A stretch of 48,774 bases of DNA from contig JBFFUI010000013.1 in the NCBI GenBank assembly GCA_041571435.1, positions 1-48,774 on the forward strand, given 5' to 3'. Below are positions 1-48,774 of this stretch, piece after piece; the stretch's first letter is position 1, and the number at the start of each line of letters is the position of its first letter. Under the pieces are notes generated by a model. It was not told the origin of the DNA and made no database searches. It saw nothing but the letters and a program-made list of their open reading frames with translations. The DNA comes from Sulfurimonadaceae bacterium (GTDB lineage: Bacteria; Campylobacterota; Campylobacteria; Campylobacterales; Sulfurimonadaceae). The translations under genes were made by a program, and so were the position numbers.

Positions 1-120
1 AATGATCTCAAACAACTATTCCGAGCTACAACACGTAGTCTCTGTGTCTCTCTTTCAAGCGACTCATCGTTTGTGGACGGGAATTATAGAGAAGTAATAC
101 TTAGAGGTTCCTTACAACGT
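1..120 (-). promoter_or_regulatory. Leftward sigma70 promoter and leader, probably of an rRNA operon lying outside the window
   Basis: Minus-strand TATAAT at 88-83 followed by a GC-rich TCCCGTCCAC discriminator-like stretch. The transcript ends at the window edge in ...TTTGAGATCATT, which resembles the start of a boxA element. No ORF. The rRNA assignment is inference. Confidence 0.45.
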
Positions 121-357
121 GAAAGGATTTTTGAATTTCTTTTCCGTCTGTAAATTGCATACACTTTTACGGCATATTATGTTGCTCAATGTTGTAAAAA
201 TAGGCATGTTTTTTCAGTCCTTGGATCTCTATTATATAGAAAGCACAAAATCCCCCGAATCAGCTTTCTCAATATTTACTATTTATTGAAAAAAATAGTG
301 TATAGTGCTGACATAACAACAACCTGTTAGTACAGGTTTTATATAAAGGATATATTT

Positions 358-1050
358 ATGGGTCTATATGATCGTGATTATGCAAGAGAAGAGCTGGCTG
401 GTTATGGCCAGCGTTCTGAAACAAAGATTGTCTCTTTTGTCAAAGAGACCTACAAACTGTTTGCTGCCTCGTTAATGGCGGGTGCAGTTGGCGCCTATGT
501 CGGTATTCCGTTGGCATCTTTTATTCAAGCCTGGTTTATTCCACTGGTCATTCTTGAATTCGCCCTGCTTTTTGGTCTTTTTGCTGTTAAACGCAAACCT
601 GGTATCAATCTTGTCGTTATGTTCAGTTTTGTCTTTATGACAGGTTTGATGATCGCACCATTACTTACGTACACGCTTACCCTCTCCGGGGGTGCCAGTA
701 TTGTCGGTAATGCATTTGCAATGACTTCTGTGATCGTTGCCGGTATGAGTTACTTTGCCATCAAAACAAAAGCGGACCTTAGCAGCTACGGCAAACCTTT
801 GATGATCGCTCTTTTTGTTGTCATCGGATTCTCTATCGTCAACCTTTTCCTTGGAAACCCGCTGATTGCAGTCCTTATCTCTGCAGCTGTGGTCTTCTTG
901 TTCAGTATTTTGGTCGTTTACGATACACAGAACATCATGAACGGTGCTTATGAAACACCGATCGACGGTGCGATTGCCCTCTACCTTGACTTCTTGAATA
1001 TTTTTACTGCCCTGCTGCACCTTTTAGGTGTCTTTGGCGGCGAAGACTAA
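358..1050 (+). CDS. yccA: Bax inhibitor-1/YccA family membrane protein
   Basis: About 7 hydrophobic segments, C-terminal YDTQNI...AIALYLDFLNIF signature, AAGGA RBS. Confidence 0.9.
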   Translation: MGLYDRDYAREELAGYGQRSETKIVSFVKETYKLFAASLMAGAVGAYVGIPLASFIQAWFIPLVILEFALLFGLFAVKRKPGINLVVMFSFVFMTGLMIAPLLTYTLTLSGGASIVGNAFAMTSVIVAGMSYFAIKTKADLSSYGKPLMIALFVVIGFSIVNLFLGNPLIAVLISAAVVFLFSILVVYDTQNIMNGAYETPIDGAIALYLDFLNIFTALLHLLGVFGGED

Positions 1051-1058
1051 TTTCCTTT

Positions 1059-1078
1059 GCAGGGGCCTCGGCTCTTGC
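1059..1078 (+). terminator. Stem-loop after yccA
   Basis: GCAGGGGC-CTCG-GCTCTTGC (with G-U pairs); no strong U tract. Confidence 0.4.
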
Positions 1079-1173
1079 TGCATACTAAAAGTCCATCCTC
1101 TCCCCTCTTTTCAAAAATGTTATAATGTTATTTCCACAAGCTAAATAATTTTCAAAAAATAAAGGAAACAGTT

Positions 1174-1383
1174 ATGTCACGTTCAAATACCTCCAGCGTC
1201 GAGATGGAAGACGGAATAAAAATCGCATTTAAAGCCCGTACGAAAAAAAACACCTTTGGTACTGCCACCGATATCAATAGTAAAAAAGAGGCGGGAGAAC
1301 GTAAATCACTTTCCGCCGAACAAAAAGCCAAAGCCAAGAAAAAAGCCAAAATGGCAAAACAGTCAAAGCGTAAAAACAAATAA
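1174..1383 (+). CDS. Small, very basic hypothetical protein (69 aa)
   Basis: TGnTATAAT at ~1117-1125, AAAGGA RBS, Lys-rich C-terminus, stop codon 1 nt before the next ATG. Confidence 0.7.
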   Translation: MSRSNTSSVEMEDGIKIAFKARTKKNTFGTATDINSKKEAGERKSLSAEQKAKAKKKAKMAKQSKRKNK

Positions 1384-1384
1384 G

Positions 1385-1792
1385 ATGCCAACGCCCTTCG
1401 ATCCTTCGCTCTATCGTGTTATCGATGCCAACCTCAACCGTCTGAAAGAAGGTATTCGTGTTATAGAGGATATAGCACGATACGTGAGCAACAATAAAAC
1501 CTTGGCATCAAAACTCAAAGAGCTCCGCCATCAGAGCAGGATCGATGACCTGCAGAACCTGCTAAACTCCCGTGACAGTCTAAATGATGTCCTACGCCCA
1601 ACGGTTACAAGCGAGATGAACCGCGACTCGCTGGAGAGCATCATCATTGCCAACTATAAACGGGCCCAGGAGTCATCAAGAGTACTGGAAGAGATGTACA
1701 AAATCGTCCAGCCGGAGCTCTCTGAGAACTTCAAATCACTTCGCTATGCGCTCTATCAGCTTGAAAAAGAGAACTTGACCACTCTGGATTAA
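1385..1792 (+). CDS. Stand-alone ThiD2-type domain protein (N-terminal domain of long ThiE; often annotated thiamine-phosphate pyrophosphorylase)
   Basis: RVIDANLNRLKEGIRVIEDIARY and ANYKRAQESSRVLEE motifs; start placed at ATG 1385 rather than 1256. Confidence 0.8.
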   Translation: MPTPFDPSLYRVIDANLNRLKEGIRVIEDIARYVSNNKTLASKLKELRHQSRIDDLQNLLNSRDSLNDVLRPTVTSEMNRDSLESIIIANYKRAQESSRVLEEMYKIVQPELSENFKSLRYALYQLEKENLTTLD

Positions 1793-2484
1793 TTTGTGAT
1801 GAAGATCACTTCAAATTCCAAATAGTCCAACGGATAACTGTTCATCAACTGTTTCATCTCTTTATAGCCAAGCAGATTTCGATTGCCGCTGACGCCGCTT
1901 CGTTTGATATAACGAAACATCTCCCTTACCGAATCAAACGCCAGTTGGTACTGTACAACCTCTATCTTGGCATTGAAATGGCATTTTGCCATCAATTCGA
2001 CTTCATCACTGCTTCGCAACAGCGGTTCTACACCCGCCGTTTTAAAAAGAGTCTTGAAGGTACTACCGCCAAAGATCGCCAGGGATACAGGCGCTTTCAA
2101 CGATGCGATGTTGCGAAAGACATTCTCCAGGTCCTCTGCCCACTGTAACGCAGAAGCCGAAAAAATCCGGTCAAAATCAGAGCATGAAAGCTGCTTAAAA
2201 AGGGTTGCATCGTTAAAATCACCGTAAATACACTCCAGCACCGCCACATTGTCACCCTCTTTTGGATGCAGTTCCAGCATTCTTGGGGCAAAATCAACAC
2301 CGACAAAGTGGTCGACCTCCCAGTCAATAGCATTGAAGATCGCACCTTTCCCGCAACCAAGATCCAAAATACGCCGTGGATGTTCATTCAGGTCATCTAT
2401 GAGTTTTGCGACCACTTTCTCTTGTATGATGCTGTAGTTGCCGTACTGATCTGCATACCGTGAGAACTCGTTTTGAACCTTCAT
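1789..2484 (-). CDS. bioC: SAM-dependent methyltransferase, BioC-like (malonyl-ACP O-methyltransferase)
   Basis: FSRYADQY...IQ N-terminus, ILDLGCGKG SAM motif, SASALQW; near secG as in Helicobacter. Confidence 0.75.
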   Translation of the reverse strand: MKVQNEFSRYADQYGNYSIIQEKVVAKLIDDLNEHPRRILDLGCGKGAIFNAIDWEVDHFVGVDFAPRMLELHPKEGDNVAVLECIYGDFNDATLFKQLSCSDFDRIFSASALQWAEDLENVFRNIASLKAPVSLAIFGGSTFKTLFKTAGVEPLLRSSDEVELMAKCHFNAKIEVVQYQLAFDSVREMFRYIKRSGVSGNRNLLGYKEMKQLMNSYPLDYLEFEVIFITN

Positions 2485-3278
2485 CGGCGATTGGCAACCA
2501 GAGAGAAGATAAAGATAAACAGCAGCGCCAAGACAATGGTGGCACCGCTTGGAAGAGAGAAGAAGTAGGAGCTGCTCATCCCGACTATGACCGCTAAAAA
2601 CGAGAAAAGCAGTGCAATCGCCATGGTTTTAGCAAACCCCTGTCTGAAACGCAACGCGGCTACGGTCGGGATGACCATCATCGCACCGATAAGCAGTGTT
2701 CCGACAATTCGAATAGAGAGGGCGATGATGATCGCCACAATACTGACCAACATAAAGTTCAGCAAATCCACTTTAATGCCGCTTGTTCGTGCGACCTCTT
2801 CGTCATATGCGATAAAATAGAGCTCTTTATAAAAAAGCCCCAACAGTCCAAGTGCCGCAGCGCCAAAAAGAGACATGACGATCAGATCTTCTTCTGTCAC
2901 AGAGAGGATGGAGCCAAAAAGATAGGAAAAAAGCGAGCTGTTAAAGGCTCCGGCAAGCGAGACAATAATCACGGCCAGTGCCAATGAGCCTGAAAGGATG
3001 ATGGCAAGAACAGAATCGGAGTAGAGATGGAAACTGCTGCGGAGGTACTCAATAGTCCAGGCACTCACCAGCGCAGCCACTACTGCCATCCAGAGCGGGC
3101 TTGACCCGGATATGACACCGACAGCGACACCGACTAGTGCCGAGTGTGCCAATGTCTCTGTAATCATAGAATACCGTCGCAATACGATAAACGAACCGCT
3201 TATTGCGGCCAAAACGGCAATGATCATACCGGCAATAAAGGCACGAATGATAAAGTCATATTGAAACAGTTCTAACAT
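2481..3278 (-). CDS. znuB: Zn/Mn ABC transporter permease
   Basis: ABC-3 family motifs ETLAHSAL, YLFGSILSV, PSGATIVL. Confidence 0.88.
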   Translation of the reverse strand: MLELFQYDFIIRAFIAGMIIAVLAAISGSFIVLRRYSMITETLAHSALVGVAVGVISGSSPLWMAVVAALVSAWTIEYLRSSFHLYSDSVLAIILSGSLALAVIIVSLAGAFNSSLFSYLFGSILSVTEEDLIVMSLFGAAALGLLGLFYKELYFIAYDEEVARTSGIKVDLLNFMLVSIVAIIIALSIRIVGTLLIGAMMVIPTVAALRFRQGFAKTMAIALLFSFLAVIVGMSSSYFFSLPSGATIVLALLFIFIFSLVANRR

Positions 3279-3290
3279 CTTCGTCCTCGC

Positions 3291-4055
3291 TTAATGGTGA
3301 TGGTGGTGGTTGAAGATCAGGTGGGCATCTATGCCGTACAATACGCTCATATCTTCGCAGCTGATCGCCTCTTTGGGATTGTTGCACGTCAAGAGACTCT
3401 GGTTGACGGTAAAGAGCCGCCCGATATCATCAGCAATGACACCGATATCATGGGTAATGAAGACAATAGTCATGTTCTCATTTTGATTCAACTCTCTGAG
3501 CAGTTTGTAAAAACGCTGTTGCGACACTACATCGACACCGGTATTGGGCTCATCAAGGATCAGCACTTCCGGTTTTGATGCCAGGGCTCTGGCGATCATC
3601 ACGCGCTGACGCTGACCGCCGGAGAGTTCACCGATGAGCTTGCCCTGGATGTCAGAAACATCCATCTTGGTCATCGCTTCCGAAATAGCGTCCTTGTCCG
3701 CTTGCGTCAAACGTTTGAAAAGGCCCTGTTTAGCAGTCCGTCCCATCTTGACCACCTCCAGGACCGTAGCCGGAAAGTTTTCATCAAGCTGGGACGCACG
3801 TTGTGGTACGTAACCTATTTTTTCCCAACGCTTAAAACGGCTTAAGGACTGTCCAAAAAGTTTTATCTTACCTTTTGTCGGTTTTTCCAGACCGAGAAGA
3901 AGACGTATCAAGGTCGTCTTACCCCCGCCGTTTGGCCCGATAATGGCACAATAATCACCCGGCAGGATGGTCAAAGAGATATCTTCGAGTATCTTTTGTG
4001 CATTGGCGCGAAAAAAGAGGTTTTTCACCTCGAAGACCGGTGGAACGAACTTCAT
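3291..4055 (-). CDS. znuC: Zn/Mn ABC transporter ATP-binding protein
   Basis: Walker A GPNGGGKTT, IGYVPQR, LSGGQRQR, ILDEP, C-terminal His5. Confidence 0.9.
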   Translation of the reverse strand: MKFVPPVFEVKNLFFRANAQKILEDISLTILPGDYCAIIGPNGGGKTTLIRLLLGLEKPTKGKIKLFGQSLSRFKRWEKIGYVPQRASQLDENFPATVLEVVKMGRTAKQGLFKRLTQADKDAISEAMTKMDVSDIQGKLIGELSGGQRQRVMIARALASKPEVLILDEPNTGVDVVSQQRFYKLLRELNQNENMTIVFITHDIGVIADDIGRLFTVNQSLLTCNNPKEAISCEDMSVLYGIDAHLIFNHHHHH

Positions 4056-4981
4056 TCACATCTCATTGCGCGGGAGAGTTTGTCAAGATTGCTGGACATG
4101 CCGTCAATGTAGCTCATGCCCGATTCGGCTTGTGCCGCAGTAATATTGGCCAACGGCTCCAGATAGTCGAGCGTCACACCGTTTTCTCTGGCAAGGTTTT
4201 GCATCAGTCTGTCACTGACAAAGGCTTCGAAAAAAAGGACTTCAATACCTTTCTCTTTAATGGTTGTCGAAAGTCTTGCCATTGTTTGTGCGTCGGCCAA
4301 AGCGTCCGGGGAGAGACCCGTCAATGGCTCAACTGAAAAGTCGTATGCAGCCGCAACATAACCCAGTATATTATGGTGAAGGATCACTTCCCGTACCTGA
4401 CAATGCTGTAACCGTTTCCGATACGCTTCATCCAATTGGCTCAGTTCCTCAATATAGGTTTCCGCTCTCTTGTTATAGAGCACTTCATTGTCGACGTCTA
4501 TCTGAACGAACTCCTGGGCGATCCTCTTTGTCAGACGTTTCATGTTGCCTATATCAAGCCAGTAATGCGGATCGACGGCCTCTTCGCCGTGATGATGGTG
4601 ACCTTCGTGGCCTTCATGCCCATCATCTTCCCCCGCATTTCGAAGGCTGACATAGTGGCTCATATCATGCATATTGCCACCCTTTGCAAGATTTTCGATC
4701 CAGGGCTCAAGCTCCGCCCCGCTAAATAAAAAGAGGGCACTGTTTTGGATATCGATAACGGTCTTGGGCGTCGGTTCAAAACTGTGCACTTCAACACCGA
4801 AAGGAATAACCATCTTGACATCAATATTATTGCCGCCGATACGCTTGGCAATATCATACAGAGCGAACGTACTGACAGTGACCGTTGGAATCGTAGCCGA
4901 TGCCGTTTTCTTATGTTGTACAAAAAAGAGTGCAATAACAAATGACAATAAAACAATTGTTAACAAAACGACTTTTTTCAC
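4052..4981 (-). CDS. znuA: Zn/Mn ABC transporter substrate-binding protein
   Basis: HSFEPTP, His-rich loop GHEGHEGHHHHG, DPHYWLD; N-terminal anchor; GTG start. Confidence 0.88.
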   Translation of the reverse strand: MKKVVLLTIVLLSFVIALFFVQHKKTASATIPTVTVSTFALYDIAKRIGGNNIDVKMVIPFGVEVHSFEPTPKTVIDIQNSALFLFSGAELEPWIENLAKGGNMHDMSHYVSLRNAGEDDGHEGHEGHHHHGEEAVDPHYWLDIGNMKRLTKRIAQEFVQIDVDNEVLYNKRAETYIEELSQLDEAYRKRLQHCQVREVILHHNILGYVAAAYDFSVEPLTGLSPDALADAQTMARLSTTIKEKGIEVLFFEAFVSDRLMQNLARENGVTLDYLEPLANITAAQAESGMSYIDGMSSNLDKLSRAMRCE

Positions 4982-5131
4982 ATATATTCCCAGATCAAGC
5001 CCTTTTAGGCTCTTTAATGCTCTAATTATATCCTATTAACCTAGCAACTTCGAGTGCGGCAAGAAGCCTGCAAATCTCTTTTCAATTTTTTTCGCTATAA
5101 TTCGCCAATTATTCTTTTAGAAGGTCTTTAA

Positions 5132-5476
5132 ATGACAGGCATTTTGCTTATATCTCAAATCGTCTTGGTCGTGATTATTACGATTGCAGTTTTACTACAA
5201 AAAAGTTCAAGCATCGGTCTTGGCGCTTACAGCGGTTCTAACGAATCTGTTTTCGGTGCAAAAGGTCCTGGTAGCTTCTTGGCCAAGATGACATTTTTCT
5301 TCGGTTTTTTATTTGTTGTCAATACCATAACATTGGGTTACTTTTATGCTCAGGAGAGCAGCGCATCTGTTGTGGACAGTGTTACTGAGACAACTGATGT
5401 CGCTGCACCTGCAGCCGTGCAACTTCCGCCAGAGACGCAAGAAGCTCCTGCAGCAGAAACAAACACGTCAAAATAG
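5132..5476 (+). CDS. secG: Preprotein translocase subunit SecG
   Basis: VLLQKSSSIGLGAYSGSNESVFGAKG motif, two TM segments; gcTATAAT at ~5094-5101. Confidence 0.95.
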   Translation: MTGILLISQIVLVVIITIAVLLQKSSSIGLGAYSGSNESVFGAKGPGSFLAKMTFFFGFLFVVNTITLGYFYAQESSASVVDSVTETTDVAAPAAVQLPPETQEAPAAETNTSK

Positions 5477-5480
5477 AGTA

Positions 5481-6422
5481 ATGCGTAAGCTTCTTTTACT
5501 TACGCTTCTACCCCTCTATATCTGGGCTGATGCCCATCTTTTCGTCTTTCACCGCTTTGGTGATACAAGACACCCATCAACCAATACATCTATAAAAACC
5601 TTAAAAGCCGAGTTTGATTATCTTAAGAAAAACGGCTATGAAGTCATCTCGATGAAACGGCTGAACGAAGCCCTTAAGAAAGGTGAAGCGATCAGCGACA
5701 AATGGGTTATCTTGACTATTGATGACAGTTTCCAAAGTTTTTACCAAAACGCTTTACCTCTTTTTCAAGAGTACAACTACCCTTTTACGCTCTTTGTCTA
5801 TGTTCAGGGAACGGTTAAGAAGTACGGCGACTACATGACGTGGAAGCAGATCAAAGAAGCATCCAAATACGGCGAACTAGGTTTCCACTCCTACGGTCAC
5901 CCGCACCTTGCCTCTTTAAGCGATGCGAATATCCTTCAAGACACCAAAAAGGGTCTGGATATCATGCAAAAAGAGCTCGGTTTCAGGCCCAACTATTATG
6001 CCTACCCCTACGGCGAGTATAATGACCGTGTACGCAAAAATATAGAACAGTTCAATTTTGATCTGATCATCAACCAAAACGCAGGCGCTGTTGACAGAGA
6101 TAGTGATCCGCATGATCTGGACCGTACCGCATTGACAGGCGCAAACACGATTAAAGTCAAGCTGCGCAGCCGTACGATGCCAACCGAATGGATCTATCCG
6201 AAAGCTTGGCCGAAAAATGGTAAAATCACAACGATAAAAGCCAAGCTGCCTACAGAGATCAAAAAAGTCGAGTACTACATCTCGGGATACGGGTGGACAG
6301 GTGCCACTGTAAACAATGGCAAGCTTTCGGTGAAAACCGATAAACAACTGAAGATGAACCGCACACGAATTTTTCTGAAAAGCGGCGATCGTCAGAGCAG
6401 TATTATTTTAGTAAAACCATAA
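5481..6422 (+). CDS. Secreted polysaccharide deacetylase (CE4/NodB family)
   Basis: Signal peptide from ATG 5481, LTIDDS, HSYGH, YAYPYGE motifs. Confidence 0.85.
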
Positions 6423-6432
6423 GGAGAACATA

Positions 6433-6990
6433 ATGATAAACGAAATTCTAGAAGAGTGTAAACTAAACATGGAAGGCTCTGTTGAGCATATGCGCCACAG
6501 CTTTAAAACATTACGTACGGGTAAAGTCATGGTCTCAGTACTTGACGGTATCAAAGTTGATTACTACGGTACGCCTACCGCACTTGACCAGGTCGGTTCA
6601 GTGATCGCAACCGATGCAACGACGATCGTCGTCTCCCCTTGGGAGAAACCGCTTGTCGCTGATATCGAAGCGGCTATCGCAAAAGCGAACATCGGTGTCA
6701 ACCCAAACAGCGACGGCGAGAAGATCATCCTCAACTTCCCTCCGATGACAGTAGACCAGCGTAAAGAGACGGTCAAAAAGATGAAGGGGATGGGCGAAGA
6801 TGCTAAAGTCTCTGTTCGTAATGACCGTCAAAAAGCCAATAATGAGATCAAAAGACTGGAAAAAGAGAAAGAGATCACTGCCGATGAGTCTAAAGCAGCG
6901 CAGGAGTCCGTTCAGAAGATCACTGACAGTTTTATCGCTACGATTGACGCGACACTAAAAGAGAAAGAAACTGCCATCTTAACAGTATAA
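6433..6990 (+). CDS. frr: Ribosome recycling factor
   Basis: [25 protein letters not shown] motifs; AAGGAG RBS. Confidence 0.97.
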
Positions 6991-7087
6991 TTTCGATACC
7001 TATCGAATACGGGAGTGGGAAGCGGGAAGCATGATTCCTCCCCCTGGCCGTTACCGCTTCCCGCGCTACCTCCTCAAAGGAAAAACA

Positions 7088-7699
7088 ATGGACGTTAAAA
7101 AAATATATATGGATGCCGAAGCGCTTTTAGAGGGCCACTTTAAACTCAGTTCCGGTAATCATTCACAGTTTTATCTTCAATCGGCAAAGGTCTTGGAAGA
7201 CCCGAAAAACGCTAAAGTCTTGGCAGAAGGTGTTGCGGCACAGATTGTTGAGAGCGGACTTGAGGTCGACACCATTTGTGCCCCTGCACTAGGCGGCCTG
7301 ATTGCCGGTTTTGCTTTAGCAACGGCACTTGACAAACGCTCAATTTTTGCAGAGCGTGTTGATGGAAGCATGACGATCCGCCGCGGCTTTGATGTCGCAA
7401 AAGGTGAGCGTGTCATGATCTGTGAAGACATCATCACAACAGGCGGTTCAGCGATGGAAGCGGCCGCAGCCATCGAAGCGATGGGTGGTGTAGTTGTCGG
7501 TTTTGCTGCCTTGGCAAACCGTGGTTTTTGCGCACGTCAAAATTCTGATGTGACTAAAAAACCCAACTGTAAACTGCCGGAGGGCGTACCGTTCTTTGCT
7601 CTCGAAGATTTTACCTTCGAGATGTACTCGCCAGAAGAGTGTCCTCTCTGTAAAGAGGGCAAAAGCGAGGCTATCAAACCCGGTTCGCGCGGGAATTAA
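7088..7699 (+). CDS. pyrE: Orotate phosphoribosyltransferase
   Basis: [15 protein letters not shown] motif [11 protein letters not shown]; start at ATG 7088 after AAAGGA. Confidence 0.95.
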
Positions 7700-7717
7700 G
7701 CACTATCTATATACGCT

Positions 7718-7743
7718 GCAGCGAACACGTTCTTCTTCGCTGC
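7718..7743. terminator. Hairpin between the convergent pyrE and antiporter genes
   Basis: GCAGCGAA-N10-TTCGCTGC perfect 8-bp stem. Confidence 0.5.
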
Positions 7744-7746
7744 TAC

Positions 7747-9372
7747 TTATTCATAGGTTGGTAGACTGCAGCGCATAGTTTTTTCGACCAAGATCCTGGC
7801 GACCTCTTCTTTGCCGTTGACCATAACACTGATAGGCAGCCCTCGAAGCATATGCTTCTCTGCGGATGAGACCACTTTGACGATGATATTGACCGATTTG
7901 CCATAGGGTGCGAGTGCTTCGCAGATCAACAGTTTTTTCTCAGGGTCATCAAGGGTCACTATGACCGCGGCGGCATCTTCAATATTCAAAGAGTCCAGTA
8001 TGGCCGATTTGGACATATCGCCGTAATAGATCTCTTCACCCACTTTCAGCGCCTTTCGTACCCGCGAATAGTTATAGTCAACCACAACATGTTCGATCCC
8101 CTCTTTCTGCAACTGTCTGGCTACCTTTTGACCGACCTGCCCGTAACCACAGACAATAATATGGTTCTTGCGCCCTTCAACCGCACTCAGATCACTCTGT
8201 TCTATCTCACCTTTTTTGAAAAGAATATCCTGCAGCCAACGTCGATTCGCCAACATAAAAGGGGTTGCGATCATGGAGAGGACAACAACAAGGACAAGCA
8301 CCTGTGAGACCTCCGAATCAAGCAGATTCTTGGCAGAAGCCAGAGCGAAGATCGCAAACGAAAACTCGCCGACCTGGGCCAATGTAACGGCTGTCTTAAA
8401 CCCTGTTACCGATTTTGAACCTAGCCCGATGATACCGTGAATTACGGCACCTTTAAAAAACAAAATAGCCACAAACAGCCCGACTATCATTAAAAAGTTG
8501 TCGTAAAAATAGACGAGATCAATTTTCATTCCGACCGTAACAAAGAAAACGCCAAGAAGAAGATCTTTAAAAGGGGCGATATCCGCTTCGACTTTGTGCA
8601 GATAGCGTGTTTCGGCAATAATCATCCCGGCGACAAATGCCCCCAATGAGTAGGTAAAGCCGGCGTAATGCGCCAACAGCGACGCCCCCACCACGATCAC
8701 CAGAACCGAGCCTAGAAAAAGCTCTTCCACTTTGCTGTCTGCCGAGAAGTGCAGTAGCCAGTTCATCACCCGCTTACCGACATAAAAGAGCAGACCGATC
8801 ACAATGACGGCACTTCCAATAGTCTCCAGCAGTACCAGTGTCAAGTTATCACCGTCACTGGCAAGAAAACCGATCATGATCAAGATCGGGATCACGGCAA
8901 TGTCCTGAAAGATTAAAATGCCGACCGAACGGCGTCCATAAGGTGCATAGATCCCCTTATTCTGCTTCAGGTAGGTCAATACTACAGCCGTCGAAGAGAG
9001 TGCCAGTGCAGAGCCTATTATGATCGAAGAGTCCAGTGCGATACCGAAAAGGTAATACGAGGCAAGGAAGAAGAGCATGCCGCTTAGTCCGACCTGCAGA
9101 GCACCGTTTAGAAAGACCAGCTTCTTCATCGATCGCAATGTACGTAGCGACATCTCCAAGCCGATGGTAAACATCAGAAAAACGATCCCGAATTCACCCA
9201 CCATCTCGAGGTCATGAGAATCTTTCATCTCATGCAGGTCAAACAGGTAGACAATGACCGTACCGGTCAAAATGTAGCCGATGATCTGCGAGATACCGAA
9301 CTTCTTCAGCACAAGATTAAAAATCACTGAAATGGCCAAGGCCAAAATAATGTAGCCTAAAATATTGTCCAT
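7747..9372 (-). CDS. CPA2 cation:proton antiporter with C-terminal TrkA-N (KTN) domain, KefC/KefB-like
   Basis: GIVFLMFTIGLE, ALSSTAVV, LIFQDI, AQVGEFSF, IIVCGYGQVG. Confidence 0.9.
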   Translation of the reverse strand: MDNILGYIILALAISVIFNLVLKKFGISQIIGYILTGTVIVYLFDLHEMKDSHDLEMVGEFGIVFLMFTIGLEMSLRTLRSMKKLVFLNGALQVGLSGMLFFLASYYLFGIALDSSIIIGSALALSSTAVVLTYLKQNKGIYAPYGRRSVGILIFQDIAVIPILIMIGFLASDGDNLTLVLLETIGSAVIVIGLLFYVGKRVMNWLLHFSADSKVEELFLGSVLVIVVGASLLAHYAGFTYSLGAFVAGMIIAETRYLHKVEADIAPFKDLLLGVFFVTVGMKIDLVYFYDNFLMIVGLFVAILFFKGAVIHGIIGLGSKSVTGFKTAVTLAQVGEFSFAIFALASAKNLLDSEVSQVLVLVVVLSMIATPFMLANRRWLQDILFKKGEIEQSDLSAVEGRKNHIIVCGYGQVGQKVARQLQKEGIEHVVVDYNYSRVRKALKVGEEIYYGDMSKSAILDSLNIEDAAAVIVTLDDPEKKLLICEALAPYGKSVNIIVKVVSSAEKHMLRGLPISVMVNGKEEVARILVEKTMRCSLPTYE

Positions 9373-9510
9373 AAACGATCCACTTTTTTACTATTATACC
9401 TTCTTGTATGCTGATTGCTCTTAGTCAATGCAAGCAAAAATAAGCAGTTTTTTTGAGATGCCTATAAGCACTGCTTAGATATAATCGCGTATTCTAAAAG
9501 GGAGCTCAAA

Positions 9511-11139
9511 ATGACAAAATATATCTTTGTAACCGGCGGGGTACTTAGTTCTTTAGGCAAGGGTATCACTGCTGCAAGTATCGGTACACTCCTCAAACAT
9601 GCAGGTAAAGATGTAGGTATGTTGAAAATCGATCCTTACATCAATGTCGACCCCGGAACGATGAGCCCCCTTGAGCATGGTGAAGTCTTTGTCACAAAAG
9701 ACGGAGGTGAGACCGACCTTGACATCGGTAACTATGAGCGTTTCCTGGACAAGTCATTTTTAAAGACAAGCAATTTTACAACCGGGCAGGTTTATCAATC
9801 TGTCATTGATAAAGAGCGTGCCGGAGGTTACCTTGGCCAGACGATCCAAGTCGTTCCGCACATCGTCGGCGAGATCGTCGACCGTATCAAAAAAGCGGGT
9901 GAAGGTCACGACATCCTTGTCGTAGAGCTTGGCGGTACTGTAGGGGATATCGAGGGTCTGCCGTTTATGGAAGCGATCCGTCAAATGAAACATGACGACG
10001 AAGTTGCCGGTACCTTCTTTATCCACGTGACGCTGATCCCTTTCATCAAAGTTGCCGGTGAGTACAAGTCAAAACCGACGCAGCACTCGGTCCAGGAACT
10101 TCGCCGTATCGGTATTACCCCGCAGATGATCATTGCCCGTAGTGAAAATGACCTGCCAAAATCATTCAAAAAGAAACTTGCACTCTCTTGTGACGTCAAA
10201 CAAGACAGTGTTATTCTGGCACTTGATGCACCGACCGTCTATGCTGTTCCTATCAGTTTTATGCAGCAGAACATCCTCTCTCCGATCGCGAAAGAGCTGG
10301 AGCTGGGTGACATCGTACCGGATATCGAACAGTGGGACTCTTTAGTCAAAAAGATCGTCTCTCCGACTAAACGTACTGTTGTCGGATTTGTCGGTAAATA
10401 CCTCGAATTAAAAGAGTCTTACAAGTCGCTCATCGAATCCCTTATCCACTCCGGTGCACACCTTGACACCAAAGTCGAGATCTGCTGGGTCGACAGTGAA
10501 AAGATCGAAGAGGTCGGCGCCGAAGAGTTGCTTAAAGACTGCGATTCTATCCTGGTTGCCGGTGGTTTTGGAAACCGTGGTGTTGAAGGCAAGATCAAGG
10601 CGATTGAATATGCCCGTATCCGTAATGTTCCTTATCTCGGTATCTGTCTGGGAATGCAGCTAACACTGGTCGAATATGCCCGCAATGTCCTGGGTCTCGA
10701 AGATGCCAACTCTGTCGAGTTCGATCCGGATACCAAGAATCCCATGATCTACCTGATCGATGAATTCATCAATCAGTCCGGCGACACTGAACTTCGAACA
10801 CACACCTCTCCGATGGGCGGAACACTTCGTCTTGGAGAGTACCCGTGTGAGACCAAAGAAGGATCAATCATCCGCGAAGCCTACAATGGCGAAAAACTGA
10901 TCTTTGAACGTCACCGCCACCGTTACGAAGCAAACCCTGCCTACAGAGAAGAACTTGAAAAGGCCGGTATGATCGTTACTGGTGAGTCCAATGGTCTCAT
11001 CGAAACTGTTGAGATCCCTTCGCACAAATGGTTCCTTGGGGTTCAGTTCCACCCTGAGTTCACGTCGCGCCTTCAGACGCCAAATCCTTCAATATTGGCA
11101 TTTGTGAAGGCATCGCTAGCGGCTACGGAGTCACACTAA
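9511..11139 (+). CDS. pyrG: CTP synthase
   Basis: TKYIFVTGGVLSSLGKG, GICLGMQ, ERHRHRYE, QFHPEF; TATAAT at 9480-9485. Confidence 0.98.
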   Translation: MTKYIFVTGGVLSSLGKGITAASIGTLLKHAGKDVGMLKIDPYINVDPGTMSPLEHGEVFVTKDGGETDLDIGNYERFLDKSFLKTSNFTTGQVYQSVIDKERAGGYLGQTIQVVPHIVGEIVDRIKKAGEGHDILVVELGGTVGDIEGLPFMEAIRQMKHDDEVAGTFFIHVTLIPFIKVAGEYKSKPTQHSVQELRRIGITPQMIIARSENDLPKSFKKKLALSCDVKQDSVILALDAPTVYAVPISFMQQNILSPIAKELELGDIVPDIEQWDSLVKKIVSPTKRTVVGFVGKYLELKESYKSLIESLIHSGAHLDTKVEICWVDSEKIEEVGAEELLKDCDSILVAGGFGNRGVEGKIKAIEYARIRNVPYLGICLGMQLTLVEYARNVLGLEDANSVEFDPDTKNPMIYLIDEFINQSGDTELRTHTSPMGGTLRLGEYPCETKEGSIIREAYNGEKLIFERHRHRYEANPAYREELEKAGMIVTGESNGLIETVEIPSHKWFLGVQFHPEFTSRLQTPNPSILAFVKASLAATESH

Positions 11140-11239
11140 GCGAAAACGGTCTCTTGCTATGCCGGTATGACGTTTTTGACGCTAGAGAACGCCTATGCTG
11201 TGAGTGCACGCCGCTTTTACTACGTCTAAGGTCAATCTC

Positions 11240-12838
11240 ATGATTCAAGTTCCAAACGTTCCCACTCTTGACCTAGATGCGCTGAAACGCAAACTGGACG
11301 AACGTTTTTCAGACGGATTTTCCAAGCTCTCCGACATCCCTGATCCCTCTCTATTGCTTAACGCGCCCAAAGCTGCCAAACGCATCGCTGATGCCGTTCG
11401 CAACACAGAGCGCATTGCGCTTGTAGGCGACTATGACGTCGATGGTGTTACTGCGACTGCCTTGACGACCCTCTTTTTCAGAGAGCTGGGCTACCACCTG
11501 GATGTGATCATTCCCAACCGCTTTGTCGATGGGTATGGTGTCTCGCCATCTGTACTGGAACGCATCGATGCAGACCTGATCTTTACCGTGGACAACGGCA
11601 TCAATGCTTTTGCAGCTGCAGAGGTCTGTAAAGCACGCGGTATCGATCTTATCATCACGGACCACCATACCCCTTCCGACACACTCCCAGATGTCTACAC
11701 CATCGTCGACCCCAAGCTTGCTGAGGACACCTACCCCTTTAAAGAGATCTGCGGAGCACAGGTCGCCTGGCTGGTGCTTGTACTGGTCAAGAAAGAGCTC
11801 AACCTGACGATCGATATGGGGCAATACCTTCCGATGCTTGCACTTGCCGTTGTAGCAGACGTCATGCCGCTTATCGGCATTAACCGTGCCATCGTCCAGC
11901 ACGGTCTTAAGAAGATGATGACAAGCACGATGCCCGCTTTTATTATTATCAGAGAATACCTTGAAAAATCGGTGCTGAGTGCTGAAGACATCGGCTTTCA
12001 GATCGCCCCCCGCATCAATTCTGCCGGACGGCTTGAAGATGCCTCGATCGCACTGGAATTTCTGACGGCAGATAACCCGGAAAAGGCCTTTAAACAGTTT
12101 GAACTGCTCAATCAGCTCAACGACCTTCGAAAAGCGATCGAAGCCGATGTGACTGAAGAGGCGATCGCCCAGGTCCAAGAGGGCGACGATGTTCTTGTTG
12201 TGGTCGGTGAGGATTGGAACGAAGGGGTCGTCGGTATCGTTGCCTCGCGTTTGGTCCACCGTTTCGGCCGTCCGGCCATCGTCTTAAGCGTTTCAGAGGG
12301 GCGGGCAAAAGGAAGTGCTCGAAGTATCGGCAGTGTCAGTATCTATACCCTAATCAAATCACAGGAAGAGTTGCTTGAAGGGTTTGGCGGGCATATGATG
12401 GCCGCAGGACTATCGATGCCCCTGGAGCATATCGCGGCATTTAAAGAGGGTATCAATACTCTGGCTGCCACTCTGGACCCCAATGCGTTCATACCGCAAG
12501 AAGAGCTCATCGGTGAACTGACACCGGAGACCATCGGCATTAACCTCTTGACCCTGCTTGATGCGTATGAGCCCTTTGGTGAAGCCAATCCTCGTCCCCG
12601 TTTCCTGGCCAAAGATGCTTATGTTGAGAGTGTCAGCTATATGGGCAAAGAACGCGATCATAGCCGTATCGCCATCCAACTCGAGGGGGGCATTCAAAAA
12701 CATGACCTTATTGCCTTTAAACAGCGCTACAAAATGGAAGCCAATCGCCGTTTGAGCTGCAGCTATACTATCAGTAAAAACGAGTGGAAGGGTAATATCT
12801 CTTTGCAGATGATGCTGGATAAGTTCTACACCAGCTAA
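11240..12838 (+). CDS. recJ: Single-stranded DNA exonuclease RecJ
   Basis: GDYDVDG, TVDNG, TDHH, APRINSAGRL, GGH motifs; start uncertain (11204 GTG or 11240 ATG). Confidence 0.95.
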   Translation: MIQVPNVPTLDLDALKRKLDERFSDGFSKLSDIPDPSLLLNAPKAAKRIADAVRNTERIALVGDYDVDGVTATALTTLFFRELGYHLDVIIPNRFVDGYGVSPSVLERIDADLIFTVDNGINAFAAAEVCKARGIDLIITDHHTPSDTLPDVYTIVDPKLAEDTYPFKEICGAQVAWLVLVLVKKELNLTIDMGQYLPMLALAVVADVMPLIGINRAIVQHGLKKMMTSTMPAFIIIREYLEKSVLSAEDIGFQIAPRINSAGRLEDASIALEFLTADNPEKAFKQFELLNQLNDLRKAIEADVTEEAIAQVQEGDDVLVVVGEDWNEGVVGIVASRLVHRFGRPAIVLSVSEGRAKGSARSIGSVSIYTLIKSQEELLEGFGGHMMAAGLSMPLEHIAAFKEGINTLAATLDPNAFIPQEELIGELTPETIGINLLTLLDAYEPFGEANPRPRFLAKDAYVESVSYMGKERDHSRIAIQLEGGIQKHDLIAFKQRYKMEANRRLSCSYTISKNEWKGNISLQMMLDKFYTS

Positions 12839-12876
12839 ACAGTAGCAACGTTCAGGCAGACTCTTTGCAGAAGTGC

Positions 12877-13185
12877 CTAATCCAGCAGTGCCTTTATCTC
12901 AGTGATCCGCTCAGCCGTCGAACCCTCTTGTCGCAACTCATTAAGCTTCTCTGCGACCATACTGTTGCCCATATTCAAAAACAGCCCCTTCAGAGCATGT
13001 AGAGAGAGGTTAAGCGCATCTATATCGATCTGCTCGCTCTCCAACAGTGCCTGCAGTTTGCTCAACTCTTTAGTGAGGTCACGTTTTCCGGCAGCAAGCA
13101 GTGCTGTAATCTGCTCATCTTCAAAGCCAAAAGCCTGAAAATGCTTACGAGCGATCTCCGCTGTATCGTTAATAAGTTTTTCCAA
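12877..13185 (-). CDS. Free-standing Hpt (histidine phosphotransfer) protein
   Basis: Helical 102 aa protein with LHALKG motif; TTG start after AAGGGG. Confidence 0.75.
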   Translation of the reverse strand: MEKLINDTAEIARKHFQAFGFEDEQITALLAAGKRDLTKELSKLQALLESEQIDIDALNLSLHALKGLFLNMGNSMVAEKLNELRQEGSTAERITEIKALLD

Positions 13186-13384
13186 CTGTCACCCCTTCAT
13201 TATCTCACTGTTCATTTCTTATAGTATAAACTATCCAACTGAATATTTACACTACATCATATAATTCAAAATTATACCAAGCTCAACTGTGTATAATTAG
13301 ACAATATCTATGTATCGAAAGCAAGCATTTTCAAAGAGTTAATGCTATATATTTATGTCAGATATTAAAAAGTACGAGGTCATT

Positions 13385-14023
13385 ATGATTAAAATTGCTA
13401 TCGCTGATGACCACGAAATTGTCCGAAGCGGACTCATGATGCTTATCCAGCAACAGGAAAATATGGAAGTAGAGGCTCAGGCATCTTCCTATGAAGAGCT
13501 TATTAATCTTCTGGAAAAAGAGGCCTATGATCTTTTGATTCTGGATCTGAACCTCGGAGACAAAAACGGTCTTGAGTCGATCGAGAATGTCAGCAACCTC
13601 TTTCCCGACCTGCCTATTCTGGTCTTAAGTACCTATCCTGAAGACCCTTATGCCGTTCAGACATTCAAAGCCGGAGCTTCCGGTTATCTCAATAAAAAAG
13701 TGATCTCGGCCGAATTGAGTACAGCCATCCAGAAGATCACATCAGGCAAAAAATATATCAGCGAATCGCTTGCCGAGAACCTTGCATACGGGTTCAGCCT
13801 TGAAAAAACCAGCAAAAATCCGGTTGAGCTGCTTTCAAAACGTGAGTTTGAGATCCTGTCCCTCATCGCTTCCGGCTATGCCTATAAAGAGATCGCACAA
13901 AAACTTGACCTCAGCCCAAAAACCGTCTCGACCTATCGCTCGCGTATATTGGAAAAACTGAACCTCACCAATACCACGCAGCTTTTGCGTTTTGCCTATG
14001 AGCACCAGATAACGAGTTACTAA
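13385..14023 (+). CDS. NarL/LuxR-family response regulator, UvrY/GacA-like
   Basis: IADDHEIVRSG receiver with LILD, HTH LSKREFEIL...LSPKTVSTYRSRILEKL; alternative start at 13355. Confidence 0.92.
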   Translation: MIKIAIADDHEIVRSGLMMLIQQQENMEVEAQASSYEELINLLEKEAYDLLILDLNLGDKNGLESIENVSNLFPDLPILVLSTYPEDPYAVQTFKAGASGYLNKKVISAELSTAIQKITSGKKYISESLAENLAYGFSLEKTSKNPVELLSKREFEILSLIASGYAYKEIAQKLDLSPKTVSTYRSRILEKLNLTNTTQLLRFAYEHQITSY

Positions 14024-14066
14024 CAGACTGTTAGCCACTGTCACACCATATGTGCCAGTGTCTGTT

Positions 14067-16067
14067 CTAGGACAATGTCTCTCCAAGACGGTTGAGCGTT
14101 ATTCTAAACAGGGCACCGTTATTGGTATTGTAAGCACGCAATTTTCCTCCGCAGTGCTCTTCTACAATCAGCTTGGACATATAGAGACCAAGCCCCGTCC
14201 CGTTATGCTCATCTTTGGTCGTAAAGTAGGGATCGAAGATCTTGTCTAAGATCGATTCATCAATGCCTCCGGCATTGTCCTCTATCTCCAGTATCTCACT
14301 CTCCTTATCCGAATAACATCGGATCGTTATAGTCGGGTCTTTTACCTTTTTCTCCAGCAGTGCATCCTCCGCATTTTTCATCAGATTCATCGTTACCTGC
14401 AGAAGCTCGTTAGTATAGGCGAACATCTTTTCTGTACTGGCAAATTCTGTCTTCACTATGATATTTTCTCTTTCCAGCCCGATGGAAACAATACGCAGCA
14501 CATTGTTGATGATATCAGAGAACATAGTCTCCTCTTTTCCTTTATCCGGTTTAAAGAAGTTTCTGAAATCGTCAATAGTAGACGAGAGATGCAGCACATA
14601 ATCGGATATACGTTCCAGTCTGCTTTCAAAAAACAGTTCATCGTACTGTTTCTTCTTCACTTTTGCGTGCAGTGCGCTTACGGTCAAAGAGATCGCATTA
14701 AGCGGTTGTCGCCACTGATGTGCGATCATACTCATCATCTCCCCCATCTGTGCCAAACGCGACTGCTGTAGAAGCTGCTTCTCTTTGTTTCTATTTTTTT
14801 CGATCTCCTCTTCAACCCTTGTCTCCAGAGTGCTGTTGATCTTTTCCAACTCATAGGACGTTTCTGCGATCAGACGAGCCAATGCCTTTAGTGTCTGGTT
14901 CTCTTTTGCTTTGGTACGCGAGTCATCTTCCTGCAATTGCGGTTTTACGGCATGTTCCGACTCACTTAGACTCAGTACCGTCATTGTCTGGTTAAGTACC
15001 TCATTTTTTGTTGCACACCGGTTTGAAAAGAACTCCCCGTACGTAAAAAAACCGCTCGTGGGGGCGATCCTGCCAAGAGAGTGGATCTCGAATGCGATAT
15101 TACTCCCCACCAGGGTCTTTCTGGCCATGCAGGAGTAGATAAAAATTGATTCGCTAGCGGCAGAGCTAACGCTCCTGCACATCTCATTCTCTCCCTGAAT
15201 AATGGTCTCTATATTGCCGTATCCGAATGTCACCTGATCACCAACACTGACATTTCCTGCAAATACCAGAGAACCGTTTTCCCCTTTTGCGATCATTGCT
15301 CTGGCGATATTCAGCCCCTCTCGTTTTATAAGCAGTGGAAACTCCAGTGCAGACCTTGGGAGGTCTGCAACGATCTCATCGCCCAGATATTTTGCATACA
15401 GATCAACCGCTTTCATGTTGTCGATCTCATAAACGGTATTCCCTTTTGCCTTTGTTATCGTTAAGGTTTTGCCGATATTGACCCAGCCGAGGTTTGCCCC
15501 GGTATTGACAAGCAGATCTTCATTGTATAGAGCTGCCACGACAGCACCGTTGGTCAGTACTTCATTCTCGGTAAAGACGATCGTCTGCTCAAATGCCCCG
15601 TTATCACCTGCCAATCCGCCTGCGACGATCAAACTGTTGTCATATTCACTGAAAGCCTGCAGATAGGCCTCACCTTCAATACGCAGACCATCCGCAAAGC
15701 TAATAACAACTTTTGGTTTTCGCTCCCGGTCAAATTGCGTAATGAGACGTTGTGTTGTTGCGTAACTGTCTTCTAAATTTACGGTGCTGTACGTCGCAAC
15801 CACAGTCTCATCGAACATACTAAACGACAGTATCGTTGCTGTTTCCGTGACTTCACCGTCGATGATCTCGCCCGAAGTCGTGGTACCGATGATGTTGATA
15901 TGCGGTATCAGCCCTTTGATCGTTGCTACCAGATGGGTTATAAAGTCAACCTCACATCTCCCGGTAAAGATCTGCAATAAAATATTCTGCTGCTGTACAA
16001 TTCCATTCTCCTCAATAAACTCTTTTAGCGTATCATCGTCTTGATAACGTTTATTTACTGTTTTCAT
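14067..16067 (-). CDS. Cytoplasmic FIST-domain sensor histidine kinase
   Basis: FIST motifs GTTTSGEI, GGLAGD, YSCMAR, GFFTYGE; H-box IAHQWRQPL; HATPase DNAGGI, FTTK, GTGLGL. Confidence 0.9.
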   Translation of the reverse strand: MKTVNKRYQDDDTLKEFIEENGIVQQQNILLQIFTGRCEVDFITHLVATIKGLIPHINIIGTTTSGEIIDGEVTETATILSFSMFDETVVATYSTVNLEDSYATTQRLITQFDRERKPKVVISFADGLRIEGEAYLQAFSEYDNSLIVAGGLAGDNGAFEQTIVFTENEVLTNGAVVAALYNEDLLVNTGANLGWVNIGKTLTITKAKGNTVYEIDNMKAVDLYAKYLGDEIVADLPRSALEFPLLIKREGLNIARAMIAKGENGSLVFAGNVSVGDQVTFGYGNIETIIQGENEMCRSVSSAASESIFIYSCMARKTLVGSNIAFEIHSLGRIAPTSGFFTYGEFFSNRCATKNEVLNQTMTVLSLSESEHAVKPQLQEDDSRTKAKENQTLKALARLIAETSYELEKINSTLETRVEEEIEKNRNKEKQLLQQSRLAQMGEMMSMIAHQWRQPLNAISLTVSALHAKVKKKQYDELFFESRLERISDYVLHLSSTIDDFRNFFKPDKGKEETMFSDIINNVLRIVSIGLERENIIVKTEFASTEKMFAYTNELLQVTMNLMKNAEDALLEKKVKDPTITIRCYSDKESEILEIEDNAGGIDESILDKIFDPYFTTKDEHNGTGLGLYMSKLIVEEHCGGKLRAYNTNNGALFRITLNRLGETLS

Positions 16068-19000
16068 CTCTTTTATCCATAATTATTCTGAAGCATGCGC
16101 CTTTTGCGCTGTTGGCGACACTCAGCGTGCCCTCACAATGCTCCTGTATGATGACCTTTGACATATAGAGCCCCAGTCCCGTTCCGTTGTGTTGCTCTTT
16201 GGTCGTGAAATAGGGGTCGAAGATCTTGTCCAAGATCGATTCGTCAATACCCCCGGCATTATCCTCTATCTCCAGGATTGACTTCTCCTTGTCGTCATAA
16301 CATCGTATTGTTATGAGCGGCTCTTTCGTCTTGTTCTGTACCAGTACATCCTCGGCGTTTTTGATCAAGTTCAAAACGACCTGAAGAAGTTCATTGGTAT
16401 AGGTCATCATCCTTGCCTTGCTATCACACTCTTTCTGCACCGTGATGCTATTGCTTTCCAGCCCGGGCTTGAGAAACCCTAATGCATCATCTACGATTTC
16501 AGAAAACGAGATCTCCTGTTTTTCCTTATCAGGTTTGAAAAAGTTTCGGAAGTCTTCGATTGTGTCTGAGAGATGCTGCACATAGGCCGATATCCGTTCG
16601 AGTCTGCTTTCAAAAAATGCTTTGTCGTATTTTCCCTCGCTAACCTTGTGTGTCATTGTCGCGGTTGTCATAGAGATGGCATTAAGAGGCTGACGCCACT
16701 GATGTGCGATCATACTGATCATCTCCCCCATCTGTGCCAGACGTGACTGCCTGAACATCATCTTGTCTCTATGCCGGAGTGCTTCTTGCGCCATATATTC
16801 AGCGGTGATATCTTGAATAGTACCCATCGAAACCAAGGGTGTACCCTCTTCATCAAAGCGTGTCTCACAATGTTCCTTGACATACTTGATACGCCCATCA
16901 GCCATCATGAGCCGGTGTATGATTTCGTAAGGTTCTCGTGTGTCTAAGCTCTTAAGATAGGCGCCGTTGACCGTTTCTCTGTCGTCGGGATGAATGGCTA
17001 TGAGAAAATTCTCATAGGTGGCCATATCGGCTGTATGGGGAAGTTCAAAGATGTTATATGTCTCATCGCTCCACAGCAGTTTGTCGTTTTCGATGTCAAG
17101 CTGCCATGAACCGAGCTTCGCCTGTGCCTGTGCTTTTTTCAGGCCGCCGATCGCCTCTTCGATCTTTGACTCCAGCGAGTCGTTGAACTCACTGAGCTTT
17201 GTCGTAAGATTGATCTCCGCCGAGATGTCTGTATCTGTACCGACCAGGCGAATAGCCTTGCCGTTGTCATTATAGAGCGCTTTGCCTCGATCATATATCC
17301 ATATCCAATGCCCGTCTTTATGGCGGAGGCGGTATTTGGCCTCATACACGTCTGTTTCCCCATCAAGCGTGCACTGCACAGCTCTGTCAACTATCCCTTT
17401 ATCATCGGGGTGGACCCGTTCCAGCCAGGTGCTGGAATCATTGTCAAGCTCATCATCCATATAGCCCAGCATCTCTTTCCAGCGCGGCGAGAAGTAGAGC
17501 GTATCATTTGCAATGTCCCAGTCCCAAAGACCGTCACGGCTCCCGCTTAATGCCAATTCCACCTGTCTTTGAAGAGCCGCATTATCATCCTCAAGCTTTT
17601 TTTGTTCCGTAATGTCTCTCCAGAGAACATGGAGAAGCTTTTTGTTGTCAAGAACGATCGGTGTCAACGTGACCTCAACCCAAAACGCTTCACCCGTCGC
17701 TTTCACATGCACCCACTCAAAACGGTTGACCCCTCTTTCAAAAGCGAGGGTCATCATCTCCTCCGCTTTTTCAGATGAACGTCTGCCGTCGGGTTGATAT
17801 TTTGGGGAGAGTGCTGCCGGGGAGAGGTGTAAAAGTTCCTCTTTGTTAGCGTACTTAAGCATCTTCACGATCGCCTGGTTACAGTCCGTAAAAAGACCGT
17901 TGTCCAACAAGAGCACACCGTCGGTAGTGCTGTTGAAAATCAGCTCATATACACTCTTCTGCTCTTTTAGCTTCGCCTGCTGTCTGCGTATTTGCACATT
18001 TGCCGCTTGCAATTTTTTGTTCTGTCTCTTCAGTATAAAGTGACGGAAAAGAAGTATAAAAAACCCGAACATTGTGCCGATCAGTATATTCCTGAGCAGA
18101 CTATAGTCAAACGGCTTTTCATTGTTCACACGGGTCCAGCTGTTTATGATCTCCTTTTTCTTTTTTGGGTCAAGTGCGTCGATCGCCTTGTTTACGATCT
18201 CCGTTAAGATCGGCTCGGCCTTCTGCACACCGAAACTGCCATACAGATTAATGTCTGTAAACTGACTAATGATCTTCAGCTCTTTGGGATAATGTCGGCT
18301 GATCCCAGATGTGATCGGCAGTATGCTTCCCAGGTAGGCATCGACACTGCCTTCAGCTACCTTCTTCAGACCCTCCTGCAGATCAGCTACATACACCAGC
18401 TCCATGTCGGGATAGTTGGATCGAATATAGTCTGTATGACTATCGCTGTCTTTGTATATGGCGACTTTGAGATGCCCCGTATTGGCAATATCCGATATGA
18501 ACGGTTTCTCAACTGTTGCAGCCAAAGCCAGATGATCTGCTATCACCGACTTGGTAGGTGTCAGATGCGGATAATAGTTTGGTGCTGCCGAAACAGGCAC
18601 GGCAATGTCGACCTCGTGCGCTTTGGTCCGTGCGATACAGTCTGCCCAGTTTTCTGTGCGGACAAATTCAAAAGGAATCCCTATAATGTTCTCGTACTCT
18701 TTGACAAGGTCGACAATCAATCCTTCAGGATGAATACCGCTAAAGTCGATATAGGGACGCCACAGACGCTGGCCGCAAACGGTGACCTTCCCTTTTTCTT
18801 GCAGAAATGCCCGCTCTTCTTTCGTAAACAGTTCGGCAGCCTTTCGATCGTCTTTCAACATAAATGCTTCAAGATCAATGCTGTTTTTGACCAATCCGAT
18901 CTTTGTATACGCTTCGTAGATCTTCTGCATGTTTTTACTGTTGATAGCGCCGATTTTTCCGGTTTTGTAATAGGCCAGTTTTTTAAGTGCTTGCGCTTCA

Positions 19001-19785
19001 TAGATAAGCTCTTCGCGTGTTTTTCCCTGCGTATTGTATTTTTCCAGGATCACGCCGACCGTTTCGTCAATGTGTCTGAAAGCGTATCCCCATCCTTTCA
19101 GCGACGCGTCTTTAAATGCGACAGCGCGCTGCGGATGACTCTCTACCTCATCTTGACTGCTGAAAAGAAGATCACTGTAAAAACTGAATCCGTAGTCTTT
19201 GGGATGAAACAGTCTGTATCGGACACCGCGTTTGTCCAACTGATACGTTTCATTGGTGTTATAGACGATGATGGCATCGGCATGGCCTTTGATAAGAACG
19301 TCAATATCCGACTCTTCATGTCTGTGTCGTCGCTGACTTAGTGTGATGTTCTGTGCATCCAACAGGCCGCGAATGGCCACGGAGTCGCCTAACGTCCCTG
19401 AGACATCAAAGTGTTTTCCGTCCAGATCCTCGATAGTCTGGATATCCGGACGCTCTTTTGTCACAATGACAATAGGCGACGCTTGAAGGATCGCGGCGAG
19501 AACAACCACTTTTTTCCCCTGCGACCAATCGACGATGAGGGAGGCCTCGCCTGTTGCATATTGGGCCTCATGGCTTAAGACGCTCTCGACGACATCACGT
19601 GAGAAATCGATCTCCCTGATCTCGACATCAAGTCCCGCCTCTTTATAAAACCCTTTTTCTTTGGCCATATAGTAGCCTGCGAATTGAAACTGATGGTACC
19701 ATTTGAGCTGTAAGGTGACTTTATCAAGATCATCTGTCGAAAAAAGGTGGCTGGCCAGCAGCACCATCACTATGATATATCTCAC
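16051..19785 (-). CDS. Membrane sensor histidine kinase: NMT1/THI5-like SBP + family-3 SBP + TM + 3 PAS + HisKA/HATPase
   Basis: LQLKWYHQFQFAGYY, FTKEERAFL, TM segment, PAS repeats (WDWD...HPDD), IAHQWRQPL; GTG start. Confidence 0.9.
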   Translation of the reverse strand: MRYIIVMVLLASHLFSTDDLDKVTLQLKWYHQFQFAGYYMAKEKGFYKEAGLDVEIREIDFSRDVVESVLSHEAQYATGEASLIVDWSQGKKVVVLAAILQASPIVIVTKERPDIQTIEDLDGKHFDVSGTLGDSVAIRGLLDAQNITLSQRRHRHEESDIDVLIKGHADAIIVYNTNETYQLDKRGVRYRLFHPKDYGFSFYSDLLFSSQDEVESHPQRAVAFKDASLKGWGYAFRHIDETVGVILEKYNTQGKTREELIYEAQALKKLAYYKTGKIGAINSKNMQKIYEAYTKIGLVKNSIDLEAFMLKDDRKAAELFTKEERAFLQEKGKVTVCGQRLWRPYIDFSGIHPEGLIVDLVKEYENIIGIPFEFVRTENWADCIARTKAHEVDIAVPVSAAPNYYPHLTPTKSVIADHLALAATVEKPFISDIANTGHLKVAIYKDSDSHTDYIRSNYPDMELVYVADLQEGLKKVAEGSVDAYLGSILPITSGISRHYPKELKIISQFTDINLYGSFGVQKAEPILTEIVNKAIDALDPKKKKEIINSWTRVNNEKPFDYSLLRNILIGTMFGFFILLFRHFILKRQNKKLQAANVQIRRQQAKLKEQKSVYELIFNSTTDGVLLLDNGLFTDCNQAIVKMLKYANKEELLHLSPAALSPKYQPDGRRSSEKAEEMMTLAFERGVNRFEWVHVKATGEAFWVEVTLTPIVLDNKKLLHVLWRDITEQKKLEDDNAALQRQVELALSGSRDGLWDWDIANDTLYFSPRWKEMLGYMDDELDNDSSTWLERVHPDDKGIVDRAVQCTLDGETDVYEAKYRLRHKDGHWIWIYDRGKALYNDNGKAIRLVGTDTDISAEINLTTKLSEFNDSLESKIEEAIGGLKKAQAQAKLGSWQLDIENDKLLWSDETYNIFELPHTADMATYENFLIAIHPDDRETVNGAYLKSLDTREPYEIIHRLMMADGRIKYVKEHCETRFDEEGTPLVSMGTIQDITAEYMAQEALRHRDKMMFRQSRLAQMGEMISMIAHQWRQPLNAISMTTATMTHKVSEGKYDKAFFESRLERISAYVQHLSDTIEDFRNFFKPDKEKQEISFSEIVDDALGFLKPGLESNSITVQKECDSKARMMTYTNELLQVVLNLIKNAEDVLVQNKTKEPLITIRCYDDKEKSILEIEDNAGGIDESILDKIFDPYFTTKEQHNGTGLGLYMSKVIIQEHCEGTLSVANSAKGACFRIIMDKRDENSK

Positions 19786-19838
19786 ACTCGTTCCTTATAT
19801 GCGCGTCTCTAGTCCTGGCTGCACGGCAGACTGTTTCG

Positions 19839-21464
19839 TTACCGTTCAGTCTCCACTGGAAGAAAACTTTTAATCACGCTGAGCAGCTTATCCGGTTCAA
19901 TCGGTTTGCTGATATAATCATCCATGCCGGCTTGCAGGAAACGCTCCCTGTCTCCCTTGAGCGCATTCGCCGTTAACGAGATGATCGGGGTATGCTTCAG
20001 GCCTCTCTCTTTTTCTATCTGCAGAATCTTTTTGGTCGCACCGACACCGCCGAGTTCCGGCATATTCTCATCCATCAGGATCAGGTCATACTGTCCGTTT
20101 TTGAACTTATCGACCGCTTCAACACCGTTGTGTGCCATCTCGTATGTCACACCGGCATTGTCAAGGATGATGCTCAGGAACATCCGGTTGGCCTCATAAT
20201 CTTCTACGATAAGAAGATGGCCCTTCAGTGCGCCCTCGTCTCGTTGAAGGGGCTTTGGCTTCTCTTTGCTCTCCTCGCCTATAGGCATCGGTATAGAGAG
20301 CGTGAATATGCTCCCTTTGCCCTCTTCGCTTTTCAGCGTGAGCTCACCGCCGAGCAGCTCTGTCAACTGTTTGCTGATCGCCAGACCAAGACCGGTCCCG
20401 CCATACTTGTTCGTCGTACCGTCAACCTGCGTAAAGGAGTCAAATACCGTCTCTTGCTGTTTTTCAGGAATACCGATCCCGTAATCTTTAACCCGTATGT
20501 TTAATCGCCCTTTGCTGTACCATACACTGTATTTTACAGTGTCACCTTCGGATGAGAATTTGACCGCATTGGAGAGAAGGTTCGAAAGTATCTGTTTTAT
20601 TCGCAATACATCACTGTAAAGGGACTTCGGCATAAAGCGGTTGTAGAAGATCTTTAAAACAACCCCTTTTTCGGCTGCCTTTGCCTGAAAGAGTTCAGCG
20701 ACCGCGATCAGGTCATTGTATGGGTTAAAGTTGACCGGTTCGATATCCAGCTTCCCGCTCTCTATCTTGCTGGTGTCCAGGATGTCACTGATGATCTGAA
20801 GCAGGGAGTCGGACGAGTTTTTGATCACCTCGAGATAGCGAAGTTTTGCCGGGTCTGTCTCTTTTTCGTTTAACAGTGCGATAAAGCCGGTGATCGCATT
20901 GAGCGGTGTACGGATCTCATGAGACATGTTGGCCAGGAACTGGCTTTTTTGTCGGGAAGCGGCATCTGCTTCCAATTTAGCTCTGCGCAGCGCCAGGTTT
21001 GCCTCCTGCATTTTTGCATGATACTCTTCAATCTTCTTTTGATTTTTAATACTTTGCGTAACGCGCGAAAGCACCTGCTTGATCTGCTCTATGCCCATCG
21101 GCTTGAGAATAAAATTGGATATCCCCATATTGATCAGGGTAAGAAGATAACCGGCTTCATTATGTGCGGAGGTGACAACGATATTGGCTTTAGGATTGAT
21201 CATACGGATCGCCTCCAGCATTTTGATACCGTTCATCTTTGGCATGTTGATATCGGTGATAACAACATCGTAGTACGTATTGTTCTCTTCGTAAAACTGT
21301 TTGTACTTGCTGAGACCTTCTTCCCCATTGACAGCGACGTCAATGTGCTCAAAATACTCATCAAGCATATCCAGGGTACTCTCACGCACCATGTCGCTGT
21401 CTTCGACATACAGAACCGTCAAGTATTTACCCAACTCTAAATATGTCTGAATTTTATGGCTCAT
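19839..21464 (-). CDS. Hybrid histidine kinase REC-HisKA-HATPase-REC
   Basis: N-terminal VITDINMP receiver, FLANMSHEIRTPL, GGTGLGL, C-terminal ILMDENMP receiver. Confidence 0.92.
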   Translation of the reverse strand: MSHKIQTYLELGKYLTVLYVEDSDMVRESTLDMLDEYFEHIDVAVNGEEGLSKYKQFYEENNTYYDVVITDINMPKMNGIKMLEAIRMINPKANIVVTSAHNEAGYLLTLINMGISNFILKPMGIEQIKQVLSRVTQSIKNQKKIEEYHAKMQEANLALRRAKLEADAASRQKSQFLANMSHEIRTPLNAITGFIALLNEKETDPAKLRYLEVIKNSSDSLLQIISDILDTSKIESGKLDIEPVNFNPYNDLIAVAELFQAKAAEKGVVLKIFYNRFMPKSLYSDVLRIKQILSNLLSNAVKFSSEGDTVKYSVWYSKGRLNIRVKDYGIGIPEKQQETVFDSFTQVDGTTNKYGGTGLGLAISKQLTELLGGELTLKSEEGKGSIFTLSIPMPIGEESKEKPKPLQRDEGALKGHLLIVEDYEANRMFLSIILDNAGVTYEMAHNGVEAVDKFKNGQYDLILMDENMPELGGVGATKKILQIEKERGLKHTPIISLTANALKGDRERFLQAGMDDYISKPIEPDKLLSVIKSFLPVETER

Positions 21465-21585
21465 TTATTTTGCTCTCCGTTCCTATCTGTCCACTTTATC
21501 TATTATACATTAAAAAACACCCGCCATCCGAATAGAGCTACCTTTTCGGCGTTTGTCTCTATTGCAAACTAACCATACGCAACAT

Positions 21586-24500
21586 TTACTTCTCTTTGCC
21601 TAGCAGGCTGCCGATCTTCTCTAAAAGATGCGGCGGCTCGATCGGTTTTGCAAGGTAGTCATCCATACCTTCATCGATAAAGTGTTGTCGATCACCGATC
21701 AGGGCATTGGCCGTCAATGCTATGATCGGCGTATGTACCAGCCCCTGTTCCTCTTCAATCTTCAAGATCGCTTTGGTCGCGCCTATACCGTTGAGCTTTG
21801 GCATGTTCTCGTCCATCAGGATCAGATCGAACCTTCCTTTGCTAAACTTTTCGACAGCCTCCACACCATTTTCTGCGACCTCATAGGTCAATCCGGCACC
21901 GCTGAGTATGATACCGACAAACATGCGGTTGGCTTCGTTGTCCTCGACAAGCAGCAGGTGCCCATCAAGATTGCCATGCTCCTGCTGCACCTCTTCGCTG
22001 CTCACATCGCTATCCTCGCCGAGTGAAACAGGCACAGAAAAGAAGAAGGCACTCCCCTCACCCAGGGTACTTTCGACTTTAAGTTCTCCTCCAAGCATCT
22101 CGACAAGCTTGGCACTGATCGTCAAGCCAAGCCCCGTACCCCCGTACTCTCTTACAATCGACGTGTCCGCTTGCGCGAATGACGCAAAGATGTGCTGTTG
22201 CTTATCTTCCGCTATACCGATACCGTTGTCTTCGACTCGTAAATGCAACTGCCCTTCATCATACGTTATCATGCAGCTTATCTTTCCCTGCTTGCCGGTA
22301 AACTTGATGGCGTTGGAGAGGAGGTTGGAGAGCACCTGCTTCAGTCTCAGAACATCCCCATGCAGTGTCTTTGGGATGTTTTCATTGCATCTGATGCCAA
22401 GAGCGATCTCTTTTTCAGCCGCTTTTGCCTGAAACAGTTTTGCCGTGCCGTAAAGCTCTTTCTTCGGCTGAAAGTCAACCTCTACGATCTCCAACTTTCC
22501 GCTCTCGATTTTGCTGCAGTCCAGAATATCGTTGATGATCTGCAACAGTGTCTCGGAAGAGTTTTCAATGATCTCAAAATACTTGCGTTTTGACTCGTTG
22601 TGTTCATCTTCTTTGAGCAGAGAGATAAAACCGTTCATTGCATTGAGCGGTGTCCGGATCTCGTGCGACATATTGGCCAAAAACTCACTTTTCGAAGAGG
22701 AGGCACGTTCGGCCTCTGCCTTGGCTGCCTCCATAATCGTATGGCTCTCTTCCAACTTACGTTTTGCCTCCAATATCTCTTCGGTCTTCTGCTTCTGTTT
22801 CTGGTAGGAGTCCACCAGCATACTGTTCATCAGAGCCAGTGTCTCTTCCACCTCTTTACGCTCGGTAACATCCAGGAACGTTCCCTGAACATAGACGATC
22901 TTCTCCCCGTCACGGACAACTTTTATTGTGGCCGAGATCGTCCGGTTTACACCGTCTTTGCGAACGATGTTCCAGCTATGCTCGCTCCCGACCTCCTTGT
23001 TATTCAGAATATCCCGTAAGTTTTTTCGGTAACGTGCGCGTTCTGATGGTACCAGGTAAGAGAGTATGGTTCGCAATGCCGGCGTGAAACTCTGCGGTAC
23101 CTCCCCCAATAACTTGTAGAGTTCATCACTCCATCTTATCTTATGCTCTTTAATATCCCATTCCCAGCTTCCAAGATGTGCGATACTTTGCGCTTCCATC
23201 AACCTGGCTTCGTTTCTGGCCATCTTGTTTTCGAGCGCCTTTTTCTCACTGACATCCGTATGGGTTCCCAGCATCCGTACCGGTCTGCCTTCCTCATCAA
23301 AGATGGTCTTGCCGCGACCCAGGACCCATACCCAGTGCCCATCTTTGTGTTTTAGTCTGTGCAGGTTTTCATACTGCTCTGTCTTACCCGAAATATTGGC
23401 TTCGAAGTCCGCAAAGGTCTGCTTCATATCATCAGGATGGATCCGGCTCTGCCACTCCTGAAACTCATTTTTTAGTTCATTTTCATCATACCCGAGCATC
23501 TCTTTCCAGCGTTTGGAAAAATAGATCGTATCTTCCACCAGATCCCAGTCCCAAACGCCATCGCCTATCCCGGCCAGCGTCAGTTCATACCGCTCATTGA
23601 TGCGCTGTATCTCTTTCTCTGCCGCGAGACGTTCGCTGATATCAACCGATATCGCTACAAGCTGCGGTCTGTCCTCCAGATCGATCCGCTGAAAATGTGT
23701 CTCTACAGGGTAGGTCGTGCCATCTTTACGGCGGTTTTCACCCACAACCACCCGATGTTTCACACTTCCGTCACGCAGTGACTGAAGGGCACTCTCCATC
23801 TCGTCTCTGTCGCCCGCGCATAGATTGGACAAGGATATGCTTTTCATCTCATCATGCGTGTAGCCGAGGCCGTGGATCGCCGAACAGTTCGCAAAGGAGG
23901 CATTGTCACTATCGAGTTCAAAAATGTAGACTTCATTCACATTGAGATTCAAAACAGTGGCAAGTTTTTCCTGTTCTTTCTGCAGCATGGTCAAGACCGT
24001 AATGTCGGAAAACGCCCCCAGTACGCCGATGACCTCACCCGATGTATCCCGCAAAGGCACTTTTGAGATCGAGACAATCATCGCATCATCGCCGGGCAGA
24101 TCGATATTGCTTATATAGTTTTTATGCGCCTTTCCCGTTGTAATGACCTCTTCATCCGTCGCCCGATAAGCCAAAGCATGGTTGTGCCAGGCAAAGGCAA
24201 AATCATCTTTGCCTACGATCTCTGATACATTTTCGACACCGGCCATTTTTGCGAAAAGTGCATTACCGCCAATGTAGTTTTTATCCCTGTCCTTCCAAAA
24301 AATGTAGATCGGCAGCGCATCCAGAAGCTCCCGTAAAAACTGGCTCTCTTTGTGCAGCGAGTCCGTCCGTTCCTGCACCAATTGGTTCAAACGCTGATTC
24401 AACGATTCAAGCTCATCGTTCTTTTTCTCTACACTGCGGGTCAACTCGACTTTTCGGTTGGTATAGAAGGACAAAAGAAGAAAAACACCCAGCAACGCCA

Positions 24501-25473
24501 GGGAGACTGCGGCCACTCTCACCCAATAGTCAACGCCCAGGAAGATGCCTTTGACATCTTTTTGAAAGAGTGTGAAAAAAGCTTCGACCTGCTTGGTTTC
24601 ACCCCTTTTGACCACCAGGAAAGTGACCTGCTTGTCAAACATCCACTTATCCAGCAAGATTGAAAAGGCATCGTCTGAGACCATTCTATACGCGATCTCC
24701 TCTCGGCTCTCATCTCCATAAAGATGGTCCAGTATATCTTTCGGGTCATCAGGCGTCCCCGCTTCCCTCATCATTTTCAGAAAATTTTCGTTTTCAAAAC
24801 TTTTTCGATACTGCTCTTTTTGAACAGTTGAGAGCATCTCTTTATTGACAATAAAATGGAGATGGATATCCAAGAGTTTTTCAAGTTCGTCGACAAACTC
24901 CATAGGCGAAACTGAGAACTCCACACAGCCTATATACGCCTTATTCTTGTCAAAAAGAGGATAGACGAACCTGAAAAGACCGGCATGTTTTCCGACTTCA
25001 AACCCCTCTGTCGGCAGATGGTCACTGTTGACCCTGGCGACACCGGAGAGAATACCGTTGATCTCATATCCCACCCGTTCGGGCGCGTTCATACGCATAA
25101 AACTGTGGTTGTCCGGCAGATAAAAATGCATCTCTTTGAACTTTTGTTCTCTGATACTCCGATAGTTCTCATGTAAAAGCGATGCCATCTCTATTCGAAG
25201 CGCTTTTTTTCGCTCTTCATCGGCTACTGCGGCCTCACTGAAAAGCGCTATCACCTCGGGGTCTGTTCTGACAGCGGCATAGGCCATTTGCGATACTTTT
25301 TGAAACCCGCTGTAGAGGCTGGTATAGGCCTCTTCCGCCGTAGCCGTCTGGATCTTCAGAAAGTCCTGAACGACATATTGCTGCCTGTAGTACAACATGG
25401 CTATCAGCAGCGTCTCTAAAAGAAGAAAAAGCACAAGAAGGAGTTTATTTTTAAAAATGTACACTTTTGCCAA
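21586..25473 (-). CDS. Membrane hybrid histidine kinase: periplasmic Cache-like domain + 4 PAS + HisKA/HATPase + REC
   Basis: Two TM segments flanking a region with GFEVGK...FRFVYPL, PAS repeats, FLANMSHEIRTPL, ILMDENMP; start uncertain (TTG 25473 or GTG 25464). Confidence 0.9.
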   Translation of the reverse strand: MAKVYIFKNKLLLVLFLLLETLLIAMLYYRQQYVVQDFLKIQTATAEEAYTSLYSGFQKVSQMAYAAVRTDPEVIALFSEAAVADEERKKALRIEMASLLHENYRSIREQKFKEMHFYLPDNHSFMRMNAPERVGYEINGILSGVARVNSDHLPTEGFEVGKHAGLFRFVYPLFDKNKAYIGCVEFSVSPMEFVDELEKLLDIHLHFIVNKEMLSTVQKEQYRKSFENENFLKMMREAGTPDDPKDILDHLYGDESREEIAYRMVSDDAFSILLDKWMFDKQVTFLVVKRGETKQVEAFFTLFQKDVKGIFLGVDYWVRVAAVSLALLGVFLLLSFYTNRKVELTRSVEKKNDELESLNQRLNQLVQERTDSLHKESQFLRELLDALPIYIFWKDRDKNYIGGNALFAKMAGVENVSEIVGKDDFAFAWHNHALAYRATDEEVITTGKAHKNYISNIDLPGDDAMIVSISKVPLRDTSGEVIGVLGAFSDITVLTMLQKEQEKLATVLNLNVNEVYIFELDSDNASFANCSAIHGLGYTHDEMKSISLSNLCAGDRDEMESALQSLRDGSVKHRVVVGENRRKDGTTYPVETHFQRIDLEDRPQLVAISVDISERLAAEKEIQRINERYELTLAGIGDGVWDWDLVEDTIYFSKRWKEMLGYDENELKNEFQEWQSRIHPDDMKQTFADFEANISGKTEQYENLHRLKHKDGHWVWVLGRGKTIFDEEGRPVRMLGTHTDVSEKKALENKMARNEARLMEAQSIAHLGSWEWDIKEHKIRWSDELYKLLGEVPQSFTPALRTILSYLVPSERARYRKNLRDILNNKEVGSEHSWNIVRKDGVNRTISATIKVVRDGEKIVYVQGTFLDVTERKEVEETLALMNSMLVDSYQKQKQKTEEILEAKRKLEESHTIMEAAKAEAERASSSKSEFLANMSHEIRTPLNAMNGFISLLKEDEHNESKRKYFEIIENSSETLLQIINDILDCSKIESGKLEIVEVDFQPKKELYGTAKLFQAKAAEKEIALGIRCNENIPKTLHGDVLRLKQVLSNLLSNAIKFTGKQGKISCMITYDEGQLHLRVEDNGIGIAEDKQQHIFASFAQADTSIVREYGGTGLGLTISAKLVEMLGGELKVESTLGEGSAFFFSVPVSLGEDSDVSSEEVQQEHGNLDGHLLLVEDNEANRMFVGIILSGAGLTYEVAENGVEAVEKFSKGRFDLILMDENMPKLNGIGATKAILKIEEEQGLVHTPIIALTANALIGDRQHFIDEGMDDYLAKPIEPPHLLEKIGSLLGKEK

Positions 25474-25558
25474 ACCTTAACCGATAATTACCGTATATTC
25501 CTATTAATTCTATAGTATTTTATTTTAAATTGACTATAGCTGTTTATCTATCCGATGT

Positions 25559-25578
25559 CTGTAGGATTAATCCTACAG
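25559..25578. promoter_or_regulatory. Palindromic operator box 1 (TGTAGG-N6-CCTACA)
   Basis: Perfect 20-bp palindrome CTGTAGGATTAATCCTACAG; the 18-bp core starts 22 nt from minus-strand gcTATAGT (25538-25533). Confidence 0.8.
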
Positions 25579-25730
25579 GACGTAAGCTTTACGCCTCTTG
25601 TATTAACACCACTATATGTAATATATTATACATACAAATGGGGCTTTTTAAAATTGTCCCCGAAAATGAAGTCTGCAGAGGTTTTTATTTCTCTTTCTTC
25701 TGTATAATCCTCCCGCCGAAAGGAGCGGAA

Positions 25731-26036
25731 ATGCCTATCAACAGAGACCAGATAGCCGAAAGGCTAGGATTTAAACGCAGTGACATCGATATGCTGCTTG
25801 CTATGTTCAGCAAAAATGCCGCGACATCTTTTGAAGAGATGCAGACAATGATAGCTGAAAAAAATATGCAGGGGATCGCCGATGCCGCCCATGCAATAAA
25901 AGGTAGTGCCGGCAACTTGAAACTGGATAATATCTACAACCATGCTCTGATGATCGAAATGGCCGCAAAACAGTCCGAAGATCTGGATTATGCCGCAGCA
26001 CACGAACAGTTGGGCAGACTGCTCGATGCCGTATGA
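25731..26036 (+). CDS. Free-standing Hpt protein
   Basis: AHAIKGSAGNL motif; ATG 25731 after AAGGAG; TATAAT at 25703-25708. Confidence 0.88.
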   Translation: MPINRDQIAERLGFKRSDIDMLLAMFSKNAATSFEEMQTMIAEKNMQGIADAAHAIKGSAGNLKLDNIYNHALMIEMAAKQSEDLDYAAAHEQLGRLLDAV

Positions 26037-26072
26037 TCCAGATGCGGCAAGACTATTAGGTGAGTAGAAGCT

Positions 26073-28280
26073 ATGAATGAGCTTTTGACAAAGCAGTTGC
26101 GTGCAAGTTTTGGAGAAGACTTTGACCAGGAGAATCTGAGCGACGAGCTGAAAGACTTTGTTGCTAAGGTGCAGCAGTCCTATACCAAACACGAACGTCA
26201 GACAGCACTTCTGGACAATACGCTCAACCGTCTCTATAAAGAACTCAACGAGTCAAACAAATTCGTCATAGAAAGAAACAATGATCTCTATGAACTTCTT
26301 AAAGAGCGTTCTAATGCGCTGTCGGTTCAGACCGAAGAGGCGGATAAAGCGCTTAACCTTCTCAGTCAGTACAGAGAGGCGATCGACACCTCTCTTATTG
26401 TTACGATGACCGATCCTGATGGTATTATTACCTATGTCAATGACAACTTCTGCAAGATCAGCGGATACTCTCAGACAGAGGCTGTCGGCCATTCGCACAA
26501 TATTATTCGTCATCCGGATACCCACACGAAAGTCTATGACAAACTGTGGTCGGCACTGCACAATAAAAAGATCTGGCACAGCACCATGCGAAACCAGAAA
26601 AAAAATGGTGGCACCTACTACGTCAGTGTCAGTATCATCCCCTTTCTTGATGTGGATGGAACGATCATCAACTACATGTCTATCCAGGAGGATATTACGT
26701 CCAAGGTCGTGGCAGAGCAAAAACTGAAGACGGAACAGGCACGAACGTCTGCGATCTTCAACCATCAAGAGAGTGCCGTTATCATCTCCAATAGAGCAAG
26801 TGGAATCACTGAGGCCAATAAATCGTTTTACTCCCTCTTTGGCTTTAAGAACCTCGATGAGTTCAAAAGACAACACCGTTCTATCTGTGAGCTGTTCCTG
26901 TCCGAAGAGGGCTATCTTGCCCCAAGTACACCAAGACGACACTGGGCTGATGATATCTTTGAACATCCCGACAAGGTCCACCGTGCGCGCATCAGAAATA
27001 AAAATGGTGACATCGCGACCTTCAGAGTTCACGCACGCTATATCAAACTTGATGGCAAAAGGTCGATCTTGAGTACCTTTACAGATATCACTGATTCTGA
27101 ACTGCTTCGCGTCAAAGCGGAAGAGGCGAAACAGGCCAAATCAGAATTTCTCGCCAACATGAGTCATGAGATCAGAACACCGCTCAACGGTATCTTCGGC
27201 TTTTTACAGCTGCTTGAAACGACAAAGCTCGACAGCATGCAAAAAGAGTATGTTGATATCGCACAAGGCTCTATGAAGACATTGCTTAGTGTCGTCAATG
27301 ACATTCTTGATTTTTCTAAAATCGAGAGCGGTAAAATCGAAAAGACCTTTACCGAACTGTATACACAGCAACTCTTTGAGAGTATCTACGAAAGATACAT
27401 CGCCGTTGCACAGAAAAAAAATATCACCTATACACTGAAAATCGATCCTAATGTACATGACCAGCTCTTGCTTGATGAGCTGCATATCCGACAGATTATG
27501 CAAAACTTCATCAACAACGCCCTCAAATTTACGCCGGACAATGGTTCGGTCACGGTTAAGGTGGATCTGCTCTCAACACATGATGATACGCAGCGTATAC
27601 GTATCGCCGTAGAGGACACAGGTATCGGTATCGAAGAGAACAAACTTGAGACCATCATGCAGCCTTTTTCCCAGGCAGACTCCAGTACCACACGAAAATT
27701 TGGCGGAACAGGGCTTGGGCTAAGTATCAGTAAGTCTCTTATCGAACTTTTGGGCGGAGAGATGGAGATTATCAGCGACGAAGGCAAAGGCAGCACCTTC
27801 TACTTTGAGATCGACACGCAAATGTGTCACCAATCAGTGTCACACAAGAAGAAAGACACCACCGAGGCAGAAAGTACATCATCAGACACTGCAGCAGAGG
27901 TAAACGAAAGTGAACCTATGAACATTCTGATTGCGGAAGACTATGAAGTGAACAGGATGTTCATCAGCATGCTGCTCAACAACTATGGCAACCTGACCTA
28001 TGACTTTGCCACAAACGGCGAAGAGGCGGTCAATATGCTAAACAAAGACCCTTATGACCTTATTTTGATGGACATCAACATGCCGGTCATGAACGGCTGT
28101 GATGCCACACTTGCTATTCGAAACGAGCTGAAGATTGATACGCCGATCATTGCGTTGACTGCCAATGCCCTTGAGGGGGACAGAGAACGGTTTTTAGAGC
28201 TCGGTATGAATGACTACCTGCCAAAACCGCTTGAGATTGCCGACGTGGACAAAATGTTGAAAAAGTATAGACCGCACTAA
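26073..28280 (+). CDS. Cytoplasmic hybrid histidine kinase: coiled coil + 2 PAS + HisKA/HATPase + REC
   Basis: First PAS is of Aer/NifL type (YVNDNFCKISGY...HNIIRHPD...LW); FLANMSHEIRTPL; ILMDINMP. Confidence 0.92.
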   Translation: MNELLTKQLRASFGEDFDQENLSDELKDFVAKVQQSYTKHERQTALLDNTLNRLYKELNESNKFVIERNNDLYELLKERSNALSVQTEEADKALNLLSQYREAIDTSLIVTMTDPDGIITYVNDNFCKISGYSQTEAVGHSHNIIRHPDTHTKVYDKLWSALHNKKIWHSTMRNQKKNGGTYYVSVSIIPFLDVDGTIINYMSIQEDITSKVVAEQKLKTEQARTSAIFNHQESAVIISNRASGITEANKSFYSLFGFKNLDEFKRQHRSICELFLSEEGYLAPSTPRRHWADDIFEHPDKVHRARIRNKNGDIATFRVHARYIKLDGKRSILSTFTDITDSELLRVKAEEAKQAKSEFLANMSHEIRTPLNGIFGFLQLLETTKLDSMQKEYVDIAQGSMKTLLSVVNDILDFSKIESGKIEKTFTELYTQQLFESIYERYIAVAQKKNITYTLKIDPNVHDQLLLDELHIRQIMQNFINNALKFTPDNGSVTVKVDLLSTHDDTQRIRIAVEDTGIGIEENKLETIMQPFSQADSSTTRKFGGTGLGLSISKSLIELLGGEMEIISDEGKGSTFYFEIDTQMCHQSVSHKKKDTTEAESTSSDTAAEVNESEPMNILIAEDYEVNRMFISMLLNNYGNLTYDFATNGEEAVNMLNKDPYDLILMDINMPVMNGCDATLAIRNELKIDTPIIALTANALEGDRERFLELGMNDYLPKPLEIADVDKMLKKYRPH

Positions 28281-28376
28281 GCGTCTATGCAGCTTCTGAT
28301 AGTATAGATGTTTTAGAGAAATGGTACCGGACGGTACCTGTAATGTGTGCAAACGTTAAGAACGCTTGCTGAGGGA

Positions 28377-28910
28377 TTAGCTTAGCCCCAATACTGCTCT
28401 GATCTGGTTAGGCATATAATATTCAAACTGTTTAGGGAAGATGAAAAAATCGATTTCACCTTTCGCATCATCCAGTTCACTCCATTCATCAATATCAAAG
28501 TTGATAGCGACAATACCCAATGTAGGGATCTTCGAGATATGTTCAGCCGTCAGCATGTTAGCCAGATCAGTCACTTGGGGATTGTGACTGACGACTAAAA
28601 TACTGTTGAAGCTATTGTCTTCCAACATCAAAGTCTCTTTGAGCGTTTCAGGCTTTGCAAGATACAGTTCCTGAAGATAATGCCTGGGGCCTTCATATTC
28701 CATTATGTCCGCCAGTCCATCTGCCGTCTCTTGTGTTCTTAGAGAACAACTTGCAAGAACAAGATCAGGTGATATACCGCGTAACTTCAGATACGAGCCC
28801 ATCGTGGTAATGTCACGTTTGCCTTTTTTTGTAAGGCCCCGTTCAAAATCACTTGCTCCGGGATCTTGCCAGTCTGATTTCGCGTGTCGAATAAGGTATA
28901 AAGTTTTGAT
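28377..28910 (-). CDS. sixA: Phosphohistidine phosphatase SixA family
   Basis: Manual translation upstream of ATG 28802 gives IKTLYLIRHAKSDW...DFERGLTKKG, then RTQETA and VSHNP. Probable ATC start at 28910-28908. Confidence 0.85.
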   Translation of the reverse strand: MKTLYLIRHAKSDWQDPGASDFERGLTKKGKRDITTMGSYLKLRGISPDLVLASCSLRTQETADGLADIMEYEGPRHYLQELYLAKPETLKETLMLEDNSFNSILVVSHNPQVTDLANMLTAEHISKIPTLGIVAINFDIDEWSELDDAKGEIDFFIFPKQFEYYMPNQIRAVLGLS

Positions 28911-28944
28911 ATTGGCACCTTTCTATCAGTTACTGTTTGTAAAC

Positions 28945-29334
28945 TTAGAGCTTTCCTAGTTCAATAGACATTGATTTAGAAGCTTTGTCCATGATCATTT
29001 TAGCCAAAGCAACATTTCCATCATCACGGAAAATTGAGAAGACGTTCAGTTTTGTGTTGTTGTCAGAACTGAATTCACCTGCACTGTTGATAAGGAATAC
29101 GTGTCCGTCAAGCGTCTTTGCTTCAATAGAAGCTGCTTCACTGAAGCCGACGTCCAGAGAAGATTCTGAAACCATACGATAGGCATCATTGAAGATACTT
29201 GCAGAGTAAGCGATATCTGTACCCGTGTTATCATTGTCGATGTAAAGTGTCTCACCAGAGTAGTTTAGCACGGCAGAACCAAGGTATCCGTTAACTGAAC
29301 GGAGTTTTTTCATAGAATTGTCAAAATCGATCAT
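28945..29334 (-). CDS. Roadblock/LC7 (MglB)-like small protein
   Basis: 129 aa with pattern helix-V.GYLGSAVLNYSGETL...helix...beta strands-GNVALAKMIM, typical of the roadblock fold; AAGGA RBS. Family call is by eye. Confidence 0.6.
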   Translation of the reverse strand: MIDFDNSMKKLRSVNGYLGSAVLNYSGETLYIDNDNTGTDIAYSASIFNDAYRMVSESSLDVGFSEAASIEAKTLDGHVFLINSAGEFSSDNNTKLNVFSIFRDDGNVALAKMIMDKASKSMSIELGKL

Positions 29335-29360
29335 TGTTTTATCCTTTAGATTTTATTTTT

Positions 29361-29879
29361 TTATTTGTTGAGCTGCATCATGAAATCGTTAAACGTTTCA
29401 GCGCTCTGACCATTTTCAGCCAAGAAGTCCATCAAAGCTTTTTCTGACGCTTCTACACCGTCACTTTTCTCAATCTCTAACAGTTTGGCATAAAGTTCAC
29501 CAATTGTTGCTTTAGCGCTCTCAGAAATCTGCTTACGTGTCGAAACATAGTTTCTAAACGAACCGTCTGGGTTCTTCGCTACTCTTACTTGTGCAAGTAC
29601 CCAGTAATAACCGCCGTCTTTACAGAGGTTTTTTACATAGGCATTCACATCTTTACCTGCTTGTATGTTATCCCAAAGATATTTGAAAATAACTTTCGGC
29701 ATATCAGGGTGACGAAGAATCGAGTGTGGTTGATCGAGAAGCTCACCTTGTGTATATCCAGAGATTTTCATAAAAATCGGATTCGTATAGGTAATATTAC
29801 CTTTCTCATCTGATTTAGATACAATCATATCTACACTTGTTACTTCATGTTCAACATCTGTTGGTGTTGGTCTTTCCAT
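29361..29879 (-). CDS. Stand-alone PAS protein, Aer/CetB-like (putative FAD redox sensor)
   Basis: IVSKSDEKGNITYTN..F..ISGY, HSILRHPDMP, LW, VKNLCKDGGYYWV; no MCP or kinase domain; AAGGAG RBS. Confidence 0.88.
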   Translation of the reverse strand: MERPTPTDVEHEVTSVDMIVSKSDEKGNITYTNPIFMKISGYTQGELLDQPHSILRHPDMPKVIFKYLWDNIQAGKDVNAYVKNLCKDGGYYWVLAQVRVAKNPDGSFRNYVSTRKQISESAKATIGELYAKLLEIEKSDGVEASEKALMDFLAENGQSAETFNDFMMQLNK

Positions 29880-29940
29880 CTTGGAACTCCTTGGTTTTTT
29901 TTGATTTAAAGCATATTAACAGAAAATCAAACTTTAAGTA

Positions 29941-29958
29941 TGTAGGGAATATCCTACA
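29941..29958. promoter_or_regulatory. Palindromic operator box 2 (TGTAGG-N6-CCTACA)
   Basis: TGTAGG-GAATAT-CCTACA; 23 nt from minus-strand TGtTAATAT (hexamer 29918-29913) and 22 nt from plus-strand TATAAT (29980-29985). Confidence 0.8.
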
Positions 29959-30020
29959 CCTATAATAATCTTTTTTAATTATAATGTGGTTATTCAAATC
30001 CTATATATAGAAGAGAACTC

Positions 30021-32078
30021 ATGGAAAAAATCGACGCAGCAGAACTAAAAGGCCTACTTAACGACGTAACCAAAAAAATGGAAAAAGCCAATGACAACAT
30101 TGAGCTCAACACAATCATCGAGAACTTTATTGTCTCAGTGATGCAATCAGAGTTTGCGTCACTGTGGGTTTTCGATGAGGACAGAGCCGTGCTTGTTCGG
30201 GAGCGCGCGGAAGGCAGTGTGCGCGAGATCTCCATGCTTGATCAGCACGGTGTTCTGGCCAAATGTTTCTTTACGCTAAGCGGCGGTATCTATAACTACC
30301 TCGCAAGTGAAAAAGAGTATGTGCCTGCGACAGACAACCCGGATGACATACGAATGAAATCTAAGATCATCCTTCCTCTTCTCGACGGTGATCGACTCAT
30401 GGGTATGCTGACTGCCTACTCTTCTATTAAAAAGATCAAGAACTTTGATGAAGATGATATGGAGCTTCTCGAGGCGATGATACCGTTCCTGATCAATGTC
30501 ATCTACCGTATGCGTCCGGAGATGAAAACAGATACTACGGAAAGAGTAAAGGTCGGAGAACGTCTTCGTGAAGAGTCCAAAAGCGTTGTTGAGAAGGTCG
30601 AAGAGATCACTCAGGTACAAAAGACGACAGAGACATCGGACGAGACACTGCTCTTTCTTTCCAACACGGTACATGATATTCGGACACCTGCCAATACACT
30701 TTACGGTTTTCTTGAGCTGCTTGAAGATCAGTTGGAAAATCCACGTCTTCTTCAGTACATCCACAACGCAAAAGAGAGTGCCCAGTTCATCAATGATCTA
30801 ACCACTTCTATCCTGGACAGAGTCTCAAGTCAGAGAGAGCGTACTAAGGCAAAACCGGTCCAGATCAGTCCGGCAAAGTTCTTTGCCGACATCGCAGAGA
30901 TCTTTTCAGCCAACATGTTTAACAAGAAAATTACCTTTAACATCTATGTAGACCCTTTGATCGCCAAAGAGATCGTGATCGAGGATATCATGCTTAAACG
31001 TGTTGTCATGAACCTTATCGGTAATGCCTACAAGTTTACACCGAATGAAAAAACGATTGATTTCTCGGTGCAATATGATGACGCTGCTAAACGTATGCGT
31101 ATCTCTATTAAAGATACCGGTATCGGTATCGCAAAAGAGAAACAAGAAGAGATCTTCAAAGCATTTTCACAGGCAGGCGATGACACAAGCGTAAATTACG
31201 GCGGAACCGGACTGGGCCTATCGATCAGTGCGCAGTATGTCAAAGACCTCGGCGGTGAGCTTAAACTGACAAGCGAGCTTGACGTAGGAAGCACATTCTA
31301 CTTTGATATCCCTGTAGAGGTCGCCAACAAAGATGTTACCTTCAAACCTGTCCGCAGCAAGAAGACGCGAGTCGGCGTTCTATTGGCGTCAAACAATGTC
31401 TTCAGCGGCATGAACCTAACACGTTACCTAGTGCAGATGGGTCTCGAAAACGAGCAGATAACGCCGATCAACAGCATCGATGAATCTCCGGAGAAGATGA
31501 CCCACCTTATCTGTTTCCAACAGCAACTTAACGATGATGTAATTACCTATGCACAAAACAAGAATATCCAGCTTCTTGTTGTTGAAGAGTCGTTTTTATC
31601 ACTTATCCAGGATGCAGAGAACAAAAACTACGCTATTATCTCTCAATACGGCTATTATGCCAATGTACTGCACACATTTATCTCGAACAAAGCACAGATG
31701 AAAGTACTTGTTGTCGATGACGATAAGATCAACATCCAGCTGCTTAGAGCAATCCTTGAAGAGGGGTTCTGCCAGGTTGAGACAGCAATGGACGGCGAGA
31801 TTGCATTGTCAATGCTCAAAGAAGGGATAAAAGAGGGAGAACCGTTCTCCATGGTCTACCTTGACAACCACATGCCTAAGCTTTCCGGTATGGAGGTGAT
31901 CACAGAGTATCGTGCCTTTGAGAAGAAAATGGATGCCCAGCCTGTTTATTCCGTTTACATCTCCGGTGACCCGGTGGCCGATGCGGATAAGAGCCCTCTG
32001 TTCAACTCTTATGTCGGCAAACCGTTCAATAAAAAGAAGATCAAAGAGACATTGCAAGAGGCTACAGGCAAAAAGTAA
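30021..32078 (+). CDS. Hybrid histidine kinase: GAF + HisKA/HATPase + degenerate receiver-like region + REC
   Basis: GAF (SKIILPL...FDEDDMELL), H-box TVHDIRTP, GGTGLGL, VVDDD...YLDNHMP...GKPF. Confidence 0.9.
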   Translation: MEKIDAAELKGLLNDVTKKMEKANDNIELNTIIENFIVSVMQSEFASLWVFDEDRAVLVRERAEGSVREISMLDQHGVLAKCFFTLSGGIYNYLASEKEYVPATDNPDDIRMKSKIILPLLDGDRLMGMLTAYSSIKKIKNFDEDDMELLEAMIPFLINVIYRMRPEMKTDTTERVKVGERLREESKSVVEKVEEITQVQKTTETSDETLLFLSNTVHDIRTPANTLYGFLELLEDQLENPRLLQYIHNAKESAQFINDLTTSILDRVSSQRERTKAKPVQISPAKFFADIAEIFSANMFNKKITFNIYVDPLIAKEIVIEDIMLKRVVMNLIGNAYKFTPNEKTIDFSVQYDDAAKRMRISIKDTGIGIAKEKQEEIFKAFSQAGDDTSVNYGGTGLGLSISAQYVKDLGGELKLTSELDVGSTFYFDIPVEVANKDVTFKPVRSKKTRVGVLLASNNVFSGMNLTRYLVQMGLENEQITPINSIDESPEKMTHLICFQQQLNDDVITYAQNKNIQLLVVEESFLSLIQDAENKNYAIISQYGYYANVLHTFISNKAQMKVLVVDDDKINIQLLRAILEEGFCQVETAMDGEIALSMLKEGIKEGEPFSMVYLDNHMPKLSGMEVITEYRAFEKKMDAQPVYSVYISGDPVADADKSPLFNSYVGKPFNKKKIKETLQEATGKK

Positions 32079-32168
32079 CATTTACTGCCACACGCTGCCG
32101 TTACGTTACTTCGGCAGTCTCTCATTGTTATACGAAAAGAGGGAGCCTATCAAGCAGAAAAGTGCCCT

Positions 32169-33488
32169 CTATGCACCCCGTAATCTATCAATAAACATTG
32201 GCCACTCCTGTGGTCTGCTGTAATAGTACCCCTGCACTGTTATCGACTCAAACGTTTTTACGATATCATCTTCCAAGGCGGTCTCCACACCTTCGACGAT
32301 CACTTCAAGGTCCAAAGCGCGTGACATATCGATGATGGCCTGAAAGAGCGCCTTGCGCTTTATATCTTTATCCAAATTTCTGACATATGATCTGTCCACT
32401 TTCAAGCTGTTGATGGGGAGTTCTGCCAGATATTTCAGTGAGGTGTAACCGGTACCATAGTCATCGACCTCGATACCGATGCCCATCATCCTGATCTTTT
32501 CAAGCAGCTGTGCCAGGTTCTTGATATTTTGGGTCAGGGTCTCTTCCATGATCTCAAAGTTCAGTTTTTTACCGGCCAGATTGTAGTTATTATGCATAAA
32601 CTGGATCGTTTCAATGAAGTCGCTTGCCATCAGTACTGCGGGCGAGATGTTGACAGAGAGGGAGATGTCCTCGATACCGGCAGCTTCTAGTTCGGAAAAC
32701 TTCTTGGATGCCTCAACAAGGGCCTTGATGGTCAGTGGTCCGATCATACCGCTCTGTTCTGCTATAGGGATAAAAAGCAGAGGTGACACCTCGCCAAATT
32801 GGGGATGACGCCATCTGGCAAGAAGTTCTGCCCCGTTGAAACGCTGCTCGCTATGCGAGTACTGTCCCTGATAGACAAAATAGATCTCACCGTTTTCAAG
32901 CGCGGCCGGTAGGTCCTCCATCAGGCGTTTGCTTTTGAGCAAAAAGGGCTGTTCCAAATTACGGGTAAATGCGATGTGGTTCTTGCCGTCTTTTTGTACT
33001 TTTCGCATGGTATTCTCAGCTGTTTTTAGCAGCCTGTACGCATTGTTTTCGTCAGCAGACGAGAGGCTTATGCCGATAGAGGCGCTGATATAGAACATAT
33101 TGGGATCGACAAAAAAAGGCTCATAAAGTATGGACATAATACGCTTGGCATACTGCTCTGCACTTGCTTCAGACTGCGGTTCCTGTGACACGATCGCAAA
33201 CTGTTCGTTCCCAACTCTGGCCAAAATATCATCTTTGCCCAGATGCGGCTTGATCTTCTCGCTAAGCTGTACGATCAGCTTGTCATCGATATCAAAACCG
33301 AAGGTCTCATTAAAGCGGGCAAGGTCATCGAATTCGATAAAAAGCAGAGAGGTAAGCTGTTTGCTTTCAGAAGTGGCAGCAAGCTTTTTTTCAAGTGATT
33401 TGACCAGATAGGTCCGGTTTGGAAGCAGGGTAAGTGAATCGAACTCTGTCGAATACCAGCCTGTCCTCGGGGTGTGATTTACGACCAT
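32169..33488 (-). CDS. GGDEF(degenerate)-EAL protein, probable c-di-GMP phosphodiesterase
   Basis: DSLTLLPNR, RVGNEQF in place of RxGGDEF; EAL domain AELLARW, VNISP, DDYGTGY, LKVD, EGVE, QGYYY. Confidence 0.88.
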   Translation of the reverse strand: MVVNHTPRTGWYSTEFDSLTLLPNRTYLVKSLEKKLAATSESKQLTSLLFIEFDDLARFNETFGFDIDDKLIVQLSEKIKPHLGKDDILARVGNEQFAIVSQEPQSEASAEQYAKRIMSILYEPFFVDPNMFYISASIGISLSSADENNAYRLLKTAENTMRKVQKDGKNHIAFTRNLEQPFLLKSKRLMEDLPAALENGEIYFVYQGQYSHSEQRFNGAELLARWRHPQFGEVSPLLFIPIAEQSGMIGPLTIKALVEASKKFSELEAAGIEDISLSVNISPAVLMASDFIETIQFMHNNYNLAGKKLNFEIMEETLTQNIKNLAQLLEKIRMMGIGIEVDDYGTGYTSLKYLAELPINSLKVDRSYVRNLDKDIKRKALFQAIIDMSRALDLEVIVEGVETALEDDIVKTFESITVQGYYYSRPQEWPMFIDRLRGA

Positions 33489-33664
33489 CTGTGTTCTTTG
33501 TCGCTGCTTACATCCGTAGTGCTTGTATGATCACTCTGTTGGATCGGTTGGCCAAAGAACACTTTTTCTTCGCTGACAACGATAGTGAAGCTTGTTGCAT
33601 TATTTGCGGTCAAGGCCTGTATCTCAGAGGAGTACAAAAAATAACCAGCATCCGGCTTCATCAA
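33479..33664 (-). CDS. Possible small hypothetical protein (61 aa)
   Basis: Fills the gap between the receiver and EAL genes and overlaps the EAL start by 10 nt; no recognisable motif. Confidence 0.25.
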   Translation of the reverse strand: MMKPDAGYFLYSSEIQALTANNATSFTIVVSEEKVFFGQPIQQSDHTSTTDVSSDKEHRWS

Positions 33665-33684
33665 TTTCTTCTGTCAATTATCTG

Positions 33685-34056
33685 TTAGACGTGCAGAAGT
33701 TGACGCACATTCTGCTTATATGAAGTCGGCAAGATCGGCTTTTTGAAAAAAGCGTCAAAGTAAGCACTGTGCTCTTCATATTCATGCGGATAGATCGTCA
33801 GAGCAGCGATACGTGTGTCACTGTTTTTCTCTTGTGCTGCCTTTGCTACATCTATACCTGATCCGTCCGGAAGGTTGATATCAACAACCATGGCATCGTA
33901 ATTGTTATTGGCAATCTTGTCCAGCGCATCTTTGACACTGTTGACAGAATCGACGTTTATCTTGATTTTTAACTCTTTTGCGAGTGTGCTGATGACTTTC
34001 TCTTCAAACTCAACAATAAAGTCAATATCATCGACAAGTAGGATACTTTTACTCAT
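33685..34056 (-). CDS. Single-domain response regulator (receiver only)
   Basis: LLVDD, VVDINLPDGSG, ALT, KP; AAGGA RBS. Confidence 0.88.
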   Translation of the reverse strand: MSKSILLVDDIDFIVEFEEKVISTLAKELKIKINVDSVNSVKDALDKIANNNYDAMVVDINLPDGSGIDVAKAAQEKNSDTRIAALTIYPHEYEEHSAYFDAFFKKPILPTSYKQNVRQLLHV

Positions 34057-34112
34057 CAGGTAATCCTTTTTACAAAATTTATATCATTATAGCCAGTCAA
34101 AATTTTTATGTA

Positions 34113-34130
34113 TGTAGGGCTTTTCGTACA
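34113..34130. promoter_or_regulatory. Palindromic operator box 3 (one mismatch)
   Basis: TGTAGG-GCTTTT-CGTACA; 22 nt from minus-strand gcTATAAT (34091-34086). Confidence 0.7.
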
Positions 34131-34311
34131 AAATAGATATTTAAGAAAACAATTTCACTATCATCTATCAACTTTTTCATCGCCAATACTATCCAAAACT
34201 GTTCGCTTGGCATACTGTTATGGTCGGAGATGATGCCTACGTATCGTCAAAAAAGAGGCTATTTTAAGCGAATTTAACATCACGCTTGTGCTGTTGTGCA
34301 CAAACTGGTTG

Positions 34312-34337
34312 ACGGCCACGATCACTTGATGGGCCGT
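34312..34337 (-). terminator. Stem-loop downstream of the yeiH-like gene
   Basis: ACGGCC...ATCA-CT-TGAT.GGCCGT interrupted inverted repeat. Confidence 0.35.
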
Positions 34338-34348
34338 AGAGGAGTTTA

Positions 34349-35449
34349 CTAGAAGGTAGCGACCACCATCTGCGTGATTACAAAACCACCGACGACAAGC
34401 CATATGAACATACTGCCTGCTGTATAAATCGGTGCGAGACCGAGACCTTTGAACTTCGCAAACCGTGTACCCATACCAAGGGCTGTCATTGCCATCGTCA
34501 ACAAGAAGGTATCGACGATATTCAGGTTCGTAATCCAGTACTTGATCATCTCTGCCGTTTCTGCCGGAGCGCTCAATGTATAGTTATGGATAAGTGAATT
34601 CACACCTGCCATACCGACAAAGTAAACTGCAAACCAAGGGATCACAAGCTTGAGCTTGCTGCCCTCACCACCAGACTTCTTAGCCATATAGCTTAAGATC
34701 AGACCCAGCACGATCAACATCGGCGCAATCATAATGACACGTGTCATTTTGACGATAACCGCTGTATTTGCCATATCAACTGGTGCTCCCGGTACCGAAG
34801 CAGGTACCGCCACAACTTGGGCTACCTCATGGATTGTTCCACCAACGTAGATTCCAAATGTTTTCGGGTCCATGTGCAGAAAGCCTGTTGCCGGTTCAAT
34901 GACTGCCGAGTAGAGCACCGGGTAGAGGAACATCGAGATCGTTCCGAAGAGGACAACCATAGAGACAGCGATCGCTGTTTTATGCTCTTCTGCTTTGAGT
35001 ACCGGTTCTGTCGCAAGTACAGCCGCTGCACCACAAACAGAGGCACCTGATGCTGTCAGGATAGAGGTGTCACGATCCATCTTGAACATCTTGGTCCCCA
35101 ACCAGATACCCAGCAGCATCGTTGAAGACAATACAAGAAGCGAGACCATAAAGCCCTGCATCCCCACTTCAGCGATCTCCTGGAAAGTAATACGGAAACC
35201 GTAAAAGACGATCGCAAAACGAAGTATCTTCTTACCGGAAAAGATGATCCCGCTCTCCCAAGCCGATGGAAAATGGTTATGCAGTGTATTCGCATAGAAG
35301 ATACCAATAACTATACCGACAACAAGCGGTGATATACCAAGTTTAGCAACCGGTGCCAACTCTGCTATATAAGTCGCTGCTGCCGCCACGAGTGCTACAA
35401 AGACGATACCGTTGATCGTACCGCCGCGTTTTTCTTTGGAAAATGCCAC
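34349..35449 (-). CDS. yeiH: YeiH/UPF0324 family membrane protein (putative sulfate/sulfite exporter)
   Basis: LRFAIVFYGF, GASVCGAAAVLA, GGTIHEVAQV, VKMTRV motifs; GTG start. Confidence 0.88.
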   Translation of the reverse strand: MAFSKEKRGGTINGIVFVALVAAAATYIAELAPVAKLGISPLVVGIVIGIFYANTLHNHFPSAWESGIIFSGKKILRFAIVFYGFRITFQEIAEVGMQGFMVSLLVLSSTMLLGIWLGTKMFKMDRDTSILTASGASVCGAAAVLATEPVLKAEEHKTAIAVSMVVLFGTISMFLYPVLYSAVIEPATGFLHMDPKTFGIYVGGTIHEVAQVVAVPASVPGAPVDMANTAVIVKMTRVIMIAPMLIVLGLILSYMAKKSGGEGSKLKLVIPWFAVYFVGMAGVNSLIHNYTLSAPAETAEMIKYWITNLNIVDTFLLTMAMTALGMGTRFAKFKGLGLAPIYTAGSMFIWLVVGGFVITQMVVATF

Positions 35450-35554
35450 ATCTGCCCTTTGTCAATAGCGTTCAAATAAATCGAACTATTTTAATAACGC
35501 CATTATAAGATATTTCCATTTGATCTATGAAATCAAATATTTATTTTGAAATGT

Positions 35555-36715
35555 TCAACTTTCCTGATCATCTTCCTCTTTAATCGTGACTGCCTCATCA
35601 AGCGAACCGTCATTCAGCATCTTTTGATACTCGGCGCTCGTGGTAAACATCAGACGCAGGTTTGCAGGGTTGGAAGCAAACATGTAAGCACTCTCTTCGC
35701 TGATCTTGCCTTGAAGTGTCAAGTGAAAGAGCGAGATGTCAAACGGCATGGACCCGAAACTGTTCTGGTCATGATGCATTGCATCCAGCAGCTCACTGTC
35801 TCGCGATGTCGAAATAAGATAAGAGGTTCTCGGGCTCTTGAACATCAATTCAACGGCCGGTATCATCTCGTCCTCAAGGTCCCGCAGCATACGCTGTGAG
35901 ATCACCACTTCGAGGTTGGAAGCAAGGTCCATACGGACACGTTCCTGCTCCTCTTTCGGGAAGATCGCCAGCAGCCGGTCGATCGTCTCCCGCGCATCAA
36001 GTGTATGCAGCGTCGTAAAGACCAGGTGGCCAGTATTAACCGCTTGTAGGACATTTCTGGCCGTCTCTAGGTCACGCAGCTCACCGACTATGATAATGTC
36101 CGGGTCTTCACGCATAGACGAACGCAAGGCCGAACCGAAGTCGGTAGCATGCTGCCCGATCCCCCGCTGTTCTATAACACATTTGTTATCGTCGTAGACA
36201 TACTCTATGGGATCTTCAATCGTAATAATATGGCGATGACTGTTGCGGTTGATATCTTCGACAATCGAGGCAAGCGTTGTCGACTTGCCGCTTCCTGTTG
36301 TACCGGTGACCAGAACAAGACCCCGCTGCAGTTTTGAGATCTTGGAGAGTGCTGTAGGAAGGTTGAGCTGCTCAAATGATCGTATCTGATGCGGGATCGC
36401 CCTGAAGATGATGGAGAGCCCCTTTAACTGGTGATAGATGTTAACACGAAAACGGTGTTTTTCATCCAGCAGGTAGATCGTATCATAAGCGAGCTGGCGG
36501 GTAAACTCATCCATGTGTTTGTTTACAAGAAACTTGACCATACTCTCAACATGCTTTCCCTCGAGAGGATCTATTGAGAGTGGCATCATCGTCCCTTTGA
36601 TACGGGCTCGGATGACACTGTTGCTCTTTACATGAAGGTCCGTCCCCTCTTTCTCTACCAGTTTCTGTAAAAACGTGTTTAAAATCTCTCTTGAGTTGTC
36701 GCCTTCGATCTGCAT
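35555..36715 (-). CDS. PilT/PilU-family type IV pilus retraction ATPase
   Basis: GTTGSGKSTT, TIEDPIE, REDPDIIIVGE, TGHLVFTTLH, ISQRM. Confidence 0.9.
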   Translation of the reverse strand: MQIEGDNSREILNTFLQKLVEKEGTDLHVKSNSVIRARIKGTMMPLSIDPLEGKHVESMVKFLVNKHMDEFTRQLAYDTIYLLDEKHRFRVNIYHQLKGLSIIFRAIPHQIRSFEQLNLPTALSKISKLQRGLVLVTGTTGSGKSTTLASIVEDINRNSHRHIITIEDPIEYVYDDNKCVIEQRGIGQHATDFGSALRSSMREDPDIIIVGELRDLETARNVLQAVNTGHLVFTTLHTLDARETIDRLLAIFPKEEQERVRMDLASNLEVVISQRMLRDLEDEMIPAVELMFKSPRTSYLISTSRDSELLDAMHHDQNSFGSMPFDISLFHLTLQGKISEESAYMFASNPANLRLMFTTSAEYQKMLNDGSLDEAVTIKEEDDQES

Positions 36716-36888
36716 CCAATATCCTTTTGGTATTACTACAGCATAATGCGTACCTGATATATTATGCTTTCTAACTCATTATAACAAAAATGTGATGGAT
36801 AAAATTGTAAACGGGAATATACGCAGATGACGATGTTGCGTCTTGCAGACTGTACATGCGGTAGAAAGTTTAAATTTGGGAGGGGTTA

Positions 36889-36907
36889 ACCGGAGGTAAA
36901 CTCCGGT
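36889..36907 (-). terminator. Hairpin downstream of rnj
   Basis: ACCGGAG-GTAAA-CTCCGGT perfect 7-bp stem. Confidence 0.5.
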
Positions 36908-36932
36908 CCATTGTGGTCGAATCGGCTCTCTG

Positions 36933-39119
36933 TTAGCTTACAAAGACGTTTGGAACAATAAGCGGGTATTTTTTCATTTTGCGATAGATATGTTTGCGAA
37001 CAACGGCACGAAGGTCATTTTCCATCGCTTTGGCATTTTCAATAAGGCCTGGTTTGAGGTTGACCAGGAAGTGTTCAAGCACATCCTCCATCTCCGCAGC
37101 AAAGGCTTTGTCCTGCTTATCCGGAACAATACCGAAGCTTGTGACACGCGGTTTGGCGATAAGACGCGAGTCGCTCTGAGAGACCTGGGCGACGATCATA
37201 ACCATACCGTCATTTGCCATCTTCTGACGGTCGACAACGACATCATCAGCGATCATGTGGTTGTTCTGGTTGTCGATATAGGTCTTGCCTGATTTAACCG
37301 ATTTGGCTTTACGCATATACTTCGGTGTCACTTCAATACAGTCACCATCGCCCATTAACAGAATGTTTCGCTCAGGGATACCACACTGCATTGCCGTCTC
37401 TTTATGGCGCATAACGTGGTTATATTCACCGTGAATCGGCATAAAGAACTTCGGCTGAACGAGGCGAAGAAGCAGCTTCTGCTCCTCAATACCGCCATGT
37501 CCTGATACGTGTAGATCGCGGTCACGCGCAATACGGGCACCCGCTTTCTCAAGGTGGTTCGTCATCTCGGAGATACCGGCTTCGTTACCCGGGATCGCGC
37601 GAGACGAAAGAATGACAAGGTCCGTCGGCTTGATCTTGATATGACGGTGTTCACCGATCGCAGTTCTGAAAAGTGCCGAGTTCTGTTCCCCCTGAGAACC
37701 GGTCGTAATGATCAGTACCTCTTTATCGTTCATGCGGGAAACATCATCTGCATCAACAAAGATGTTTTTCGGGAATTCAAGATATTTGTACTGCATCGAG
37801 ACCTCAAGGTTGCGCTCCATTGAACGCCCGATGACACAGACTTTACGACCGTACTTGATACCGTAGTTGATCGCCTGCTCCAGACGGTGCAGGTTCGAGC
37901 TGAATGTCGAAAGGATGATACGCCCTTCTGCTTTTGAGAAGACACGATCAAGCGCCGGTGCAACAGAGAGCTCACTCGGTGTAATCTCTTTGTTATATGA
38001 GTTAGTCGAGTCAGACATCAACAACAAGACACCCTTTTCGCCGTAATGTGCGTAACGGTGAAGGTCTGTCGTGTAGCCATCAATAGGCGTATGATCGATC
38101 TTGAAGTCACCCGTATGGATAACGGTACCGGCTTCAGTCGTGATCGCTACCGATGATGAGTCCAAAATCGAGTGGGTGATGTGCATCCACTCGATTTCGA
38201 AGTCGTTACCGATCTTATAGACTTTACGCTTTTCAATCGGACGGAAGTGACGGCGGGCATCGGTCAGTTTATGCTCATCAAACTTGTTCCCGATCATTGC
38301 TAGCGGCATCGCCGTTCCGTAAACCGGGAACTGCAGGCCGTCTTTAAAGAGGTACGGCATCGCACCGATGTGGTCTTCGTGCGCATGGGTGATAATAATA
38401 CCGACGATCTTGTTCTTGATCTCTCTGATGTACGTAAAATCAGGTACGAGGATATCGACACCGTGCATCGTCTCATCCGGAAAACTCATTCCGACATCAA
38501 TAAGGATCGCTTCGTTGTCGGTCTCGATCACCATCATGTTACCGCCGATCTCGCCGAGACCGCCCAGTGGTGTAACACGTACCTTGCCTTTAGACTGCAG
38601 GTCTAACTTGTTATGCGGGTTCAGACGTTCAGCCTGCACCTCTTTGTTTCTAATAGCACAATCAAGAAGTGTCTGATCAACCGGTGCAGGTCCGTGACGA
38701 CGACGGTTTTTATTACCGCCACCGCCACCTTGACGGTTTTTGCTGCCGCCGCCACCTTGGCGGTTTTGGTTACCACGATTCTCACCCTGACGGTTTTGAC
38801 CACTGTTGCGACTCTCTTTGTTTCTGTTTTCGCCGCCGGCTTGACGATTCTGGTTGCTACGGCTACGGTTGCGGTTTGGCTGACGGTTTCCATCCACGTT
38901 GCGCTCTTGCGGCTGACGGTTCCCGTCTACCTCACGACCCTCTTGTGGTTGACGATTTCCGTCCACTTCACGATTTTCACGTGGTTTGCGATTTCCGCTG
39001 CGGTTTTGGTTACGGGGACGACGGGGGCGGGATTGCTGAGCATCACCCTCTTTACGAGGTGCCTGTGCCGGCTTGTTTTCTGTTTTAGTATTGTTTTCTG
39101 GGTTTTGTGTATCTGACAT
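36933..39119 (-). CDS. rnj: Ribonuclease J with long disordered N-terminal extension
   Basis: PLGGLGEIGGN, THAHEDHIG, HTGDFKID, HVSGH, PIHGE. Confidence 0.96.
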   Translation of the reverse strand: MSDTQNPENNTKTENKPAQAPRKEGDAQQSRPRRPRNQNRSGNRKPRENREVDGNRQPQEGREVDGNRQPQERNVDGNRQPNRNRSRSNQNRQAGGENRNKESRNSGQNRQGENRGNQNRQGGGGSKNRQGGGGGNKNRRRHGPAPVDQTLLDCAIRNKEVQAERLNPHNKLDLQSKGKVRVTPLGGLGEIGGNMMVIETDNEAILIDVGMSFPDETMHGVDILVPDFTYIREIKNKIVGIIITHAHEDHIGAMPYLFKDGLQFPVYGTAMPLAMIGNKFDEHKLTDARRHFRPIEKRKVYKIGNDFEIEWMHITHSILDSSSVAITTEAGTVIHTGDFKIDHTPIDGYTTDLHRYAHYGEKGVLLLMSDSTNSYNKEITPSELSVAPALDRVFSKAEGRIILSTFSSNLHRLEQAINYGIKYGRKVCVIGRSMERNLEVSMQYKYLEFPKNIFVDADDVSRMNDKEVLIITTGSQGEQNSALFRTAIGEHRHIKIKPTDLVILSSRAIPGNEAGISEMTNHLEKAGARIARDRDLHVSGHGGIEEQKLLLRLVQPKFFMPIHGEYNHVMRHKETAMQCGIPERNILLMGDGDCIEVTPKYMRKAKSVKSGKTYIDNQNNHMIADDVVVDRQKMANDGMVMIVAQVSQSDSRLIAKPRVTSFGIVPDKQDKAFAAEMEDVLEHFLVNLKPGLIENAKAMENDLRAVVRKHIYRKMKKYPLIVPNVFVS
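38877..38972 (-). repeat. Three in-frame tandem repeats encoding R(E/N)VDGNRQP(QE) within rnj
   Basis: Units 38972-38937, 38936-38904 and 38903-38877, differing largely at synonymous positions. Confidence 0.9.
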
Positions 39120-39165
39120 ACATCTTTCCTTTGTGTACGTCTGTTGTTTATGAGCAGAACAGACG

Positions 39166-39945
39166 TTAAATATTTTCTAATAATTTGAATAGTTGGTGAT
39201 AGTCTTTTGTCGCGACTTGATGGGGTCGAATCGAAGGAGCGAGTTCCAACTGCTCTAAAGCAGCCTTCACCTTCTCTTTTTCGTAACGTGAAGAGAGATT
39301 TTTAAAAAGTGTCTTTCTCGGCTGTGTGAAAGCCGCTTTGAGCATAAGTTCAAACACTTCATCGTTCCGGCTGGCGCTCTTTTTAATGAGCAGAACAGCC
39401 GAGTCGACCTTTGGAGCAGGGTCAAATGCTTCCGGCGGAACGTGAACCACAATCTCGGCTTCACCTACCGTCTGAGCAATAACACTTAATGCCCCAAAGT
39501 TTTTGTCTCCCGGAGCAGCAGAGAACTTCTCTGCCACCTCACGCTGAATCATAACCAGTAGATATTCGCAATTCGGATCTGCAAGGGCTTTCAGGATGAT
39601 GTTTGTGGCTATGTAGTAGGGCAAGTTTGCCACTAATGCATAGGGTTCATCCAAAAGCTCACTCTGCCACGCCTCTAGAACATCACCACATCTAAGGGTG
39701 AGCCGGCTGGTTTTGATCTCTTCTTTAAATTCGCGGTTTAAGTACTGGCATAAATCGGTATCGACCTCAAAAGCGACAACACTTTTGACATCCACTAAAA
39801 ACTTAGTTAAATCACCTAAGCCAGGCCCAATCTCTGCAATAATACTATCGCTTTTGGGCATCGCTTCGACGATTTCATACAGCACGGAACGGTCTTTTAA
39901 AAAGTTCTGGCCAAACTGTTTTTTGGCTACATGCTCGTTATTCAT
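39166..39945 (-). CDS. rsmA: 16S rRNA adenine dimethyltransferase RsmA/KsgA
   Basis: KKQFGQNFL, EIGPGLG, VANLPYYI, QREVA, PKVDS. Confidence 0.97.
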   Translation of the reverse strand: MNNEHVAKKQFGQNFLKDRSVLYEIVEAMPKSDSIIAEIGPGLGDLTKFLVDVKSVVAFEVDTDLCQYLNREFKEEIKTSRLTLRCGDVLEAWQSELLDEPYALVANLPYYIATNIILKALADPNCEYLLVMIQREVAEKFSAAPGDKNFGALSVIAQTVGEAEIVVHVPPEAFDPAPKVDSAVLLIKKSASRNDEVFELMLKAAFTQPRKTLFKNLSSRYEKEKVKAALEQLELAPSIRPHQVATKDYHQLFKLLENI

Positions 39946-40181
39946 AGGTCATTATACTACGAAAGTGCTTATAAAAAGATAATGGGAAGTAATATTACTC
40001 AGTTCGTGATTCTGAACACAAATGTATGCCAGCAACTTTAACTTTCCTGTTAGAATAAGCGTTCTTCTCTTAACATTGCGCTAACCCCTCTATGTCATCA
40101 TCTCTTTATTGTTATCGATAAGCGTGTCGACTCTTATCGTGATTTTGCTACACTAACCAAAGTAGCTAGAAAGGAAAAGAG

Positions 40182-40835
40182 ATGGCACGTCTATTGCTGG
40201 TCGAAGATGATGTAAACCTTGCAGAGACCCTTATTGAGCTCTTGAAGTTGGAGAACTTTGAAGTACGCTGGGTCGGTGATGGGCAGCAGGCCATTGATGC
40301 AACCTTTATGCACAACTTCGACCTTTTTCTCCTCGATGTCAACGTCCCCTTTGTAAACGGATTTGAGCTCCTTGACGAACTGCGCGAGAGCGGAGACGAG
40401 ACCCCCGCCATCTTTATCACGGCCATGAGCGATATCGCCTCCCTCTCAAAGGGTTTTGCGGTCGGCGCTGACGATTACATCAAAAAACCTTTTGACTTTG
40501 ACGAGCTGATTGTACGCATCTATTCGCTGATACGCAAACGGCTCAAGATCAAAGAGAACATCATCACTGTTGATGATTTCCTTTTTCATATTGACACCAA
40601 TGAGCTCTACCGAGGAGAACACTTTATCCCGCTCGCCCCTGTCGAGCTTAAGCTTGCCGCCCTGCTCTTTAAACAGATAAACACGACCATCACCAAAGAG
40701 AACATCCTTATAGAGCTCTCCGATGGGGAAGAAGCGAGCGAGGGCGCCTTACGTGTCCATATCAACAAGCTGCGCAAACACGGGCTGCCTATACAGACCG
40801 TCAAAGGGACAGGATACCGTCTTGCGTCATCATGA
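40182..40835 (+). CDS. OmpR/PhoB-family response regulator
   Basis: LLVEDD, LLDVNVP, GADDYIKKPF, winged helix LRVHINKLRK...TVKGTGY. Confidence 0.93.
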   Translation: MARLLLVEDDVNLAETLIELLKLENFEVRWVGDGQQAIDATFMHNFDLFLLDVNVPFVNGFELLDELRESGDETPAIFITAMSDIASLSKGFAVGADDYIKKPFDFDELIVRIYSLIRKRLKIKENIITVDDFLFHIDTNELYRGEHFIPLAPVELKLAALLFKQINTTITKENILIELSDGEEASEGALRVHINKLRKHGLPIQTVKGTGYRLASS

Positions 40836-41877
40836 AAAACGATCGTTCTGGAAATTTTTCCTGGCTTACTTCAGCAGTGTCGCCGTGCTTATTTTGCTGG
40901 CAGGGCATTTCTACTATGAACAGCAGTACGAACAACGCATCAAAGATGAACATTTTGCCATTATTAACTACGCCCGGCAGCTCAAGATGCATGAACCGAC
41001 CGTCGCCAAGGATATCAACCACTCGATCGTGATGAAACAGATAGATGACTTCAGCATGGACACGCTTATTATCACGGACGACACGATCGAAAAGTATATC
41101 CCTGCCAACAAATGGCATACCCACTTTATACTGATTCAAAAAGATCGCAAACACTTTGATGCACATATCGAAGAGCTTCGTATCCAGATCATTGCCATTC
41201 AGATCATCCTACTGATACTGTTTGCCCTTATCAGCCTCTTTCTGACCAACCATGCGCTGCGTCCGATGAGAGAGGCCATCAGTACACTCGACAAGTTCAC
41301 CAAGGATCTTATTCACGACCTCAACACCCCTCTGACCACGATCAAGCTCAACCTGAAACTGCTCGATAAAGACCCTTCTTTCCGCGACAACAACGCGCTC
41401 AGCCGAATCGAACAAAGCAGCTATGAGATCACCGAGCTTCATGAAAACCTCAGGATCCTGCTTGAAGAGGACACCTTCCAGCTGGAAGAGATCGAGGTCT
41501 GCAAGATCGCGGATGAACTTATTCATACCTATGAAGCGATCTACACCACCCTCGACTTCAGCTTTGAATGCACACCGTTTCAAAGCCTTCTCAATGAAAA
41601 TGCCCTGAGACAGATACTGCACAACCTGCTTTCCAACAGCTGCAGATACAACCGTCGCCACGGCAGCATAAAGGTCTATAACAAGGGTCCTACACTCTAT
41701 ATTCAAGACAGCGGAATCGGTATTGACAATCCGGAACGCATCTTTGAACGCAACTACTCTGAACAGAGTAGCAGCGGGATCGGACTGGACATTGTAAAAC
41801 GGCTTTGTGATGCGATGGAGATCAAGATAAAAGTAGCCTCATCCTCTGAAGGAACGACCGTTTCGCTTACTTTTTAG
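40822..41877 (+). CDS. Sensor histidine kinase (2 TM, HisKA, HATPase)
   Basis: LIHDLNTPL, NLLSNS, DSGIGI, GIGL; probable TTG start at 40822, overlapping the regulator. Confidence 0.9.
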   Translation: MRHHEKRSFWKFFLAYFSSVAVLILLAGHFYYEQQYEQRIKDEHFAIINYARQLKMHEPTVAKDINHSIVMKQIDDFSMDTLIITDDTIEKYIPANKWHTHFILIQKDRKHFDAHIEELRIQIIAIQIILLILFALISLFLTNHALRPMREAISTLDKFTKDLIHDLNTPLTTIKLNLKLLDKDPSFRDNNALSRIEQSSYEITELHENLRILLEEDTFQLEEIEVCKIADELIHTYEAIYTTLDFSFECTPFQSLLNENALRQILHNLLSNSCRYNRRHGSIKVYNKGPTLYIQDSGIGIDNPERIFERNYSEQSSSGIGLDIVKRLCDAMEIKIKVASSSEGTTVSLTF

Positions 41878-43244
41878 CTAAAACGTACTGCCATCTGCAG
41901 CCATTGCAGGAAAATATAGAACCAGACCATAGAACCGGCACTTATCCAGGCCATGAGTCTCAGAGACAATGTCGACTTGTAACGTCCGAGTCGGACATAG
42001 AGCAGAACGGCACTGGCAGCCGCCCCCAGGTAGCCAAACAGCTTAAAGAGATGTACCCACTTGTCTCTAAAGCTGGCCAATGGCTTGACCACGGTCTCGT
42101 CGCCGATCATCCAGTAATATGAGGTTGCCAGATCATTCGCGTAGTGCAGGAAGAAAAAACTGCCGACATGCGACAGTGAACCCAGGATCATCAACGGTGC
42201 CAAAGCATATGCAAGATTTTTGGTCACCTCGTTTAACGGTGCTTTTACGATCAGAGAGGCTAGTTTAAAACCGCCAAAGACGAGTAGCAGCACAGAAGCA
42301 AAAGCTATCCATACCGCATTAAAGCCGACCCAGTCGATCCCCAGAGGTATACCGCCCTCCATCCACATGCCGAGCTTGTACCAAGGCAGCTCCGTCTTGA
42401 TCGGACTGTGCCCCAGGGCGTGATGAAAACTCATTGTGATCGTAATCACCGCCAACAGCGTAACAAAGACCCAGACATGCATGTTGTGTCGGTCTTTGAT
42501 TTCACCCGTCAGGCCCGACATCGGTTTCACGATGCTGAACGAGACCGCCTCACATGACTGTGCACAGTCCATACAGAGGGTGCAGTCGCGCATCGAATTT
42601 TTCTTCTCGAACAGATAGGGCTGAAGACCGGAGGCACAGACCGCGGCGCAGTCAAAGGTCTCGCACTCTTTACAGGCACTTTGATAGGTTGAGAGTTTGA
42701 CCGGGCCGATCTTGCCGTAGGTTTTTGTCACGGCACCTATGGGACAGAGATAGCTGCAGTAGGCCATATCTTTAAACATATTGAAGCTGAGTGCCGCGAC
42801 CGCTGTCAAAATCAGAAAGAGTGACGAGGCGACCAGAGGTGTCTTGAGAGCACCCGGCAGCAGGTAGACCGGCAGCCAGTAGAGGATAATCAGGATGGCC
42901 AGACCGATACCGCGTTTCTTCAGCCAGGACGGCACCTCTTTCTGAAGACCGAACTTTGCCATCCAGCGTCCCATCACACCGTGAGGGCAGATGCCGCAGA
43001 AACCTGGGCCGAGTGCAACAATAGAGACGATCATAAAGAAGGGCCAGAAGAGCGACCAAAATATGGCTGTTGTGTAGGGGTTTTCAGAGAGTTCAGGATA
43101 GGCAAACCCAAAATAGAGGGCGGAGACGAAGAGCAGCATCGTCACTGTTCGTACAGCGAAAAGCGCTACTCTGTTTTTAAAGATAAACCCGACTAGCGGC
43201 CATCCGAAGATGTCGCTATTGTCTCTTTTTTGGGACCTTACCAT
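41874..43244 (-). CDS. Membrane polyferredoxin (4Fe-4S binding, NapH/MauN/FtrD-like)
   Basis: CGICPHG, CSYLCPIG, CKECETFDCAAVC, CTLCMDCAQSC plus many TM segments. Confidence 0.85.
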   Translation of the reverse strand: MVRSQKRDNSDIFGWPLVGFIFKNRVALFAVRTVTMLLFVSALYFGFAYPELSENPYTTAIFWSLFWPFFMIVSIVALGPGFCGICPHGVMGRWMAKFGLQKEVPSWLKKRGIGLAILIILYWLPVYLLPGALKTPLVASSLFLILTAVAALSFNMFKDMAYCSYLCPIGAVTKTYGKIGPVKLSTYQSACKECETFDCAAVCASGLQPYLFEKKNSMRDCTLCMDCAQSCEAVSFSIVKPMSGLTGEIKDRHNMHVWVFVTLLAVITITMSFHHALGHSPIKTELPWYKLGMWMEGGIPLGIDWVGFNAVWIAFASVLLLVFGGFKLASLIVKAPLNEVTKNLAYALAPLMILGSLSHVGSFFFLHYANDLATSYYWMIGDETVVKPLASFRDKWVHLFKLFGYLGAAASAVLLYVRLGRYKSTLSLRLMAWISAGSMVWFYIFLQWLQMAVRFS

Positions 43245-43253
43245 GATCTGCTC

Positions 43254-45350
43254 CTAGAATGCGTAGCTGTAACTCACCATCGCACTGCGCGGCGTGCCTG
43301 GTGTGTAAGCGTTGTAATACGGTGTTTTATTGGCCTCTGTCGCATAACGCTTGTCGAAGATGTTGTTAACATTAAGCTGCAGCTTGTGGGCATCCAGTCG
43401 ATAGGCCAACATCAGGTTGGTGACCAACGTAAAACCTTCGTACTTCTCCGTGTTGGCATCATCCATATAGTACGCACCATAGCTGACACCCTCAAGTCGG
43501 CTTGAGAAGCCGCCAATACGATATCCTGCGAAGACAGAGTATTGATAATTTGGGATATAGCGCTGTTTGTTGCCTGAATAGGAGATGTTCTCGTCAACGT
43601 AGTCAACATAACTGTAGTCATAGAGGGAGCCTGCCGCACCGACATCCAACTCTTTTGTTACGAAGTAATCCATTGCCAGCTCAGCACCGAGCCGTCTGGT
43701 CTGTCCGGCATTATTATAATAGGTCGCATCGCTCTCGCCTTTGACGGCAACGATCTCATCGCGTACATCATTGTAGTAAAGTGAAAAATCGACACTGAGA
43801 TCCGCACTGCGCTGTTTCAGGCCAACCTCGTAATTGATTGACGTCGATGCTTTCAGCGACGGCGACGTTCCGTATGAGAAGTTGGCTCTCACTTCACTGT
43901 CTGTCGGTGCCTGATTTGCCGAGGCGATCAATCCATAAACATTGAGCGAATTGGTTAAGGCGTACGTCGCACCGATCTTAGGCGAGTAGAGGTTATACCC
44001 CTCTTGAAGCTCAAACGCCCCTACACCGGCAATGTAGTTTCCTGCGCCGTAGTCATAACGTGTTGTCTCGTTACCTTTGACATCAAAGTCCAGACGGTCA
44101 TAACGTAATCCGATGTCGACGATAAGATCTTTGACCGGACGGAAAGACTCCTGTAGATAAAGGCCGTACAGTGTGCTGAGCCCGTCTTCCGTACCGGCAA
44201 GTGCCCCTTTTTCATCCGAATTGACTCTCTTGATAACGATTGGTGCAAACGGTGAAGGAAACAGAGGCCCCTCATCATAATCGGCATACTCATACTTTTC
44301 ACTGTCTTTGTAGTAATCCGCACGTGCCGTGACGCCGAAAACAAAGTTGGCGTCGTTGCCAAGAAAGGCATGTTTATAATCAAACGCAATGTCTCCGCCG
44401 CCGACGTAATGCCCGTTTGTCTCGTTGATCATACCGGTAACAGGGTGAAAATGGTCCCACTGTGTCAGATAGAGCTGCGGTTTGAAGGTGAGATCACCAA
44501 ACTCTTTTTCATAACGTATGTTGGCATAGTAGCTTTGCGAGTAACGACCGCTGTATTGCCATGGTCCTTCTTCATCCCCGTTGGACGTCTCTCCAGACTC
44601 CAGATAGGCATCGAATCCTGTCTGTCGAAGTGACTGCGGCAGTTGAAGGTTTGCGTCCGAAAACGAGAACTCCATCTCGACAGAAGAGTCGTCTGCGAAG
44701 ATGTGGCCGTACTTCAGACTGGCCTGTGTTGTGTCAAATTCATTCCATTCGCGCCAGCTGTTATCCGATTGTCTGCGGGAGATACTGACGCCGACATAAT
44801 CATTCTCATCAACGGCGTATGAGGCTTTGATGTTTGCATTGACACTGTTGAAACTGCCATAACCGAGCTTGAAACGATTGTTATCGGTATCAAAGACCGA
44901 CTTGGAGTTGATGGCCACGACACCGCCGCTGGCATTGGCCGCTACAATAGAGCCCGGTCCCTTATAGACCTCGACACTCTCCATGTCATCCACATCGATA
45001 AAGTCCATGCGTGAGAAGCTGTCCGGATCGGTCATCGGCACGCCATCACGCATCACCATGATCTCACGGATACCGTAACGCGCTTTCAGGCCCGCCCCAC
45101 GGATAATCAAGCGGCTGTCATAACCGTTGCTTTTATCCATGGCGATGACGCCCGGTATCGTGTTAATAGCATCCTTGACATTAAGCACGTTTTTCTCTTC
45201 GATCTCTTCACTGTCTACGACCGCAACACTCTGCGGTACCGTTTTGGTCTCACGTTCGACCTTCGTCGCGGTCACACTCATACTGTCCAGGACGATCTCT
45301 TCTGCCATCACTGATGCTGCTATGGCACTTACTAAAAGTATTCTTTTCAT
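43254..45350 (-). CDS. TonB-dependent outer-membrane receptor
   Basis: Signal peptide, TonB box DSMSVTA, plug IRG...DGVP...VEVYKGPGS, NNIFDKRY, C-terminal YSYAF. Confidence 0.93.
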   Translation of the reverse strand: MKRILLVSAIAASVMAEEIVLDSMSVTATKVERETKTVPQSVAVVDSEEIEEKNVLNVKDAINTIPGVIAMDKSNGYDSRLIIRGAGLKARYGIREIMVMRDGVPMTDPDSFSRMDFIDVDDMESVEVYKGPGSIVAANASGGVVAINSKSVFDTDNNRFKLGYGSFNSVNANIKASYAVDENDYVGVSISRRQSDNSWREWNEFDTTQASLKYGHIFADDSSVEMEFSFSDANLQLPQSLRQTGFDAYLESGETSNGDEEGPWQYSGRYSQSYYANIRYEKEFGDLTFKPQLYLTQWDHFHPVTGMINETNGHYVGGGDIAFDYKHAFLGNDANFVFGVTARADYYKDSEKYEYADYDEGPLFPSPFAPIVIKRVNSDEKGALAGTEDGLSTLYGLYLQESFRPVKDLIVDIGLRYDRLDFDVKGNETTRYDYGAGNYIAGVGAFELQEGYNLYSPKIGATYALTNSLNVYGLIASANQAPTDSEVRANFSYGTSPSLKASTSINYEVGLKQRSADLSVDFSLYYNDVRDEIVAVKGESDATYYNNAGQTRRLGAELAMDYFVTKELDVGAAGSLYDYSYVDYVDENISYSGNKQRYIPNYQYSVFAGYRIGGFSSRLEGVSYGAYYMDDANTEKYEGFTLVTNLMLAYRLDAHKLQLNVNNIFDKRYATEANKTPYYNAYTPGTPRSAMVSYSYAF

Positions 45351-45383
45351 TTTAAACTACATTCCTAATACAAGTTTTGACGA

Positions 45384-45415
45384 ATGTTATAAAAAAAGTG
45401 TTATTTTAGTGTTAC
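45384..45415 (-). promoter_or_regulatory. Direct repeats upstream of the TonB receptor (possible OmpR-family binding site)
   Basis: AGTGTTAT (45397) and AGTGTTAC (45408) 11 nt apart, plus ATGTTAT (45384). Confidence 0.45.
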
Positions 45416-45481
45416 ACTTTACCCGTATGCAGCCCCGCTTTACTGTAAAATAACGTTCATATAACTCTGGGGCAGGATACA

Positions 45482-45700
45482 ATGGACAACGACATCAAAT
45501 TTACACTCGACGCTGAAACCTTAGAAAAGCTGTCTGCCTTTGGCGAGCTGCTTGGCAAAGATGCAAATACAATGCTCAACGAAGCGTTGCAGCTCTATTT
45601 CGAGACAGAAGAGGAGAAGTTGGCAGAAAAAAGTGCCGCTGAACGCGATGCCATGACCAACCTCAGCTTCGATGAGTTCTGGGACGGCGTCGATCTATAA
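45482..45700 (+). CDS. Small acidic protein, ribbon-helix-helix/CopG-like
   Basis: IKFTLD beta strand followed by two helices ending in EALQLYF; AGGA RBS. Confidence 0.6.
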   Translation: MDNDIKFTLDAETLEKLSAFGELLGKDANTMLNEALQLYFETEEEKLAEKSAAERDAMTNLSFDEFWDGVDL

Positions 45701-45755
45701 GTTAACGTTTTCTTAATACAATTCCACTATCATTTTCAAAATTTAAGGAGTCCCT

Positions 45756-46157
45756 ATGCGAAAGATCACTGTTCTGCTGCTGCTATCAGCTTCACTTTTC
45801 GGTGCCGACGGCTATGAAGTCTATAAAAACAACTGTGCCAAGTGTCATATTGAGATGATCTCAAAGACAGAAGCACTGAAAAAATTCAAGACCCTGAAGG
45901 CGCCCCCTATGGTCGAAATCTCCAACCAGCTTAAAAACACGATCATGATCCGCAGCGAAGACGAAGAGGTGCACCGCTTTGTAACGATCGCCTTTATCAA
46001 AGAGTACATCAAAAACCCGTCAATCGACTATTTTATGTGTAAGGCGGGCGCCGTCGACAATTTTGGAATAATGCCCGTACAATCTCATCTGAAAGAAGAT
46101 GAGCGACAAGCCGTAGCGGAGTGGATCTACGATCGCTACGAGGATGTCGATTTTTAG
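45756..46157 (+). CDS. Monoheme c-type cytochrome
   Basis: Signal peptide, CAKCH, GIMP distal Met candidate; AAGGAG RBS. Confidence 0.88.
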   Translation: MRKITVLLLLSASLFGADGYEVYKNNCAKCHIEMISKTEALKKFKTLKAPPMVEISNQLKNTIMIRSEDEEVHRFVTIAFIKEYIKNPSIDYFMCKAGAVDNFGIMPVQSHLKEDERQAVAEWIYDRYEDVDF

Positions 46158-46349
46158 CCAGACCCACTCGATGCCTCTTCTCTTTTAAAGGCACCCTCTT
46201 TCCAAACCTTTGCCATTGGTACACAATACGCAGAGGCAACGCTTCTTTCCATACAGAACCCATCATTCGACTGACACCGCTATTGTTCTTTACGTTTGAG
46301 GATTCTGCTACCATAATGAACAATATTTAAAGATAGAGGCGAAACAAGC

Positions 46350-46907
46350 ATGTTCGTTACGACCTGGATACGAAGTACTGTTTTAACACTGTTAGTGCTG
46401 TTATACAGCAATGCATTCGCTGATAGTCGTGAAAATGCCGAAGTTGCAGGGAACATTGTTCTGACCCTCCTGCCAGCAGCGGCTCTCGGTAAAGCAGTCT
46501 ATGAGCAAGATATGGAGGGCGGTTGGCAATACACAGAATCGATCGTGACCGCGACGGCGGCAACGCAGATTCTAAAGTACTCTATAGATGCCCAGCGCCC
46601 TAACGGTGCTGACGACCACTCCTTCCCCTCCGGGCACACCTCGGCTGCCTTTTCCACGGCGTCCTTTATTCAGATGCGCTACGGCTGGGCATATGGTGCA
46701 CCGGCCTATCTTGCCGCGAGCTTTGTAGGCTGGAGCCGTGTCTATTCGGATAACCACTACACGCGCGATGTCCTTGCCGGAGCAGCCATCGGCATTGTCA
46801 GCAGCTATATCTTTGCCGACGCCTATACGAAAGGGGTGGCTGTGACGCCTATCGCTGAAAATGGCATCTATGGTCTAAAAATATCTAGCCGTTTCACTAC
46901 GTTCTGA
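46350..46907 (+). CDS. PAP2-family phosphatase (LpxE-like)
   Basis: K-x6-RP, PSGH and SR-x5-H-x3-D motifs. Confidence 0.88.
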   Translation: MFVTTWIRSTVLTLLVLLYSNAFADSRENAEVAGNIVLTLLPAAALGKAVYEQDMEGGWQYTESIVTATAATQILKYSIDAQRPNGADDHSFPSGHTSAAFSTASFIQMRYGWAYGAPAYLAASFVGWSRVYSDNHYTRDVLAGAAIGIVSSYIFADAYTKGVAVTPIAENGIYGLKISSRFTTF

Positions 46908-47004
46908 TCACATCTACAGGACGGTTACTACGCTTATTCCTTAACATTACGCTAATACGCTCGCTGTACTATTCTATGATGATAAATAGATTATAAGGAA
47001 CAGT

Positions 47005-48774
47005 ATGAAAAGAGCTACCAAAGCCGTAGACAACTGGCTCTACCGGGTCGGCGAAGGAATCAGCAAACGTAAATACATGGTGCTTGTGACCATGATCACA
47101 CTTCTTTTTGCCATGATCGTTAACGTCCCTAAAATCACACTTGATACGACAACGGAAGGTTTTCTGCGCGAAGATGACCCAGTTCGTGTCGCGTACGACA
47201 AGTTTCAAAATCAGTTCGGCCATGACGAGAAGATCGTTGTCGCTATCAAGACAGACGGTATCTTCAAACTCGAAAATCTCACCAAACTCAAAGCGCTGCA
47301 CAACGCGCTGAAAGATGAGGTACCAAGTCTTAACGACATCACCTCGCTTATTAATGCCCGTAACACGGCGGGTGATGCGGACAGCCTGCTGGTTGAAGAC
47401 CTTTTTGAAGCGTTTCCGAAGACACAGGCAGAGATCGAACCTAAAAGAGCGTTAGCCTTTGCCAACCCGATGTACAAAGACCTTCTGCTCAACAGTGACG
47501 GCAGCTTTACCGTCATCGTCCTGGAAGCCAACACCTATACCGCCAACGGTAACGAAGAACTTGATGCGCTTGAAGGTTTTGACGATCCAGTGACAGAAGA
47601 GAGCAATGAGCCGACGGAAGAGATGGCCTTTATCTCCGACGAGGAGATGGCCGCGATGGTGCATAAAGTCCGTGACGTCGTAGCAGAGTACAACAGCGAT
47701 GATTTTCAGATCCAGATCGCCGGAAGCCCGAGTGTCACCGAAACCCTGAAAAGCTCTATGCAGCGAGACATCAAGAAGTTTAACGGCCTTATTATTCTCT
47801 CGATCATTATCCTTCTCTCACTGCTTTTCAGACGTATTTCCGGTGTTATCTTCCCGCTGCTTGCCGTTGTTCTATCTGTTTTGAGCACAGTGGGTCTTAT
47901 GGCCTTTTTCGGGACGCCGATCAAGATTCCGACGCAGATCCTCCCCTCATTTCTTCTGGCTGTCGGTATCGGTACCTCGATCCATATCATGGCCATCTTC
48001 TTTCACCATTTTGACAAATACGGCAACAAAAAAGAGTCTATCGCCTACACGCTCCACCACTCCGGGCTTGCCATCATCATGACCTCATTGACGACTGCAG
48101 CGGGGATCGGATCCTTCTCCTTCTCCAAGGTTGCGCCTGTTTCGGACCTGGGTATCTACGGTGCAGCCGGCGTCATCATCGCATTGATCGTCAGTATGGT
48201 ACTGTTGCCGGTACTGATTGCGATCTTCCCGATCAAGCGCAAGACGCATATAACCGTAGCGCATAAAGACCGCTTCGAACGCATTTTAGAGAAGATCGCC
48301 GACCTCTCACAGCGTTATGCAAAACCTATCGTTGCCGGCTCGCTAACCTTAATGGTGATCACCGTTGCATTGGCAACACAGATGAAGTATTCTCATAACC
48401 CGCTGACCTGGCTGCCGCAACATAATGAAGCGCGCATTGCCACGGAGCAGATCGACCATGAGATGCGCGGGACGATCTCTCTCGAACTGATCATCGATAC
48501 CAAAAAAGAGAACGGTCTGTATGACTATGCACTGCTAAAAAGTATCGAAGAAGTCTCTCAACACACTGAGACCATCTCAACCGATGCCTACTTTGTCGGC
48601 AAGGTGATCAGCATCGTCGATGTAATGAAAGAGATCCACAAGGCCCTTCATGCCAACGATCAAGAGTACTATAAACTTCCGCAGGATCCCCAACTCATTG
48701 CGCAGGAGATCCTCCTTTTCGAGAACAGCGGCAGCGATGACCTTGAGGACTTCGTCGATTCGCAGTTCTCCAAA
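47005..48774 (+). CDS. MMPL/RND-family transporter (partial, runs off the window; absent from the ORF track)
   Basis: ATG 47005 after AAGGA; manual translation MKRATKAVDNW...DDPVRVAYDKFQNQFG...IAGSP...TSLTTAAGIGSF. Confidence 0.88.
   Translation, partial: MKRATKAVDNWLYRVGEGISKRKYMVLVTMITLLFAMIVNVPKITLDTTTEGFLREDDPVRVAYDKFQNQFGHDEKIVVAIKTDGIFKLENLTKLKALHNALKDEVPSLNDITSLINARNTAGDADSLLVEDLFEAFPKTQAEIEPKRALAFANPMYKDLLLNSDGSFTVIVLEANTYTANGNEELDALEGFDDPVTEESNEPTEEMAFISDEEMAAMVHKVRDVVAEYNSDDFQIQIAGSPSVTETLKSSMQRDIKKFNGLIILSIIILLSLLFRRISGVIFPLLAVVLSVLSTVGLMAFFGTPIKIPTQILPSFLLAVGIGTSIHIMAIFFHHFDKYGNKKESIAYTLHHSGLAIIMTSLTTAAGIGSFSFSKVAPVSDLGIYGAAGVIIALIVSMVLLPVLIAIFPIKRKTHITVAHKDRFERILEKIADLSQRYAKPIVAGSLTLMVITVALATQMKYSHNPLTWLPQHNEARIATEQIDHEMRGTISLELIIDTKKENGLYDYALLKSIEEVSQHTETISTDAYFVGKVISIVDVMKEIHKALHANDQEYYKLPQDPQLIAQEILLFENSGSDDLEDFVDSQFSK

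Follow-up and report, generated by a model that had tools for sequence, protein, structure and literature searches.

A palindrome resembling the GacA box as the proposed operator of a NarL/LuxR-type regulator in a Sulfurimonadaceae signalling island

Copies of the inverted repeat TGTAGG-N6-CCTACA lie between the genes of a signalling island in a sulfur-oxidising Sulfurimonadaceae bacterium, which raises the question of whether this box is an operator, which protein would bind it, and with what effect on transcription. We regard it as fairly probable that the box is the operator of the island's own phosphorylation-dependent NarL/LuxR-type regulator, which would activate the promoters of that island in a class-II-type manner. 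The features concerned are listed in Table 1.

Table 1. Coordinates of the boxes, promoter elements and genes in the analysed window
Feature	Position	Strand	Remarks
Weak HPt-like protein	12877-13185	minus	divergent from regulator gene; PF01627 21.1 bits (cut-off 24.6)
REC-GerE (NarL/LuxR-type) response regulator	13385-14023	plus	proposed box binder
Array of four sensor kinase genes	14067-25473	minus	dCache-PAS hybrid HK, REC-HK-REC, NMT1/SBP-PAS HK, FIST-HK (Pfam)
-10-like TATAGT	25533-25538	minus (plus letters ACTATA)	gap 21 nt to box 1; predicted to drive the kinase array (21586-25473 and the genes that follow)
Box 1	25560-25577		exact palindrome TGTAGG-ATTAAT-CCTACA (TGTAGGATTAATCCTACA); between dCache-PAS hybrid kinase gene (minus) and HPt gene (plus)
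Third half-site CGTAAG	25581-25586	plus	3 nt after box 1
Candidate -10 TATTAA	25601-25606	plus	gap 23 to box 1, conserved; HPt/PAS-kinase operon
Candidate -10 TATATTATA	25622-25630	plus	conserved; HPt/PAS-kinase operon
HPt protein	25731-26036	plus	divergent from box 1 (Pfam)
PAS hybrid kinase	26073-28280	plus	Pfam; operon with HPt gene
SixA-like histidine phosphatase	28377-28910	minus	probable ATC start
Roadblock-like 129-aa protein	28945-29334	minus	
PAS-only protein	29361-29879	minus	
-10-like TAATAT	29913-29918	minus (plus letters ATATTA)	gap 22 nt to box 2; predicted promoter of PAS/Roadblock-like/SixA-like operon
Box 2	29941-29958		exact palindrome TGTAGG-GAATAT-CCTACA (TGTAGGGAATATCCTACA); midway between two divergent -10 elements
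-10 TATAAT	29980-29985	plus	gap 21 nt to box 2, T-tract before hexamer; predicted promoter of GAF hybrid kinase
GAF hybrid histidine kinase	30021-32078	plus	plus-side target of box 2
GGDEF-EAL gene	32169-33488		196 nt downstream of receiver gene
Stand-alone receiver protein	33685-34056	minus	box 3 target
-10 TATAAT	34086-34091	minus (plus letters ATTATA)	gap 21 nt to box 3; predicted promoter of stand-alone receiver gene
Box 3	34113-34130		TGTAGG-GCTTTT-CGTACA (TGTAGGGCTTTTCGTACA), one mismatch
OmpR-type regulator	40182-40835		

Within the window, i.e., the whole 48,774-nt stretch that was analysed, two exact copies and one copy with a single mismatch were found, all three at the positions reported in the initial annotation. 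Three matches with at most one mismatch were seen versus 0.03 expected, a number that none of 100 shuffles reached, and two exact matches versus 0.00 expected. A genome-wide scan, which the initial annotation had proposed as a check, likewise found the motif to be rare: the window's two copies are the only exact ones in the 2.16-Mb genome, and four of the five sites with at most one mismatch are intergenic and adjoin two-component signalling genes. A fourth copy (with one mismatch) lies on contig C10, upstream of a paralogous PAS hybrid kinase gene. The intergenic placement claimed for the three window copies holds with the HPt gene starting at the ATG at 25731; box 1 was marked as coding by the ORF heuristic solely via a TTG-extended HPt frame. 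Since the genome contains ten same-half pairs lying at most 10 kb apart among its 925 exact 6-N6-6 palindromes, the pair of exact boxes is unremarkable by itself, and it is the genomic context of the sites, their spacing to -10 hexamers and their conservation across genomes that set them beyond chance. When box and -10 hexamer (at a gap of 21-22 nt) were scanned for as a composite, five matches were obtained at up to one mismatch versus none for two control palindromes, and at three mismatches the count was at background level (25 versus 28 and 20 in the controls).

With a -10-like hexamer defined as TANNNT with at least four of six matches to TATAAT, 36 of the 38 boxes in nine genomes were found to have one at a gap of 21-22 nt on at least one side. 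Counted by orientation, this amounts to 45 of 76 (and to five of eight for the four sites of this genome), versus a background of 3.5% per orientation. The -10 hexamers claimed earlier (TATAGT, TAATAT and TATAAT on the minus strand, and TATAAT on the plus strand at box 2) were all in place at gaps of 21-22 nt. With a transcription start about 7 nt beyond the predicted -10 hexamer, this gap would put the box centre at about -42.5, in agreement with the centre near -42/-43 proposed before. The only -35-like match that a sigma-70 scan returned at the boxes was CAGACA, on the minus side of box 1 (CAGACA-17-TATAGT). Nevertheless, since Campylobacterota promoters often function without a -35 element, such a weak -35 does not imply activator dependence.

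Box 1 is located upstream of the first gene of the kinase array (encoding the dCache-PAS hybrid kinase), whose gaps of 121 nt and 53 nt and one overlap suggest a single operon. Its orthologues in G002, G005, G007 and G008 have other spacers, and the gap to the minus-side -10 is unchanged in all four. Comparison of five orthologues in register revealed that the third half-site reads TGTAGG or TGTAAG in G005, G007 and G008, and that a fourth half-site is degenerate; the third half-site may open another, weak box whose centre would lie 21 bp from box 1. On the plus side, neither candidate -10 lies at a gap of 21-22 nt, the nearest being at 23. The three boxes of the initial annotation were correctly located, while the C10 site, this possible weak second site and the divergent HPt-kinase operon had been missed.

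At box 2, a nine-genome alignment showed invariant half-site cores (T62 G63 T64 A65 G67 / C74 C75 T76 A77 C78) around a variable spacer, the other invariant blocks of the region being the plus-side -10 with its T-tract and the ribosome-binding site of the PAS gene. The plus-side hexamer is invariant as TA.AAT in these nine genomes of three genera, at a gap of 21-22 nt in all. The minus-side -10, with just two invariant columns, reads TATTAT or TATAAT at an unchanged gap in G005, G007, G008, G010, G011, G012 and G015. In G010, G011, G012 and G015, the GAF hybrid kinase gene is directly followed by the regulator gene. Box 3 carries a conserved C-to-G change in its promoter-distal half, and in G002, G007, G008 and G024 the resulting CGTACA variant also precedes the orthologue of the receiver gene; its -10 is kept in the first three and reads TACAAT at a gap of 22 nt in G024. 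The receiver/EAL operon that had been claimed is doubtful in this genome, because the two genes are parted by 196 nt and by a terminator-like hairpin (33657-33643).

Two boxes lack a -10 at the canonical gap, i.e., those at G007:C58 and G012:C87, and at the latter a TATAAT precedes the perfect box by 14 nt and the start codon of a PAS gene follows 22 nt after it, which puts the box in a repressor-like position. This site favours a reading in which the same regulator acts on the same operator negatively or in both directions, with the dimer standing in the way of polymerase contacts upstream of promoters that lack a -35, or with activation and repression mixed. A second dimer on the third half-site after box 1 would likewise cover the stretch between -35 and -10 of the candidate promoter with TATTAA, and good -10 hexamers (TATAAT) might fire unaided. 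However, sites for repressors mostly lie across the core promoter or downstream of it, and simple occlusion needs no strict helical phasing. Moreover, the fixed upstream gap at 36 of the 38 boxes corresponds to a class-II geometry, like that of the lux box at -42.5 in the available text on that system (PMC3376562), and we therefore consider negative or two-way action unlikely.

Activation by the island's own regulator, the reading that we favour, can also be set against the distribution of the box. Conservation in orthologous promoters, a check suggested earlier, was borne out: orthologous intergenic regions of no fewer than four Sulfurimonadaceae genera carry the box (genomes G002, G005, G007, G008, G010, G011, G012, G015, G024, G042 and G061), with free spacers and conserved half-sites. 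Exact boxes are present in 11 of the 21 family genomes that encode an orthologue of the regulator versus 6 of the 180 that do not, the genomes in these counts being related and hence not independent, and a reversed-pattern control matched in 6 of 201 genomes. In the complete genomes G024, G075, G084 and G091, boxes and regulator gene are about 5 kb apart at most, and across four genera the boxes remain within a few kb of it despite rearrangements. The exact box is missing in ten of the 21 regulator-bearing genomes; variants with one or two mismatches occur in G001, G011, G015, G042, G097 and G169, and in G169, whose regulator is 42% identical, the operon containing the regulator gene has a one-mismatch box in front of it. 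In G060 and G117 the surroundings of the regulator gene showed no box, nor did the short pieces of G165 and G208. In G011, the regulator gene is directly followed by the exact GacA-type variant TGTAAGGATTATCTTACA.

Because gains and losses of the box and the regulator coincide with those of the island as a whole, co-occurrence separates the regulator from its targets in G021 alone (n = 1). This genome (100% complete) has kept the GAF-kinase/PAS/129-aa/SixA-like genes; neither a regulator orthologue nor, upstream of the kept target genes, a box at up to three mismatches was found in it. An RNA hairpin was ruled against by conserved half-site variants (CGTACA, TGTAAG...CCTACT and CTGACA) that break pairing without compensation.

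The regulator is the genome's sole REC-GerE protein, one of two GerE proteins overall, and Pfam gave no DNA-binding domain elsewhere in the island. A longer version of its frame starts at 13355, and the ATG at 13385 is preceded by GAGG and agrees with the starts of the orthologues and of UvrY. Matches to PF00072 (85 bits) and PF00196 (71 bits), both above cut-off, define a NarL/FixJ architecture. Its best NCBIfam match is UvrY/SirA/GacA (NF007018; 155.4 bits, under the curated equivalog cut-off of 280), followed by MctR (138.9) and NarL (122), and the regulator and E. coli UvrY are 31% identical over 211 aa. The claimed GacA/UvrY likeness hence stands as to the closest family, and is limited by the score under the cut-off, this level of identity and the lack of CsrA (see below). 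The peptide LSPKTVSTYR, previously put forward as a UvrY-like recognition helix, is indeed present and of the LSPKTV..YR.R type, the helix reading LSPKTVSTYRSRILEKL (SPKTVSTYRSR) versus LSPKTVNSYRYRMFSKL (SPKTVNSYRYR) in UvrY, the member of the UvrY/SirA/GacA family used for this comparison. D18, D19, D64 and K114 of the phospho-acceptor pocket and the helix SPKTV..YR.R are invariant among the regulator, seven Sulfurimonadaceae orthologues and E. coli UvrY, and SPKTVSTYR.R is invariant across orthologues that are 60-95% identical. The G010 equivalent of the divergent, weakly HPt-like gene encodes a clear HPt (47.2 bits).

No box was found in the regulator gene's own upstream region in this genome. 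This, together with the confounding of box-regulator co-occurrence with island presence, would suit a real operator with another binder encoded elsewhere, such as the second GerE protein (LuxR-type, on contig C2), an OmpR-type regulator, for which the window holds a gene, or an unrecognised factor. However, the C2 protein does not track the box, as it was not found in box-bearing G005, G024, G011, G012 and G015 and is present in box-less G004, and OmpR-type regulators recognise direct repeats, not inverted repeats of the 6-N6-6 kind. Given also that the island has no further DNA-binding domain by Pfam, that the boxes stay close to the regulator gene in four rearranged genera, and that G021 is without both regulator and box, we deem another binder quite unlikely. 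Finally, chance, or a structural element that no protein binds (a hairpin in DNA or RNA, the remnant of a terminator or a small repeat), to which the ten same-half pairs and a possible 6-bp stem might point, is very improbable in view of the arrangement kept with free spacers at orthologous promoters of at least four genera, the fixed spacing to -10 hexamers, the uncompensated variants (e.g., CGTACA at box 3 and TGTAAG...CCTACT at box 2), the location of the box upstream of the predicted transcription start, where it would not be transcribed from the predicted promoters, and the absence of any Rfam match in the window.

Among known systems, the box of the proposed activator most resembles that of GacA/UvrY (SirA, LetA, VarA). 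In the available text of two reports, the GacA site reads TGTAAG-N6-CTTACA (PMC4353343, PMC4950607); both are 18-bp 6-N6-6 inverted repeats whose half-sites are one base apart (TGTAGG versus TGTAAG), and the exact GacA-type halves TGTAAG and CTTACA are present in relatives. The initial annotation had placed a GacA-like box at an activator position near -42, of which the likeness of the site stands, whereas the GacA sites given in the available text lie far upstream, at -75 and -196 (PMC4950607). The position of about -42.5 fits the lux box instead, described in the available text as an inverted repeat for a dimer with GerE-type helix-turn-helices, centred at -42.5 and requiring both arms (PMC3376562). 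The likeness to GacA/UvrY extends to a REC-GerE regulator with a similar recognition helix and to phosphorelay input via hybrid kinases and HPt domains. However, GacA/UvrY targets are the small RNAs of the Csr/Rsm system, whereas all five canonical promoters predicted here face protein-coding genes for signalling. A search for CsrA found none in this genome: PF02599 scored at best 21.4 bits (cut-off 27), inside a 726-aa frame. BarA/GacS kinases are unorthodox, with the HPt fused to the kinase; no fused HPt domain was found in the island kinases, which are HisKA-HATPase proteins with or without a receiver, the HPt being separate 101-102-aa proteins. The box would work like a GacA box, but the system is not a Gac/Csr system.

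LuxR/TraR share the inferred centre at about -42.5, and both box arms are conserved here even at one-way promoters; they differ in being activated by acyl-homoserine lactones and in their 18-20 bp box of another sequence, whereas the island regulator has a phospho-accepting receiver domain. NarL, DevR (DosR) and VraR, all of known structure, have the same architecture and are strongly similar in sequence (DevR 3c3w, 107.5 bits; VraR, 103 bits; NarL 1a04, 94 bits), with recognition helices reading KTVKNYVSR (DevR) and KTVKTHVSN (VraR) versus KTVSTYRSR here. Their dimeric GerE domains bind inverted repeats, and their published sites differ from TGTAGG-N6-CCTACA.

In the proposed mechanism, a regulator dimer would occupy the box with one GerE helix-turn-helix per half-site, 21-22 nt upstream of a sigma-70-type -10 in promoters with little or no -35, and at this position, that of the lux box, it would act as a class-II-type activator. 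Placed symmetrically between the two divergent -10 elements, one dimer at box 2 could serve both promoters. The predicted regulon comprises five promoters at four sites, i.e., those of the four-kinase array, the PAS/Roadblock-like/SixA-like operon, the GAF hybrid kinase, the stand-alone receiver and the paralogous PAS hybrid kinase on C10, with the HPt/PAS-kinase operon as a possible sixth. Phosphoryl transfer would run from the hybrid kinases via HPt to the regulator, and this phosphorelay would thereby govern how much of its sensors, phosphatase and receiver is made. Such a self-regulating signalling circuit is of a known, fairly ordinary kind. Less probably, a GacA/UvrY-lineage regulator without a Csr/Rsm layer may be the transcriptional hub of a multi-kinase phosphorelay. 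From one dimer site common to divergent promoters, it would directly adjust how much is made of its sensors, its HPt, the SixA-like phosphatase, the receiver sink and the c-di-GMP enzymes. If true, this would reveal a role of a GacA-type regulator outside the Gammaproteobacteria, possibly an ancestral one, and a compact natural self-tuning signalling network in chemolithoautotrophic Campylobacterota.

The initial annotation had proposed that a GacA/UvrY-like palindrome, TGTAGG-N6-CCTACA (the box), recurs in three island promoters, and pattern matching located all three copies in the window, each of them intergenic (boxes 1 to 3, numbered by coordinate, in the table). At up to one mismatch the window contained these three matches against 0.03 expected, and none of 100 shuffles reached three. 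As a look-elsewhere control, exact 6-N6-6 palindromes were counted throughout the source genome (G000; 2.16 Mb, 66 contigs, of which the window is C13), which yielded 925, with 10 same-half pairs less than 10 kb apart. An identical neighbouring pair is therefore unremarkable by itself, and the case for the box rests on other evidence. That such a dyad count recovers real regulons is shown by a second palindrome, TGTAAC-N6-GTTACA, of which G000 carries four exact copies, all intergenic (contig C27 at 3471, 10467 and 12352; contig C20 at 35439). The three C27 copies flank phosphate genes (i.e., a PstS-like binding protein, an ABC ATPase, PhoU and a PHO4-family transporter), and this palindrome is probably a phosphate regulon operator.

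The box was not common genome-wide: G000 has two exact copies, both inside the window, and five at up to one mismatch, three of which are the window sites. Although G000 is ca. 90% coding (ORF heuristic), four of these five sites are intergenic and lie beside two-component signalling genes. The box consensus is (GTc)TGTAGGa-N4-tCCTACA, with a promoter layout of box, 21–22 nt and TATAAT. A composite scan of G000 for the box followed by 21–22 nt and TANNNT revealed five promoters at up to one mismatch, versus none with two control palindromes; at three mismatches, the box gave 25 matches and the controls 28 and 20. Since the scan is at background by then, the detectable G000 regulon amounts to four sites with five canonical promoters, and further members cannot be claimed. 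No box for autoregulation was found upstream of the regulator gene in G000.

Boxes, –10-like hexamers and genes (window coordinates unless a contig is named; product calls from Pfam and NCBIfam)
Feature	Position	Strand	Remark
Weak HPt-like protein	12877–13185	–	
REC-GerE response regulator (the regulator)	13385–14023	+	proposed box binder
Four sensor kinases	14067–25473	–	FIST-HK, NMT1/SBP-PAS-HK, REC-HK-REC, dCache-PAS hybrid HK
ACTATA	25533–25538		21 nt from box 1
Box 1	25560–25577		exact match, intergenic
HPt	25731–26036	+	after box 1
PAS hybrid HK	26073–28280	+	
SixA-like histidine phosphatase	28377–28910	–	
129-aa protein	28945–29334	–	
172-aa PAS-only protein	29361–29879	–	before box 2
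ATATTA	29913–29918		22 nt from box 2
Box 2	29941–29958		exact match, intergenic
TATAAT	29980–29985		21 nt from box 2, opposite side
GAF hybrid HK	30021–32078	+	after box 2
GGDEF-EAL protein	32169–33488	–	
Terminator-like hairpin, then T-run	33657–33643	–	directly past receiver gene
Stand-alone receiver	33685–34056	–	before box 3
ATTATA	34086–34091		21 nt from box 3
Box 3	34113–34130		one mismatch (half CGTACA), intergenic
C10 box	C10:41453		TATAGGACTTTTCCTACA; intergenic, 34 nt ahead of 1051-aa PAS hybrid histidine kinase ORF
C10 kinase locus	C10:41453–44660 (L001 7454–10661)		
C39 box	C39:4062		at most one mismatch; within GC-rich, coding-looking sequence
Other GerE/LuxR-type protein	C2:129450–130217 (L073 1474–2244)	–	256 aa, no receiver, helix ISLNTVKTHMKN

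The proposal also held that the box sits at a fixed distance from –10 hexamers, and the hexamers it named were all present on the expected flanks, with gaps of 21–22 nt. When a –10-like hexamer was defined as TANNNT with at least four of six matches to TATAAT, this canonical gap was observed on at least one side of 36 of 38 boxes from nine genomes (45 of 76 orientations). These genomes are related rather than independent; several of the promoters, however, precede different genes from one genome to another. In G000 intergenic DNA, the background frequency of this hexamer class within a pair of neighbouring offsets was 3.5%. Within G000, five of eight orientations qualified (binomial 3e-6, for a test chosen post hoc). 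With a start ca. 7 nt past the hexamer, the box would span ca. –51 to –34, with its centre near –42.5. Box 2 is flanked on either side by –10 elements in G000, G002, G005, G007, G008, G010, G011, G012, G015, G042 and G061, so that one dimer would serve two divergent promoters. The plus side of box 1 deviates with a gap of 23 nt, and displays a conserved third half-site 3 nt past the box, followed at a greater distance by a second conserved TATATTAT. Boxes in G007:C58 and G012:C87 lacked a –10 at the canonical gap, the latter having a TATAAT upstream of the box.

A sigma-70 consensus scan of 25300–34500 returned 23 promoter-like sites versus 17.8 expected and recovered one predicted promoter only (i.e., the minus side of box 1); because it demands a –35 element, it is uninformative for promoters that have none. 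The sequencing runs listed as containing 25000–34500 comprised 18 DNA runs and none recorded as RNA. Leaderless mRNAs were considered for the C10 kinase and its G005/G007 counterpart (box-N21-TATCCT/TATCTT, with an ATG 6–7 nt later), and this idea was dropped since the G005 ATG is not in frame and conservation of the protein sets in at a downstream start.

The regulator is the sole REC-GerE protein of G000 and one of its two GerE proteins. Among 201 family genomes, 21 carried an orthologue of the regulator (E ≤ 1e-40), and the exact box was present in 11 of these 21 versus 6 of the 180 others; a reversed-pattern control matched in 6 of 201. The box-positive but regulator-negative G008 contains the island in an incomplete genome (72% complete, with a contig that starts at box 1). 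The exact boxes of G021:C92 and G034:C2 fall within long ORFs and were taken as chance occurrences; others were found in G119, G141, G150 and G163. In G024, G075, G084 and G091, boxes are located 2–6 kb from the regulator gene (one or two contigs each). Orthologues of the GAF kinase were restricted to regulator-bearing genomes plus G008 and G021. Because the island is gained or lost as a unit, G021 is the single informative case: no regulator orthologue was found in this 100% complete genome, its GAF-kinase, PAS, 129-aa and SixA-like genes form one co-directional cluster, and no box at up to three mismatches was found within 440 nt upstream of it. The other GerE protein of G000, also of LuxR type, was weighed as box binder and rejected, as its distribution does not track the box: it is present in 4 of 40 relatives (G002, G004, G007 and G010), including the box-less G004, and was not found in the box-bearing G005, G024, G011, G012 or G015. 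Binding by the REC-GerE regulator at a fixed activator position in the island promoters is well supported as a prediction from comparative genomics. Moreover, the gene next after that of the GAF kinase in G010, G011, G012 and G015 encodes the regulator, which suggests that the regulator receives its input from this kinase and that box 2 provides positive autoregulation there.

Regulator orthologues of at least 59% identity occurred in 9 of 40 relatives, and boxes occupied orthologous intergenic places in all nine and in G008. Half-sites were kept and spacers varied (ATTAAT, AGAAAT, AAAAAC, ACAAAT, GAATAT, ATTTCT, CATTTT and others); even the odd CGTACA half of box 3 was retained in G002, G007, G008 and G024. 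In a more distant group (regulator ca. 60% identical), half-sites have diverged to TGTAAG, CTTACA, CTGACA and CCTACT; no compensating changes accompany them, which favours a protein site over a hairpin. An alignment of the box 2 intergenic region from nine genomes in three genera revealed as invariant blocks the half-site cores, the plus-side –10 (TA.AAT) with a T-tract, and the ribosome-binding site of the PAS gene. The minus-side –10 had only two invariant columns in this alignment, its hexamer and gap being kept in the geometry survey. Additional genera conform: the box 2 orthologue of G042 has –10 hexamers at gaps of 21 and 22 nt, in G097 a box separates the regulator gene from a FIST-kinase operon, and in G169 (regulator 42% identical) a one-mismatch box heads the operon containing the regulator gene. 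Other genes following boxes in relatives encode PilJ-N-domain, REC plus GGDEF-EAL, FIST plus hybrid kinase, HPt and PAS-HAMP-GGDEF proteins, and the predicted regulon consistently consists of signalling genes.

The GacA/UvrY label itself holds as a resemblance and not as membership. The best NCBIfam match of the regulator is UvrY/SirA/GacA, at 155.4 bits with a cut-off of 280; it shares 31% identity with E. coli UvrY, and its recognition helix (LSPKTVSTYRSRILEKL vs. LSPKTVNSYRYRMFSKL in UvrY) is close and invariant among orthologues of 60–95% identity. The GacA site described in PMC4353343 and PMC4950607, TGTAAG-N6-CTTACA, equals the box in geometry and differs from it by one base per half-site. 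In contrast, the regulator stays below the curated cut-off, and the GacA sites for which PMC4950607 gives positions lie at –75 and –196, versus a predicted centre near –42.5 for the box. Furthermore, the Gac system acts via Csr/Rsm RNAs, whereas the predicted G000 targets are all protein-coding. No CsrA was detected in G000 (the best PF02599 match, 21.4 bits, is below cut-off and inside a 726-aa frame), and no Rfam family matched in the window. The inferred position is that of the lux box, whose inverted repeat, according to PMC3376562, has its centre at –42.5 and needs both arms. On account of these differences in cut-off, position and targets, the regulator was filed as a NarL/LuxR-type response regulator, outside the Gac/Csr system, that would act at a GacA-like box in the manner of a class-II activator.

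Regarding the island genes, the receiver and GGDEF-EAL genes had been read as one operon. A single operon is doubtful given the 196-nt gap with its terminator-like hairpin; the two may form separate transcription units in the window, unlike in G011, where they are adjacent. The 129-aa protein had no Pfam or NCBIfam match, and the Atlas clusters closest to it bear the name Roadblock/LAMTOR2, no more than a lead. The PAS-only protein is unusually conserved (93% identity between G000 and G010, versus 64% for the regulators and 61% for the GAF kinases), and has an 80% identical paralogue (G000 C3:7046–7558) with no box upstream.

The listed ORF of the SixA-like gene (28377–28922, minus strand) starts at ATG 28802, which is too short since the catalytic LIRHAKS motif lies in frame upstream. 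In 10 of 10 orthologues taken from regulator-bearing genomes (window included), ATG, GTG and TTG are all absent from the stretch that separates the preceding stop codon from this motif. A conserved ATC (ATT in G008; GTG in G021), preceded by AAAGG(T/G)GC, is found there instead, and is probably a non-canonical AUC/AUU start by which translation of the phosphatase might be kept low. With the frame thus extended, scores were 67.4 bits for TIGR00249 SixA (cut-off 74.5) and 33.8 bits for PF00300 (cut-off 21.7). The G021 orthologue (L079, i.e., G021:C47, 10173–10703) reads LIRSAKA, so that the presumed catalytic histidine is replaced.

In G005 and G007, a kinase of 1033 aa lies left of box 1. Along its entire length it shares 64% identity with the C10 kinase, and across the C-terminal 670 aa it shares 68% with the dCache kinase of the window (21586–25473). 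This likeness to both indicates that G000 possesses a pair of paralogues, both equipped with a box of their own, and it appears that box and promoter travelled or were duplicated together with the kinase gene.

Finally, the annotations are consistent with the feedback proposed initially, in which kinases would be raised together with the SixA-like phosphatase and the receiver sink. At the level of search results, no description was found in the literature of this motif or of a LuxR-type response-regulator regulon in Sulfurimonas. The circuit is of a known kind, and its box and predicted regulon are cleanly defined. Transcriptional regulation in the Sulfurimonadaceae is almost unexplored, and the pair predicted here is concrete, with a defined consensus and promoter geometry and a small regulon of nearly all signalling proteins. 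As the island is present in G024, G075, G084 and G091, experiments in relatives may be feasible. The sequences suggest that, in an organism without CsrA, protein-coding genes can be controlled through a GacA-like box located at a class-II position.

Follow-up and report, generated by a model that had tools for sequence, protein, structure and literature searches.

A predicted roadblock protein inherited with a free PAS protein, a GAF hybrid kinase and a SixA-like phosphatase in Campylobacterota

Introduction

Conservons (AGPS) keep a histidine kinase and an MglB-type gene together (CvnA kinase, CvnB roadblock protein, CvnC, CvnD GTPase and the GAF protein CvnF) and supply the kinase, which has no outside sensor, with a separate sensory protein (PMC13343842). 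The MglA/MglB polarity module of Myxococcus and Thermus is a second setting for this fold, and one survey counted 328 MglB homologs without a linked GTPase, none of them characterized as of 2014 (PMC4316618). Free PAS proteins are represented by CetB of the CetA/CetB pair, which is comparable to the PAS domain of Escherichia coli Aer (PMC2628428). E. coli SixA, a minimal histidine phosphatase, has been connected to the Hpt domain of ArcB and acts on NPr and Ndk (PMC6282199, PMC7948535 and, for Ndk, PMC12934123); its in vivo role on the ArcB Hpt domain was not reproduced (PMC6282199). The Epsilonproteobacteria have been named as having SixA without the phosphocarriers NPr and HPr, which implies a different substrate (PMC7948535).

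We analyzed a 48,774-nucleotide stretch of DNA (the window) that contains genes for a free PAS protein, a predicted roadblock protein, a GAF hybrid kinase and a SixA-like phosphatase, hereafter the module. The module resembles a conservon input minus the GTPase, yet it is not a conservon, an MglA/MglB pair or a CetA/CetB pair. It shares with conservons the pairing of a kinase with an MglB-type gene and the separate sensory protein, but it has neither a GTPase nor CvnC, and it adds a GAF hybrid kinase with an intact receiver, an Aer-type PAS accessory, SixA and a likely phosphorelay output; no cvnA-B-C-D synteny was seen among the recurring neighbors of 80 loci, and no MglA-type GTPase passed the cut-off in 24 module genomes. 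The roadblock protein has the MglB fold (TM 0.75-0.78) but is only 8-12% identical in sequence, its gene neighbors are two-component genes and MglA is absent from the genomes. The PAS protein has a size similar to that of CetB and carries the FAD residues of Aer, but it is tied to the roadblock protein and the kinase, and the module has no CetA, no chemoreceptor (MCP) and no chemotaxis output. Its SixA has the minimal histidine-phosphatase fold and the catalytic Arg/His set of the E. coli protein, but it differs in its RHA motif, its kinase-module setting, the lack of NPr in most hosts and a conserved ATC/ATT start.

The surroundings of the module also recall the GacS/GacA multikinase network of Pseudomonas, in which several hybrid kinases and free Hpt proteins accompany the response regulator. 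The likely targets here are signaling genes rather than the known Rsm RNAs, and we know of no roadblock or SixA part in Gac systems. A palindrome at the locus lies two bases from the Gac box consensus (PMC11837529). Neither the module nor its sixA start turned up in the open-access literature; these genes may appear in the table of orphan MglB homologs that accompanies PMC4316618.

Results

Layout of the locus

The window belongs to a 2.16-Mb, 100% complete genome of the Campylobacterota whose closest named relatives are labeled Sulfurimonadaceae, Sulfurovum and similar. Pfam annotation places the module in a 21-kb island whose genes encode hybrid kinases, Hpt proteins and regulators (Table 1). 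Three co-oriented minus-strand genes, read in an earlier note on this DNA as a PAS-roadblock-SixA operon, are indeed found here, with gaps of 26 nt between PAS and roadblock and 34 nt between roadblock and sixA when the latter is read from ATC 28910. The kinase gene is divergent from the PAS gene, with 141 nt between the two starts. Centered in this gap is box 2, a perfect palindrome 61 nt from the PAS start and 62 nt from the kinase start. A promoter scan returned sites no more numerous than those in shuffles.

Table 1. Features of the module and its surroundings in the window.
Feature	Position	Strand	Basis
PAS protein, 172 aa	29361..29879	-	Pfam PAS_3 E 9.5e-15; Aer PAS 8dik E 9.1e-23; conserved residues
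Predicted Roadblock/MglB-fold protein, 129 aa	28945..29334	-	AF2 pLDDT 85.5; Foldseek MglB 6hjm E 1.6e-7, TM 0.75
SixA-like histidine phosphatase, 177 codons from inferred ATC start	28377..28910	-	TIGR00249 E 1.1e-18; PDB 2rfl E 4.4e-14
sixA Shine-Dalgarno-like AAAGGT, 6-nt spacer and ATC	28908..28922	-	Sequence; two in-frame stops just before
Palindrome TGTAGG-N6-CCTACA (box 2), Gac-box-like	29941..29958	.	Sequence; recurs in 28/68 loci
Hybrid histidine kinase, GAF-DHp-CA-degenerate receiver-receiver, 685 aa	30021..32078	+	Pfam; invariant residues; AF2; linkage
Free Hpt protein (HAIKG), possible relay step and possible target of SixA	25731..26036	+	Pfam Hpt E 8.1e-9
Second free Hpt protein (HALKG), possible relay step and possible target of SixA	12877..13185	-	Pfam Hpt E 3.7e-4, below cut-off
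UvrY/SirA/GacA-like response regulator, possible relay output that may bind the box	13355..14023	+	NF007018 E 1.6e-45, below its cut-off

A predicted roadblock protein in genomes without MglA

The 129-residue protein has no Pfam or NCBIfam match, and PF03259 matches neither it nor any other protein of the genome; its homologs do match PF03259, some of them above the cut-off. The AlphaFold (AF2) model has the order helix, two strands, helix, three strands, helix. Foldseek aligns this model with MglB and other roadblock proteins, and its Atlas neighbors are also roadblocks, which supports the modeled Roadblock/MglB fold that the earlier note had put forward as a point to be checked. Searching the PDB by sequence with the roadblock alignment gave two matches, both to designed proteins and due to chance.

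Across the best 80 of 97 roadblock loci, identity to this protein is 62-98%. It is the most conserved product of the module, with a median identity of 74% compared to 70% for PAS, 59% for SixA and 34-68% for the kinase domains, and rank correlations of the identities among the four genes single out no pair. Its family has a patchy distribution, with members in 16 of 221 genomes for the order and 15 of 401 for the phylum. A profile search of 1.84 billion representatives returned 211 matches, and many of the 64 that we scanned are fusions of a receiver, DUF4388 and a roadblock domain. Because distant homologs are fused in this way, the family is, by its domain architecture, tied to two-component signaling.

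Profile searches detected no MglA (PF03029) in the window genome and none above the cut-off in the 24 module genomes. The Rup GTPase is absent from the window genome and from 20 of the 24 module genomes; the remaining four carry it, and a Rup operon lies within 6 kb of the roadblock gene in 9 of the 80 loci. The Group 1 Rup system as a whole (Rup GTPase, coiled-coil protein, OmpA and output genes) is likewise missing from the window genome and found in 4 of 24. Three matches to the Roc profile in the window genome fall in two long frames (516 and 457 aa), neither of which is a small GTPase. HPr has no match in the window genome or in 22 of the 24 module genomes. The observation that no chemoreceptor or GTPase is encoded nearby is thus true locally and, in profile searches of this 100%-complete assembly, genome-wide as well; a CetA or MglA elsewhere, which the earlier note had named as a possible refutation, has no match in the window genome.

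The PAS protein is a predicted flavin sensor

The closest solved structure to the PAS protein is the PAS domain of Aer. In an alignment of 64 sequences, H52, R56, H57, W69 and N84 are invariant and D59 is at least 90% conserved. These positions include the Trp/His/Asn triad that marks FAD-PAS clusters, among them the Aer/CetB group (cluster 14 of PMC10468136), and the equivalents of Arg57, His58 and Asp60, which in Aer are residues for FAD binding (PMC2628428). Since both sets are kept, FAD binding is predicted, and the protein is likely a stand-alone redox sensor of the Aer/CetB type, as had been proposed from its sequence. A search for the chemoreceptor domain PF00015 found no match in the window genome or in 20 of the 24 module genomes, so CetA cannot be the general partner of this PAS protein. 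The window genome encodes five more stand-alone PAS proteins, one of them 80% identical and unlinked to the module, and a free PAS protein here therefore need not act through the roadblock protein.

A GAF hybrid kinase is the fourth member of the module

The kinase has the residues expected of an active hybrid kinase: the phospho-accepting H218, N331 and N335, the G boxes, and D615 and K667 of the receiver are invariant in 57 sequences. Its AF2 model has ShkA as the best Foldseek match, and inspection revealed no obvious membrane segment. Lacking an Hpt domain, the kinase would need a free Hpt protein, of which the island encodes two.

In 49 of 50 loci the kinase and roadblock genes are no more than 3 kb apart, with the kinase gene upstream or downstream and on either strand, and the kinase N-terminus is found in all 24 genomes with a roadblock ortholog. 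On these grounds the kinase is the fourth member of the module and, besides PAS, the steadiest partner of the roadblock gene. The GAF-type profile matched three ORFs in the whole window genome. Additional information came from roadblock paralogs that share about 30-35% identity or less and have no PAS or sixA gene beside them. The same GAF type is adjacent or next but one in 9 of 14 such loci, two of which (L130 and L131) are near-copies, and it comes as a full kinase, a GAF-receiver protein or a lone GAF domain. The other five have no GAF neighbor, and two of these are at a contig edge. That paralogous roadblocks remain beside this GAF type when PAS and SixA are gone points to the GAF region as the probable partner of the roadblock protein, with PAS as a clade-specific input. 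The link is limited to the Campylobacterota, because the GAF type occurs in none of 44 distant metagenome roadblock loci, 34 of which have a small GNAT gene instead.

Four genes are inherited as one unit

The earlier note had left open whether the trio is conserved. Among the best 80 of 97 roadblock loci, PAS is directly upstream of roadblock in all 79 with at least 200 nt of upstream sequence, and sixA is directly downstream in 63 of the 74 with at least 700 nt downstream (54 on the same strand and 9 convergent); this gene order is not due to chance. Of the 50 loci that extend 3 kb in each direction, 47 contain all four genes, arranged in several orders and orientations. The linkage outlasts inversions and reordering, and it holds where the box and the regulator are missing. 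One locus (L138) has PAS and roadblock alone. These counts are descriptive, as the loci are kin and overlap in part with the genome set.

Gene content agrees with the neighborhoods. Using a kinase N-terminus threshold (E ≤6e-13) that was chosen after seeing the data, the 24 genomes with a roadblock ortholog include 24 with the kinase N-terminus, 23 with a PAS ortholog and 22 with a SixA ortholog, compared to a comparable kinase match in 1 of 49 other genomes, that one being 65% complete. Four genomes of the same genus that are 99-100% complete have no ortholog of any of the four genes or of the GacA-like regulator. We conclude that the four genes of the module are inherited as a single unit, to which SixA is the most loosely tied.

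sixA very likely starts at an ATC codon

The phosphatase gene first appears as a 141-aa ORF from ATG 28802 that lacks the RHA motif; the motif sits in the open frame upstream. Following two stops, that frame contains no ATG, GTG or TTG before 28802 and reads AAAGGT, six bases, then ATC AAA ACT. The RH(G/A) motif is part of the catalytic center of SixA-type phosphatases. A start at ATG 28802 would drop it, and ATC 28910 is very likely the true start. Read from there, the protein has R8-H9-A10, R58 and H109, that is, the RH(G/A) motif, the second Arg and the second His. It scores 67.5 bits against TIGR00249, below the equivalog cut-off of 74.5, and this is still by far its best family; PDB matches are 2rfl and 1ujb. 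The earlier assignment of a SixA-like phosphatase is therefore borne out at the level of the catalytic Arg and His residues, and its sequence supports a predicted product with an intact catalytic set. The gene is the only His_Phos_1 match in the genome.

The unusual start is shared by relatives of the gene. At the start position, 70 relatives have ATC (40), ATT (13) or ATG (17). The 53 relatives with ATC or ATT thus use two codons there, compared to 18-19 at the two positions before, and 44 of them have no canonical start anywhere in the upstream open frame. Inverted copies of sixA keep ATC or ATT in 10 of 11 cases. We scored ribosome-binding sites against the anti-Shine-Dalgarno motif. Sites of the ATC/ATT copies have a median of -6.8 kcal/mol, with 96% at -3.5 or better, whereas those of the ATG copies are mostly weak (median -3.1 kcal/mol, 41% at -3.5 or better). 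The catalytic His is lost in 10 of the 70 proteins, 8 of them among the 17 ATG copies and 2 among the 53 ATC/ATT copies. Strong ribosome-binding sites and retention of the His in ATC/ATT copies are consistent with selection for small amounts of active phosphatase. However, the trait changes only three times on a quick tree of 68 of the 70 rows (two partial rows were dropped), so a single origin of the ATC/ATT start is possible and these patterns may reflect one shared history.

Frameshifting or readthrough from the roadblock gene as the source of the SixA N-terminus is rejected because two stops precede the frame, the spacing varies and inverted copies keep ATC or ATT. ATC/ATT starts as a genome-wide habit are not supported: a crude scan of 1823 ORFs, blind to short extensions, gave 14 candidates, sixA included, most of them doubtful, and such starts look rare in the window genome. 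Several module genomes hold a second, distant sixA elsewhere, and the six such genes with readable starts in other loci begin with ATG or GTG.

In E. coli, AUC and AUU yield 1-2% of the AUG level (10.1101/063800), and the GTC start of Streptomyces sigR keeps its product scarce relative to an operon partner through IF3 (PMC5472188). The sixA gene resembles sigR and E. coli infC and pcnB (AUU; 10.1101/063800) in combining a conserved weak start with a good ribosome-binding site so that one operon member would be scarce, but here the weak start is on a signaling phosphatase. By analogy with these genes, the level of SixA is likely low compared to its operon partners. Gene callers that accept only ATG, GTG and TTG would place the start of these sixA genes downstream of the catalytic motif.

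An Hpt-regulator-box layer in one clade

Allowing up to two mismatches, a box is found upstream of PAS in 28 of 68 loci and in none of 68 control windows; it lies 69-91 nt from the PAS start in 27 loci and 132 nt in one. An Hpt gene is in the locus in 24 of the 28 box-positive cases versus none of the 40 box-negative ones, and a GacA-like regulator in 16 of 28 versus 1 of 40. Hpt genes are present in 22 of 50 loci, and a motif scan of all 80 loci revealed no further convincing Hpt. The HALKG motif of the second Hpt protein is kept in all 18 homologs in the loci, and an ortholog of the GacA-like regulator occurs in 13 of the 24 module genomes and in none of the four module-less genomes of the same genus. 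Judged by gene content, this layer is a second tier confined to the clade of the window, and the phosphorelay output is therefore not a general feature of the module. It is plausible that SixA drains phosphate from the Hpt proteins.

Discussion

We propose that the four genes form a cytoplasmic redox-sensing input to a phosphorelay, in which the roadblock protein would be a GTPase-independent adaptor between PAS and kinase and a likely scarce SixA would reset the signal; we give this reading an even chance of being right. Conserved residues suggest that the free PAS protein would bind FAD and shift its shape with redox state, as in Aer. A roadblock dimer could then bind both PAS and the N-terminal GAF region of the kinase, a step suggested by gene linkage, and tune the kinase or phosphatase activity of the kinase in either direction. 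These partner assignments rest on linkage among related, non-independent genomes. Phosphate would pass from H218 to D615 and on to a free Hpt protein, by an established phosphorelay chemistry for which the residues are observed. In the clade of the window, the relay would likely end at the GacA-like regulator, which would bind the box between the divergent units and close a feedback loop. SixA, which the ATC/ATT start would keep far less abundant than its operon partners if the E. coli levels apply, would slowly strip phosphohistidine from Hpt or kinase and set a threshold or decay time rather than act as the gated element.

The earlier note had suggested that PAS and roadblock modulate "SixA or a kinase". 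The kinase half of that suggestion has gained ground, because the GAF kinase follows the roadblock gene into paralogous loci that have neither PAS nor SixA. The other half, that SixA is chiefly gated, is unsupported, as no other member is so often absent, inverted or without its catalytic residue. Redox switching of SixA activity on the Hpt proteins through bound PAS and roadblock was nevertheless the main model of that note, and the closely spaced arrangement, likely a single operon, in 54 of 74 loci, nearby Hpt genes in 22 of 50 loci and the lack of an HPr/NPr match that could serve as substrate are all in its favor. We judge it improbable: sixA is separated from roadblock in 11 of 74 loci and convergent with it in 9, and its product lacks the His in 10 of 70 copies, while PAS and roadblock remain; the weak start would leave it far scarcer than its supposed regulators, and paralogous roadblocks accompany the GAF type of the kinase and not SixA. 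Rather unlikely, though a prospect to be taken seriously, is that the parts are co-regulated and physically separate, with PAS and roadblock acting on another target and SixA on a metabolic phosphohistidine protein. A shared promoter region and island are consistent with this, unlinked PAS paralogs exist, sixA may serve general duties as the only gene of its family in the genome, and Ndk, a shown substrate of E. coli SixA (PMC12934123), is encoded in the window genome. However, co-regulation of separate parts fits poorly with a linkage that outlasts inversion and reordering and is still seen in loci with neither box nor regulator. Several module genomes also keep the second, distant sixA, with ATG or GTG at all six readable starts, and SixA copies without the His are still part of the module, suggesting that they serve in binding.

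We see only a slim chance that the roadblock protein is a GAP or scaffold for a Rup-type small GTPase that some genomes have lost, in the manner of a GTPase-shedding conservon. Its MglB fold, the Rup operons near 9 of 80 loci and the orphan MglB genes described in GTPase-less conservons (PMC4316618) agree with such a history. But Rup is confined to 4 of 24 module genomes and missing from that of the window, the three Roc-profile matches lie in frames of 516 and 457 aa, and Group 1 Rup systems are described without MglB (PMC4316618). Additionally, the roadblock protein is 97-98% identical among Rup-less genomes of the window's genus, unlike a relic. The idea of an ordinary CetB that signals to a chemoreceptor, with its neighbors incidental, draws on the sequence likeness to the Aer PAS domain and on chemoreceptors in 4 of 24 module genomes; it is largely refuted, and we give it almost no weight, since neither the window genome nor 20 of the 24 have a chemoreceptor match and PAS stands upstream of roadblock in all 79 loci where this could be scored.

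Returning to the phosphorelay reading, a fuller version would hold that a GTPase-less roadblock protein couples a free flavin PAS protein to the GAF region of a hybrid kinase, that this SixA is the first dedicated to a phosphorelay and has its dose set by ATC/ATT, and that roadblock-GAF pairs are a general kinase control in Campylobacterota into which PAS is a clade-specific plug-in. This version is tentative, and we lean somewhat against all of its parts holding at once. For MglB homologs that have no linked GTPase, the roadblock family suggests control of histidine kinases as one function. The question of what SixA acts on where NPr and HPr are lacking (PMC7948535) meets a setting in which the sixA gene is kept with genes for a hybrid kinase and for free Hpt proteins. 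Both stated questions, the SixA substrate and the role of orphan MglB proteins, could be tested in one small soluble system. The module also suggests how chemoreceptor-less bacteria of the Sulfurovum and Sulfurimonadaceae type might reuse an energy-taxis sensor for gene regulation.

Two smaller observations concern the neighbors of roadblock genes. A link to type IV pili was not seen, with a PilT-like gene within the flanks of none of the 80 loci; a PilT-like gene lies 5.5 kb from the module in the window, and another adjoins one paralogous roadblock (L135). Next to paralogous roadblocks there is also a 116-aa protein that is weakly Hpt-like (E 0.008), its His missing.

SixA copies and GTPase genes at the module loci

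In ten module loci (L046, L050, L054, L081, L084, L085, L086, L089, L095 and L096), the catalytic histidine of sixA is replaced by serine, aspartate or asparagine, and eight of these ten copies begin with ATG. These copies may be pseudo-phosphatases retained for binding. Nine of the 80 loci examined, the best 80 of 97, have Rup-family small GTPase genes no more than 6 kb from the module (L033, L036, L041, L044, L047, L081, L085, L087 and L091), and the genes surrounding the GTPase there resemble Group 1 Rup neighbors.

Coding starts and Gac-like boxes

Additional copies of the Gac-like box precede an Hpt gene and a single-domain receiver gene in the window, and another lies near a hybrid kinase on a different contig. 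Read from its listed TTG, the Hpt gene extends across the box; the ATG at 25731, which gives a protein of 101 aa, is the likelier start. Elsewhere in the genome, two more genes have a possible ATC start after a ribosome-binding site; by eye, we take them to be a homoserine acetyltransferase-like ORF and an ATPase-like ORF.

Features in the window, its genome (G000; C, contig) and loci of other genomes (L)
Feature	Source	Position	Strand
Hpt gene, listed TTG start	window	25530-26036	+
Gac-like box, Hpt gene	window	25560-25577	
Gac-like box, receiver gene	window	34113-34130	
Gac-like box, hybrid kinase	G000:C10	41453	
GGDEF-EAL gene	window	32169-33488	-
PilT/PilU-like ATPase	window	35555-36715	-
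PilT/PilU-like ATPase	L135	8693-9922	
Weakly Hpt-like gene	L132	6301-6648	-
Weakly Hpt-like gene	L133	6322-6669	+
Lone PAS gene	G000:C3	7046-7558	-
Possible ATC start	G000:C38	17246	+
Possible ATC start	G000:C39	7503	-

Neighboring and related genes

The GGDEF-EAL protein has a degenerate GGDEF motif (GNEQF) and an apparently intact EAL domain and is probably a c-di-GMP phosphodiesterase. In 20 of the best 80 of 97 loci, a family of the same size recurs. A PilT/PilU-like ATPase is encoded near the island, and in another genome (L135) one directly adjoins a paralogous roadblock-GAF kinase pair. The weakly Hpt-like proteins (105 aa), which lack the phosphohistidine, are encoded beside or between paralogous roadblock genes; in L132, a lone GAF gene adjoins. 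The lone PAS gene is paralogous to the module PAS, with which it shares 80% identity; similar paralogs occur in four close genomes, and the chemoreceptor-less G000 carries four further stand-alone PAS genes elsewhere.

Among 44 metagenome loci with distant roadblock relatives (L175-L218), which are stand-alone or receiver-DUF4388-roadblock proteins, 34 contain a small GNAT-like gene, mostly directly downstream of the roadblock gene. No small GTPase was seen in these 44 loci. A PAS kinase and a sigma-54 regulator often precede these genes, and the arrangement possibly constitutes a separate, undescribed module.
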